This document shows, piece by piece, positions 1-64,000 of a stretch of DNA of 64,000 nt. This DNA is from Octopus bimaculoides (Eukaryota): assembly GCF_001194135.2 (NCBI RefSeq), contig NC_068999.1:51718758-51782757 (forward strand), in the 5' to 3' direction. Both the position numbers and the translations under genes were made by a program. The first letter of the stretch is position 1. Every line of letters starts with the position of its first letter. The notes beneath the pieces were generated by a model that saw nothing but the letters and a program-made list of their open reading frames with translations, ran no database searches and was not told the origin of the DNA.

Positions 1-464
1 AAAATTACTTTGTATGCACGTTACTCTTTCAGCTCCTAAACCACATTATATGATAATTTTAGAAAGAAACAAAACTAGAGGACGTTTATTAAATTATTTA
101 TTTCTATACGTTTTTATATTTCTGGAATTAAAAAAAAAACAAAAAGGAACTGGTCTTATATTGCTAACTATAACGGTGTACATGTATACAAATATGCCTG
201 CTATATATATATATATATATATAATAATGCCAAGGTTTTTTTTTTTTTTGATAAATACATGAAGAAAACTCACACATCTGAGTGTGTCAAGGGTCGACCA
301 ATATGTTGGAATGTAACTCCTTTCTGAAAATTTTTTCTTGATGAAATAAATACCCAATTAACCAGTTTCAACTTGAACATTTTAAATTAATTTAATTTTT
401 TTAGTTGAACTAACTAGATATGGAAACGGATGTAGGGATAAAAATTTCATGTTANNNNNNNNNN

Positions 465-1040
465 GAGAGGAGGGGGAGGAGGCGGTGGAGGGGGAGTGGT
501 GGTGACGGTGGCAGTCGTAATAGTGGTGGAGTAGTTGGGTTAGCAGTTAGGTTGTGATGATGGTGGTGTTAGTGGTTATAAGGTGTGGTGATGGCAGTGA
601 TAGCAGTGGTGGTGGCAGTGATGGTGGTGGTGGCGGTGGTTGGAGAGGAACTGTGCTTTGCACAGAAGAAAAAAAAAAAAAACAAGGCACTCAAAAAAAA
701 AAGAAAACAAAAAACAATGAATAAAAGCTGGGAAACAGAATTGAACTGAAATGAAATACATATGATTAATATTTTATTAACTATTTAATAAACAAAATAA
801 GTTTTTGACATCAACAGTATGGCTGCCTTCATCATCATCATCATCATCATCAATGATAACAACATAACTACCAGCAGTAGCGATGGCACCCCCCCCCCAA
901 CAATCATCACCATTATCATCATCATCACCATCATCATCATCGTTGTTGTTATCATCATCATCACCATCATCATCATCAACAACAGCACTATAAGCAGTAG
1001 CGATAGCACCACCACCACCACCAACAACAACAACAGTGGT
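465..1040. repeat. (GGT/GAT)n and (CAT/CAC)n low-complexity arrays
   Basis: Direct inspection. Confidence 0.85.
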
Positions 1041-2989
1041 CACAGTTTCTGATGTTTTACATTTTGGCTTCAGCAAAACACATGCACGACAGGTCTTTGT
1101 GATTCCAAAAAACTACAATGACACTACTATTCAAGAGTTTGGAACCAATAGTAAATATTTCTGATTATGTTTAGTTGTAGGTGCTGGAGTGGCTGTGTGG
1201 TTAGAAGCTTGCTTCCCAACCACATCAGTTCAGTCCCACTGCACAGCACGTTGGACAAGTGTCCTCTACTATAATTGGATTCTTTACAATGACGATGCAC
1301 CCTGACTCTGAACTCTCCTTAATCGGGAGTTTCTCACCAAAAACAATATGGTGTCACTTCGCACCCACCCTATTCACTTGTTCTGTTTTTTTTTTGTTTT
1401 GTTTTTTTTTTTTGCATTTTGCATTCTGATACCAATGCCTGTGATGACACTGATTCCAAGCTGTGTCAGCTCAAAGTGGCAGACTTGCCTTTGGGTAAAA
1501 AATTGGGTATGTTGAGGGAGAAGATTTGCATGAGTGGATGCCTGCCAATCTCCCTCCAAAAAAATCTTACACCAGCTTTGCAGTATACATGCGCAGATGC
1601 ACAGTGAAGTCTGAATAATGGAGGCCCTGTCACCACACTGTCACAGTCACTACCATGGCCTTTGTCATCGTCATCATCATCATCATCGTTGTTGTTGTAG
1701 TCATTATAATCATTCTCTACTATTCAATACAGGTTTTAACAAAGGTGCTCCTCAGACATTGAAATTACAGTCACAAATGATAATAAAAGGGTTTAGCATT
1801 TTTAATGTTTATTCTTTTTTCCTTCCCTAACATGTCAAACCAACTCAGCTTGTTTAACAACTATTACAATTATGTGTGTCTGTAAATGTGTGTGTGTATA
1901 TATATATATATATGTGTGTGTATATATACTCATCTCAACCTATTGGGTTACAACCACTCCAAGCTGAAAATGTTGATACATGGTGGGAAAGGAAAAAATA
2001 TTATTTTGAACTTCATGCAATAAAATTCTTAAATGATACCATGTGGTTCGTAAGCAAGCTACTTACCACACAGCCACTCCTACACCTATTATATATTCAT
2101 TCCTCACTTGAGCTTTATCATTGTTCTTATTTGAGTGTACTTTGTCTGAAATCCTTCATCACACATCCTGTGACTTCTTCAGTGATACACACCACAGAAA
2201 GACCGATGGACTAAACTGAACAGGAGAAGACATGTGGGATGGAGAGTCATTACAGAGGTCACAAGATATGTGACAAAAGATTTCAGACAAAGGACACTAA
2301 AATAAGAATAATAAAGCTGAAGTGAAGACTAAGTGTATAGTGTGTGTGGCTAATTGGCAAAATATATGACCATCCCCAAATATAACAATTATTTAATAAT
2401 GATTTCAAACTTTGGCACAAGGCTAGCAAGTTCAGGGAGGCGAGAAATTGGAAATATGGACTCCAGTACTCAACTGGTACTTAATTTAATCAATCCCGAA
2501 ATCTGAAAGGCAAAGTCGACCTCGGTGAAATTTGAACTCAGAATGTAGTGACAAGTGAAATACCACTAAGCATTTCATCCAGTGTGCTAATGATTCTGCC
2601 ATCTCGCTGCCTTAGGTAACAATTATTTAATAATGGCTGTTTTTGATAGGATCATCTGGTGGAAGTGCCTGAAGGATCTATTCCAACGACCTTCCCGAGA
2701 ACAGTGGATAGCAAAGAGTGTTGCGGTGGATGGTCCAGTTCGAATCTGAGAAATTGTAATCTATTAACAACTTATCTCAGACGTTTTGGCGTTAACCACT
2801 AAATGGGACCTGAGTTTGTATCTTTAAAATCTAAAAGTTGGGCTTTAAAAAAATAAAATCTGTAGAAATATATTCCAATATAATGATTTTTATTAAATCA
2901 TTGTCCTTCTTTCAGAAGCCCTTTAAAAAGCTGCAGATCCAAAATCCGATCTAGCATATCACCATGCTACCTTCTTATGATGTATAATG

Positions 2990-3560
2990 ATATATATAAT
3001 GAACATGCTGTATGTAGTGTTCAGGTGAACGACAACTCACCAGAAAAAGTAACCAAGACAGCATGAACAGCACATAGAAATTTACAGGAGATGAACAGTA
3101 TATATGTCTTTAAAAAAAAAACTGGAGTATTGTTGGCAAATTTCAGGAAGCATGGAATTTTTGAAGGATGGAGGGTCACAACAGCTAGTAACAACTGATC
3201 TGGGTAATTTATTCCATGCTTCAGCAATTCTGAGTGTGAAAAAATGTTCCTGAAGGTCATGGGTGCTGTGTTATTTTTTGATTTTGAAAGCATGTCCATA
3301 AGTGTTAGACATATAGAATTCCAAAAAGAGCTTTGTGTTATTTTCATTGCTTATATCTAACACAAATCTATTCATCCTATGACCTTGTTTCAAGACCTAA
3401 ATTTAACATTCAAGAAGAATGTGAGCATGCAGAATTGAACAGTTGCAGTACAGCATAATTCCTCTCAGATATAACAATGAGTATTTAAAAGTGTGGAAAA
3501 TTCTCTAAGAAATTTCATTGAATAGACATATCAAATTTCTTAAGTTTCTTAGTAAGGTTA
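2990..3560 (-). mobile_element. CR1/L2-like LINE 3' end
   Basis: Frameshifted GHAFKIKK..FFTLRIAEAWNKLPRSVVTS..PSFKNSM, the typical C-terminus of CR1/L2-group ORF2. Confidence 0.75.
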
Positions 3561-4224
3561 GAAATGCTTTTGTTATTTCATTTGTCGTAATAACTAGTGT
3601 GTGAAAGTTTAGAAGAAATTCATTATCCTGCTAAGCAGGAAATACAATTTTAAATTTGTACAAAAGGTACATTTCTTTTCTTAACTTTCCCTTGTACACC
3701 AATCATGTTGCAAAAGACAAGAAAGAAAAAAATATTATTAAAGGGAGATAATTCTCAAACGTTTCAAATGTAAAGAGTTAATTCCCTTGCATTTGTTAGC
3801 GAGACTTCCTCTAAAAGAAAGTCGGAAATTAATTGGTGCTCCCTATTTCTGTAGTTTTTCTGACGTACATATTTTAAGGGTCACAGATTATAATTCTATA
3901 AAGAAAGAGATGTAGGTCTTATCCACCCCGATAGATATTCCCTCAATTTCCTCTATATTTATATGCATAATGTATTTCTGACGTTCATCAATTGAATTTA
4001 GACAATACTATTCTCTGTCATCGTTTTCTCTTAAGGTACAAATAAGTATTTTATTGTGTCTAGGGAGAGTCATTCTCTTTTACTAGTTTTTTTTATTTAA
4101 CACACTCACCGGTTCGATTTCCATTCATTACTTATTTACTTTTTCTAAAATTTTCGTTGCATCTTGCAACCTTTTCAATAGTCATGCTTCAATACACGAA
4201 TTCACATAAAGAATCTTGCAAACC

Positions 4225-4590
4225 AAATACTAACCCAGTAGTTAGGGCAGCGGACTCGCGGTTTCGGTTCCCAGACCGGGCGTTGTGAGTGCTTATTGAG
4301 CGAAAACACCTAAAGCTCCACGAGGCTCCGGCAGAGGATAGTGGCGAACCCTGCTGTACTCTTTCACCACAACTTTCTCTCACTCTTACTTCCTGTTTCT
4401 GTTGTGCCTGTAATTCAAAGGGTCAGCCTTGTCACACTGTGTCACGCTGAATATCCCCGAGAACTACGTTAAGGGTACACGTGTCTGTGGAGTGCTCAGC
4501 CACTTGCACGTTAATTTCACGAGCAGGCTGTTCCGTTGATCGGATCATCTGGAACCCTCGTCGTCGTAAGCGACGCAGTGCCAACAACAT
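4225..4590 (+). mobile_element. SINE family D
   Basis: Shares CAGCCTTGTCACACT...GCACGTTAATTTCAC...GGAACCCTCGTCGT with 5855-6105. Related heads (GTGTxCTTGAGCAAGxCACTTTATTTCA) at 61915-62255+, 8860-9230-, 59660-59880-. Confidence 0.8.
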
Positions 4591-7059
4591 GTGTATAAAA
4601 AAAAATTATGAGCTTAATGCATTTTCAAAGATACTTAAGCATTAGTATGAGTTTTCTGAAGCTTTTAATTAAATTTTCCAAAATCTGTGGTGAACTTAGA
4701 AAACCCTTGTATAACATCAGTGCATTGTGATACACCATTTGGGATCTACTGCATTCTACACAGCCACTGAATTGGTAAATAAGTAAAAAAAAATTTTTTA
4801 ACAGCTGTTAAATCTAGTCTACAGTATTATAAAAAGTAAGTTGTGTTGGATATAATGTATACTATTTATATTAGTCGGACTTGTGTCCTCATCTTGATTG
4901 TTGCTTTTCACTACATTTTGGCTGTGGTATGCTCCAGCCTGCTTCAGGTGACTTGTGTTGAACTCAGTTGTTGTATCAGAATTTCCAATCTAATCCATTA
5001 ATTGATCCACTGGGTTACACTGTTTCCATTGTTCTCTGATTTTCATGAGATTTTTTTGCATCTGTTTCCTGGATTCAATATATCTGGGGAAGAAAAAAAA
5101 TGTTGTAGGATGGTCATGATTGGAATGTTTTTTGATCATATAACTTCTTGAATGGGTCTGACTTAGAAGCCAAATAACAACAGTGACAACAATCACAAGA
5201 CAGCTACAACAATAGCAACACTACAATATAATGTTCCATCCTAAATCTGCAGCTAAGTAGGCCACTGGTGCACAACAATGTACACACCAACAAACTGTTA
5301 ACATAACCATGTGACATATTGTACAAGGTCACGTGGTACTGGTAGCAAGTGGCTATTGACCTAACCATAAAATAAAATATTCTACTATAATATAAATTTG
5401 TCTTCACACTACTGTACTATATTATAAACTTGTTTCATATATTTCAAAAGCTGTCTGACTCCACACCATATCATACACCAGTTTAACTTTTCCTTGTCAC
5501 TGCTATATCTATTTATTTATTTTAACCATTCCTTGCTGTGTAGCCCTGTCTGTCTGCACCTGCCATGCTCTTTAGTTTCTTTGGACAGCTTCTTGTAGCA
5601 TGCAAGTTTCAGGTGGTGAAATGGAAGAAATGGAGGAGTTGTTAAAGTGTTGGATGAAATGCCTTCATCATCATCACTGTTTTCCAGCTGGCATGGTTTT
5701 GATGGTTTGATATGGAGCTGGCTAGCAGGGAGCTGTCTGTTGTGACATAGTTTCTACAGCTAGATGTCCTTCCTAATGCCAACCACTCTACAGAGTGTAC
5801 TGGGGGCTTTTTACATGCCACCAGCAAGTATTTATTCCAGTATTCTAAGGTCATGAGTTCAATTTCCAGGAGCGTGTTGTGTCCTTGAGCAAGACACTTT
5901 ATTTCACATTGCTCCAGTCCACTCAGCTGGCAAAAATGAGTAGTACCTGTATTTCAAAGGCCCAGCCTTGTCACACTCTGTGTCATGCTGAATCTCTCTG
6001 AGAACAATGTTAAGGGTTCATGTGTCTGTGGAGTACTCAGCTACGTGCACGTTAATTTCACAAGCAGGCTGGAACCCTCGTCGTTGTAACCAATAAAGTA
6101 CCAGTTGTCCTTCAGTCAATCAGCTGATTTGTCATCCTCCTTCCATTGCCATTTCTGACCTCATCAATGACCTGCCCACATTGCAACAAGTCTCTCTCAT
6201 CTTCAATCTCTGTTATTTACATTTCTATTCTGTGAAGCTTGCGTGGGTGTGTGAGTGAACTTGTGAGTGTGTGTACATGTATGATAATGAATGTGTGAGG
6301 GGCATTGATGAACAGCAGACTGAATGTAAACACATGCATATGTATGAGTACAGCCCTTCTTGTCACTTTATATTGTATTTGACAAATTGTATTTCTAGTT
6401 TTATGACTGTCTGTTCTTTTCATTATAACTTATCTCTTATATCTCTAAGAAATTAACAATTTATTTACAAATGTATTCATTTACACATACACTCATACAT
6501 ATGTGCAGCCATTTATATACATACATACACACATAGGTGTGCTGTTCTATCGGTTGCCTTAGCAACATTATAGCGCTCCAGGCAACTCAGTACACTGGGC
6601 TTGATAATATTTATTATTTGAGAGCAAGCCACAGCATACATGGATCAAAACCGGGCCGCAGAACCTGTCAAGTCTTTGGGCAACTGCCCAGCATACCCAT
6701 GCCTTAAAACAGTGGTTCCCAGACTTTTTGGGGCTGCCTCCCCCTTAGTACCTTAGGGTTATTTTGTCTATCATTACACTCTGAGTTCAAATTCCTTAAG
6801 GTCAACTTTGTCTTTTATCCTTTTGTAGTTGATAAATTAAGTAACAGTCGAGTATTGGGGTCATTGTAATCGACTTAACCCATCCCTCCCAAATTGCTGG
6901 CCTTGTGCCATAATTGGAAACCAATATTACACATTTGTCAAAGCATGTCTGCCTCATTTCTTTCTAGCCTTTTTTTTTTCTTTGCAAATCTTTCTTAATC
7001 GATGGCTCATCTTCTGCTACAGTGCAATATTGAACTATATACACATGCATCATATTATT

Positions 7060-7290
7060 AACACTTCAGAGGAACCGGCGATTGAAGTTGACAGCCACTT
7101 TACGGTTGAAAGCTTTATTAAATATATGAAAATAAGGGAAGCAGGGATAGTCACTGAGATGGAAAAAGGGGATACAGACCAATTACTCATGTAATCAATA
7201 AGGCAGTTGAGAAAGGTCTCATGTCCAGTCATTGGTGTAGCAGTGGCAAAGCGTGATGAGTACAGCATGCGTGATCTGTACAGGGCAGCT
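7060..7290 (+). mobile_element. RTE-like LINE fragment
   Basis: FTVESFIKYMK..AGIVTEM then GYRPITHVINKAVEKGLMSSHWCSS, resembling the region just upstream of the RT domain of RTE-clade LINEs. Confidence 0.6.
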
Positions 7291-7349
7291 ATTTTATATG
7301 TGTGCATGTGTGTGTGTGTACTGAAGCGTTAAACTCACATATATATACA

Positions 7350-7393
<44 letters not shown>

Positions 7394-7438
7394 GTATATA
7401 TATATATCTCTATATATATATATACACACACACATACA

Positions 7439-7482
<44 letters not shown>

Positions 7483-7561
7483 TATATATGTATATTCATA
7501 GATATGTCTGTATGCACATGTATACACACAGATATATATCTGTATATGTATGGTTATGTAT

Positions 7562-7599
<38 letters not shown>

Positions 7600-8177
7600 T
7601 ACTTCTTTTGCTGATTCAATGCCGAACACTGCCTTCTAATTAAACTTACTTAAATTAACACTGACACACATGCTGACGTCCAGCCACCCACTCCTTCCAC
7701 CTCTGACTCCCAGTTTGCCAAAATTCTGCATCAGTCACTCTGATGTCTCTATAAAGCAACTCTCCTGCTGATAAAGCCACTGTGACTTACAACAACCTGC
7801 TCTGCTCTCAACCTTGTACTGCATTGCACACACAAAATACACTCTCCTAAACTATCCCCCCCACTTCTCTTATCGTACCATACCATCATGTACACACCTA
7901 TCCCAGAGCAAATATGTTTCTGATAACTCTCACCCGATGGTTCATAATTGAGGTTCATATGACCCTTGGGAGTCCATGTAAAATTTGTGTTAAAATTTAT
8001 GTGTAATAAATTAGTTATACTTCTTGTGGTTGTGTGGTAAGAAGCTAGCTTTCCAACCACATGGTTCTGGGTTCAGTCCCACTGCGTGGCACATGGGCAA
8101 GTATCACCTATTGTAGTCTCAGGCTGATCAAAGCTTTGTGAATGGATTTGGTAAACTGAAACTGAAAGAAACCTGTC

Positions 8178-8210
<33 letters not shown>

Positions 8211-8211
<1 letters not shown>

Positions 8212-8398
8212 ATTATCCAAAGTGTAGAGTATTATATATCCATTATGACTGATCTTACCAGTTGGTAAGATCAGGTTTCTGATGAGTGTTGGGTTACATA
8301 ATCAGATTGTTACTTAACACTCCGTTGGATCCCTAACACGAAACTGATTGCTAAGATTGGCCATAATAGATATATAATACTGTACACTTTGGATAATA
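8211..8398. mobile_element. ~190-bp inverted-repeat (MITE-like) element with internal hammerhead-like core
   Basis: ~47-bp terminal inverted repeats TATTATCCAAAGTGTA.../...TACACTTTGGATAATA; internal perfect hairpin TGATCTTACCA/TGGTAAGATCA; CTGATGA 8279-8285, stem GTGTTGGG/CCTAACAC, GAAAC 8340-8344. Confidence 0.75.
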
Positions 8399-10683
8399 TA
8401 CCCCCTCTACTGACAGATATACAAGTGCATTTTTTCCTGACTTATGCACTCTTAGATGATTTACACACACACACACACACACACACATACATACACATAA
8501 GTGGACTTCAGTTTAGTTACAGTATTTTTGTGATATATTTCAACTTTTAAAGGCAAATTCACTACGGTTACTGTTGAGAAAAATTCTCTTTTATGGTAAA
8601 AGGTGTAAAAACACTGTATCTGCCCAGTATTGCTCTCTCTCAGATTCCCAGGCATTTTAGCCTTCCTCAATGGGAAATACTGAAGTGAGGTAACTTTGGG
8701 CAGCTTTAAAGCCATAGTTTTAACTGAAAACAGTCAACAATATTGACTGAGTTGCGCTACTAGACCACCCACATTTCACCTAATTTAAAGTTCACTTATG
8801 CCTAATCACTGCTTGGTACTGATACTGCTGAATATATGTGTCAGCATAGAAGGTGGATGTTAAACGGTGACGATGATGATGATACACACACACACACAAA
8901 GGATAAAGATCCCTGTTGATCATGAATGACCATGATATTATTGTACCTAGAAAGTTACCCTCTGAGGCACGAGGTTGTTTGTGGAAGACCAGCAATTGCC
9001 CATGCATACAGGCCTCCCCTCCCCATGCCACCAGTGTTGTCCAAGGGAAAGGCAAAGGCTGATACAGTTTGGCATCAGTGGCATTGTATCTCATTTCTAC
9101 AGCTGAGTGAACTGGAGCAACATGAAATAAAGTGTCTTGCTCAAGAACACAACACAGCCTGGTCTGGGAATAGAACTTGTTGTCTTATGCTTGTGAGCAA
9201 AATGCTCTAACCACTGAGCCGTGCACTTTCACTATATATATATCATCATCATCATCATCATCGTTTAACGTCTGCTTTCCATGCTAGCATGGGTTGGACG
9301 ATTTGACTGAGGACTGGTGGAACCAGATGGCTACACCAGGCTCCTATCTGATTTGGCAGAGTTTCTACAGCTGGATGCCCTTCCTAATATATATATATAT
9401 ATATGTACACACACACACACACACACATTATATATAAGCAAGTATAAAAGTACAAACCATAAGGAGAAAAGTGGGTACTCAATGCTAAAAGTGTAGTGAA
9501 ATACCTAAATTTACTGGGAATTTGTAAACATCACAAATGGCTACTCCGATTTTCAAATATGAAACTCATAGTAAAGGTGAAGTTTTGAGCATAAAATCTG
9601 ATGTGTGTGTGTGTGTGTGTGCGTGTGTGACTGCGTGTATATGTGTGTGCACGAGTCTATGTATATGTGTATACATACATACATATATACACCCCCACCA
9701 CATGTTTGGATTGTCGTGATTATACACTTGCTTGTAAGCATGCGTTTGCCACAATACACACATACATATATATATATTTGTACATATACGTAGAAACAGC
9801 GCGCGCACACCTACGCATACATATATACATACATACATAACATTCATATATAGATAGAAGCACCAAACAGATATTTAGATAGTAAGGTGTGTGCAATTGT
9901 GTTTGCACTGCACATAACACTCCAGGAATGAATGCACTGTTTTCATAGTTCAGTTCCCACCGTTGCCTGGCTTTTATTTATATTAGACGTTGTTGGTGTT
10001 TTCTTTTTCTTTTTCCCTATCTATAAATTGTTGCTGCTGTTGTGATTTATCACTACTAGCTGCCAAAAAAACAAAAAGTAGCTGTTGCTTATATTGCTGC
10101 TGCTGCGGTTTCAATATTCCTATTGTTGATATCGTTTTTATTACTGCTGCTGCTAACACCATTTAATAATATTAATAATAATGTTGTTGTCGCTGCTACT
10201 ATAGTTATTGTGGTTGTCACTGCTGTTGTGGCTGGTCTCTGGCTGCTGCTGTTTTTGTCTATTTGTTGTTGTCGTCGTCGCTGCTGCTCAGTGTTGTATC
10301 TGGCACAGTTGGGTCTCCTCCTCCTCCTACCCCCCCACTCTTCTCGCTCTCTGTTTAGTTGACGCTAACCAAACTGCAGTTCGCTCACATACACCCAACG
10401 AAAGGAAGAGCATTTTATTTATATATAATATATATTATTGGTAAATTAAAGAGCTCTGAGTTAGAGACATATATTTATATCTGGAGAAAGAGAGAGAGAG
10501 AGTGAGTGAGAACAAGGAAAGAAAAAAAAATAGCGAGAGGAAGAAAGAAAGACAAGCAACAAACGACCATTCCATCCATATTCATATGGCATTGTTTTTC
10601 CTTTCTCTTGGAGTCATGTTATTCGCATTTTCACTTTGATTTTTCCCCCCCTCTCAACCTTAATTAACATTCTGGTTTTTCCA

Positions 10684-10747
10684 ATGTCTGACTTGTCCAC
10701 GGAGCAACCGTTCAACGTTCTGTCTTGCCCACCAAAGGAACCGGAGG
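10684..10747 (+). CDS. Putative first coding exon of the NLR-like gene (MSDLSTEQPFNVLSCPPKEPE + G)
   Basis: ATG at 10684, 21 codons plus 1 nt, then donor GG|gtaagg. Phase 1 matches the 43231 acceptor, giving ...PKEPE-E-IQDV.... Total 64+205+2320 = 2589 nt = 862 aa + stop. It follows a GA-rich UTR-like tract. The link across a 32.5-kb intron is inferred only from phase compatibility. Confidence 0.45.
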
Positions 10748-11080
10748 GTAAGGATAACAAATACCTTTTCCATTATTAATAGTAAAAGTGTTTGTTGTAA
10801 ATTACATTTGTTTTTGTATTTCCTTGTTGAGTTTTTTTTTTTTGTTTTCTTTTTTCTCTCTCTCTACAGGTTTTACCGTTTGGAGTGGATTAAGGGGGAG
10901 CTGGGGGAGAGAAATATAAACCTCCCGGCAAGCTGAATGAGGTGGGGGGGGGGCTGTTTTCCATACCCAATTCTAGCCATCAATTTAATAAGGGTACTAA
11001 AGGGTACTACTGTAATTTCCGGTAAAGAATTGCCGCTACATCGCAATATTCCATTCTATCTAAATATTTGAGGTCCCGTG

Positions 11081-11143
<63 letters not shown>

Positions 11144-13402
11144 GTATATATATAGTCTCTGTTATAAAACAACTATTAATATTGTTTATAAACTAATCCT
11201 GTTCTTTCTTCCATATAAAGTAATGTAACTGTGTATATTTAAAGCAAGTTAATCCAGTCATATCCTCACTGTCTTATCTAATCTTGCTTTAATCAGCTTT
11301 TAATGAATAATAATAATTGCTCTTAACATAGGCACAAAGCAAAAGCTTGAATTTTGGGAACGGAGTAGGGTGTATTAGATTAGATTAGATCAGCCAGTAC
11401 TTGACTGGTAATTATAATAATAATAATAATAATAATTTCTTAAAGAAACTATTATATTAAACGTTTTAATATATTCAGTTTTCACTCACAAGTTCGAATG
11501 TTATCGAGCCGAGTTTTTCTTATTTCCATCGATAATGCATCAATAAACTACCATATATTGGGGTTTGTTCCTTGAAACCACAATCACCACACATGAATTG
11601 ATATTCCGTTTTCGGATGAAATTAATAACAAGTGCAGTAGAGTTTGAGTTAAGAGTCTAGCGTAAATAACTAATCTATGAACCGGTTTCGGTTTCCAATT
11701 ATAGCCATTCCGTTTCAATTCCTTGCTAATGCCTTGAAGAAAGGTAATAAACGAGACTTTCTTTTTATGTCCATATAAGAAATGAATAATTTATTATGAC
11801 TAAACAGGAGACCATTTTTTTGTAAATAAATTTAGTCAACTGAATCGACTCTTAGTATACAGAATACAATCTTATTTTAATGAGCCCGCCAGAATCCGAA
11901 GCTGAGAATGGGGAGGGAAGTTGATTCTGATAGTGTAAATAAACCCTCTATATAATTAATTAAACATCTTTTTATATTAAACACACACACACTTGTTTAT
12001 TTCTCCACGAATTTTGAATTTTGATACGATTTAAATATATAGTTTGCTATTTTACGGAAAACACAAACAAATAAATTAAATGAAAGGGGTTGGGTTTTTT
12101 AAATTCTTCAGTAAAAGACACCTGTTTGGGATGTGTTGCAGGCAAAGGAAGAAAGACAGCTCATGTTTTGGAAGTCTTAGCATGCACCGCGACTGCTGTA
12201 CAATTTGCTATGAGCGCAAAAACGAAAAAGAAGAAACATCTTTATTCCATTGGGGATATTTCACTTAATGATATATTATCGCATTTATTTGGTTTATTTT
12301 TATTAAGTATATAAGCTGAATGAAATAAAATGTCCTGTAATTGTGGACTAGAGTGAAGATAGCATTCTTGGATAATGCAGGCAAAGGATCTAACTTAATA
12401 TAATGTATATGTGAAAAAGAAAAGGAATTTTAATTAAATTAATACTCTCATCTGCTAAATATGTATATTTCGTATTTGGTAAAAAATATATGTTATTATA
12501 ATCACGTGAAGCGACTGGAAACATTGACAAGCATTTCAGGAAGCCAGATATAAACATGATAGTTAAGTATAGTGCGACCATTAACACAGATGTATGACTG
12601 AGTATTGAATGTCTGCTGTATCTCAAACCAGATTGACAGGCGACTAAAGCTTCCCTCTACACAGGGCCGTCATAACAGCATTAAAGCACCCCCTCTGTCC
12701 AGGCCAAGCAATGCACTGGAGCCTGTGGCATTTATTTACCAACAGCTATCCACAAAATATATACATTAGCGTTGGGTTCCTTGCTCGTGGGGCCCCGAGG
12801 CAGCTTCCCAGTATACTTAAGCCTGCTTTCCCACCTACCCCACACGAGTATGTATATACAATTAAGTAAATATGGTGTTTTTGTGAGTATTTGCAGCATA
12901 GCAAGAACTGGTATTAAAACGAAATCTTCAATTTCTTGCATGTTTGTGCGCATGTTAATGTAAGTTTGGAATAACAATGATTTTTATTACACAAAGCCAC
13001 AAATTGACAGGTACTTATTCTACCAACCCCGGGAACAATTTGATCTTGGAGCATAAACGAATGATAGGATTGATTCTGCTAAATTTACACAGGGTAAGCT
13101 TCTGGTGAGACGAATCCACTAATTTTGGATATATTCAGTTCCTTTTATATCACTAATATGACATTGTCGAAAAGAGAAATATGTTGATACAATCCTTTCA
13201 CCATTCTGATACTTTCCACACACACAATAACGGACGAACTCATACTTATTTTAAGAAAAAACTTATCAGAGCAGCTGTAGGAACGAGATTTAGATTGAAG
13301 ACAAAGAGAAGAAAGCAGGCTCTGGTGATGTGTGACTGACCAACCATTAGTGAACGATGATGAATGAATGAATGAGTTGAGGCTTCAGATAGCAACTTGA
13401 TT

Positions 13403-13440
<38 letters not shown>

Positions 13441-13678
13441 TTGCGCGCGCTGATATATTAAAGGAAAATATCGGGTTTACTTGTTTTCAGAAACTGTTAT
13501 GTCTGATCATGTGTGTATTAGATGCGAACCAAATAAATCCATTTTGTTAAGGAGGTAATCTGTATTGCAATTTCGCATTCAAACATCATCTTCATCAATA
13601 TTTCTAAGAGACTCCGAGAGATATCACATTATTCAGCACAAGTTACACAAAAAATCTGCTTGTATGTATGTATGTATG

Positions 13679-13720
<42 letters not shown>

Positions 13721-15460
13721 AAAGTTGGTTTTTGTATGCGTTTTCGTGTGACGCTTTACGGTATAATAACTATGTCGATTATTTGCGCTATCTACACTGC
13801 AGACACTCTTTCCCTTCAGATAACAAGTATGCAATTAAAACTAGTGTGTTGCATTTTGTGCTGCTTTGAAGTCTGCAGGATATACCCTCTACCCACGTCG
13901 TGTTTAAATCATCTGATCTTCTTTCACTTTTCTCACCTCATGTTCTTTCTAATTGACATGCAAAAATGTGTATATATTTGCCTGTTTATGTCGTCTTTTT
14001 ATGTTGTATTTTTGTCTATTGTTTATATCTCCATAACTTAGCAGTTCACCAAAAGATACTGATAAAATAAGTACTAGGCTTACAAAGAACAAGTCCTGGG
14101 ATCTATTTTTTTACTAAAAAAAAACCTTTAAGGCGGTGCTCCAGCATGGACTGAAACAAGTAAAAGAATATTAGTTTGCCCTCTATCCTTTGAGCTACCA
14201 GGAGTCTGCACTCTGCTGGCATAGTTCTCAGGGTCCTTAAGGCACACAAGCACCACACCACAATAAGGATTGGACCTTGTAATGAACTGACTTCTCAGGT
14301 ACCCCAGAATTTGAAGTCCAGGTAGGATATTCAGTGACTACACAGTGCTCCCACTACTTATAACAACTTCATCTTCATACAGTCTGACACCGATTTTATG
14401 TTGTTTTTTTTTTTAAAGTAACCTGTTTGCTACTGACCTGCCCATGTTCACTTGGTTCTATGACGAAAGATTTGTATGTTAAAAGGTTTATAATTAATTA
14501 AAATCTTTCGTCATAATTTTATATAAAAATCTTCTGAAGTCATATTCTCCAAACATCATCTACAAATGACCAAGTTAATTATTTTACTACACCTCTGCCC
14601 TTAAATAACTGGTTTGTTTATTTCGTTCATTTGTGTTTTCATTCATATGTTTTACATCTGTTTCCCTGTGCCAGCATGGGTCAGCTGAATACATAGTATT
14701 GAGGCATAGCTTTACAGCCTGATGCCCTTCCAGTTGCAAGCTCCCACCTCTTTTTCAAGTAAGACCTTTTAGTCTGCTTAGCTTCAGAAATACAAAGCAA
14801 GAGGAAAATTTTTCCATTTGAATTACAAGATGTAAACGGGCACGTGCAGGTGCACACACTGATACACACATGCTCAAACAGATGCACAGATGCACACACA
14901 ATATATAATGGGCTTCCATACAGTTTTCGCTCATCCAATTTCACTCACATGGTATTACTGTTGTTGTCATTGTAACTGTGTTGTCATTGTAACTATGTTG
15001 TCATTGTTCTAGCAATCTATATCTGTGTTAATTGTAAAAAAATAAAATATATTTAATTAGGTTAATTCACAATCACACTATAGATAATTACTTCACTCTC
15101 TTCCCCTCATCCCACAACACACACACACACGTATACATACACTAACACATGCAAACTTATGCCATTGATAAACACACACACACACATTGATTGTAATGTG
15201 CACACTTACATATATACATACATACACCTACACAGTTGTACCACATAAATGCCACATGTGTGGCATGGCAAACATGTTTTGTTTATCTTTGCTGAAGAAA
15301 AAAAATGTTTGACATGATTGAATCCCATCTGACATCCTCCCACCCCCCTGCTTTATGTATAAATCTGCAACCTGTAGATTAAAACACTCTCCCCTACCTC
15401 CACTACTTCTAGTTGTTACGTAATAGGTGTACATCTAAGCATGTGGTCTGTATAAATGTA

Positions 15461-15528
<68 letters not shown>

Positions 15529-16793
15529 CACAAGTGAGTGGACAAATGAAAGAAGGGCACTGACCCAATTTATTGGGAGTTACATGTATAGACCAAAACA
15601 GTTTGATTCAAATTCGTTGGAACCCTTGAGTTTCAAGTGTGATGCTAGTTGTCAGTCATTATGAATTTGAATGACAGAAGTTGATTGTTATTAACGGAAC
15701 CATGTGGTTGGTAAGCAAGCTTCTTACCACACAGCCACTCCTGCACCAATATATATATATGTATGTATGCATGTATGTATGTATGTAAATATATTTATTT
15801 ATTTTACTGTATTAACCAGACCATCGGATGTTGTTATACATCACTGATCACAGTGTGCTTCCTTGCATTGTTATAGCTTTTGAATTATGCCACCCCACTG
15901 GCTTGGCAGGCAGAATGCTGGTCCATCACAGTGTGACTCATTTGCAGCTGAGTGAGCTGAAGCAGTGTGAAATGAAGTGTTTTGCTCACACTGTTCTGCT
16001 GCTCTGGAAATTGAAACCATGATTTTGCAATCATGAATGCAACACCCTGACTGCTAGGCCATGATGATCTCGTGTATGTGTGTCAGTCTGTCTGTCTTCC
16101 ATGCCATCATCATCATCATCATCATTATTGGCTTGGTATCTGTTTTGTCATGCTAGCAGGCTTTGGATTAGTTTTGCTATACAATATCTCTACATTCATT
16201 TCAGCTCTGAGAACCAGCGTTCATGGAAATGACTTAATCACATCCTTCGAAGCCTCTGGGTATGTGTGTTGGGGACTTGAGATAGCCTAATACTACTTCT
16301 ATTATAATTCCATTTACGTCTTGGATAATTGAATCATGTGTCTTTCTCTGTGCTTGTATATACAGATCTCTCTCTTTCCTTTGATATACAAATGTCTCTT
16401 CCTATTGAATATACAGGTGTCTTTCTGTTTATGTTTAGTGTCTATCTGTTCTTGCATGTGCAGCTGTCTCTTGGTTCATGTATGTATAAGTGTCTCTCTC
16501 TTTGTTGTTGTATATACAAATGTCTGTCGGTTATTGTATGTGCAGGTATGTATCTGCTATTATGTGCGGTTGTGTCTCTGTTAATGTATGTATAAATGTT
16601 TCATTTCTTGTGCAATCTTTCTCTCTCTCTCTGTTTTTGTATGTAGACATGTCTCTCAGTTATTGTATGTGTATATACATATATATACTTTGGGCTGGTG
16701 GTGTATATATGTGTGTGTGTGTATATAGTTGTAACAAAAGGTTTGGTTTTTAAAACTCAGTAAAACAATAAAAAGAAACTAATTAATCATTAA

Positions 16794-17009
16794 CCCTTTA
16801 GCATTTAAACTGGCCATATCTGGCTAAAATATTCTACCTGTTTTATGCTCCAACTGGCCAGATCTTGCCTCTCACACCAGACCTACAATATCATTCTAAA
16901 AATTATATTACTCAACAAAATCACAAAACTGTGAGATAATGCGTGATTAATTAAAAAAAAATGTAAATAAATAAGAATTACACCTGACAGGAATTTGAAT
17001 GCTAAGAGG
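16794..17009. mobile_element. piggyBac-type MITE
   Basis: TTAA-flanked on both sides (16790-93, 17010-13), with TIRs CCCTTTAGCATT / AATGCTAAGAGG. A related copy lies at ~27677-27895. Confidence 0.8.
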
Positions 17010-17039
17010 TTAATATAGTCACAATTCTTCTCTGTGACC

Positions 17040-17640
17040 CCTTTATACTTGGCAATGAGCTTTTTAATGCCACATGCTTAAAATTCTTTAGGTTTAGAAG
17101 TGAAAAAACAAATTAACTCATTTTTGACATCTGCTCAAATGATTTTGTAAACTGCTAAAGAGATGGTGATCAGTAGGTGCAAAGTCCAGAGGATATAGTG
17201 GATGATGCATAATTTCCCAGGTATATTTTTCTAGATCTTTGGTCTTTTGTTGAATGTGAGGTCTAGCCTTATAAAGGATGGCTCCTTTTCTGTTTGTTAA
17301 TGATGGAAGTTTTTTGCTGCAAAGCTGCTTTCAAACATGTTAGCTGTTGGCAGTATACATCGGCTGTTAGTGTTTGATTATCATCTAGCAGCTCATGATA
17401 AACTATTCCATGCATGTCCCACCATACACTCAGAACAATCTTCCTTGGATGCAGACCACTTCTGGACTGCTTAGTTGACTCTTCACTTCAACTGAGCTGC
17501 TGATGTTTTCACTTAACATTATGGTAAAGTATCCATTTTTCATCTCCAGTTATGACTCTTAAAAAAAAAAGGCATTTGCAGCTCATGAGATTGCAGTGAT
17601 ACACAGCAGACAACACGTTGTTTGCGATTGTCTGCAGAGA
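17040..17640 (-). mobile_element. Decayed mariner (Tc1/mariner) transposase
   Basis: ITGDEKWILYHN, LHPRKIVLSVWWD, YCQQL, then WEIMHHPLYPLDFAPTDHHLFSSLQNHL (YSPDLAP.D equivalent); contains stops and frameshifts. Confidence 0.88.
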
Positions 17641-17889
17641 GATCATGCGGGACCTGTGTCTCATTCCTATATACACAAGTGTCTCACTATTCCTATAAAT
17701 ACAGGTGCATCTCACTATTATTGTATATACATGTCTCCCTGTTCTCATATAAACAAATGTATCTGTTATTGAATACACATATTACTATATACTTTTGTAT
17801 GCACACTTGTCAGTTTTTCTGTATAGGTAACTGTCTCTCACTGTGTACACAGTGTGTTATATAGAATACACACAGGTGTTTTTCTTTTT

Positions 17890-19911
17890 GTTGAACAGTA
17901 TTTGTTTACCTTTGAAAACAGGTGGATTGAAAAGTTTTCTTGAAGGAAGTCTTCTCCAAAAACTCAAAAGCAAGCAGCTCAAATATGCATGAAGCAGAAA
18001 TCTTTATGAAGTGGGCTTTTAAATCCATTTTGTGATGATTCTCTCAGCATTTCCATTTAATTCTAGAGGTACACAGGCATTTTCCATAGGCTTACATCCG
18101 ATTTTATTAACTCTTGTATACCAGTCATTAACACAAAATTCACAAACATTGTCAGACACCAATATTTCTGGAACATTATTATATGGTAACATCTGCCTAT
18201 CTGGTTCTGCTTCTTTATTCCAGCTATCCATAAAATGCTTCAACAAGTATTAAGGAAACAGACCATAATTCTTGACAGAAGCATTATCTATGTGCACAAG
18301 TGTCCAAGCTTTAACTTCTTTAGGTCATGCATGCAATGTGTGCGTCAGTTCTGGTTTTATACTAGCACATATTCTTACATATTGTTCCACATCTTCGCAG
18401 TAACCTGAGCATCATGCTTTTAATTTCAGCTGGTTCCTTGTTGGCTGTTGAGCTCACAGCTTTTATCATTAATGCTCTGAAATAGGCTGGTGGAACAATT
18501 AATTCTCCAGCACACAAGCTGTAAACTTAATGAACTTAAATGGTATCTCAATAGCAGAACAATTGCTCTATTATTAAAAATCTTTTATGATATACCTGAT
18601 AAAATATTATTGTTGACAGTCTCCATCTTTCTATTGTCGCAGTTTATAGCAATGGTTTCTATAAGCTGAATGAAAGAATCATTAATTATATTCATGGAAA
18701 CCAACATTATTAATAAACTAGAAAACCTGTTCTCCATGGCAGAATTGTTAAGGCTGCTCTTATTGGTGAAGAGAATTAGCTTGAAAGACTCTTGTGCTGA
18801 TACTATGGAAAAGCACTCTTGGTGCCACATAAAAGTGTTTGTGCCATGTTAAAAACACCCGACACACTCTGTAAAGTGACTGGTGTTAGGAAAGGCATCA
18901 AGCCATGGAAACCAAGCCAAATCAGACTGGAACCTGGTGCAGCTTGCCAACTCTAGTCAAACCATGCAACCCATGCCAGCACGGAAAATAGATGTTATAG
19001 GCAGTGGCGAGCAGCAAAAATGCCTTTTATTTGTTGGACTTGCTATGAAAATGGAACATCATGTTTACAAATCGATGCAAGTCATGATATGTTGTCTGAA
19101 TAACAATCAGTAAATCTTCCATTAAAAAAAAATAAAATTCTAATTCTTATCCTTTGACAGTTTTACATCCATAATTCTCACTGCTAAATAATGGTTTGCC
19201 GATATCACTTCCTTTGTCCGCAATTGTTTTCCCCCAAAAGACAATTCATTTGTTTCTAACACAGATTTAGCTCAAATGATATCATGCCTGATAGTTCTCA
19301 CCTTTTTCTGTTCTTGTTTATCTCACTGTATAGACTTTTCAACAGTTTTTGCAACAACGTCTATGCCATCTTGATTAACAATAACATTATCAATATCATT
19401 TTCAATAACTGGGTTAAGTGATCTCTGAAACATAATTTTTGACTCCTTTAACTTCAAATGACTGACCTCCATTTAAAAACAAACAAAAAGATTAGTACAT
19501 GTATTGCAGTAATCTCTTGCTGCAGAACATTTTATTTAACAATATGTCTCCTTTAACCCTTTTGTTACCATATGTTAAAATATACTGCCTTTGTTTCAAT
19601 TAACTTTTTTTAAATAATGAAGAGTTTATTCAATTAACTTAATTATTATTAAGCTGGTGTCTGGAATACAAATTAACATGGTGGTTTTAATTTAGACCAC
19701 TTTAAAATAGTGAATTTGTATCTTAAAACCAGGGGTGGTTTCAGGCAGGGTGGTATCGAAAGGTGGAGGTGTGACTGTGTGGTAATTTGCTTCCCAACCA
19801 CATAATTCTGGGTTCTGTTCCTCTGCATGATACCATCTAACTATAGCCTAGGGCCAACCAAAGCCTTGTGACCCTGTGAGTGGATTAGGAAGATGGAAAC
19901 TGAAAGAAACT

Positions 19912-19999
<88 letters not shown>

Positions 20000-21060
20000 A
20001 TGCACACGCATATGTATGTATGCATGCGTGTGTCTATATATATCTCTGTGTGTGTGTATCTTTGTCTGTTCCTCTCTACCATGTGACAACCAGTGTTGGT
20101 GTGTTTTACATACTCATAACTTAGTTCTGCAAAAATGACTGATAGATTAAGTACCAGGCTTTAAAAAAAAAAAGTACTAGGATTGATTTATTCAACTAAA
20201 GACACTTCGAGGCAGTGCTCCAGCATGGCCACAATCTAAATGACTGAAACAAATAAAATATATATGATAAAGATGCTACAAAGTGACTGAAATATTAGTT
20301 CTCTTTTTGGAGTTAAATAAGAATCTGAACAAATTCTTTCGCTGTCACCTACTTTACAGTTTCCACATGTTCAAAGATCACCATCTGCTTTTTAGACCCC
20401 TATTAAAGGAGAGGCCTATTCATTCCCTCAGGTAGAAACTACTGAAAGAATATCCTCAGCTTCACTATGGCTAATGGTTTTAATGTGTAATAGTCTTGCC
20501 TCAAACTAAAATGGCTTAATATATCCTTTGGAAAGAATGTTAATTTTAAAACCTCTTCATTTCTAAAATGTGTCCTCAAGCTTCCATCTTATGAATTAAT
20601 GTACATCTATCAACATTCATGACATTCATATTGAACAAGCAATGGTTTGTTTTTTTTCATTTTCTTTTTCACCTTCAGCAATAGTAATAATCATATTCTC
20701 TGTTCTCTTACTAGTTGCCATTAATGCATAAAATCTTTCTCAAAATTTCAATGAGCAATCCATTAAAGTTCTTCATTTTAAGATCACACTTTCTAACTTT
20801 TGGTTTATTCAAATTCATCCAGAAATTCTGAGATATTGTAGATGTATCATGTTATGTCATTCTGCACTAATCAAAAGCTAGCACTGAAGTTGTATGATGT
20901 CCTTAAATAGCTTTGCAATGCTACCATAATTTGCATATCAGCGACATCACTATTGTGTTACTGTCTTCAAGCCTAACCTGTTCCATCGATTGCTTCTTGT
21001 TGTAGGGTCCCTCACTAGTTGTTATAATTGGTCAATGTTGTCAGCAACAAAGGCAGAACT
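17890..21060 (-). mobile_element. Decayed Ty3/Gypsy LTR-retrotransposon pol (PR-RT-RH-IN order), interrupted by SINEs and a MITE
   Basis: Frameshifted fragments on -: protease region WMNLNKPKVRKCDLKMK (~20800), RT KKADGDL*TCGNCKV..ICSD (~20350), RT active-site region FQRSL..IDNVIVNQDG (~19400), integrase EDVEQYVRIC..WTLVHID and VPEILVSDN..NGNAERII (18400-18030). Confidence 0.8.
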
Positions 21061-21139
21061 ATCAGCACCAGGCAAAATACTGAGCAGCATTTCGTCTGTC
21101 TTTATGTTCTGCTATTGACTTTACCTTTCTACACAACAA

Positions 21140-21345
21140 GGTGGTGAGCTGGCAGAAACGTTAGCACACCAGGCGAAATGCTTAGCAGTATTTTGTCTGT
21201 CTTTACATCCTGAGTTCAAATTCCGCTGAGGTCGACTTTGCCTTTCATCCTTTCAAGGTCAATAAATTAAGTACTAGTTGCATACTAGGGTCGATCCAAT
21301 TGGCTGGCCCCCTCCCCCATTATTTCGAGCCTTGTGCCTAGAGTA
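21140..21345 (+). mobile_element. SINE family B (GGTGAGCTGGCAGAA...GAGTTCAAATTCCGCCGAGGTCGAC)
   Basis: tRNA-like A/B boxes; other copies at 2405-2612-, 6770-6925+, 32625-32730+, 43443-43635+, 54830-55000-, 61595-61805+. Confidence 0.85.
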
Positions 21346-21649
21346 GAGAATAATAAAACCAGTACCAGTTGAGCGCTGGAGTTAATCTAATCAATCTATC
21401 AATCCCTTGAAATTGCTGGCCTTGTACCAAAACTTGAAAGCAATATTGTCAGCAATGTAATTAGTTCGTTTATCAAGGATACTACAATAATTACTTGGTT
21501 ACTGATGCCACTTTGCATTTTGAACTTAACACCGAGTTTCACATTAATCATTGGAGTGTTTTTAGGCCAATTTATTAAATATTGTAGAACCTTCCTCTTT
21601 AATTTCCTCAGCCATTTTTGTAGATTTACACACAATACATATGTTATTA

Positions 21650-23050
21650 CACATGGTTGTTGAATTTTGCTTGCGTGTAGATGTTTATCAATCAGTTCTC
21701 AGTCCCTTCCTGTTTATTGTAGTTTTCCAGACCCTTAAGTGCAGGCATGGCTGTATGGTAAGATGTTTGCCTTCCAGTCACATTGTTTTGGGTTTAGTAT
21801 CACTGCCTGGTATCTTGAGTGTTTTCTACTATAGCCCCAGGCTAACCAGAGCTTTCTGAGTAGATTTGGTAGATGGAAATTGAAAGACGCCCTGTTGTGT
21901 GTGTGTTACTGTCTCCTTACCTTGGTAGTTGTGAACAAGTGTCAGTTTCATGAAATAATTATATTTTGTTTCCAATCTTCTGTGAAAACAGTTCTGGTTA
22001 TGAGAAAATATTTCCTTGGAAACAGGTAAAGGTTGGTGACATGAAGGGCATCTGGCTATAGAAAATTTGTTTTAACAAATTCCATCTGACCCATGCAAGT
22101 ATGAAAAAGTGGATGTTAAAATGATAATGGTTATGAACACAGGAATTTAAGATCTGCTGTCCATGAGATCTTGTATGTCAATGACCTAATCCTCATATCT
22201 AAATCGGTCAATGATTTAGAAAATAGATTCTAAATGTGAAGTCTGCAAAGATAGATGTTTTAGTTAGCAGGAATGAAGACAAGACAGTACTATCATCTGC
22301 AAAGTGGCAATGCTTGTTTAATATGCAGAAAATGAGTAGGTAAGAATTCCACATGGCATATCCAATGTACAGTATGGACCAGTGGTTCTCAGCTGCATTT
22401 GACCCTTGGGGATCTGTGTAAGTTATTGTTGTTAAAATTTATCAGGAGTGGCTATGTGGTAAGTAGCTTGGGCAAGTGTCTTCTACTATAGCCTTGGGCC
22501 GACCAGAGGCTTGTGAGTGGATTTGGTAGACGGAAACTGAAAGAAGCCCATCGTATATATGTGTGTGTGTGTATGTTTGTGTGTCTGTTTGTCCCCCACC
22601 AGCATCACTTAACAACCGATGCTGGAGTGTTTACATCCCCGTAACTTAGCAGTTCGGCAAAAGAGACTGATAGAATAAGTACTAGGCTTCCAAAGAATAA
22701 GTCCTGGGGTCGATTTGCTCGACTAAAGGCAGTGCTCCAGCATGGCCGCAGTCAAATGGCTGAAACAAGTAAAAGTGAGAGTATCTATTAGTGAAGGGTA
22801 GATTGTGATGCTTGTGTGCAAAATGCAATATTGCATGGTCACAAAACATGTGCATTATACTCAACAGATGTGCAAAAGCTGGAACAAAATTAAGCCAGCA
22901 TTCTGTTGGATGTGTAATGCTAATGTGAATGAATGAGGATACATGTATGGACTAAGAAAAACTGTGTAGAAGGAGAAGCAGATAAAGTGTACAAGAGATA
23001 AAACTGCTCTTATCTGGTGGACATGTGATGCATATGGAGGCTGACAGTTG
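21650..23050 (+). mobile_element. RTE-like LINE RT relic broken by younger insertions
   Basis: VDVYQSVLSPFLFIVV (GVHQGSVLSP equivalent, ~21680), LYVNDLILIS (YADD equivalent, ~22175) and a KLEQN.ASILL-type distal region (~22880), collinear. Confidence 0.7.
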
Positions 23051-23382
23051 AGTAAAGAATTGCCAAGAGACCCACATGGAAAAAATCTGTACCTACAGAA
23101 GAACCAGACCGAGGAAAATATGGGTCCAAGTGGTGAAAACTAATTTCAGGATGTTGAACCTCATAAGGATGATGATGAATTACTGCAACAAGCGGCAAGA
23201 ATATCTGTGTTGGAGAAGACCTGTCTAACCCATGCAGGCATGGAAAAATGGTTGTAAAAATGATGATGCTATATATTCTCAACGTGTCCCATATGGGAAC
23301 AGCATTGAATTTATCTTTCATTAGCATGTGCCACATGGGAACATCAGTGTGTGTTTGTGTGTATATGTGTGTGTGTGTGTGT

Positions 23383-23414
<32 letters not shown>

Positions 23415-23558
23415 CCTTGATATATTCCTCTTGGGAACAGCTGTGCTTTTGCTACTATACTTGCTTCAGATTCTTCTTTTGAATGAAGCAGCATGCTGCT
23501 GATGTTCATTCTAATTATTCTGTAGATGACGTAGGTTTGTGTCTGTCTCTCTCTCTTA

Positions 23559-23592
<34 letters not shown>

Positions 23593-23602
23593 NNNNNNNN
23601 NN

Positions 23603-23648
<46 letters not shown>

Positions 23649-24168
23649 ATTTCTCATGTCTGTAATCAATGTGTTTGTTTGTTAGGTTTTTGTCTTTCAT
23701 AGTTCACATAAAATATCTTGGCTTTTAAGCCAAAGTTATTATTCTGGAATTCAGTTCTTATGACAACCAAACATCTCTTTGTCTGTTATCATAATTAGCT
23801 TGTCAAACATATGGTCGAAATAACCTCTCTAACAATCTCAGCTGCTTATATTGAAATAATTTATTTTCTTTAGAGACAAGACCACATTCCTCTCTATGTA
23901 TCTCTATTATTATGAATCTATATTAAAAAAATGGAAAAGGATATAATCAAATTAACTTACTCTTTTGTAATTCACCCATACATACATTGTGTGTGTGTGT
24001 GTGTAGTAAGAAGCTTGCTTCCCAACCACATGGTTCTGGGTTCAGTCCCACCACACTTTGAGCATGTGTCTTCTACTGTAGTCTCAGGCCAACCAAAGCC
24101 TTGTGAGTGGATTTCATAGAGAAAAACTGAAAGAAGCCCATTGTATGTATATATATATATATATATAT

Positions 24169-24749
24169 NNNNNNNNNNNNNNNNNNNNNNNNNNNNNNNN
24201 NNNNNNNNNNNNNNNNNNNNNNNNNNNNNNNNNNNNNNNNNNNNNNNNNNNNNNNNNNNNNNNNNNNNNNNNNNNNNNNNNNNNNNNNNNNNNNNNNNNN
24301 NNNNNNNNNNNNNNNNNNNNNNNNNNNNNNNNNNNNNNNNNNNNNNNNNNNNNNNNNNNNNNNNNNNNNNNNNNNNNNNNNNNNNNNNNNNNNNNNNNNN
24401 NNNNNNNNNNNNNNNNNNNNNNNNNNNNNNNNNNNNNNNNNNNNNNNNNNNNNNNNNNNNNNNNNNNNNNNNNNNNNNNNNNNNNNNNNNNNNNNNNNNN
24501 NNNNNNNNNNNNNNNNNNNNNNNNNNNNNNNNNNNNNNNNNNNNNNNNNNNNNNNNNNNNNNNNNNNNNNNNNNNNNNNNNNNNNNNNNNNNNNNNNNNN
24601 NNNNNNNNNNNNNNNNNNNNNNNNNNNNNNNNNNNNNNNNNNNNNNNNNNNNNNNNNNNNNNNNNNNNNNNNNNNNNNNNNNNNNNNNNNNNNNNNNNNN
24701 NNNNNNNNNNNNNNNNNNNNNNNNNNNNNNNNNNNNNNNNNNNNNNNNN
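24169..24749. other. Assembly gap (581 N); 10-N gaps also at 455, 23593, 29096, 41319, 41953
   Basis: Runs of N. Confidence 1.
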
Positions 24750-27700
24750 CTCTTCCCATGGACTGCAAATTAAATTTGTATACACAAATTAAACCTGTGC
24801 TATGGAGGAATGTAGTGGCGGACAAAAAACAAGACAGGAAAACAAACGGAAAAGAAAACAAGACAGGATACAAACGGAAAAGGCTATACGGCCAGACGTG
24901 AAAAATTATGTGTATATGAACGCTGTGAGGCATGAACTTGAAAGTGGGGACGAAGTAAGTTCGCGTGTTTGCTTGGCGATAGCCAAGGAAGAAAAGGATT
25001 AGTGACCGGAAGCATGTGACCATGCAGTGGTAAGGGAGAGAGAGAGAGAGTGTGGTAGAGGGAGAAACAAAGGGAGGAAGTAGAAGAATAGGTGAACAAT
25101 GAGAGAAAGAGGAATATAGTAGTACAGAAGGAAGTACGAGGGGGGAAAGAGGGAGATATAGTAGTAACAGAAGGAAGAAAGAGAGATACGTAGTAGTAAC
25201 AGAGGAAGAACGAGAAGGGGAAAAGGTGATAGAGTAGCGTCAGGCTTCTTTCAGTTTCCGTCTACCAAATCCACTCACAAAGCTTTGGTCGGCCCAAGGC
25301 TATAGTAGAAGACACTTTCCCAAGGTGCCACGCAGTGGGACTTAACCCGGAACCATGTGGTTTGTAAGCAAGCTACTTAGCACACAAAATTGTTAAAATA
25401 TTTTGTGTATTGTAGAATTATAACCAATTTATTGCACATGAATTTTAATAACAAAATCTTATGGGCCCCCAAGGATCATGTGGACCCCAATTGAGAACTA
25501 CTGTATTAACCAGAAGTCTTTGAACTTTACAATAATGCTTTACAATATTCTTAAACTTCATGATTTATTGAGATTCTGAACATAACGAAGTAAGACAATA
25601 TGAAGGTGAAGCATAACACGACAACAACTGGAGGCATCTTATCTACTTTCATGCACACCACATGTGACTTCCTTGCAATACTTGTTAAGATATCAACAGA
25701 AACCACTTATTAGCAATAGCGAGCGACTTGGCATCCACTCAAGAAGTCACGATCAATTATAACTAAAACACCATGGTTTTGAATAAAATATCAATGGTCA
25801 AACTTGCTTTCCTTCTTCACAGCAAAGGAGAAGACTGCCATGACTAGAGATGGTTGTTAATAGGTTTAGAAAGTTCAAGTGACAGCGGAAGTATGCCAAA
25901 CTCTTTGCTATTTATTTGTTCTCTCAGCCATATTTCAAATAGCATGTGACATGATTGCTTTAATGTTTCCAGCTAAATAATTACTTATGGCCCATTACTA
26001 CTGAAATATTCTTGTTGTCTAATGTACTGAAAGCTAGGTTTAGCTCTTTCTAGACAGCTCATCCTCTGTTCTTGGGTGTAATGTATGTGTGCATATGTGT
26101 ATCTATAAGTGGATATGTATGCGTATGTTTGTACTCTAACCCTTTTGATACCAACTTGCCTGAAGATGCTCCCGGATCCATGATACAAACTCCCAGTCAC
26201 TGTTTCAAAGGGATCTAAATTGAATCCTTCTATCAAAATTTTATGTTCCAAACATCTGCTTAGTAATGAGAATTATTTAACAAAATTCTTCATACAGCTC
26301 TATATTGGGCAAGTGTCTTCTATTATAGCCTCGGGCCGACCAAAGCCTTGTGAGTGGATTTGGTAGACGGAAACTGAAAGAAGCCCGTCGTATATATGTA
26401 TATATATATGTGTATATGTGTGAGTGTGTGTCTGTGTTTGTCCCCCCAACATCGCTTGACAACCGATGCTGGTGTGTTTACGTCCCCGTAACTTAGCAGT
26501 TCGGCAAAAGAGACTGATAGAATAAGTACTAGGCTTCCAAAGAATAAGTCCTGAGAATAAGTCCTGAAACAAGTAAAAGAGTAAAAGAAGAGTATATGTT
26601 ACACATGGTGCAAACATTATCTTGATACAGAATTTAAATACTTGAAGTGGAAAACTGTTTATTATATCAAAATACGGCTTAAATTTCTCCTAGTGGATGG
26701 TCACAATTGTGGCTAGACTATTCAGCTGCAAGATGCAAATCTAGTAGACTGTCATTTTTATATATAATAAATGTCTGTGTTAGCATTTTAACACAATGAT
26801 TATTGTTGATGCAAGTGAAGTTGTTATAGACAGAAAAATAGATGGTTTATGGTCATAAAGGTTTGCTATCTCTCTCTCCTGGGTTATGTATATTGGCTCA
26901 AAGTAAACTGTTGTTGTGTATTCCCATTATTTGTTCAATAAAGCCTTTATTAATGACTGTAGGATGTGATTTGTGAGAGTTTTATCTACTATTTTACAGC
27001 AAGTTGATATCTATCATTTATCAGCAGTCTGTTGAAGAAAATTATTTGCCTTTGGACAATTCTCTCCCCTCCCTCAGTATTATACTTTCTGTTATATATC
27101 TTCAGAGTAGGTGGCTGAGGTAACAGGTTAGTAGGTTCATTACTTTAATGAGGTGATTGCGTTAAGAGTCAGTGTGAGTTTTAGCTTACTTAAGAGAAGT
27201 TTTATTTTTCATCTGTGTGTGTGTGTGTGTGTATATACACACACACCTTAAAATCATCATTCATTATTACATAGAAAGTTCGCTAAATATGGCCAGCCAC
27301 AGTTAGACAATTTTATAGTTTTTGCAAGGATGGGTTTCATGCCTCATATTTTTGCTATCATTATCTCTTCTAGATCAATAATATTTTAGAGAGCTTCTCA
27401 CTATCCTGAATTCCAATATTTCTATCTACACAATACTAACCTAAACTACAATACAGGTTGTATGATTTTGGTCTTTGATAATTTCTGATTAGTTTGATGG
27501 TGTCTCACTGTCTGAATATATACTTATATTAGAAAAAAATAGCTTTTGGTCTTTGGTGAATGATTGTCTGTTTTTATGATCTTTAATAATTAGGATAATT
27601 TATAAATATTTTCTTGTTTGCTATTATCTCCATTTTGCAGAACATTGTTACTCAATTGCTGTTGCTTGCTTTTTAACCCTTTATCATTTGAACTGGCCAT

Positions 27701-28863
27701 TTCCTTCCCAGAATGTTTTCCGTTTTATGTTCAAGCAAGCCACATCTGACCTCTCACATCTACCTAACAATGTCATTCAAAACATAAGCAATCACATCAT
27801 TGAAATCTCAAAGCTACAAGATAATGCATGATTAATTCAAATCATTGTGAATGACTATGTATTACATTCGACAGAGTAATCTAAACGCTAAACGATTAAA
27901 AATAACAAAAAAAAACAAAAAACTCTCTGTGGGTGAATTGCTATGTCCTTTATTGTTTGAGATGATCTAGTAGTACATGCATATTGTCCAGTATAAGCAG
28001 CTAGTACTCTGTTATGAGCTCCAACTCCTTATGTGTAGGTATTCAGTGATTATTATTAGTACGACACACCTTTCAAGTAAATAGTTAATTTTCTAGTCAA
28101 ATTGTCACCATATTTGACATTTAAAGTCCACTGATATTTTCATAATTGTTTTCTGCTAGGATTAGCTTTCAAAGCTCAGACCTTGTGCTACATACTTTTT
28201 GATTTAAAAAAAAGAATATATATATATACATATACACACTCACATATACACACTCACATGTACACAGGTGTATATATGAATATGTGAGAGAGAGGTGAAT
28301 AAAAAGAGATAGTATATAGAGAGGAAGTAGGGGGAGGAAGTGAGCTGGAGAGGAAATAAGTAATAGAATTGGTAAAAATAGGAGGGAGAAAGGAAGGCAG
28401 GAACAAGAAAGACCCAGTTAGATTATGTGTCTGAAGATGGTGAACTGGGCAGATGGAGCCTCTGTGGTGTGATGCCTCGGAAGAGATGGTGAGAAAGAGG
28501 AAATGATGAATAGCAACGGCGTAGCTGGAACGGGAGTGGGGCAAGGAAGAATACCTGGGAGGGAGAGAAGAAGAAGCAGCTAGATCGAAGAATGTGAAAG
28601 AGGTAATATAGAGAGGAAGAGATGGATGGGTGGGTGGGGTGTGAAAATGGTTGTTTATCATTAATGGGAGGAAAGTAGAAGAGGAGATGATGGTGTATAT
28701 AAGAAATGTGTACACTACATATTTGTGTGGATGATCATGTTATATATCATCATTATCATCATCGTCGTTTAACGTCCGCTTTCCATGCTAGCATGGGTTG
28801 GACGATTTGACTGAGGACTGGTGAAACCAGATGGCTACACCAGGCTCCAATCTGATTTGCCAG

Positions 28864-28904
<41 letters not shown>

Positions 28905-29949
28905 TAATATATTCTTGCGTGTGATGTTCATGTTATGTGTATGTATGTTTGTGCATTCATATGTTCTTGCATGTTGTATATATGTATGTACATATACATG
29001 ATTTTGCGTATGTATGTTTTGTATATATGTTTTATGTATCTGTATGTGCATATATTCTAGTGTGGCTATGTATATGCATGTACATGTGTACATTCNNNNN
29101 NNNNNCATATATTCTAGTGTGGCTATGTATATGCATGTACATGTGTACATTCATATGTTTGTATATCTTTGTGTGTATATATATATATATATATATATAC
29201 ATTTGAATATTCTTGTGTGTATGTATGTGTGCATATATTCATATACTCTAGTATATGCATGTATTTGTATGGGTTATTATAAATATGTGTACACATCTAT
29301 ATATTCTTGTATATGTCACGTGTGTATATGCTTATATCCTTGGATGTATCTGTATGTATGTCTTATAGATGATGTGTGTCCATCCACACATTGTTATATA
29401 TGTATTTGTTTCTGACATATACAAATATATGAATATGTATATACATGATTATATTCTTGCTTGTATGTCTTATACATGTGTGTATGTTTCTATCTTATGT
29501 GTGTGTCTTATATATGTGTGTATGTGTATGTATGTGATTATACACACATTCTTGTGTGGATGCATCTTGCATCCATTTCCTCTGTGTGTGTGTGCGTGCA
29601 AATTAGGCTGAGCAAGAAATGGATAGCAGACTTAATAGAAAGGAAGGCAGGAAGTAAGGAAAGAGAAAGTAGAAGAGAGGAAGTGATAGAAAGGAAGAGA
29701 AAACTGAAATGTCTAGATGAAGCCCGGAGGAGAAGCAGAGGGGGGGGGATGAGGAACAGGAGAAAGAGAACTAGAAGAGATAATAATAATCAGTGATATG
29801 TGAGAACACGGAGAGGAGATGTGTGTGTGTGTGTGTAAGGCTGTGGTGATGGTGGTCAATGAAGGAACCAAACATCAGTGATATTAACTAAATTGTATTG
29901 ATTACTCTACATCTCTGCCTTGTATGTATTACAACTGTGTGTGTGTATG

Positions 29950-29991
<42 letters not shown>

Positions 29992-30092
29992 ATAGATAAC
30001 TCTGATAGCAATGGGACAGGTCTCTTCACTTCACTTTCTCTCTATCTCTCTTTCACTCTCTCTTTCTCTCCCTCATCTTTTTTTTAATTTCT

Positions 30093-30123
<31 letters not shown>

Positions 30124-31339
30124 ACGTTACTTTGTCTCTCCCCACTCCTTTCTTATCTGTGTGTGTGTTTAAGGATGTGTATGTTTTATGTAAGAGTATA
30201 TATATATATATATCCTTGTGGTGTGCATTTATGATTGTGTGTGCATTGCATGCTCTAGTATGTAGTGTCTTTGTGTATGTATTTCCATTTGTGCTTGTGT
30301 ATGTAAGCTTTTTATGTATTCGTGTATGTATTTATAGGTGTATATATATATAATATGCATATGTGTGTGTGTACATGTTCATATACTTGCATATGTGTGC
30401 ATATATGCAAATGTGTCTATATCTGCATATGCTCAAATTCATATGCATATATGTGCATATATATGTGTGTGCATGTACATGTGTTCATATACCTGCTTAT
30501 GTGTGTATATATAAATGTGCATCTATATATCTGTACATGCGTGCAAATTTGTGTGTGTGTGTACATGCATGTAAGCAAAAATAATACAGAAGCCTGTTGT
30601 GTGTGCACACATTGGGTCCATGTCTAGATTTATGTTCCTTTTATGCCCAGTGACTTAGTGATTCAACTGAAAGATTGAAGTATGTACCAGTTTGAAATAT
30701 GTGCTAGAGTCAATATGATTGTCTAAAAACCCTTGAAGGTGATACTCCAGCATGGTCATAGTGCAGGGACCAAATCCAGTGTCTGAATGTGTATTGCATA
30801 CAAAAAAATGGTTTCATGCTTCTCATTGTATTGTCTTATTTACAAACATGCACACACATTCAATTGGTTGGCTGAGCACACACATGCAAACAAGTGTGTA
30901 TGCACATACACAGATGCACATACACCTATGCATACATACATTCACATATACACACATACATACACTGGTTTGATGTGGGGTGGGGATCTTTTGTTATTTA
31001 AACCCATTTTGGTCCTGATTGAGCAAACCTATTATGAAAGGCATTCAAACCATGACCATCCTGTCTTTTCTTCTTTCTTCATTCATACAAGTAGAGCATA
31101 AATAGGAATATATTATTCAATGTCCTCATTTTTAGTGTGTGATTTGACAGCGGGTTGGCTGCTGTTTCTAGCATGCCAAGTGACCACAAAATAGGTTTCC
31201 TCTCTGGCTTTTGGTATGTCTGTTGGTCGATGGTATTTGGACAAGTAGTATTTAGTGATGGCATTAGTACCTGAAAATCTTGTGACTGTCTGCTGCTGTG
31301 TACTTTTCAGATGACCCCAGACTGGTGAGGGAGTGGCTA

Positions 31340-31638
31340 AGGAGGGAGAATGAGTGAGAGTGAGGAATATAGAACAAATGAAGCCCGAGTAAGAGAGAGA
31401 GAAAGGAGGGGTGTGGTTTGGTGGGGGAGTGGGGGGAGACTGGGAAATAGAATGTGTGTGTGTTGTGAGTGAGGAGGAGGTTGATCTAGAGAGAGTAAAA
31501 AATTGAAGCTGGGTGATGGGGAGATGAAAATCAAATGCAGGGAAGAGATTGGGAAGGAAAGAGGAAAGAAAGACAAAAACAGAGATTGAAAGAAATGGAG
31601 AAGATTTGCTGGAATGTTTAAGAATGGAATGAAAGAAG

Positions 31639-31669
<31 letters not shown>

Positions 31670-31766
31670 GAGGTGAGAAAGAGAGGGTGAGAGAGAATGT
31701 AGATTGATTGACAGGGAGGGAGGGAGTGAGAGAGAAAGGAAAGATGGGAGAGCAGATTTGCAAAGA

Positions 31767-31801
<35 letters not shown>

Positions 31802-32248
31802 AAAAGAGAATGTAGTGTGTGAGAGAGGGAGAGAGAGAGAGAGAAGTAGACTGTGAAAATGAAGATGAGAGAGAATGTAGATTGACCAGAGAGTGAGGGA
31901 GTGAGAGAAGTAGACTGAGAAAGACAGGTAAGAATGAATGTGGATTGACATGGGGAGGGGGGGGAGAAAATGAGTTACAAAGAAGAGATGTGAGAGCAGA
32001 TTTGCGAAGAATGAATGAGAAGAGAGAGAGAGAGAGAGATAAAGAAGAAAAGAGAGAGAGAGAGAAAGAAGAAAAGAGAGAGCGTATTTGCAAAGAATGA
32101 ATGAGAAGAGAGAGAGAGAGAGAGATAAAGAAGAAAAGAGAGAGAGAGAGAAAGAAGAAAAGAGAGAGCGTATTTGCAAAGAATGAATGAAAGAGAATGT
32201 AGGTTGCCAAAGAGTGTCAGAAAGAGAAAGAGAGAGATTGGTAGATTG

Positions 32249-32312
<64 letters not shown>

Positions 32313-32470
32313 AATGGATTTTAAAAGAATGAAGGAAGTAGGAAGTGATGTTGATTGACAAAAAGCCTGAATGATAAAGAGACAAAAGAGAAGTTGGTTG
32401 ACTTAGGAGAGAGAGGGGGGGGGAAGAAAGAGATGTTTGTGGGTGGGGGAAGTGGAAGAGAGAGAGAACT
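31340..32470. repeat. GA-rich compound microsatellite with ~75-bp higher-order repeats
   Basis: (GA)n tracts; TTTGCAAAGAATGAATGAGAAGAGAG...AGAGAGCGTA repeated about 3 times at 32000-32190. Confidence 0.9.
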
Positions 32471-33244
32471 AATCATGTAGCAGTTGTGTATGTATATTTT
32501 CTTTATTCATATCTATTCATCCATGATGTAATCTAACTTAGGCTTGTTTTAATTGATTTCTCCTTTTGAGCATTTAGAGCAATTTTTATCTATTTAAATA
32601 TTATTATTATTGTATTTCACCCGTCACTATGTTCTGAGTTCAAATTCCGCCGAGGTCGACTTTGCCTTTCACCCTTTCAGGGTCGATTAAATAAGTATCA
32701 GTTACGCACTGGGGTCGATGTAATCAACTTAATCTCCTCTCCCAAGAGGTGGGCACTTTGTCTTGCAAGTTACTTGGTGACCCCCTGCTCTTGTAAGTGT
32801 ATTTAGTATATGGAAACTGCATGGAAGCCCATGAGATTGAATGATACTGCCAAGGTGTCAAAACCATAGTGACATCTGTTAGGCAGCTGATGATAGGGAT
32901 ATGTTTGTTTGTGAATCTTTTATATCTTGGGATTTCATTATTCTGAGTTGTCCTTCATTCTCAGAAGGTTGAACTTGTTAAACGGTTCATGATTTATGGT
33001 GGTTTTATTTGTATTATTATCATATATATTCATATTGCATGATTGTCTTCATTGGTAATACTTAGATTTCTGGTTTTGAGAAGTCCTGTGGCACACATAT
33101 ACACACATCAAAAGGGGCAGCGTAGGTCACATCTACTTAGGTTTGAGAGCTGTGTGGCCTCATACATCCATGAGATGTTTTTCTCTGTCCCTTGCTATAC
33201 AGTGTGGCATGAGAAAAGTGTATATATTTAGAGATATGTATGTG

Positions 33245-33306
33245 TCCACTGCTTGACAATCGGTGTTTGGTTTGTTTACATACCCATGACTTAGCAATTT
33301 TGCAAA

Positions 33307-33338
<32 letters not shown>

Positions 33339-33340
33339 TA

Positions 33341-33412
<72 letters not shown>

Positions 33413-33578
33413 AATATATATATACGACGGGCTTCTTTCAGTTTCCGTCTACCAAATCCACTCACAAGGCTTTGGTCGGCCCGAGGCTATAGTGGAAGAC
33501 ACTTGCCCAAGGTGCCACGCAGTGGGACTGAACCGGAAACATGTGGTTGGTAAGCAAGCTACTTACCACACAGCCACT
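33245..33578 (-). mobile_element. SINE family A with expanded internal (AT)n
   Basis: Reverse complement of the family A head and body. Confidence 0.88.
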
Positions 33579-34612
33579 TAGAACTATATTATTCAGTGTG
33601 TGCCTTCTTTAAGACAGAAGGGTGTGATTTGGCCAATGTGCCTACAGTTATAGCTTCCCTCTCTCTCTCTCTCTAATTTATTTAGTTTCTTTTCTATAAA
33701 TCCTTTTGTTCGTCTATAATTAATATGCTATCAATGAATTCTATATAATATTTCTTATGAGTGGTTTCAACTAATCTTACGGTTTATAACCATGGAGTAT
33801 TGGAAGTTTCTGACCTTTACACTAATAAGGCATTCAGTAACGTCTGTTTGCTTCCTCTCTTCATCAACAACAACAACAACAACAACTTCTTTCTCCTTTA
33901 TTTTACATGTTTAGTGTATCCTTTACTATCGGCAAACACCGATGGGCTATTTTTGTATCTTTGTGGTGTTTTCCTTGTGATATAATAATAGAATAAAATA
34001 ATAGAATGTAGCAGAGTAAAAACTAAAAATATAAACTAGAACAATATTGATCAGTTGTGACCTTATAGTGTGTGTGTGTGTGTGTGTTTTTGGACATATA
34101 TGTAACTTAAGAAGTAGTGTGTGCTACACAAGGAATAAGAAAGTGTTGTAGAGTCAAGGTCTGCGTATATTTTAAGAGATATATAGTTGTGTATGTGAGA
34201 GAGTGTGTGTACTTCAACAGGTGTCTGTTTTGTATGTGTAAGTATTTTAATAGGTGTACGCGTGTGTTTATCAACAGGTGTGTGTTTATGTTTTAACAGG
34301 TGTATGTTTGTGTGTGTGTGTGTGTGTGTGTATGTGTGTGTTTTAACAGGTGTATGTTTATGTATTTTAACAAGTGTTTGTTTGTGTATGTAAGAGATTG
34401 TGTTGCATGGATGGGCGGGGCGGGGGCGGGGGATATTATTTGACAGGTTGTGCGAGTGCTTAGATGTGCAGAGAGAGAATTTGTGTATTTGTTTACATCA
34501 TTTAACAGGTGTGTGTTTATTCAGAGACAAAATGTAAGCATATAATTTCACAGATGTATATTTGTATATGAAAGAGAGCAGATTTGTAAAGAATGAATGA
34601 GTAGGAACGTAG

Positions 34613-34654
<42 letters not shown>

Positions 34655-34676
34655 GAGAGGTATTTGTAACTTGACA

Positions 34677-34717
<41 letters not shown>

Positions 34718-35177
34718 TGTGTATATAATTAGGTGTGTGTTGAAAGAGGTATGGATAATTTGTAATGAATGTGTTAGTCTACATTTGTTCTACATAGACA
34801 TATTATACCTTTTTGGAATCAGGATGATCCCAGGATTGAAAATCTGCTCTTTATTTGGTTCTTGAACATTCAGTATTGGAATCAGGTCTGGATGAAGATT
34901 TGTTTATATGCTAACAGTTGATAATTCAAATTCTAAAAGAACTCAAAAAAATTGTTAACTTACATGTTTTTCATTTAAACTAAATTTAAAATAATACCAT
35001 ATTAGTAGGGTACCAATAAATGCTTTATTATTATTATTGTTCTCTTTAGTTTTGGGCTGCAAGCCTAATTAGCCCTCTGCTGGAGCTAGCTTAAAAATCC
35101 ACATGGAGTGAAGCTTTTTAAGCCAGTAAGTAAATAAAGGTTTTATTTCAGAATAGGAAAATATTCTCTCTACTTAC

Positions 35178-35575
35178 ATCATCATCATCATCATCATCGT
35201 TTAACGTCTGCTTTCCATGCTAGCATGGGTTGGACAATTTGACTGAGGACTGGTGAACCAGATGGCTACACCAAGCTCCAATCTGATTTGGCAGAGTTTC
35301 TACAGCTGGATGCCCTTCCTAACACCAACCATTCTGAGAGTGTAGTGGGTGCTTTTACATGCCACCGGCATGAAGGCCAGTCAGGCGGTACTGGCAACGG
35401 CCACACTCGAAATGGTGTATTTTACGTGCCACCTGCACAGGAGCCAGTCCAGCAGTACTGGCAACAATCTCGCTCGAATGTCTTTTCACGTGCCAGACAG
35501 CTGGTGCTCTGGCAACGATCACGCTTGGACGGTGCTCTTAGTGCTCCACTGGTACAGGTGCCATCACGAAGTCAA
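35178..35575 (-). mobile_element. SINE/short non-autonomous family C with RTE-type (ATG)n tail
   Basis: On - it ends ...GGAAAGCAGACGTTAAACGATGATGATG. Other copies at 9243-9390, 28748-28866, 39220-39482, 53035-53310, 55915-56150. Confidence 0.85.
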
Positions 35576-36319
35576 ATTGACTGTGACAAGACAAGACAGA
35601 TTGACAAGATAAAATTATGAAAAACGATAAAAAGGACTTTAATTTCAACAAAAAGTGTTACTCCAACAGACAGTGAATTATTATTAAACAAAAGAATGCG
35701 ACTGCATTTATTTTACTTATGTCTGAAATAGACAAACAGGTTTATTTTGATTAAATACAAAGCTCTATTATATTTTAGGCCAAGGGTAAAAGTGGTGTTA
35801 TGGTGTTAATTAGTTGTGTACTTTAGTTGAAGTGAGTGAAAATCCAGTTTAACAGAATTGAGGCAGTGTTAAATTAAAACAATTATCTTTTTTATATCTC
35901 TTACTTGTTTCAGTCGTTAGATTGTGGCCTTGTTGGAGCATTGCCTTAAAGAATTTTTAGTCTGGTGAATCAACATCAGTACTTATTTTTGTTAAGCCTG
36001 GTACCTATTCTATTGGTCTCTTTTGCCGAACTGCTAAGTCACAGGGATGTAAATACACTAACACTGGTTGTTAAGCAGTAGTGAGAAACAAACTCAGACA
36101 CATGCACACACACAAGTATAAAATCCAAAGATCTATGTGAAAGAAGTTTTAAGCTTTGAGCAGTTCATGGTAGGTATATAAAAAAAAACAATGTTCAGGA
36201 ACAATGATAATCTATTGGCATCGAAAGTTGTAGGTTTTTCCCATATTGAACTTCGATAAGCTGAATATATCATCATCATCATCATCTAACGTCCGCTTTA
36301 AACGACGACGACGATGATG

Positions 36320-36354
<35 letters not shown>

Positions 36355-37689
36355 TATATTATGTATGTATGAATATGAGTGGTTTCTTTCCATTTACCAA
36401 ATCCAGCCACAAGGCTTTGGTTGGCCTGAGGCTATAGTAAAAGACACTCAGCCAAGGTGCTCTGCAGTTGGACTGAACCTGGAACCATGTGGTTGGTAAG
36501 CAAGCTTCTTAGCACACAGCCATGCCTGCGCCTACATGTAGGTGATGTATCATATTTAATATACACCATTGATAAGTTAGTTATTGCATTTTTGCTCTTG
36601 AAATAGCATCTCTTATGGATATGCTGTGTTAACACTCTAAAAATTGGAGGGAGATGGAAATCATCTCAGCTGCAGCCATTGAGAATTCCTGGTGCATTTC
36701 AACCTTTTTGATCTTTTTCAACATGTGCTTAGAAGGGATGTTATCTCAGGATGAAAACTGCAGTAACTGGCTATTCAATGGTTTATATACATTAAGTATG
36801 ATATACCGTTGACTATTTTAACTTAAAATTGCTTCAATTGTGTTTACTGGATTTTATTCAGTTAGGCAGCTATTTGCAACATCAGTGTATGTTTTCAATG
36901 TTTTCTTTATCAGAGGTAACAAATCCTTGTCTAAGTATGTGTGTGTGTTAGTGTCTCTGTCTTGACATGATGTGATAGTCGTAAACGAGTGTCACTGTTG
37001 TGGAAGTGGTATCGCTTGTTTCTATTCTTCCATGAAAACATGCCTGGCTTTGGAGAAATATCACCTCACTTGGAAACAGATGTGTGGGCAACTGGAACAG
37101 CATCCAGCTGTAGAAAATCTGCTGAGTTGACAGATCTTTCAAAATCCCAAGGTCTGTTGGGGACCTCATTTAAATAAAAGGGATCTTTGGCTGTTCAAAG
37201 GTTGGTAACCACTACAGTCAGGTGTTATTTGAGGGAGTTTTAGTTGCTATTTCTAGCAGAATGAACGACCATTTAAAGGCTCCATCATCAGTTCAGCGAA
37301 AGTAGTTGGTTGTGTTGTTTCAGTGAAGTTATTGTTTGTCATTTTTTGTTATTTCTTTCTTTTAATCTTTTTATTTAAATGAAATTACAATAGTAGGAAG
37401 AACAGAATCCCCCACTCCCCCCTTCTCTCTCACCATTGTTTTATTCATTTTTATTTATTTGTTTTTATTTATTTATTTATTTATTTAGAAATTTGTTGCT
37501 CATTCAGATTCAACAATAGATTATTGATTAGTTATGTTTTGTTTTTTATTATTATTTTTTTTTTCCATTTTGATGCCTCTTCCTCCCTCTCTCCCCTCCA
37601 CTGCACTTTTCCTTAAATTTTAAGTCCTAAAATAAGTTCCACTGGTTGCTTGTCCTAAAAATTAAACTAGGTCAGCACCATCACCCATC

Positions 37690-38995
37690 ACTGTACTACT
37701 GTCATCAGCCACCACCACCACCCTACTGCTGGCATTAGCACCACCACCACACTACTGTTACCACCACCACCACCACTGCCACCACCATCATACTGCCAGC
37801 ATCAACATCACTACCACCACCACCAGCTTCATTTTCACACTGTCATCACCACCAACTTCGCCACTACCACCATATTTACTGTCATCACTGTCACACTGCC
37901 GACGTTACCACCACCACCACCACCACCACCATTCTGCCATCATCATCATCATCATCATCTGCGTCAGTGGCTCTCAACCAGGGTCCATATTTTTGTCCAT
38001 ATTTTTGTGGGGGGTCCATGCAGGAAAATAGTAAATTGAGGATCCTCAATAGTATTTTAAGGACTCTTGAAAATATTTAGCTTTAGATGTGTGTTTTGGT
38101 ATTGTATTGCAAGAAAGGGTCAGGCTTCCTTCTCTAACATTATACGTAGTTTAACCAAAAGGAATTTGGAAAGAAATATCTATAAATTTAGTTCTTAAAC
38201 AGGGAATAGCTAGGGGCGGGGGCACCAGAATAAAATAGTAATCAAAGGGGTCCATAGATAAAAAAATGGTCAGGGAACCCCTGACCTGTGTCCTACTACT
38301 GTCCTCATCATCATCACCATATTATCATCATCACTATCTTCACACCTATCACCACCACCACCACCATCATACATACTATTCTCACCATCACCACCATACT
38401 ACCGTCATCACTATTACCACCCCCACCATCACATTACTATCACCATCACCACCACCACCACCACCATATTGCCATCATCATCACCATCAATATCAACACC
38501 ATCGTACAACTGCCATCATCATCATACTATCAGCATCATCACTACTATGACTACCACCATCATACTACTGCCTTTACCATTACTACTAATTCCCTACTAA
38601 TCATCATCTGTCACCACTATCATCATCACCACCACCATCATCACAGTTCTATCCTTATCACCATCACCATCACCATCACCATCATCATCATGACCTCTGT
38701 TATCACCATGATCTATACCACCACCTCCACCACTATCATTATTACTGACACTACTACTACTACTACTGTTGGTACTGCTATCATCACCATCATCACTATT
38801 GCTCTGATCGTTACCACCATCATGACTACTACCATAACCATTATCTGTACTATTATAAGTATTACCACCACCACCGCCACCACTGCCGTTATCATCATCA
38901 CAACTATCTCTGCTGGTATTTCTACGACTATGACTACTGCTGCTGTTCTTCCATTATCATCATCAACCATTGTCTTAACATATCACTGTGCCTGA
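37690..38995. repeat. (CAC/CAT/TAC)n trinucleotide-derived low-complexity array
   Basis: Direct inspection; it generates the spurious poly-His/Thr/Ile ORFs. Confidence 0.9.
37965..38283. mobile_element. hAT-type MITE inserted in a (CAC/CAT)n array
   Basis: Ends CAGTGGCTCTCAACC ... GGTCAGGGAACCCCTG, flanked by a degenerate 8-bp TSD ATCTGCGT / ACCTGTGT. Confidence 0.7.
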
Positions 38996-39879
38996 CAAGC
39001 TGTACTGATTTTTAAAAAAATTAAAATCCAGCAACATTTAAAAACTTAGCGAATGTATTTTGTCTACCGGGCTATGTTGAATTGGAACAGTGAGTTTCAT
39101 GGAAAGATGACTGCCCACCCTGTTTACAACCATGTTATGTAATAGCATTAGACTAAGATGTATAATGTTATGTCATGCTATATAACAATGGCTTAGTGGT
39201 TAGGGTAGGCAGTTTCTCTTATCATCATTGTTGTTTAACGTCCGCTTTCCATGCTAGCATGGGTTGGACGATTTGACTGAGGACTGGCACCAGGCTCCAA
39301 TCTGATCTGGCAGAGTTTCTACAGCTGGATGCCCTTCCTAATGCCAACGACTCTGAGAGTGTAGTGAGTGCTTTTACATGCCACAGACACGAGGGCCAGT
39401 CACACGGTACTGGCGACAGCCACGCTCAGAAAGGTGTTTTTTTTACGTGCCACCTGCATGGGAGCCAGTTCAGCGGCACTGCCTTGTTGCATTTAAAAAA
39501 AATTTTTTTATTTCCTTGACTATGAAGACCGATCTTTGGTTTTGGTGCCATAGCTGTAGACCCACAATTCATCAGCTGCCACAACAGTTTTCATAATGTT
39601 TTCATCTTCCTCAACACAGTCAATTAGATCCTGCTCAGCTGAAGCCTAATCTTCTTTTTTGAGGTGACCACACTCTACACAATTTACTCCCAAGCATTGC
39701 TAATAAAACAACAGAAGTGAGCGAGAATGTCATAACTTTGTATGCATGCACAACAGAGTTCAATATCAATCTGTGCCAAGCAGCCCCACTCTGTGTACTT
39801 CAGCTCTGTTACCATAGCAACAGTCTCAGTACTGTTTTGATCAAACCTCGTATTGAGTACAAAGTGGTTCTTTATTTGG

Positions 39880-40585
39880 TTTTACCCAATGTGCTGGATA
39901 TGCAGTGTACAGTGTACATGGTTTTATAGCATAGGATATATCAATATCTAATGTGCTGTATATGCTATGTATAGCATGATTCTGTATGTAATCTTGTAGC
40001 ATATAACACATCCAATGTATTGGATACACAATGTACAGCAAAATTCTGTACTTGGCCTCAGAGCATGGAATATCTCTAATGTACAGGCTACATTATATAC
40101 AGCATGATTCCATATTTGACCTTGTAGCATGGAATATATCATGTGTTGGGTATATTAGATGGTGTGATTCCATACTTGGCCTTGTAGCATAGAATATATC
40201 CAATGTATTGGATACGCAATGTACAGTGTGATTCTGTACTTGGGCTTATAGCATGGAATCTATCTAATGTACAGGATATCTTACATCCAACACGATTCCA
40301 TATTTGACCTTGTAGCATGGAATATATCATGTGCTGGATATATTATGTGGTGTGGTTCCATATTTGACCTTGTAACATGCAATATATCATGTGCTGGATA
40401 TATTATGTGGTGTGGTTCCATATTTGACATTGTAACATGGAATATATCATGTGCTGGATATATTATGTGGTGTGGTTCCATATTTGACCTTGTAGCATGG
40501 AATATATCCAATGTGCTTAAGAGGCTATATACAACATAATTCCATATTTGGCCTTGTAGCATAGAATATATCAAATATGCTGGAG
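39880..40585. repeat. 60-bp minisatellite, about 11-12 units
   Basis: Three near-identical units CATGTGCTGGATATATTATGTGGTGTGGTTCCATATTTGACCTTGTAGCATGGAATATAT at 40328-40507, with more diverged units on both sides. Confidence 0.92.
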
Positions 40586-41528
40586 ATAGATGCTGTGAGT
40601 CATAAAAACAAACTGATTGATTGATTGTCTATAGATCATGGAGGTCAGTTCTTACAGAACTAACCAGGCGCTATTTAGTATTGATTAAATTTTTTTTTTT
40701 TTTTTTTCTACTACTAGACATCAGAACTGTGATCCCCTTTAGTATATTAGTCTGCCAACCCATCTCATTGCATCTCTTCAATAGTTTGAAGGAATAAAAT
40801 GCAAAAATTGAAATCAGTGAACTGTGAAGTTGGAAGTAAGGAAAACTAAAACTAAAATTCTGTTTGATACATTATTTAATCCCTTTCTCTTCAGCATTAG
40901 TTTTTCTATTCTGACCGTTCAATAGTTGCATTTGTTAATGTTTGTCTGTTGCCAAGTCCATCACAGAAGAGTCAGTTATGTGAAATTTGCATTGCAATCC
41001 TTCATTTGTTTCTGTCATTAGACAGTGGCCATGCTGGGGCACTGGTTTGAAGAATTTTTAGTCGAATGAATTGACCTCGGTACTTTTTTTTTCCATTTTT
41101 TATTTTTAAAGCCTGGGTACCTATTCTATTGATCCCTTTTGCTGAACTGCTAAGTTATGGGGACATAAACACACCAACACTGGTTTTCAAATGGTGCAGT
41201 GAGGAACAAAGACATACACACAAGGACTATTCAATTTTTTTTCTCCGTGTTTTTCTCCTTGTTTTCTCCGTATTCTTTCTGTTGAAGAGCGTAGCTCGAA
41301 ATGTTAAAGACTTTCTGTNNNNNNNNNNCACAAGGACTATTCAATTTTTTTTCTCCGTGTTTTTCTCCTTGTTTTCTCCGTATTCTTTCTGTTGAAGAGC
41401 GTAGCTCGAAATGTTAAAGACTTTCTGTATTCCCAAGCGTCAAACTAATACATCCTTTTGTTGTTTACACCACCTGTCCTCGTCTGTTGTTGTTTTTTTT
41501 CGTACATTCTCCCATATATATATATATA

Positions 41529-41915
41529 GGTGTATGAGTGGCTGTGTGGTAAGAAGCTTGCTTCCCAACCACATGGTTCCAGGTTCAGTCCCACTGCATG
41601 GCACCTTGGGTAGGTGTCTTCTTCTATAGCCTAAGGGCAACCAAATCCTTGTGGGTGGATTTGGTAGGCGGAAACTGAAAGAAGCCCGTCATATATATAT
41701 ATGTGTATGTATGAGTTTGTCTGTGTTTGTCCCCCCACTATCACTTGACAACTGATGTTGGTATGTTTACGTCCTCTGTAACTTAGTGGTTTGGCAAAAA
41801 GAGACCGATAGAATAAGTACTAGGCTTACAAAGAATAAATCCCGGGGTTGATTTGCTTGACTAAAGGTGGTGCTCCAGCATGGCCGCAGTCAAATGACTG
41901 AAACAAGTAAAAGAG
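41529..41915 (+). mobile_element. SINE family A (most abundant; tRNA-like head GTGGCTGTGTGGTAAGAAG...GGTTCAGTCCC), near full length
   Basis: A-box/B-box-like head, internal (AT)n(GT)n, tail GACTGAAACAAGTAAAAGAGT. More than 20 recognisable copies, e.g. 8025-8175+, 19775-20257+, 22445-22776+, 25245-25385-, 26303-26590+, 36370-36530-, 44555-44820+, 54075-54215+, 60990-61140-. Confidence 0.9.
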
Positions 41916-41952
<37 letters not shown>

Positions 41953-43230
41953 NNNNNNNNNNGCATACACACTTATGCAGACGTTGTCATAGTCCACACT
42001 CATGCACACACACACAAACACACACACACACACACACACACACTATGGGCTTCCACAGAACTTCTCTCTACCAAAATCATCTACATGGCATTGATCAACC
42101 CAGGGTGCCATGCAATGGGACTGAACCCAAAACTTTAGTTGCAAAGTGACCTTCTTAACCACATGTATAATAGATTAAGAAAGGAGACGAGAAGGCAGAT
42201 GTGCATTGGAGATATCAGACATGTATTTTCTGAGTGACTTTAGCACTGATGCAAACATGATGGTGTACATAGATGACACCTGCTGGTTGGGTGGAAGCGC
42301 AAAATGTGTTGTGTGCTGATAATTAAAGATATGATTAGCAGATGAAAAGTATGGGAGACAGCAGAAGTGGGTAGTGATCAGATGTAAAGGTGATAAGTTT
42401 TCACAGATAAGACATCACGAGATCATAAGTGTCTTATCCGAAAGCATGCCATTACGAGGTAAAATAGGTGTTAAACCTGTTTGATATCAACTTGCTTTTG
42501 ACTGCCTTTGGTCCCGTGACTCAAGCTTCCTGTTTTAAAGGGATCTGAATTAAAACATTCCATCAATATTTCGGATTCTCTTCAAAACACTAGCTTAATA
42601 TTGATTTCAAATTTTGGCACAAGACCAGCAAGTTCGGGGAAATGGGTTAAGTTAGTTACATTTCTACCTCTAGGAATAATTTCTTAGACAGGCACAGTAC
42701 CAGACATTTGGTGGAGGTAGTTAGTTGATAAAATCAAATGCCGTACATAAAATCAAATGTCGCACATTAAAATGGTGATGATGGATGAAAGGCAAAGTTG
42801 ACCTTGGTGGGTTTGAACTCGGAACAGGAACAGCTGGAGCAAATACCACAAGGTATTTAGTATAGTACTCTAGCGATTCTGCCAACCCACTATTTTTGTT
42901 TCCATCTGCCAAATCCACTAACAAGGCTCTGGTCAGTCCAGGGCTATAGTAGCAGGCACCCAAGGTGCCACACTGTGGGATTGAAACCGAAACCATATGG
43001 TTGGGAAGCAGCCACACAACCATCTCGAAATTAACCACACTGCCACACTTGCACCCACAAATTATCAGGTATGTAATAAACTCATATGTATGTAACAATA
43101 TTCTTTCTGAAAACCCCAACAGATAAAAGGAAATGCATATGGTTCTAGTGTAAAGCAAATGGTTCTTGTTAGAAAAAAAATCAATAGATCGTCTTATAAT
43201 CTAATTTATATTTCAATATTTCTTTTGCAG

Positions 43231-43435
43231 AAATTCAAGACGTTATCATTGATCACCTGAAGCAGTTCTATGGAGAAACTGCAAGTATTGGATTCAGTTC
43301 ACCGTGGGGAAAATTTCCAGAACTTCGGACACAGGACCTCAACCTCTGCCTGTATCGGGTCCTGGACTTCCGAAACAGGAATGATATACCAGACATCACT
43401 TCTATGTACCATGACAGTAATCAGCCCCCTTATAG
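43231..43435 (+). CDS. NLR-like gene, penultimate exon (pre-NACHT region)
   Basis: tttcttttgcag|AA ... TATAG|gtaag; 205 nt, phase 1 in and phase 2 out. Open frame (E)IQDVIIDHLKQFYGETASIGFSSPWGKFPELRTQDLNLCLYRVLDFRNRNDIPDITSMYHDSNQPPY(R) joins in frame to CHEVSIYDLF. The Lxx(F/Y)Y...PW pattern resembles segments preceding animal NACHT domains. Confidence 0.8.
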
Positions 43436-43899
43436 GTAAGTTGCCAGGTGAAGTGCTTAGCGGTATTTCGTCTGCCGTTATGTTCTGAGTTCAAATTCCA
43501 CAGAGGTCGACTTTGCCTTTCATCCTTTCGGGGTTGATAAATTAAGTCCCAGTTACGCACTGGGGTTGATGTAATCGACTTAATCCCTTTGTCTGTCTTT
43601 GTTTGTCCCCTCTATGTTTAGCCTCTTGTGGACAGTTCAAACAGGACAGCAAAGTATCAATTCCTTTCATTGAGAGAGAGAGAGAGAGATTTTTTTGTTT
43701 CCATCCTGCTGACAAGGATCTTGATACGTTTTGTTATAAACAAACACCGAGTTGATTCGGGTTGTGTAAGAGAAAGACCGAAGAGTTTTGCTGATCTCCT
43801 GTAGATGTAACAAATTTCCATCTAATAAATCGACAAATATAAACAAGAGAACAGATGCTGAACAACATGTTTTATCCTAACTAAAACAATATTCTTGAC

Positions 43900-44400
43900 T
43901 TCAGATTAGCATATGTTTACATAGCATTTTCTATCTTACATTTTTAATCTTTTTTATATAATATCATTTTCTATTGATATAATTACCAAACAATTTTATC
44001 TGTCTTGTTTCGTCAAGGATGACTGTAAATATGTCTTTATAAGCCTTAGTTTACTAAAGCTTCTCTATCCATGGCAACAGTTATAGCTATTGTAAACATT
44101 ACTGTTAATGCGTCTTGTGCACATGGCATGACATCCATAGCTTATTACTGTCGATAAATCTTGTGGCTTCTGTCAGAAGCTTTACATCTCCAGGAAATAA
44201 TTCTTTTTGCGCTATCAAGTTCAGTCAAAAGATCACATCTGTTAATATTGCAATATTCTTGGTAACGTAACTTATCCTGTAAACCTTGACATGCCAATCT
44301 CAGTTTATTTATATCTTGCAAATTTTTAAAGTTTTTCAAAAATTCTAACACCTTGTAGAAATGCTGTAAAACTTCAAATCTTCCTCAAGCATTACGAGGA
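43900..44400 (-). mobile_element. hAT transposase C-terminal (dimerization domain) relic, in NLR intron 2
   Basis: Reverse strand gives ITVA..RSFSKLRLIKTYLQS, matching the hAT ERSFSxLxxIKxxLRS motif. Confidence 0.75.
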
Positions 44401-46484
44401 ATTTATGATTAGTTTTTTTTTTTTTTAGTCTTCTTTGAAGATTATTGGTATTTTAAATCTCAGTGCACTCATTTTCAAACTGCCTCACCCTGAAGTTTTT
44501 TGTTTTTATTGATACATTCTTTTACTTTCAAAAATAGTTTTCTACATCTAGACTCAGGTATGGCTGTGTGGTTAAGAAGCTTGCTTTGTAATGATGTAGC
44601 TTCAGGTTCAGTCCTACTGCACAGCACCTTGAGCAAGTGTCTTCTACTGTAGCCCTTCACTGACCAATGCCTTGTGAGGGAATTTGGTAGACATGTCGAA
44701 GCCCATTGTGTGTGTATCTTTGTGTCAGTTTGTTTTTATCCCTGTAACTTAGTGGTTCAGCCAAAGAGACCAATGGAATAAGCATCAAACTTGACAAAAT
44801 AAGTCCTAGAGTCAATTTGACTGAACTTTAACCCATTACCTCCCATAATTCTATTAACTGGAATTTTTTTATGAAACTTTGATTTCTAGCATAAAACAGC
44901 CTTAGAAACATGCTGGAATGATCAAAATAACATTTCAAAATAACATTTTAAATAGAAATAAGCAAGATATTGGGTGAAAAATTAGCAAACCTCATTTGAA
45001 TATCAGAGAAATATACCTAGTAGATGTAGCAAAAAGGTTAGATATGTGTAAATATTGACAGATAATTACGAAATTTGTAATTTTTAAGTGATCTATGTCA
45101 GAGGTCTTGCAATGAACTTTCAAGAATGCTTGTTTCAAATCCTGAAATCATTGGAATCTAAAAATGCTCGTTTCAAATCCTGGAAATATAAGGAATCCAA
45201 GAAGCTCTTTATGAACTTTCAAAAATGCTTGTTTCCTATCCTGCGATGAAGCAGAAACTTTTCTGTCCCAAATACAAGATTACAACTTCTTAGTGATGAT
45301 GAATGTTTGGTTATGATATTTTAGGCAGAGTGGATGTTGTAAGCAAAACTAAGTAGATTGCCTTTGTGGAACTGTTCACCAAAATTCTATTATGGAATAC
45401 AGTCACTAATTAATTAAATCAATATTCTGCAAATGGATATGAAAGAGTACTAGCATTAGCAAAGGTATTGGCTACAGAATTAGATCTTTTTATCTGGACT
45501 GCAACCAAGCTGGAGCACTGCCTTAACCCATGTTGTGTGCCATGCAGTGGGACTGAACCCAGAACCATGAGGTTGGGAAGCAAGCTTCTTACCACAAAGC
45601 CACTCCTGCGCCTAATAAATATTGTTTTAATTCACCAAACAAAACCGTCTCCTAGAAAGGTGAAAGGATTGTTGACAAATTTTCACCCACCTGTCAGATA
45701 CTTGCAATGAGTGGATGACAATGAAGCAATAGTTAGTGATGTACCACCCTGGTGTCTGATTACACTTAGGCAGAACAAGACAATCAAAAACATGCTTTAT
45801 ATCCTGTATGCCAGTTTACTTGACCAAAATAAAAATAACTATACAGTTGAACTGAAAGAAGATAGTTGAAATACAACACTCCAATAAGATACTATAAGCT
45901 ATGAAACTAAAAGTCAGATAATTTTACAGTGTTCAGTCGAAAAATTTTCTCAGTTGAGTTAACTAGTTTCTTTCATCTGTAGTTATAATGCAGCTAAATT
46001 GCTTTCTTTATTGTTTTCATTTTTTTTTTAATGATTAAAAAGTTTTTCTTTTCTTAACTACATGTTTGTCACTTTAAGCAAGTGTGTTCTGCTATAGCAC
46101 TGGGCCAATAAAAACCTTGTGAGTGGATTTGGGAGATGGAAACTGAAAGAAACCCATAGTATATGTGTATGTACATACATTTGTGTGTGTGTGTCCTCTT
46201 GTCTTGACAGTGTGTGATAGTTGTAAACGAGCATCACTGTTATACAAGCATTGTTCATTTTCAATCTATTCTGTGAAAACATGTCTGACCATGGGTAGAT
46301 ATTATCTTGCTTGAAGGTTGGCAACAGGAAGGGAATGTGACCTTATAAAATCTGCCTCAATAAACTCCATTTGACCCATGCAAGCATAGAAAAATGGGCA
46401 TTAAAACAATGAAGATGATTTACTTTATTCTCTCTGTCTACAACTTAAGATGTTTTAATGTTATTCTACTTTTTTCTGTTTTAG

Positions 46485-48804
46485 GTGTCATGAAGTGTCC
46501 ATTTATGACCTCTTCTCACCAGTTCAACACAATCTCACACAAATCACCTTAGTCGAGAGTGATGTCCATGAGCAACGATTGCTCTGCTGGAAGTTATTAT
46601 ACGACTGGTCCACAAAGACAATGGTGTCGTCTCCTTTCTATGTGAACAAGTTCACCATCATTATTTATGTAGACTGTCTCCAAGTATCAACATTGTCGGA
46701 TATAAAACCTTCAGAGGCAAGAGAGAGGTTGGTTTCATTAGTGAATATTTTGTTCAATCCGTTGATCCAAGAGAAGAAATGCAGCTGCAAGGATATCTGC
46801 GATTGGCTGGTTTCCATCCAAAACGATGTACTTGTTATTCTTGATAACTTTGATTATGTAAATGATTCCGGTAAAGAAGACCTCCGTGGTATTCTCAGTT
46901 CTCTGTGTTTACCTGAGGCACAGCTGCTAATATCTTGCCGTCCAAGATTCGCCAATCGACAACTCTGTGATCAAATGTTTCTTAATGTTGGACTCCAGTT
47001 TCATTGTAGTTTTGTGTTCCTTCAAGAAATGCTGCTGTCAGACTTCTCTGCATTGGAGGTGTCACTTTTGATTCAGAAGGTTCGGAAAGATTTGGTGCTT
47101 ACTAGAATTCTCCGGAATGTCTATACACTAGTTCTGCTAGCATGGCTTATTATAGACAACCATGCTAAACCAAAGACTAATAGTATTTATCATTTGTACA
47201 GAGAACTTACGCAATGTGCCCTTAGTCGGTACTATACCAAATTTCAAATTCTTCCCGAAAGACATTTAATATCTGTAGTTTTGAAGAAATTGTCCACACT
47301 GTCTGTAAAAATGTGGAAATCAGAGAGGTCATTCTGTAGCCCTAAAGAAATAGATTCCCATTTCTGGCAGCTCCCCAATACTCATCTTGGTTTCTTTGTT
47401 GAGGCCAAACTTCTTCCTTTGCAAAATTCCACATCATATTACATGTTTCCTAGCACAAACTTTTTAGAATATTTTGTGTCTGTTTACATTGCTGAACATA
47501 CAGACAGGTATGAGAGAGATAATCTTTTAGAGTGGGTATTAAGTCGAGAAATGGGTTTCCTCTGGGTAGTGTTAACTGGTTCCCTTATGTCTTGTTATGA
47601 TGAGGATGCAGTTCGCTGTTTACTAGATGTCATGGCAAATATGAGTCGGAAGAAATGTGTTGGCATCGGAATCTTTGATAAAATCACAAGGGGCAATGTG
47701 CATGACTATGACTTGTGTTTAGAGTGCCTTAGTCAGATCTATTTCCCTTCTTCTCTTATGAATTGTGTTGTGGAACATTTTCCAGATGTTTTAGAGTTCC
47801 ACATTCAGAGATGCCCACCTCAAGTTCTTGAAAATTTCTGTCGACTTGCAAGGCTCTGTCGATTAAGGATCCGTGGCATCACTCTTCATTTAGATGGCAT
47901 GGAGGATCAATATTTCTTGTGTATATCCCTGGCACACGCTATAAACCGACTAGAAAATTTGACCACACTACTTATACACTGTGAAAGTGTGTTCAACAGT
48001 CAGTACATTGTCGATATTGTATGCGAAATATTTAAAAAGAATAAATATATACGAACTTTGTCCTTTTGTGGGGAAATGAACAGGGCTGGCAATTTCACAC
48101 CAATAATGTACAAAAAGGTACGATCAGTTTTCACAAGTGACATAGCTTTGCGCATGCTCTGTATAGACAACATTCATAATCGCCATCGTTTAGCATACAT
48201 TCTTAATGTGTTTCCTCACATTTTCGAGAAAATTGAACTAGCAAGATGCGACTTGGAAAGTGCTACTGAGAATCTTGTAGGTAAAATCAAGTTCTCAAAG
48301 AACTTCTCCAGTTTTTCGGTCAGCAACTGTGTTATCAGCGTCACTTCTGTGAATCGTATTTTAGAAGAGCTGCTGAACTGTGAAGGCCTACGCAAGTTGA
48401 ACCTTAGTCTACTGTCACCACTGCGTAACTTCAGCTGCATTGATATCCGTTCCGGTGCATTTAAAGTTGCAGTTGATGACAGCGCATGTGAAAAAATCAA
48501 ACAGATGATTCTCAACCTCCCTCAACTAACGGAACTCATCCTTTGTCAAAACCGAATCGGAGACAAGCAGGTGCAGCTCATCCTGCAAGCCATAATCGAT
48601 ACCGGTCGCTTAGAACATCTAGACTTGAGTGGTAATGTTATAGGGGATGCCAGTGGCAGCCTCTTACAGAAGATGATGACTGAGTGTAGCAGTTTGAATG
48701 TGTTGTGGCTCTGTTCAAATGACTTCTCTGAGTCAATGAGAAAGCAGTTGCTTCAGACTTCTATAGGATTGGACCAGTTAAAGTTAATTGTTGAAAGAAC
48801 TTGA
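46485..48804 (+). CDS. NLR-like protein (degenerate NACHT + HD2 + RI-like LRRs), large terminal exon
   Basis: Contains the 769-aa stop-free ORF 46495-48804. Acceptor tttttctgttttag|G at 46484/46485 is phase 2 and matches the upstream exon. NACHT landmarks in the correct order: Walker-A position ITLVESDVHEQRLLCWKLLYDW (degenerate), Walker B VLVILDNFD, sensor-1 LLISCRP, IYHLYREL, KLSTLSVKMW, winged-helix region YMFPSTNFLEYF. C-terminal LRRs LTELILCQNRIGD, LEHLDLSGNVIGD, LNVLWLCSNDFS. Confidence 0.88.
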
Positions 48805-48864
48805 ATTTTGCGAGATCCGTAATATTCATAAATTGTTATATTCTTGACCAAACATACAAATAAC

Positions 48865-48895
<31 letters not shown>

Positions 48896-49129
48896 AAAAC
48901 AAATCAAAAATCAAAAAAGTAGAAAAAATTTGAAGAAATATATATAAAAAAACCCATTACATTGTTATTCATTTTTCATTGTTCAGTGCACAACTTGTGT
49001 GCATTGCATGCTCTTTTTTTTTAATGATATAAGCTTGCATTTAGCATTTCTTTTTGCAATTGTTTTTAAAGGAGAAAAAAGATGGCGTACTTTAAAAGGC
49101 CACATTGGAATGACAAACAACGAAGAAAA

Positions 49130-49167
<38 letters not shown>

Positions 49168-50369
49168 AGTGTAAAGTTATAATGGGTAAGTGGATTGTTG
49201 AGACAGATAGAAAGAAAGTGTTTGATTGTGAGAGAAGGATAAAGATATGAAGAAAGAAAAGCAGAGAGGGACTTAAGGAGACAGAGGTAATGGGAGATGG
49301 TGAGAGATGTAAGAAGTCTTCATAAAAAGGGGTTAAGAAAAAAGGGGATGGAGAAAAATAAGAGTTCAAAGAAAGTTAGAAAGGACATAGCAAAAAAAAA
49401 AGGATATGTGTGTGTGTGAAAGAAAGAGAAAAAAAGAAATAGTTTTTCATGGGAGACCTGATGGTATGAAAGATATTGAAAGAAAGATAGATAGATAGAT
49501 AAATAAGAGGAATCTGATTGAGAAAGAAAGGAAATAAGGTGGATGGAAAGATAAATTGGAAGGTCTCCTTGATAGAACAAGGTAGAAAGTTAATAAAATA
49601 AAAAGAATGTCTAATAAAAGGACAAGTATTCCAATAGCAGTTTGGTCTTTATGAAACTAAGCCAATGCCAAAAAGAAAAAAAAAAAAGGAAACAAGAAGA
49701 AGCCATAGTGAACCAAGCTAACATGGTTTTCGTATGAGGTATTAGTATCTGGGCTGACTGCCAGGCCAGTGTTTGAGATGAAAACTAATTTGAGGTTTTT
49801 TTACCCTTGGCAAGTTTCACAACACAAGATCTTCTATGACATCAAATAATGCATACATCTTATATGTATGTGTGTATAGTTGCTTGTTAGAAACTGAAGT
49901 ATGACGTAGCAAATTATGGCTAACTTGGGAGGGAGGGAATGAAGCAGAGGAGAGAGAGAGAAAGAAGTGTGTTTGTACATGCATGCATGCGAGAAAGGAC
50001 ATTGCTAGATCTTTCATTTCAATGAGTTTGATGAATTGCTCAGATGAGCTGTGGATTTTTTTTTTTGAGCTGTTGAGTCACCTTCCTTACAAAAGTGCTC
50101 AATAACTTTGTATACATTAACCTTATATTAAGTGTATGTGTTTTGCAGATATAATTGTATGAACTTTGTAGTAAATGCACTCAATTTAACAATGTGTGTG
50201 TATATACACACATGTATACATGAGTACCATTACACTGGACAGTATATTACTGTGTAATATAAACTGTGTGTGCATGTGTATGAGCATGTCAGTTTAATTG
50301 CATTTTAGACATCACTTCACCAGTGTCAGATTCTTGGCTCCCAGCTGCTGCCATCTTTTATGACCTTAG

Positions 50370-50960
50370 CAACCATTTTGATATTCATGTTACACATCGA
50401 ATACCCACATGAACTATATTCAGCTTCTACATATATTAGCTACCATTTTACTATTTGGGTTATCAGCACTTCAACAGTCAATTGACTTTCGAATCACACA
50501 CACGTCCTATATTCAGCTTCCTTACCTTAGCAGTTATTTGACATTCAGCCTACATGTTTTTAGCAGTTGACATTCAAAATGTGCATTCACACACACACAC
50601 ACGTGTTTACGTACCTAGTTATTTGATATTCAAATCACAAGCATACACAAATTCAGTTTCTATTTCCTCAGTCATTTGATATTCAAACCAACACACACGT
50701 TCTCTCTCTCATTTTCACACACACACACACTTTCAGGTATTTGATATTCAAATCACACACACACAAATTCAGTTTCCCCAGTCATTTGATATTCAAACCA
50801 ACCACCCATTCTCTCTTATTCATACACACACACACACACACTCTCTCTCTCTCTCTTAAGCTCACGTACCTTGATATTCAAATCACACACTCGTACATAC
50901 ATTACATTTACACTTAATGCATTCCACTTCTATACCTTGCAAGTAATTTGATATTCAAGT
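50370..50960. repeat. Array of ~10 palindromic TTTGATATTCAAA motifs with variable spacers
   Basis: Copies at about 50377, 50482, 50537, 50567, 50622, 50675, 50740, 50785, 50871, 50947. Confidence 0.85.
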
Positions 50961-51639
50961 CTTGTACTCACTCACTCACACATACTCCACAGTGAAACGT
51001 GTTTTTATTTTTCTAGGTATTAATTCCATTCGTTAGCCATTTCCTTTTTTTTCATAATACTGATTTTAGTTTTCTCTCTCTTACAACTCAACATGCTTTA
51101 CTCCACCTTTTCGTTGTCCTTGCTCGTCCTGTGAGTTTTGACAATATTCCACTACCACTCTCCTCCAAATCACTCTCTCTCTCTATCTCATATATTCACA
51201 CATGTGTATTTATATATATATATATATTTAGGTGTATGTGTGTGTGTACGTATATAAGCATACATGTTTATATATATGTGTGTGTATGTGTATATATATA
51301 TATAAAAATAAATATATCCTCAGCAAGGCCTCTAATTTCTCAGCATCTGTTCTCTTAAAATAACCATTATCTTCATATCTTCATTTTTTTATTAATTAGT
51401 TTGTAATATGAAATTTCTAGAAGATATTCAACTCATGCAAAGAACAAAAATTTTTTTTTTTTTTTAAAGTAGATAAATTTAAAAAAAAAGAAACTCTCCA
51501 AAAAATGCCAGTAGTGATGATAATAATAATAATAATCAAAAAGTCAAAAGAAACACAATTTCTGAAATGTTTTAGTATTGCTATTATTGTATAAGACAGC
51601 AATTAGATTCATCCAGTTTTCTGCCTTTAGACTTTCTTA

Positions 51640-52500
51640 TTTGCCTTTATTGATATTATAATGCATCACACCTCATTGCTGCAAGTGTTGAATTTTTTTT
51701 TTTACCTTTTCTGTTCAGTATTATCATGGTCCTGTTCATCTTTATCATATTAACAATTGTTCTTCTGTTTACTGACATCATTAACATCTGGTTATGTCCA
51801 TCATTGCTGTAAGATACCATCAAACGCCTTAGCTCTGCCCACTGTTATATATGAATGTTGTTTTTTTTCTCCCCCCTCCCAATTCTGTTCTGTTCACTGA
51901 TATCATCATCCTTGGTTTTGTTCATTTTTTTTATCATACAAATGATTTTTTTTCTTGTTCACCGATATCATTAACATGGTTCTGTTCACCATAACTGTAT
52001 GAACAATTTTTTTCTTTGTCTTATAATATCATTTACACTTAAACTATACTCGTTGTTATATGAATGTCATTTTTCCCTCCTCCTGTTCACTTTTTGTCAT
52101 TAATTTCATTAACACTTCACTGAAACCACATGGATGTTTTTCTTCTGTTCATTTACAACACTTTAATTCCTCTCTGTGATCGTTAACATCTTACCTCTAT
52201 TCACTATTGTCATACAAAAGATGTTTCTTCTTCTGATCACCAATATGCCATCAACATCTCAGGTTAGTCTACTTAACTATGAACAGCCTTTTCTTTTTGT
52301 TTATTGACCTCAACAGCAGTCTATCTCTGTTCATTGTTATCACTGCAACCACTTAAAATATTTTCCATTCACTAATATCATAGATGCTTTGGCTCAGTTC
52401 ACTGCTAAAATAATACTAGTTAACATAGTTTTCTGTTCATTGACATCACAACAAGCTTTCACTGTTCACTCTATTAATTCTATATTTTCAAAGCAATTTC
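51640..52500. repeat. Highly degenerate tandem repeat (TTCTGTTCACTGATATCATTAACA-like units)
   Basis: The motif TCTGTTCA(C/T)..(T)ATCATTAAC recurs more than 10 times at irregular spacing. Confidence 0.65.
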
Positions 52501-53862
52501 GACCGTCTCTCTCCCTCGAGTCTTTATCATAACATTAAAGCCATTTTCTTGTTATAATATAAACACTATAGCTGCATGTGTGATATACTACAGCTATAAA
52601 TCTTTCACATGCTATCAACAATACAGAAGATATTTTGCTGTTCATTCTCGCTTTTCTGCACAACGAGCACTTTTTGTCTTTGTTTACTGAAAATTGACCG
52701 TCCATTTTCATGTAAACAGTTATTTTTCCACTGTTCATCTTGATGCAGTGAAATCAGTAAAATAAAAGAGATGAAAAAAAAAGACAATACCTGACACCAG
52801 GATGGACCTGTGGCCTGTCAGTCCAGAAATTCATTGTTTGCTTTTTAGGCAGGGCCACTATCCATCGCTTGCTTCTCAGACCTGTTGTGACTTCACCATA
52901 TTACTCATTTTTGTTAACTGACTGGACTGGGTTATGTGAAACGAAGTGTTTTGTTCAAGAACACAACACATTATCTGGTCCAGGAATTGAAATCACAATC
53001 TTACAATCATGAGCCCAATACCATCGATCTTCTTCCTCATCATCATAATTTGATGTCTGCTTTCCATGCTGGTATGGGTTAGACAGTTTGACTGGAATTG
53101 ATAAGCCAGAGGGCTGCACCAAGTTCCAGTCTGATTTGGTATGGTTTCTGCAGCTGGATGCCCTTCCTAATGCCAACCACTCCAAGAGTGTAATGGGTGC
53201 TTTTTATGTGCCATTTGCACAACACAAGCAATGGCCATGACTATGATCTCACAGGTGCCATTTACGTGGCACTGGAAACGGTCACGATTACAATTTCACT
53301 TGGCTTGGCCAAAGGTCTCAGTCTCTTATCACCTCCATGAGAGGGATGAAAGACAAAGTCAACCTCACTGGAATTTGGACTCGGAACCTAAAGACAGAAG
53401 AAATGGTGCTAAGCATTTTATCCAGCATAGTAACGACTCTGACAGCTTGCCACCTTATTAATAATAACAATAATAAGGTTGCTCCCCAACCTCATGGTGC
53501 CAGGTTCAGTCCCACTGTGTGGAACCTTGGGTCAGTGTCTTCTACCACAACCTTGTAGCAGATTTGGAGATGGAAACAACTGAAACAAGTCCATCATGAA
53601 TGCATGTGTGTGTTCTTGTCTTGACATCATATGACAGTTGAAAACATATCTGGCCATGGGGAAGTATTACGTTGCTAGGAAACAGGTGAAGGTTGACAAC
53701 AAGGGCATCTGGCCATAGAAATTCAGACTGATCTCATGCAAGCATGGAAAAGGGACATTAGAAGTATCCTTTCTACTATAGGCACAACAGAATAATTTAT
53801 AAAAAATATTTTATTTATATAAAAAAAGAAAAAGCCCCACCCAAAGCCCCTCTGGATTACTG

Positions 53863-54035
53863 CTACATCAGACCAATTTTGCATTGGTTTTCTTGAAGAT
53901 GCTGGCACAAAAATGTCTTAAATAATACCATCAGATCAGAAAAGACTTCGGGAATGTCGACAAGTCGGTGAGATTTGACATCTCTCCAATTCCAGTCTAT
54001 CACTACAGCATTGACAGTTTTTAACTTCAATGCAC
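53863..54035 (-). CDS. CMSS1: CMSS1 terminal exon (GALKLKTVNAVVIDWNWRDVKSHRLVDIPEVFSDLMVLFKTFLCQHLQENQCKIGLM*)
   Basis: ttttcttttcag| ... TAG; 173 nt. DWNWRD.K..RxxDIPE signature. AATAAA on the - strand near 53810 is a plausible polyadenylation signal. Confidence 0.93.
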
Positions 54036-55396
54036 CTGAAAAGAAAAAGAAAATTATTAAGCATCATTGGCTCAGGTGTGGCTGTGTAGTGAGAAGTTTG
54101 CTTCCTAATCACATGCTTCTGGGTTCAGTCCTGCTGCATAGCACCTTGGGTGTCCTCTACTATAGCCTTGGGCCAACAAAAGCGTTGTGAGTAGATCTGG
54201 TAGATGGAAACTCTTTTGCTCATAACTGCAGCTTTGTCAAGTTTATTCTCCACATCACTGTCTGGAATTCTCATCTTCAGCAATGTTACTGCCCAGGTAC
54301 ATCAACAAGTCATTGATCTCTGGAGTGACTCATAAAATAACAGTAATACTGGGATATCAAATGCCAAAATTAGTGTTTTGACATTTTCAGAGTGATCAAT
54401 ATTTTACTCTATATAACTGCAATACAAATAACTAGTTGCTAATTAGCTGCATCTAATTAGTACAATTGACATGGAAGTAGTGGGGGTGAGCAGAGTTCTG
54501 GCATTCATGATTTTTTTTTCTCCTAAAAAATGTGTACAACTGAGACCTAGATTTGATGGAAGCTTATCTCTCACTCTTCTGCAGCTCAGTCTGTCTAGCT
54601 GTAGATAAGTACCACACACTGAGCCAACAAAAAGATAAGCACATAGTACAAAGTAAGGTATGAACCACTGACTCTTTGGCCAGTAATAATACTAACAGCA
54701 GCAGACTGAACTGCATGAACCAGTGAAGTAGATCCAACATTATTTTCATTTTATGAGAATGGCTCAGCATCTGGTCTTAAAAAATAAAAATTTTAAAATC
54801 CTACAAAAAAAAAAAAACAATAATAATGGCTTCAAATTGTGGCACAAGGCCAGCAATTTTAGGGGAAGGGGTAAGTCAGCATCAACGACCCCAAAAGGAT
54901 AAAAAGCAAAGACTCCTCAGCAAAATTTGGACTCAGAACATAAAGATGGATGAAATGCCATTAAGTGTCTTGTCCGACTGCCAATAATCTGCCAGCTTGT
55001 CACTGCCGTTACATCAACAACAACAGTAATAATAAAAATTTAGCCATGTGGTTAAGAAGTTTACTTGACATCTGTGTAGTTTCAGTTTTGGTCCCATTGT
55101 GTGGCACCTTGGATAAGTGTCTTCTACTATAGCCAGCCCTAGGCTGACCAATACTATCAGAAGCATGTTGTGTGTGTGTGTTTCTCACTGCTTCACAAGC
55201 GGTGTAGGTTTGTAATTTAGCAGTTCAGCAAAAGGAGACCAACAGAATAAGGACTGGGGACAATTTGGACTGACTAAAAAACCCTTCAAGGTTGTGTCCA
55301 AGCGTGGCCGCAGTCAAACAAAGGAATGAAATAACAGCATAGCTTGGTGTTATTTTTAATATTTTATAAGAAACAAAAATAAACAATACAACTCAC

Positions 55397-55484
55397 CATT
55401 TGTTAGAAGAGCATTGATGCGATTGGGTGTACCCACCCCAATATGGATCACAGTTTTTGATAAAAATTCTGTCTGTTCTTTCAA
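55397..55484 (-). CDS. CMSS1: CMSS1 exon (LKEQTEFLSKTVIHIGVGTPNRINALLTN)
   Basis: atatttccag| ... AATG|gtgagt; 88 nt. GVGTPxRI is the DEAD-box-like motif Ib of Cms1. Confidence 0.93.
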
Positions 55485-55552
55485 CTGGAAATATATAACA
55501 TACAACATAAATTATAAAATTGATAAAAACAATATGAGCATATATATATATA

Positions 55553-55912
55553 CAGCGCAGGAGTGGCTGTGTGGAAATAAGCTGGCTTCCCAACCACATG
55601 GTTCTGGGTTTAGTCCCACTGCGTGGTACCTTAGGCAAGTGTCTACTGTAGCTTTGGGCCAACCAAAGCCTTGTGAGTGGATTTGGTAGATGGAAACTGA
55701 AAGCAGCCCATAATATAATATGTGTGTCTGTGTTTGTCCCCCCACCATCGCTTGACAACTGATGTTGGTGCGTTTACGTCCCCGTAACTTAGCGGTTCAG
55801 CAATAAAGACCGATAAAATAAGTGCTAGGCTTACAAAGAATAAGTCCTGGGGTCGATGTGTTCGACTAAAGGTGGTGCTCCAGGATGGCCACAGTCAAAT
55901 GACTGAAACAAG
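55553..55912 (+). mobile_element. SINE family A, near full length, abutting a family C copy
   Basis: Aligns along its length with 41529-41915. Confidence 0.9.
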
Positions 55913-56221
55913 TGCAGCCATCTGGTAAAACCAGATGGCTGCACTAGGCTCCAATCTGATCTGGCAAGAGTTTCTACAGCTGGATGCCCTTCCTAACGCC
56001 AACCATTCCAAGAGTGTAGTGGGTGCTTTTATGTGCCACTGGCACGAGGGCCAGTCAGGCGGTACTGGCAACGGCCACGCTCAAATGGTGTTTTTTACGT
56101 GCCACCTGCACAAGAGCCAGTCCAGCGGCACTGGCAACAACCTTGCTTGAATGTTTTTTTTTAATAGTTAATAATAGTAGACTATATCAAACAGCTATAG
56201 AAATAAATCAAACAGACAAAC

Positions 56222-56285
56222 CTTAAAATGTTTAGCGAATAACTTAGCAGTTTTGGTGCCCTCGCCTTTGAATGGAGCAATTTCC
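56222..56285 (-). CDS. CMSS1: CMSS1 exon (EIAPFKGEGTKTAKLFAKHFK)
   Basis: atttcttccag| ... AAG|gtttgt; 64 nt. KLFAKH(F/I)K is the Cms1 family signature. Confidence 0.93.
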
Positions 56286-56624
56286 CTGGAAGAAATGGAA
56301 AGAAACCGATCAAGAAAAATAATTGAATGGCCAACAAAGAAATTCGAAAAGATCATACAAATTTTTTGCCTTTTACTTGTTTCAGACAGTAGCCAGGCTA
56401 AGGCACTGCCTTGAAGAATTTTAAGTCAAATGAAACGATCCCAGTGCTAATTCTTTTTGTTTTAAGTCTGGTACTGACTTTATCAGTATCTTTTGTTGAA
56501 CTGCTAAGTTACAAGGACATAGACACACCAACAGTGATTGCCAGGCAGTAATGAGAGGGACACACGGATACATATATATAAAGAAGCCTGTTGTATAAAT
56601 CATCACCATTCCAAAGGCTGGAGC

Positions 56625-56950
56625 AGTTTGAATGGGAAACGATGCCCCACCCACCATATTCACTGGACAATGCCCCAACTGATTATCATTTATTCTGCAG
56701 CCTTCAAAATCATTTGGAGGGAAAAAATATGAATTCTGTAGATGAGGTCAGAATAGTTCTGGAAGAGCATTTTTAATCACAGACAAGTGAATTTTAGAAG
56801 CGGGGCTTTGCAAGTCTACCAGATAGATGGAAGAGTATTGTAGAAAATGAAGTAAAGTATATTTAAGATTAAAAAAGAACTTTGTTTATCTTAATTTTGA
56901 AAAATAAAAGAAGTATAAAAAAAACAACATAATTTATGGGATGACTCCAT
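56625..56950 (+). mobile_element. Mariner transposase C-terminal fragment and probable right end, in a CMSS1 intron
   Basis: WETMPHPPYSLDNAPTDYHLFCSLQNHLEGK ... LPDRWKSIVENE, followed by a TIR-like end near 56930-56950. Confidence 0.85.
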
Positions 56951-57268
56951 ATATATATATATATACATGTAGTTGTGTAGTAAGAAGCTTGCTTCTCAAC
57001 CACATGGTTCCAGGTTCAGTCTCACTGTGTGACATCTTGGGCTAACCGAAGCCTTGTGAGCAGATTTTGAAAATAGAAATTGAAAAATGTTCATTGTGTG
57101 TATGTATATATGTGTGTGTGTGTGTTAGTTTGTTTACATCCTTGTAAGCAGTTTGGAAACAAAGATTGATAGAAAAAAATACTAGTTCAATTTGTTTGAC
57201 TAAACCCTTCAGTTTAGTTCAATGACTGAAATATATATGTGTGTGTGTGTATACATACATACACATAC

Positions 57269-57830
57269 TTTTGTTGAAACTACCAAAATTTTCACAAACT
57301 GTTTGTTACTCAGAGTTTCACATACCCGTTCATCAAACACTTGTGATCATACTGAAATAAAATTGTGATGGTATATGTAACATAATATAATAAAATTCAA
57401 CAAATTAGTATTTAAATTTGATTGTGTGACTGATTTTCAAAAACATAAAAACAGTTTGTTTTTTTTTATCAGTTAGGTGGGTGTGTGTGTCTATAAATTA
57501 ATCGTAAAATATAAATATATTATAAGATAAAAAAAAACCTTATGTTAAATGGAGGCAATGTATATCCAAAAAATAATTAATTGATAATAACACAAGGTTT
57601 TTTTTGATCTTCTGTCATGGTTTGAAAATCAGTCAGCCAATCAAATATTACATGTACCATCACAATTTTAATTCAGTATGATCACAACTATCCACTGAAC
57701 GGGAACTTGAAACTGAGCAACAGTTTGTGAAGATTTTTGCAGCTTTAATAAAAGCATATTATTCTACCTTCGGTATCTAAGTATTATTTTTTCCACTCTG
57801 TTTTGCATTTATGTGCTTTTTCGTGCACAT
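57269..57830. mobile_element. Inverted-repeat element with hammerhead-like core (Penelope-like LTR-type relic, inferred)
   Basis: 57269-57440 and 57620-57755 are diverged reverse complements. The - strand of 57304-57339 reads TGT-TTGATGA-ACG-GGTA-TGT-GAAA-CTCTGA-GTA-ACA. Confidence 0.65.
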
Positions 57831-58499
57831 ATATATATACATATATAAACACACACTCACATAAATATACAGACATTCACACACTGATCATACTCAGTTT
57901 TGCCAAGTGAAAAGACCATGCTTAAATCAGAAGGTACATCAAGACTGAAATATGTCCATGGCTTTCACCAGTTGCATTTAAAAACCAGATCTGCTCACAC
58001 ACTGCATTTTCTATATTTTCTAAAAGATTCAGTTAATTGACCCTTGTGATATTACCTCCCTTGCCAGTTGGTTTTAGATTTTAAGCACTCCAACCCAAAG
58101 GGAAAATTTCATGCATTCCATATGTGTGACCCCCACCATATAAAATGAATACTGTGTCTTTCTCACACTGATAGAGAGGAGACATGTGTGACCTCTGACA
58201 ATGTTGCTTTGTTGCCATCAAGTTGTCTTCAATACATACTACAGCCACTGGTTTAGCCATGCATAGTGACATCCTCCTCAAGACCTGACTACTTGCTTAG
58301 GCTGGTAAAGCCAACGGTTTGCTTTTCCTACCACTTTCAACAGTGAAGCCAAAGTAGAACAAACAGAATTATGTACCTTGCCTAGGAACAGAACACTATG
58401 GCTGAAGCAGTAGTGACTGAATAAGGGACAACAGAGTCACCAGTCTAACAAACCTCACAGCCATTCATTGTTATAAGCAATTATCTATCCATTGTCCCC

Positions 58500-58780
58500 A
58501 CCCATTATTTCTGAGGGTCTTCTAAGAGTAGATTCCTCAGGCACCTCTTCCATTGGGTCTTATCAGAAGCAACAGTCATCAAACTTTCCAACTGTATTAC
58601 CCAGCATGACCACCCTTCTTGCTGGATGTTATCCCACCATCTCACTGGTAGTCTACCCCCGAGTCTTTTTCTGGTTGACTTGGTTTGAAGAATCTGTCTG
58701 GATTCTTTCCTACGACACTTAACCGCAATGTCTGCAGTACCAGAGCGGTGACCTCTCAATGCAGAGAAGTAGAAACTCAA
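58500..58780 (-). mobile_element. RTE-like LINE 3' coding end
   Basis: RKRLGGRLPVRWWDNI...VASDKTQWKR resembles the GKRPRGRP..RW.D...A.DR..WR terminus. Confidence 0.6.
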
Positions 58781-58885
58781 CCCAACCTGAGTTTTTTATG
58801 AATTCTACAAATATAATTAATTTGTTGCTACACGAACCCTGGTTGAGAACAACTGAATTGAATAATCATAGAAGGTTAACAATAC

Positions 58886-59051
58886 CTTATCAGTTCAACA
58901 GAACGAATGGCTGAACTGGCAATAATCAACACAAGGGGACATCCTGCTTTAAGATCCTTTTTTTTCTTTAGCATTTTTGACCATTTTGGAAGGACAAGCT
59001 TCAAATATATGGAAGGTCTCAAAGAATCAGTATTCGAATCAAAGAAGTGGT
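58886..59051 (-). CDS. CMSS1: CMSS1 exon (DHFFDSNTDSLRPSIYLKLVLPKWSKMLKKKKDLKAGCPLVLIIASSAIRSVELIR)
   Basis: ttctttccag| ... ATAAG|gtattg; 166 nt. YLKxxxPKW and LIIxSSAxRxxELIR match CMSS1/Cms1 as recalled. Confidence 0.92.
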
Positions 59052-60158
59052 CTGGAAAGAAAATAGAAAAAATATCAGGTGAAGTTAACAATTTTAAGCT
59101 ATAAAACAAGAAACAACAACAAATTTTTAACAAAATGATGTATTAGAGGAGAACAGATGTTCAACATGACTGGTTATTCATAGTCTTCAAGAAATATACC
59201 ATATTTTAATGTGTGTAAGGAATACCCCAATTTTGGGGGCTTAAGATTTGGAAAAAAGAAACTCCTGTATTTTTTTAAACTTAATTTTTGACCAAAAAGA
59301 GTTCCTTATACATGTTAAAATACGTTAATACCGATTTCTTTTGTATCCAATCTTTAAAATGGAAAGACGTATAGTCAAACAGTCAAATAAAGATACCTAT
59401 TTTATTACCACACAGCTACATCTGCATTTATATAACGTGTGTGACTTTGTGCCTGTGTTTGTCTCTCCTCCCATCCACCTGAGAATTGGTGCTAATTTGC
59501 TTATGCTTCCACAACTTAGCAGTTCAGCAAAAGAGACTGATGGAAGTAGTACCAGGTTTAGAAAGAAAAAAAGAAGTACTGGTTCTAATTTGTTCAACTA
59601 AAACTCTCCAATTCAGTGTGCCAGTATAAAAAAAAAATGTAAAGGTTACTGTCTTGCGTCATGCCAACCCATAAGGGCCAGTTTCCAGGTTACCATGGCA
59701 TATCTATCCCTCACCTGGACATGATGCCAGTCCATCGCAGGATTACTCATTTGTGCCAGCTGAGTGGACTGGAGCAGCGAGAAATGAAGTGTTTTGCTCA
59801 AGAACACAAAGTGTTGCCCGGTCTAGGAATCAAAACCAGAATCTTACAATTACGAGTCCAACACTAAGCCACGTACCTCCACATGTTCTAGTATGGCCGC
59901 AGTTCAATGACTTAAACAAGTAAAAGATAAAAGATACGATGGTGCTTTTGATAATGGACTTTTGTACAGTTTCCATCTACCAAATTCCATTAACAGGCAT
60001 TCACCAGTTCAAGACCATGGAAGAAAACACATGACCAGTTTGCCTGTGCAATGATAATCTCAACAATTTCTTAGAAAATGTTTCATTAAACTAAAGTGGA
60101 AGGAGAAGGACGATTAAAGGATTAATTAATTAATTAACATAGAAGCAATTAATTTTAC

Positions 60159-60291
60159 CAGAATCAAGTTTCATTTGTTCCCAATCAGCGGCTGTTAACT
60201 TGGCTTCACAATGTTTCTGGATGGCAGCCATCACATCCTTAGCTTCACCTTGTTTTGGAGCATTCTGTTTTAACTCCTCTGTTATTTTCCT
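60159..60291 (-). CDS. CMSS1: CMSS1 exon (RKITEELKQNAPKQGEAKDVMAAIQKHCEAKLTAADWEQMKLDS)
   Basis: tttttgtttcag| ... TCTG|gtaaaa; 133 nt, phase 0 to 1; in frame with both neighbours. Confidence 0.88.
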
Positions 60292-62391
60292 CTGAAACAA
60301 AAAAAAAAAATTTTTTTAATTTAAAAAGCGCTAAAAATACAGAAGGCTTGACAAATTTCTCATATCATTGTTTTAATTTCCACTTTTCCATGCTTGCATG
60401 GGTTACACAGAGTTCTTAGATGCAGATTGATGCCTTTCCTATCACCAACCCTCCCATTTGTAAGCACCACAATATTTCTTCATGGCCAGAAGTCTGGAAA
60501 TGAATGACACTACTTATATGATGGTGACACTCGTTTACAACTATCACACAATGTCAAGACAAGGAATCCCACTGAACATGACATTGGGCAAGTGTTTTCT
60601 ATTATAGCCCAGCACCAAGCAAATCCTTGCAAGTGGATTTGGTAGATGGAAGCCTAAAGAAGCTCATCACATATATGTATATATGCAAGTGAATGTCCAT
60701 GTAATGACATCACAGGATTTTTATGGAAAAATCACCTAATTAGCATTCACTTTTCCAAGACTGGATGGGTCAGACAAAATTTATTGTAGCAGATTTTCTA
60801 TGACCAGAAACCTTTCCTGTCCACCAGCCCTCAAATGCTTCCAAGCAATGTAACATTCCCCATCCACCATGGCTAGCTGTATTTTCACAGCTGACTGGAA
60901 TGAAGGACACTGCCTTTATGATAGCAATACTCATTTATTATTGCACAGTGTCAAGACAAGGACACACGCACACAATACATACATAAATGATGGGCTTCTT
61001 TCAGTTTCTGTGTACCAAATCCACTCAGAAGACTTTGGTTAGCCTGAAGTTATAGTAGAAGACATTTACCCAAAGGGTCACACAGTGGGACTGAACCCAA
61101 AACCATGTGGTTGGGAAGAGAACTTGTAAATCACACGTCAATGCTGCACCTCCAAGTACTGCTTTCACCAATGTGTGTCTCGTAATTTTAAAACAGTTGA
61201 AGTGAGAGTTGAAAGAATCTGGCTGCTCTTTCTAGCATGGAAGCCTCTCATCCCTATTGTCCCAATAGCTACAATACTTTCTATTCTCTGCTGGCATAGT
61301 TGATAAACATTAAACATTCTAGAAAACAACTGGTCAGTACAGTAAATAGTTAGATAACCATATTCAAATATGTAACAAAGAGGATTTGCTCTGGTATGAA
61401 TAATATTGATTTTCAAACCTCCAACAGGAATGAGTGAGTACTTGGTCAGTTGCCAAAATATTTTGTTTTGCTTCAAGGACAGATGCAGTAAGAACTAGAA
61501 TGTTTTATTACAACAGATTTCTTTTTTGTTGTTTTATGTATTTTGTAACAATTACAATCTTTGAAACAATAATATTAATATTAATCTGATCTAGGGTGGT
61601 GACCTGGCAGAACTGTTAGCACACCGGGCAAAATACTTAGCAGCATTTCGTCTGTCCTGATGTTCTGAGTTCAAATTCTGCCAAGGTCGACCTTCATCCT
61701 TTTGGGGTCGATAAAATAAATGCCAGTTAAGCACCAAGGTCAGCATAACTGACTTATTTCGTCCCCTGAACCTGCTGGCATTGTGCCAAAATTTGAAACC
61801 AATATTAATTTGATCTCCCACCCAATCAAAAACTGTATTACTGATGGAGTTAATTTTCTGAGAGACAACTTTTTAATCTAAATTTCTCAATTCTATATAC
61901 ACCCTTTAAATAAGTATCATGAAGGCGCATGGCTCAGCAGTGGCTCGAATGTTGGGCTCACAATCATGAGGTAGTGAGTTTAATTCCCAGACCAGGCTGT
62001 GTGTTGTGTTCTTGAGCAAGGCACTTTATTTCATGTTGCTCCAGTTCACTCAGCTGTAGAAATGAGTTGTGATGTCACTGGTGCCTAGCTGTATCGGCCT
62101 TTGCCTTTCCCTTGGATAACATTAGTGGCGTGGAGAGGCGAGGCTGGTATGCATGGGCAACTGCTGGTCTTCTTTAAACAACCTTGCCTGGACTTGTGCT
62201 TTGAAGGGTAACTTTCTAGGTGCAATCCCATGGTCATTCATGATTGAAGGGGGTCACTCTCTCTCACTATCATACATACAATGTTATTCATATTCCAGTC
62301 TGCTGTAGAATATATTTCTGACCTTGCTTGGAAATAAATTTTGTCTGACTTATGCAAGCATGGAAGAGGTATATGTTAAATGATGATGATG

Positions 62392-62422
<31 letters not shown>

Positions 62423-62583
62423 AGGCCTCAGTACAGTCTCCCTCTACTAAACTGCGTTCACAAGGAATTGATCAATCCAAAGCTATAGAAGTAGATACTT
62501 GCTCAAGGTACTGCACAAAGGGACTGAACCTGAAACCATGTGGTTGTGAAGCTAACTTGCTAACCACACATCCATGCCTGTAA

Positions 62584-62870
62584 AAGAAAAGAGATGACAA
62601 AAGAACAAACAATTATCTTATGAACCTCATTAGCTTACAGCTGTTTCCACTGTAAGATGTGGTGAACTCATACTTGAGTGACTGAGTAACACCTTACAAT
62701 TTCATCAGAGCCTCAAACAATAAATTGTACTTCATGTTTGAGGCTCTGATGAAACTTTAAGGTGTTACTCAAGCACTCAACTATGAGTACACTCCATCTT
62801 ATAGTGGAAACAGCTATAAGCTAATGACGTTCATAAGAAAATCGTTTGTTCTTTTGTCATCTCTGTTCTT
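62584..62870. mobile_element. Long palindrome (~135-bp arms, 15-nt loop) with a hammerhead-like core in each arm
   Basis: 62584-62719 is the reverse complement of 62735-62870 with scattered mismatches. Both strands read GCT-CTGATGA-stem II-GAAA-CAGCT-RTA-AGC. Confidence 0.85.
62633..62711 (-). ncRNA. Minimal type I hammerhead ribozyme-like motif
   Basis: Stem I GCT/AGC, core CTGATGA (62708-62702), 11-bp stem II preceded by an A.G mismatch, GAAA, palindromic stem III ACAGCTGT, GTA cleavage triplet (62638-62636). Confidence 0.65.
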
Positions 62871-63767
62871 ATTACTGCTCTGTACACACCCTAACGCCTC
62901 ATTCAGAAGCATATGTATACTGAGCTCTGCACCAGGTTATTAGAATCACAATGCCTAAGCGAAATACACATACATACATCACTCCGTGTAAAAACCAGTA
63001 TAACTGGAACACAACCATACATTTACAATACAGAATGGTGATGAACTATAATCTTGAACCTTGCCACAAGAATACCTGGTGTTATTTACTAATCTAAACA
63101 ATACTGTTAGCTTGGTGTACTAACAAAGAGTTTATAAAGTATTTCGCCTGGATTGATAATACCTCACTAATAATTATATACATATATATATATCAAAAGA
63201 CCTAACAGCATTTGCTAAAGGCAACTAAGATTTTAAGCAATCAATGAAGACATCATCATTATGTAATGTAGCTAGGAAAAGTCAACCAGATGGAGCTCAT
63301 TCTTCGGACAGGACTTGATCTTAAAACCAGCAAGTTAACTACACACGATTCTCTCTCTCCTGCAGTAGTAAGCCGTAGTTTTAATGATGCCTACAAGCAG
63401 CTAATTGAACTGTATGAGAATATATCTTGATAGTAGACACAACAATGTTTCAAATGGTAGTCCAATGCTTCTGACTGACTTGACATATATTACAACCAAT
63501 GAAAAACAGAAGAACGAGAGGAAGGAAAAAAACTGGAAATTAGTATCGACTAAATAATTTAGTTCTTGATAGGATAGTCAATAAGAAGAAATAAACCGTA
63601 TTAATGCAACATGGAAGCCAGCAAGTAATTATCTCCCTTTAGGCTTGTTTTATGCTTTACACTCATACAGTGAAATGTGTGACACTCTACGAACTGAATA
63701 TGGTTCAAATCATTTTTTTCTTTTCTTTCCTTTTGTTCAGATGATTTCCGAAAATAAAATTTTTTAC

Positions 63768-63874
63768 CCTTTTCCATTTCCTTTTCTTGTTGCTATTTGA
63801 AGATTCTGTCAGCTTCCTTTTAACAGGAACATCTTTTTCGTTCTCTTTCGCTTCGTCTTCAGTTAGTTTTACAA
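63768..63874 (-). CDS. CMSS1: CMSS1 internal exon (VKLTEDEAKENEKDVPVKRKLTESSNSNKKRKWKR); upstream exon lies outside the window
   Basis: cttttattttag| ... AAAAGG|gtaaaa; 107 nt, phase 1 to 0. The Lys/Arg-rich segment precedes KITEEL, as in the CMSS1 N-terminal region. Confidence 0.8.
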
Positions 63875-64000
63875 CTAAAATAAAAGGGAGAAAAATCTTT
63901 CAGAAACAAAATATGAGTCAGAGTTACACAGATACACACACAAAAAAAGAAAGAATGGAAAAAAAAAAAAAAGCCACGTAAGTATGGAAGTGACTAATTC

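What the first reader, a model, noticed from the sequence alone, without database searches (positions are those of the whole stretch)
46543..47480. Intact NLR with a dead NTPase: P-loop and winged-helix His both lost
Seen: the segment at the Walker A position reads LVESDVHEQRLLCWKLLYDW, where NACHT domains have hhhxGxxGxGKT/SxLxxxhxxxW. No Gly or GK[T/S] remains and the loop appears one residue short. The winged-helix FxHxxxQE motif reads FPSTNFLE. Walker B (ILDNFD) and sensor-1 (ISCRP) are still recognisable, and the 2.3-kb frame has no stop or frameshift in a region where every TE ORF has decayed. Established: the Walker A Lys and winged-helix His bind nucleotide and control NLR switching, and some plant sensor NLRs (RRS1, RGA5) work without a functional P-loop. 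Inference: a selected pseudo-ATPase NLR acting as sensor, scaffold, decoy or dominant-negative regulator in a mollusc.
Basis: partly seen in the sequence, partly recalled or inferred. Interest (0 to 1): 0.82.

Follow-up and report, generated by a model that had tools for sequence, protein, structure and literature searches.

The report
Conserved cephalopod NLR lacking ATP pocket
This octopus gene encodes an NLR-type protein, from the family of nucleotide-switched innate-immune sensors, whose ATP-binding loop was lost before octopuses and cuttlefish diverged, yet the protein has been kept almost unchanged since, so it most likely works without the usual nucleotide switch.

Summary
The 2.3-kb frame is exon 3 of a three-exon Octopus bimaculoides gene. 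It is already annotated as uncharacterized LOC106878221 (862 aa).

**It is an NLR.** It has a partial Pfam NACHT hit. Profile comparison with canonical NLRs gives 98.9% probability. The AlphaFold model's top 50 PDB matches are all animal NLRs.

**Nucleotide-contact motifs are lost.**
- Walker A GxxGxGKT is replaced by SDV-HEQR, one residue shorter.
- The adenine-contacting HD1 proline is Val.
- The winged-helix His is Ser.
- Argonauta has also lost the Walker B Asp.

**The loss is old and the gene is selected.**
- The same degenerate loop occurs in three Octopus species, Argonauta, Sepia esculenta and two Sepia-like decapodiforms.
- Distant relatives, in gastropods and two unidentified species, keep GKT.
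- dN/dS is 0.011 (O. bimaculoides vs O. vulgaris), 0.03 (vs Argonauta) and 0.06 (within the Sepia group).
- Spliced full-length mRNA is assembled in 94 sequencing runs; the three traced are Sepia larvae.

- The His loss is a family trait that also occurs alongside an intact P-loop.
- There is no effector domain and no paired NLR in the window.
- The LRR is highly constrained. This favours a non-switching scaffold or regulator over an arms-race sensor or decoy.

Function and nucleotide binding were not tested biochemically.

The parts
10684..10747 (+). Coding exon 1 (Met1 to first base of codon 22), followed by the GTAAGG donor
   Evidence: tblastn of P0001. The joined CDS equals P0018/XP_014783220.1 exactly. 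Splice dinucleotides checked.
43231..43435 (+). Coding exon 2 (residues 22-90). It encodes the pre-NACHT segment ...SPWGKFPELRTQDLNLCLYRVLDFRNRNDI..., with an AG acceptor and a GTAAGT donor
   Evidence: The same exon end (..PPYR|GT) is seen in Argonauta and in a Sepia-like genome contig, L016.
46485..48804 (+). Coding exon 3 (last base of codon 90 to the stop codon): the whole NACHT module plus the LRR horseshoe.
   Evidence: The polypyrimidine tract and AG acceptor lie at 46470-46484.
46549..46578 (+). Degenerate Walker A / P-loop, L112-R121 (LVESDVHEQR). It replaces h-h-E-G-x-x-G-x-G-K-T and is one residue shorter. The Lys position is Q120 and the Thr position is R121
   Evidence: hhalign; MAFFT. 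In the AF2 model the strand 109-114 is followed by a 2-residue loop, against a 4-residue loop in the Haliotis control model. The segment is conserved in all coleoid orthologues.
46831..46857 (+). Walker B remnant, L206-Y214 (LVILDNFDY). D210 and D213 are kept and the third acidic position is Tyr
   Evidence: Argonauta has N at position 210.
46924..46944 (+). Sensor-1 strand, L237-P243 (LLISCRP), with R242 retained
   Evidence: The gastropod family members lack this Arg.
47116..47124 (+). HD1 motif N301-V302-Y303. It stands in place of N-P-L, so the adenine-contacting proline is replaced by Val
   Evidence: Alignments. Invariant in coleoids. The role of the Pro is taken from PMC7583971.
47446..47475 (+). 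Winged-helix motif F411-F420 (FPSTNFLEYF). It stands in place of FxHxxxQEF, and the His position is S413
   Evidence: The His is also absent in the gastropod members and in P0023.
47653..48801 (+). C-terminal alpha/beta horseshoe (about residues 480-862). It is ribonuclease-inhibitor-type LRR at the far end. This is the part best conserved with the gastropod members
   Evidence: AF2 pLDDT is mostly above 90 here, with alternating strand and helix. Ribonuclease inhibitor matches at E=1.8e-6. Identity to Haliotis is 29-34% here, against 11-21% in NBD, HD1 and WHD.

Best explanation
The window carries O. bimaculoides LOC106878221. It is a single NACHT-LRR gene with no effector domain and belongs to a small molluscan NLR family.

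**Shown.** In the lineage leading to coleoid cephalopods, before Octopodiformes and Decapodiformes split, the protein lost the elements that hold a nucleotide. The P-loop is gone, with a one-residue deletion. The HD1 proline is gone. The winged-helix His was already missing in the family. Since then the protein has been kept under very strong purifying selection along its whole length, including the replacement sequence at the old P-loop.

**Inferred.**
- The NACHT module no longer binds or hydrolyses ATP, so it cannot act as an ADP/ATP switch.
- It is fixed in one conformation and serves as a structural platform.
- The conserved LRR horseshoe binds an unchanging endogenous partner.
- The protein therefore works as a constitutive scaffold or regulator rather than a ligand-triggered oligomerising sensor.
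- The charged residues that replaced the loop (E114, D116, E119, R121) may pair with the retained R242, D210 and D213 to fill the empty pocket. This last point is speculation.
For: **Gene model and identity.**

**NLR fold and homology.**

**Motif losses.**
- Mapped by two independent alignment methods.
- A third contact, Pro to Val, is lost only in coleoids.
- The Walker B Asp is Asn in Argonauta.
- The modelled P-loop is shortened compared with a Haliotis control model built from an MSA of similar depth.

**Age of the loss.**
- The same loop is present in O. vulgaris, O. sinensis, Argonauta hians, Sepia esculenta and two relatives.
- It is present in decapodiform genomic DNA.
- The species of the transcript runs was identified through PMC10141105 and PMC10571815.
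- The tree recovers (Octopus, Argonauta) and (Sepia, spB), each at 100% bootstrap.

**Selection.**
- omega is 0.011, 0.031 and 0.056.
- In the one unsaturated comparison (the two Sepia-group species) omega for the LRR region is 0.03.
- L112, S115 and H118 carry synonymous-only changes between the two Octopus species.

**Expression.** Intron-free full-length CDS contigs occur in 94 runs.

**Against a paired-receptor set-up.**
- No other NACHT-coding DNA lies in the 64 kb.
- No effector or integrated domain was found.

**Family context.**
- Gastropod members keep GKT and the Pro but have lost the sensor-1 Arg and the extended Walker B acids.
- So ATPase motifs decay in mosaic fashion while length and architecture are kept.
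Against: - No biochemical test of nucleotide binding exists. Absence of the canonical motifs does not strictly exclude an unusual binding mode.
- The retained sensor-1 Arg and Walker B Asp in most species could mean a residual ligand site.
- AF2 confidence in the NBD is only 50-84 pLDDT, and coordinates could not be inspected.
- No Octopus transcript was seen. The Octopus 90% cluster holds only genome-derived models, so expression in Octopus rests on selection evidence.
- Squid and bobtail-squid orthologues were not found in the protein collections. Nautilus is unknown, so 'coleoid-wide' is extrapolated from Octopoda plus the Sepia group.
- Orthology with the gastropod proteins (22-29% identity) is plausible but not proven. 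It rests on the same length and architecture, and on a shared exon border with the unidentified relative P0023.
- The scaffold or regulator role is inferred only from the selection pattern and the architecture.
Confidence: 0.62

Rival explanations
1. It is the sensor or decoy half of an NLR pair. It detects a pathogen-derived signal through its LRR and hands activation to a separate P-loop-intact helper NLR, as plant RRS1/RPS4 or RGA5/RGA4 do.
For: Plant NLRs with a degenerate or dispensable P-loop are typically non-canonical or partnered (PMC3782705). Molluscs typically carry 5-20 NACHT genes that could supply a helper (PMC9646362). The retained sensor-1 Arg could contact a neighbour's nucleotide in a hetero-oligomer; this is my inference.
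Against: No second NACHT-coding sequence lies anywhere in the 64-kb window, and the downstream neighbour is a CMS1-like gene. No integrated decoy domain or effector domain was found. Pairwise dN/dS for the LRR region is low (0.03 in the one unsaturated comparison), and 77-79% identity is kept between octopus and cuttlefish. That is the opposite of the diversifying pattern expected for a pathogen-facing sensor. No close paralogue appeared in the searches.
Confidence: 0.15
2. The NACHT still binds a nucleotide or another phosphate ligand through a non-canonical site, and the protein remains a switch.
For: The Walker B D210/D213 and the sensor-1 R242 are kept in most species. The replacement loop is itself highly conserved (80-92% identity for the segment), which shows the site is still functionally important. 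Human NLRs without the winged-helix His still use ATP (PMC7583971).
Against: All glycines and the Lys-Thr of the P-loop are gone and the loop is shorter. The adenine-contacting Pro is Val. The Argonauta Walker B Asp is Asn. The new loop is rich in acidic residues, which would repel phosphates (direct reading of the sequence).
Confidence: 0.1
3. It is a non-functional relic: a pseudogene, an annotation artefact or a sequencing error.
For: Only that the catalytic motifs are degenerate, and that no Octopus transcript was seen in the collections searched.
Against: The stop-free frame of 781 codons has an expectation of 9e-19. The exon structure is identical in Octopus, Argonauta and a Sepia-like genome. 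omega is 0.011-0.056. Spliced mRNA occurs in 94 runs. The same sequence comes from independent assemblies.
Confidence: 0.01

Closest known systems
Gastropod members of the same molluscan NLR family (Haliotis XP_071085098.1, Babylonia XP_076435888.1, Patella XP_050417790.1, Littorina XP_070213285.1; all 'uncharacterized')
   Same: They have the same length (851-882 aa) and the same architecture: a pre-NACHT segment, NACHT, then an LRR horseshoe ending in ..LKLSL/..LKLIV. They have no effector domain. The winged-helix His is already replaced and Walker B starts D-N. They align along the full length (E 1e-46 to 1e-69).
   Different: They keep G(D/E)xGxGKT and the HD1 Pro, but lack the sensor-1 Arg and the extended Walker B acids. 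Identity to the octopus protein is only 22-25%, and lowest in HD1 and WHD.
Rice Pb1 and other plant NLRs with a degenerate or dispensable P-loop (RRS1, RGA5, ADR1 family)
   Same: These are STAND/NLR proteins that function although the P-loop is absent or not needed, and they tend to have non-canonical roles (PMC3782705).
   Different: They have an NB-ARC rather than a NACHT module and arose independently in plants. Several act in genetically linked pairs or carry integrated decoys; neither feature is seen here. Pb1 is a recent lineage-specific gene, whereas this one is conserved across coleoid orders.
Human NLRs that deviate at single NACHT motifs (NLRP6, NLRP8, NLRX1, CIITA and NAIP without the winged-helix His; NLRC4, NLRP4, NLRP9 and NLRP13 without the sensor-1 Arg)
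   Same: They have the same fold. They are top structural matches or belong to the same family as those matches. They show that individual motifs can be lost in working NLRs (PMC7583971).
   Different: That review states that all NLRs are thought to bind a nucleotide, and it names no human NLR without a Walker A. Here the Walker A itself is gone.
Mammalian reproductive NLRPs (NLRP2, 5, 7, 14 and 4f in the subcortical maternal complex and cytoplasmic lattices)
   Same: They are among the best structural matches (9ln6, 9xrl, 9l4j, 9l4l, 12dl). From my own knowledge, they are NLRs used as structural or scaffold components rather than as pathogen sensors.
   Different: They carry a PYD. Whether they need a nucleotide was not checked here. 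There is no sequence-level relationship beyond the family.
Degenerate P-loop ATPase subunits used as structural or regulatory parts (clamp-loader delta/delta', LAP1/LULL1 with torsins, dynein AAA5/6); from my own knowledge, not tested here
   Same: The principle is the same: an ATPase fold kept under selection after losing nucleotide binding.
   Different: They belong to a different clade of P-loop NTPases (AAA+, not STAND/NACHT), and they have known ATPase-competent partners.

Membership tests
NACHT NTPase domain (Pfam PF05729) | Profile match at or above the curated gathering score | tested here: met
   30.0 bits for exon 3 and 29.7 bits for the full protein, against a cut-off of 26.7. Only profile positions 43-143 of 167 are matched. 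The Sepia orthologue scores 26.6, just under the cut-off.
NACHT NTPase domain (Pfam PF05729) | Walker A / P-loop GxxxxGK[ST] | tested here: not met
   The sequence is S115-D-V-H-E-Q-R121 with a one-residue deletion. The Lys position is Gln and the Thr position is Arg.
NACHT NTPase domain (Pfam PF05729) | Walker B hhhhD[GAS]hDE | tested here: inconclusive
   The sequence is VILD210-N-F-D213-Y. The first and second acidic residues are kept and the third is Tyr. Argonauta has N at 210.
NACHT NTPase domain (Pfam PF05729) | Sensor-1 arginine | tested here: met
   R242 in LLISCRP aligns with the Arg of canonical ..TARH...
Animal NLR (NACHT-LRR) | NBD-HD1-WHD-HD2 module followed by an LRR horseshoe (fold) | tested here: met
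   The AF2 model has pLDDT 76.5 and pTM 0.63. All of the Foldseek PDB top 50 are animal NLRs, with E 1e-19 to 1e-14, probability 1.00 and TM up to 0.50-0.51. hhalign against canonical NLRs gives 98.85%.
Animal NLR (NACHT-LRR) | Winged-helix FxHxxxQE histidine | tested here: not met
   The sequence is F-P-S413-T-N-F-L-E. The His is also absent in the gastropod members and in five human NLRs (PMC7583971), so it is not strictly defining.
Animal NLR (NACHT-LRR) | HD1 proline contacting the adenine (NPL / PhhCW) | tested here: not met
   The sequence is N301-V302-Y303 in all coleoids. The gastropod members, P0023 and P0030 keep N/S-P-L.
Animal NLR (NACHT-LRR) | C-terminal leucine-rich repeats | tested here: met
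   The Pfam LRR models score below their cut-offs. However, ribonuclease inhibitor and other LRR proteins match at E=1.8e-6 and weaker, and the AF2 horseshoe is confident.
Animal NLR (NACHT-LRR) | N-terminal effector domain (CARD, PYD, BIR, death, TIR) | tested here: not met
   The full-length protein has no Pfam hit before the NACHT. Residues 1-90 are one helix plus low-confidence linker. They align with the ordinary pre-NACHT segment of canonical NLRs. This is an 'NLRX-like' architecture.
Animal NLR (NACHT-LRR) | Nucleotide binding and hydrolysis; nucleotide-dependent oligomerisation | not testable with these tools
   This needs purified protein.
Paired sensor/helper NLR | A genetically linked partner NLR and/or an integrated decoy domain | tested here: not met
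   No other NACHT-coding DNA lies in the 64 kb. No extra domain was found. Unlinked partners cannot be excluded.
Processed or unprocessed pseudogene | Relaxed constraint (dN/dS near 1), frame disruptions, no transcript | tested here: not met
   omega is 0.011-0.056. The frames are intact in seven species sources. Spliced mRNA is present in Sepia.

The most novel reading that the evidence does not exclude
I know of no described animal NLR, and found none in the searches made here, that has naturally dispensed with nucleotide binding altogether yet has been held nearly unchanged since before octopuses and cuttlefish diverged. On this reading the NACHT module was remodelled once on the coleoid stem: only 11-21% identity to gastropod relatives remains in NBD, HD1 and WHD. 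It was then frozen at 66-99% identity among coleoids. The whole molluscan family shows mosaic loss of ATPase motifs, with different motifs lost in gastropods and in coleoids. That would imply that its ancestral job never depended on an ATPase cycle, making it a conserved, non-immune, constitutive NLR scaffold.
Probability: 0.45. Interest if true: 0.68.

Novelty: new variant of a known kind. Interest (0 to 1): 0.55.

Why it matters
NLR models rest on an ADP/ATP switch. A recent review states that all NLRs are thought to reach the active state by binding a nucleotide (PMC7583971).

This gene offers a natural experiment. The same protein family exists with a P-loop in gastropods and without one in coleoid cephalopods, and both versions are clearly maintained by selection. 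Comparing the two could show:
- what an NLR fold can do without its switch;
- how the empty pocket is stabilised;
- whether constitutive, scaffold-type NLRs are more widespread in animals than the immune-sensor picture suggests.

It also gives cephalopod biology a highly constrained, lineage-remodelled gene of unknown role. No paper in the library searched mentions it.

Tried and rejected
**Searches that led nowhere or were too shallow.**
- phmmer of the NACHT half against PDB sequences gave no hit even at E<=10. Only the LRR end hits PDB by sequence.
- The word-indexed protein search was too shallow for this family. It found only the three coleoid clusters plus four weak NACHT hits, even with a mixed family profile. 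The search with the unidentified relative P0023 returned only P0023 itself. So the species of P0023 (SRR29346471) and of P0020 (ERZ25071447) stayed unknown, and I could not tell whether P0023 is a cephalopod paralogue, a Nautilus orthologue or something else.
- The NJ tree did not resolve the position of P0023.
- NCBIfam gave only a spurious sub-threshold LRR hit. Rfam found nothing in the window.
- Literature searches for the gene and protein accessions, for further SRA run ids and for 'pseudo-ATPase/nucleotide-independent' NLRs found nothing useful.

**Limits of the analyses.**
- Synonymous sites are saturated between Octopus and Sepia and nearly so against Argonauta. For those pairs only dN and an upper bound on omega are meaningful. 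The Octopus-Octopus pair was added to get a clean estimate.

**Readings considered and rejected.**
- The P-loop lies in an upstream exon. Exon 3 starts 23 residues before the loop, and relatives share that exon border.
- Sequencing error.
- Recent pseudogene.
Full report
**1. What is at the coordinates**

The + strand holds a stop-free stretch of 781 codons from 46459 to 48804. The ORF tool lists 46495-48804, 769 aa. From the window's base composition about 9e-19 such stretches are expected, and the next longest is 388 codons.

The DNA just upstream reads ...ttttttctgttttag|GTGTCATGAAG. That is a polypyrimidine tract and an AG acceptor, so the frame is an exon, not a gene. tblastn with the Octopus vulgaris protein found two more coding pieces.

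- With GT/AG borders, the exons are 10684-10747, 43231-43435 and 46485-48804.
- The joined 2589-nt CDS translates exactly to P0018 = XP_014783220.1, 'uncharacterized protein LOC106878221 [Octopus bimaculoides]'.
- The window is therefore O. bimaculoides, and the gene is already modelled but unnamed.
- No paper in the library mentions its accessions.

**2. Are the motif assignments right?**

Pfam NACHT matches above its cut-off (30 bits against 26.7). It matches only profile positions 43-143, from after the P-loop to past sensor 1.

A coleoid-only profile compared with a profile of canonical NACHT-LRR proteins gave 98.85% probability, E=4e-17, over 353 columns. The canonical set has relatives named from corals. 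The aligned columns are:

| Octopus | Canonical | Motif |
|---|---|---|
| ITLVESDVHE-QRLLCWKLLYDW | VVLIEGQPGMGKTTYCQKLAYDW | Walker A |
| VLVILDNFDYVND | TLLVLDGLDELRD | Walker B |
| LLISCRPR | IMLTARHE | sensor 1 |
| RNVYTLVLL | TNPLNTALL | HD1 |
| YYMFPSTNFLEYF | CYAFTHKTFQEYF | winged helix |

So the Walker A Lys and Thr positions are Q120 and R121, and all glycines are gone. The loop is one residue short. Walker B D210 and D213 and the sensor-1 R242 are kept, and the winged-helix His is S413. According to PMC7583971 that proline stabilises the adenine. MAFFT with closer relatives puts the gap in the same place.

**3. Fold**

An AlphaFold2 model was built from a 14-sequence alignment. It has mean pLDDT 76.5 and pTM 0.63. 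Confidence in the NBD is moderate (50-84) and in the C-terminal horseshoe it is above 90.

In the Foldseek search of the PDB, all 50 top matches are animal NLRs. They include NLRP14, NLRP3, NLRC4, NOD2, NLRP2/5/7/9, NAIP and NLRP1, with E 1e-19 to 1e-14, probability 1.00 and full-length alignments.

In the model, strand 109-114 (QITLVE) is followed by only two loop residues before helix 117-133. A control model of the Haliotis relative, which keeps GDIGVGKT, was made from an alignment of similar depth. It has a four-residue loop between strand 92-96 and the helix that starts at 101. This is model-level evidence only.

No Pfam domain precedes the NACHT. Residues 1-90 align with the ordinary pre-NACHT segment of other NLRs.

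**4. Relatives**

*Close relatives.* The indexed search found only three clusters at 90% identity:
- Octopus: vulgaris, sinensis and bimaculoides, 99% identical to each other.
- Argonauta hians, at 86-88%.
- A cluster of 13 sequences without names, at 77-79%.

One sequence of the unnamed cluster, P0004, is encoded as an uninterrupted 860-aa CDS on contigs of about 3 kb in 94 sequencing runs.
- Three of those runs are declared as Sepia esculenta larval RNA-seq in PMC10141105 and PMC10571815: SRR19578111, SRR23936169 and SRR25097168.
- A genome contig of a 94%-identical relative (L016) has exon 2 ending ..PPYR|GTGAGA.
- Its exon 3 starts ttctag|ATGTCATGAAG about 1 kb further on.

The gene therefore has introns in decapodiforms too, and the 3-kb contigs are spliced mRNA.

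Every coleoid sequence reads TLVES(D/N)(V/I)(H/Y)EQRL(L/F)C(W/S)KLLYDWS, NVY and MFP(S/T)(T/S)NFLEYF.

*Distant relatives.* An exhaustive profile search gave 1649 hits, most of them through the LRR end. It also gave a handful of full-length relatives at 22-29% identity:
- Haliotis, Babylonia, Patella and Littorina proteins of 851-882 aa.
- Two relatives of unknown species, P0020 and P0023.
- A more distant P0030.

All of these have G(D/E)xGxGKT. P0023's contig shows the same exon border as octopus exon 3 (..ttacag|ATGCATTGAAG = R|CIEV..).

**5. Mosaic decay of the ATPase motifs**

| Lineage | Walker A | HD1 Pro | Sensor-1 Arg | Walker B | WHD His |
|---|---|---|---|---|---|
| Gastropod members | kept | kept | lost (TGP/STP/TKP; hhalign shows a two-residue gap there) | DNVT/DNLD/DNMC | lost |
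| Coleoids | lost | lost | kept | DNFD | lost |
| P0030 | canonical | canonical | canonical | canonical | canonical |

Argonauta has further changed the Walker B Asp to Asn. The His loss is therefore a family trait that predates the P-loop loss.

**6. Selection (Nei-Gojobori estimates)**

| Comparison | dS | dN | omega |
|---|---|---|---|
| O. bimaculoides vs O. vulgaris | 0.265 | 0.0030 | 0.011 |
| O. bimaculoides vs Argonauta | about 2.8 | 0.086 | about 0.03 |
| Sepia esculenta vs spB | 0.93 | 0.052 | 0.056 |
| Octopus vs Sepia | saturated | 0.153 | not estimable |

- The first pair has 123 synonymous and 6 non-synonymous differences (Fisher p=4e-79).
- In that pair codons L112, S115 and H118 inside the old P-loop changed only synonymously.
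- By domain, Octopus-Sepia identity is 80% for the strand, ex-P-loop and helix segment. It is 66% for the rest of the NBD, 86% for HD1, 79% for WHD, 86% for HD2, and 85% and 68% for the two LRR parts.
- Against Haliotis the NACHT sub-domains fall to 11-21% while the LRR keeps 29-34%.
- The pattern is one burst of change in the NACHT module before the coleoid radiation, followed by stasis.
- An NJ tree recovers coleoids, (Octopus, Argonauta) and (Sepia, spB), each at 100% bootstrap. So the loss precedes the split of Octopodiformes and Decapodiformes. From memory, that split is roughly 250-300 million years old.

**7. Context in the window**

No other NACHT-like coding sequence is present. Downstream, minus-strand exons at about 53.86-58.95 kb are collinear with the CMS1-like gene next to the Argonauta orthologue. 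That supports orthology. The other long ORFs lie in low-complexity or repeat DNA and have no Pfam match.

**8. Interpretation**

*Shown:* this is a real, intact, strongly constrained NLR-fold gene. Its nucleotide-contact motifs were lost in an ancestor of octopuses and cuttlefish.

*Inferred:* it does not bind nucleotide and cannot work as an ADP/ATP switch. Three features argue for a constitutive scaffold or regulator with a conserved endogenous partner, rather than a pathogen-facing sensor or decoy in an arms race:
- the very low omega, including 0.03 for the LRR region in the one unsaturated comparison;
- the absence of an effector or integrated domain;
- the absence of a linked partner.

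The conserved charged replacement loop suggests that the old pocket has a new structural role.

*Precedents:*
- Rice Pb1 completely lacks the P-loop (PMC3782705).
- From my own knowledge, degenerate subunits of AAA+ machines are another precedent.
- Among animal NLRs, single motifs are known to vary, but the review consulted treats nucleotide binding as universal (PMC7583971).
- I found no description of this family.

**9. Caveats**

- There is no biochemistry.
- The NBD model has only moderate confidence, and I had no access to coordinates.
- No Octopus transcript was seen in the collections.
- Squids, bobtail squids, Vampyroteuthis and Nautilus were not sampled.
- Orthology with the gastropod proteins is likely but not proven.
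- The identities of spB, spC, P0020 and P0023 are unknown.

Noticed in passing
window 53860-58945, minus strand: At least four short conserved coding blocks (about 53.86-54.05, 55.39-55.50, 56.22-56.30 and 58.88-58.95 kb) are collinear with the gene next to the Argonauta orthologue, whose product hits Pfam CMS1 (PF14617). So a tail-to-tail neighbour gene is conserved between Octopus and Argonauta.
   Followed up: partly
Related proteins P0021, P0022, P0026, P0222 (Haliotis, Babylonia, Patella, Littorina): The gastropod family members keep the P-loop but have lost the sensor-1 arginine and the extended Walker B acidic residues. Pfam NACHT matches only their first ~30 profile positions and falls below threshold. 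The family seems to be shedding ATPase motifs in different lineages.
   Followed up: partly
L001 (Argonauta hians), residue 210 of the orthologue: The Walker B aspartate is asparagine (VILNNFDY) in Argonauta only.
   Followed up: yes
Protein clusters: The Sepia-type orthologue is assembled full-length in 94 runs. The Octopus cluster contains no transcript-derived member at all, only genome annotations. This may mean low or stage-restricted expression in Octopus, or uneven coverage of the collection.
   Followed up: no
window 39993-40576 (intron 1): A tandem array with a 60-bp unit (about 9 copies, 77-78% matches) is nested in a 188-bp higher-order period (2.1 copies, 85%).
   Followed up: no
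window 28000-36000 (intron 1): This stretch has strong positive GC skew (0.19-0.34) and GA-rich low-complexity sequence. It contains an 86-bp tandem repeat at 31979-32196 and long overlapping minus-strand ORFs at 31113-32385 with no Pfam match.
   Followed up: partly
window 24000-26000 (intron 1): This is the lowest G+C of the window (0.28). Overlapping ORFs of 210-316 aa lie on both strands at 24073-25023. The one scanned (24073-25023, minus strand) has no Pfam match. It looks like low-complexity DNA rather than a gene.
   Followed up: partly
L014 (SRR29346471 contig, unknown species): This full-length family member (P0023) has an intact GDVGIGKT. It shares CKKLLYDW and the exon-3 border with the coleoid gene, yet it is only about 25% identical to everything else and has no close relative in 5.8 billion clusters. 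Its source organism could decide when the P-loop was lost.
   Followed up: partly
L016 20388-20657, minus strand (Sepia-like genome contig): A small ORF with a Pfam HTH_48 hit (a transposase-type helix-turn-helix) lies about 8 kb downstream of the orthologue.
   Followed up: no
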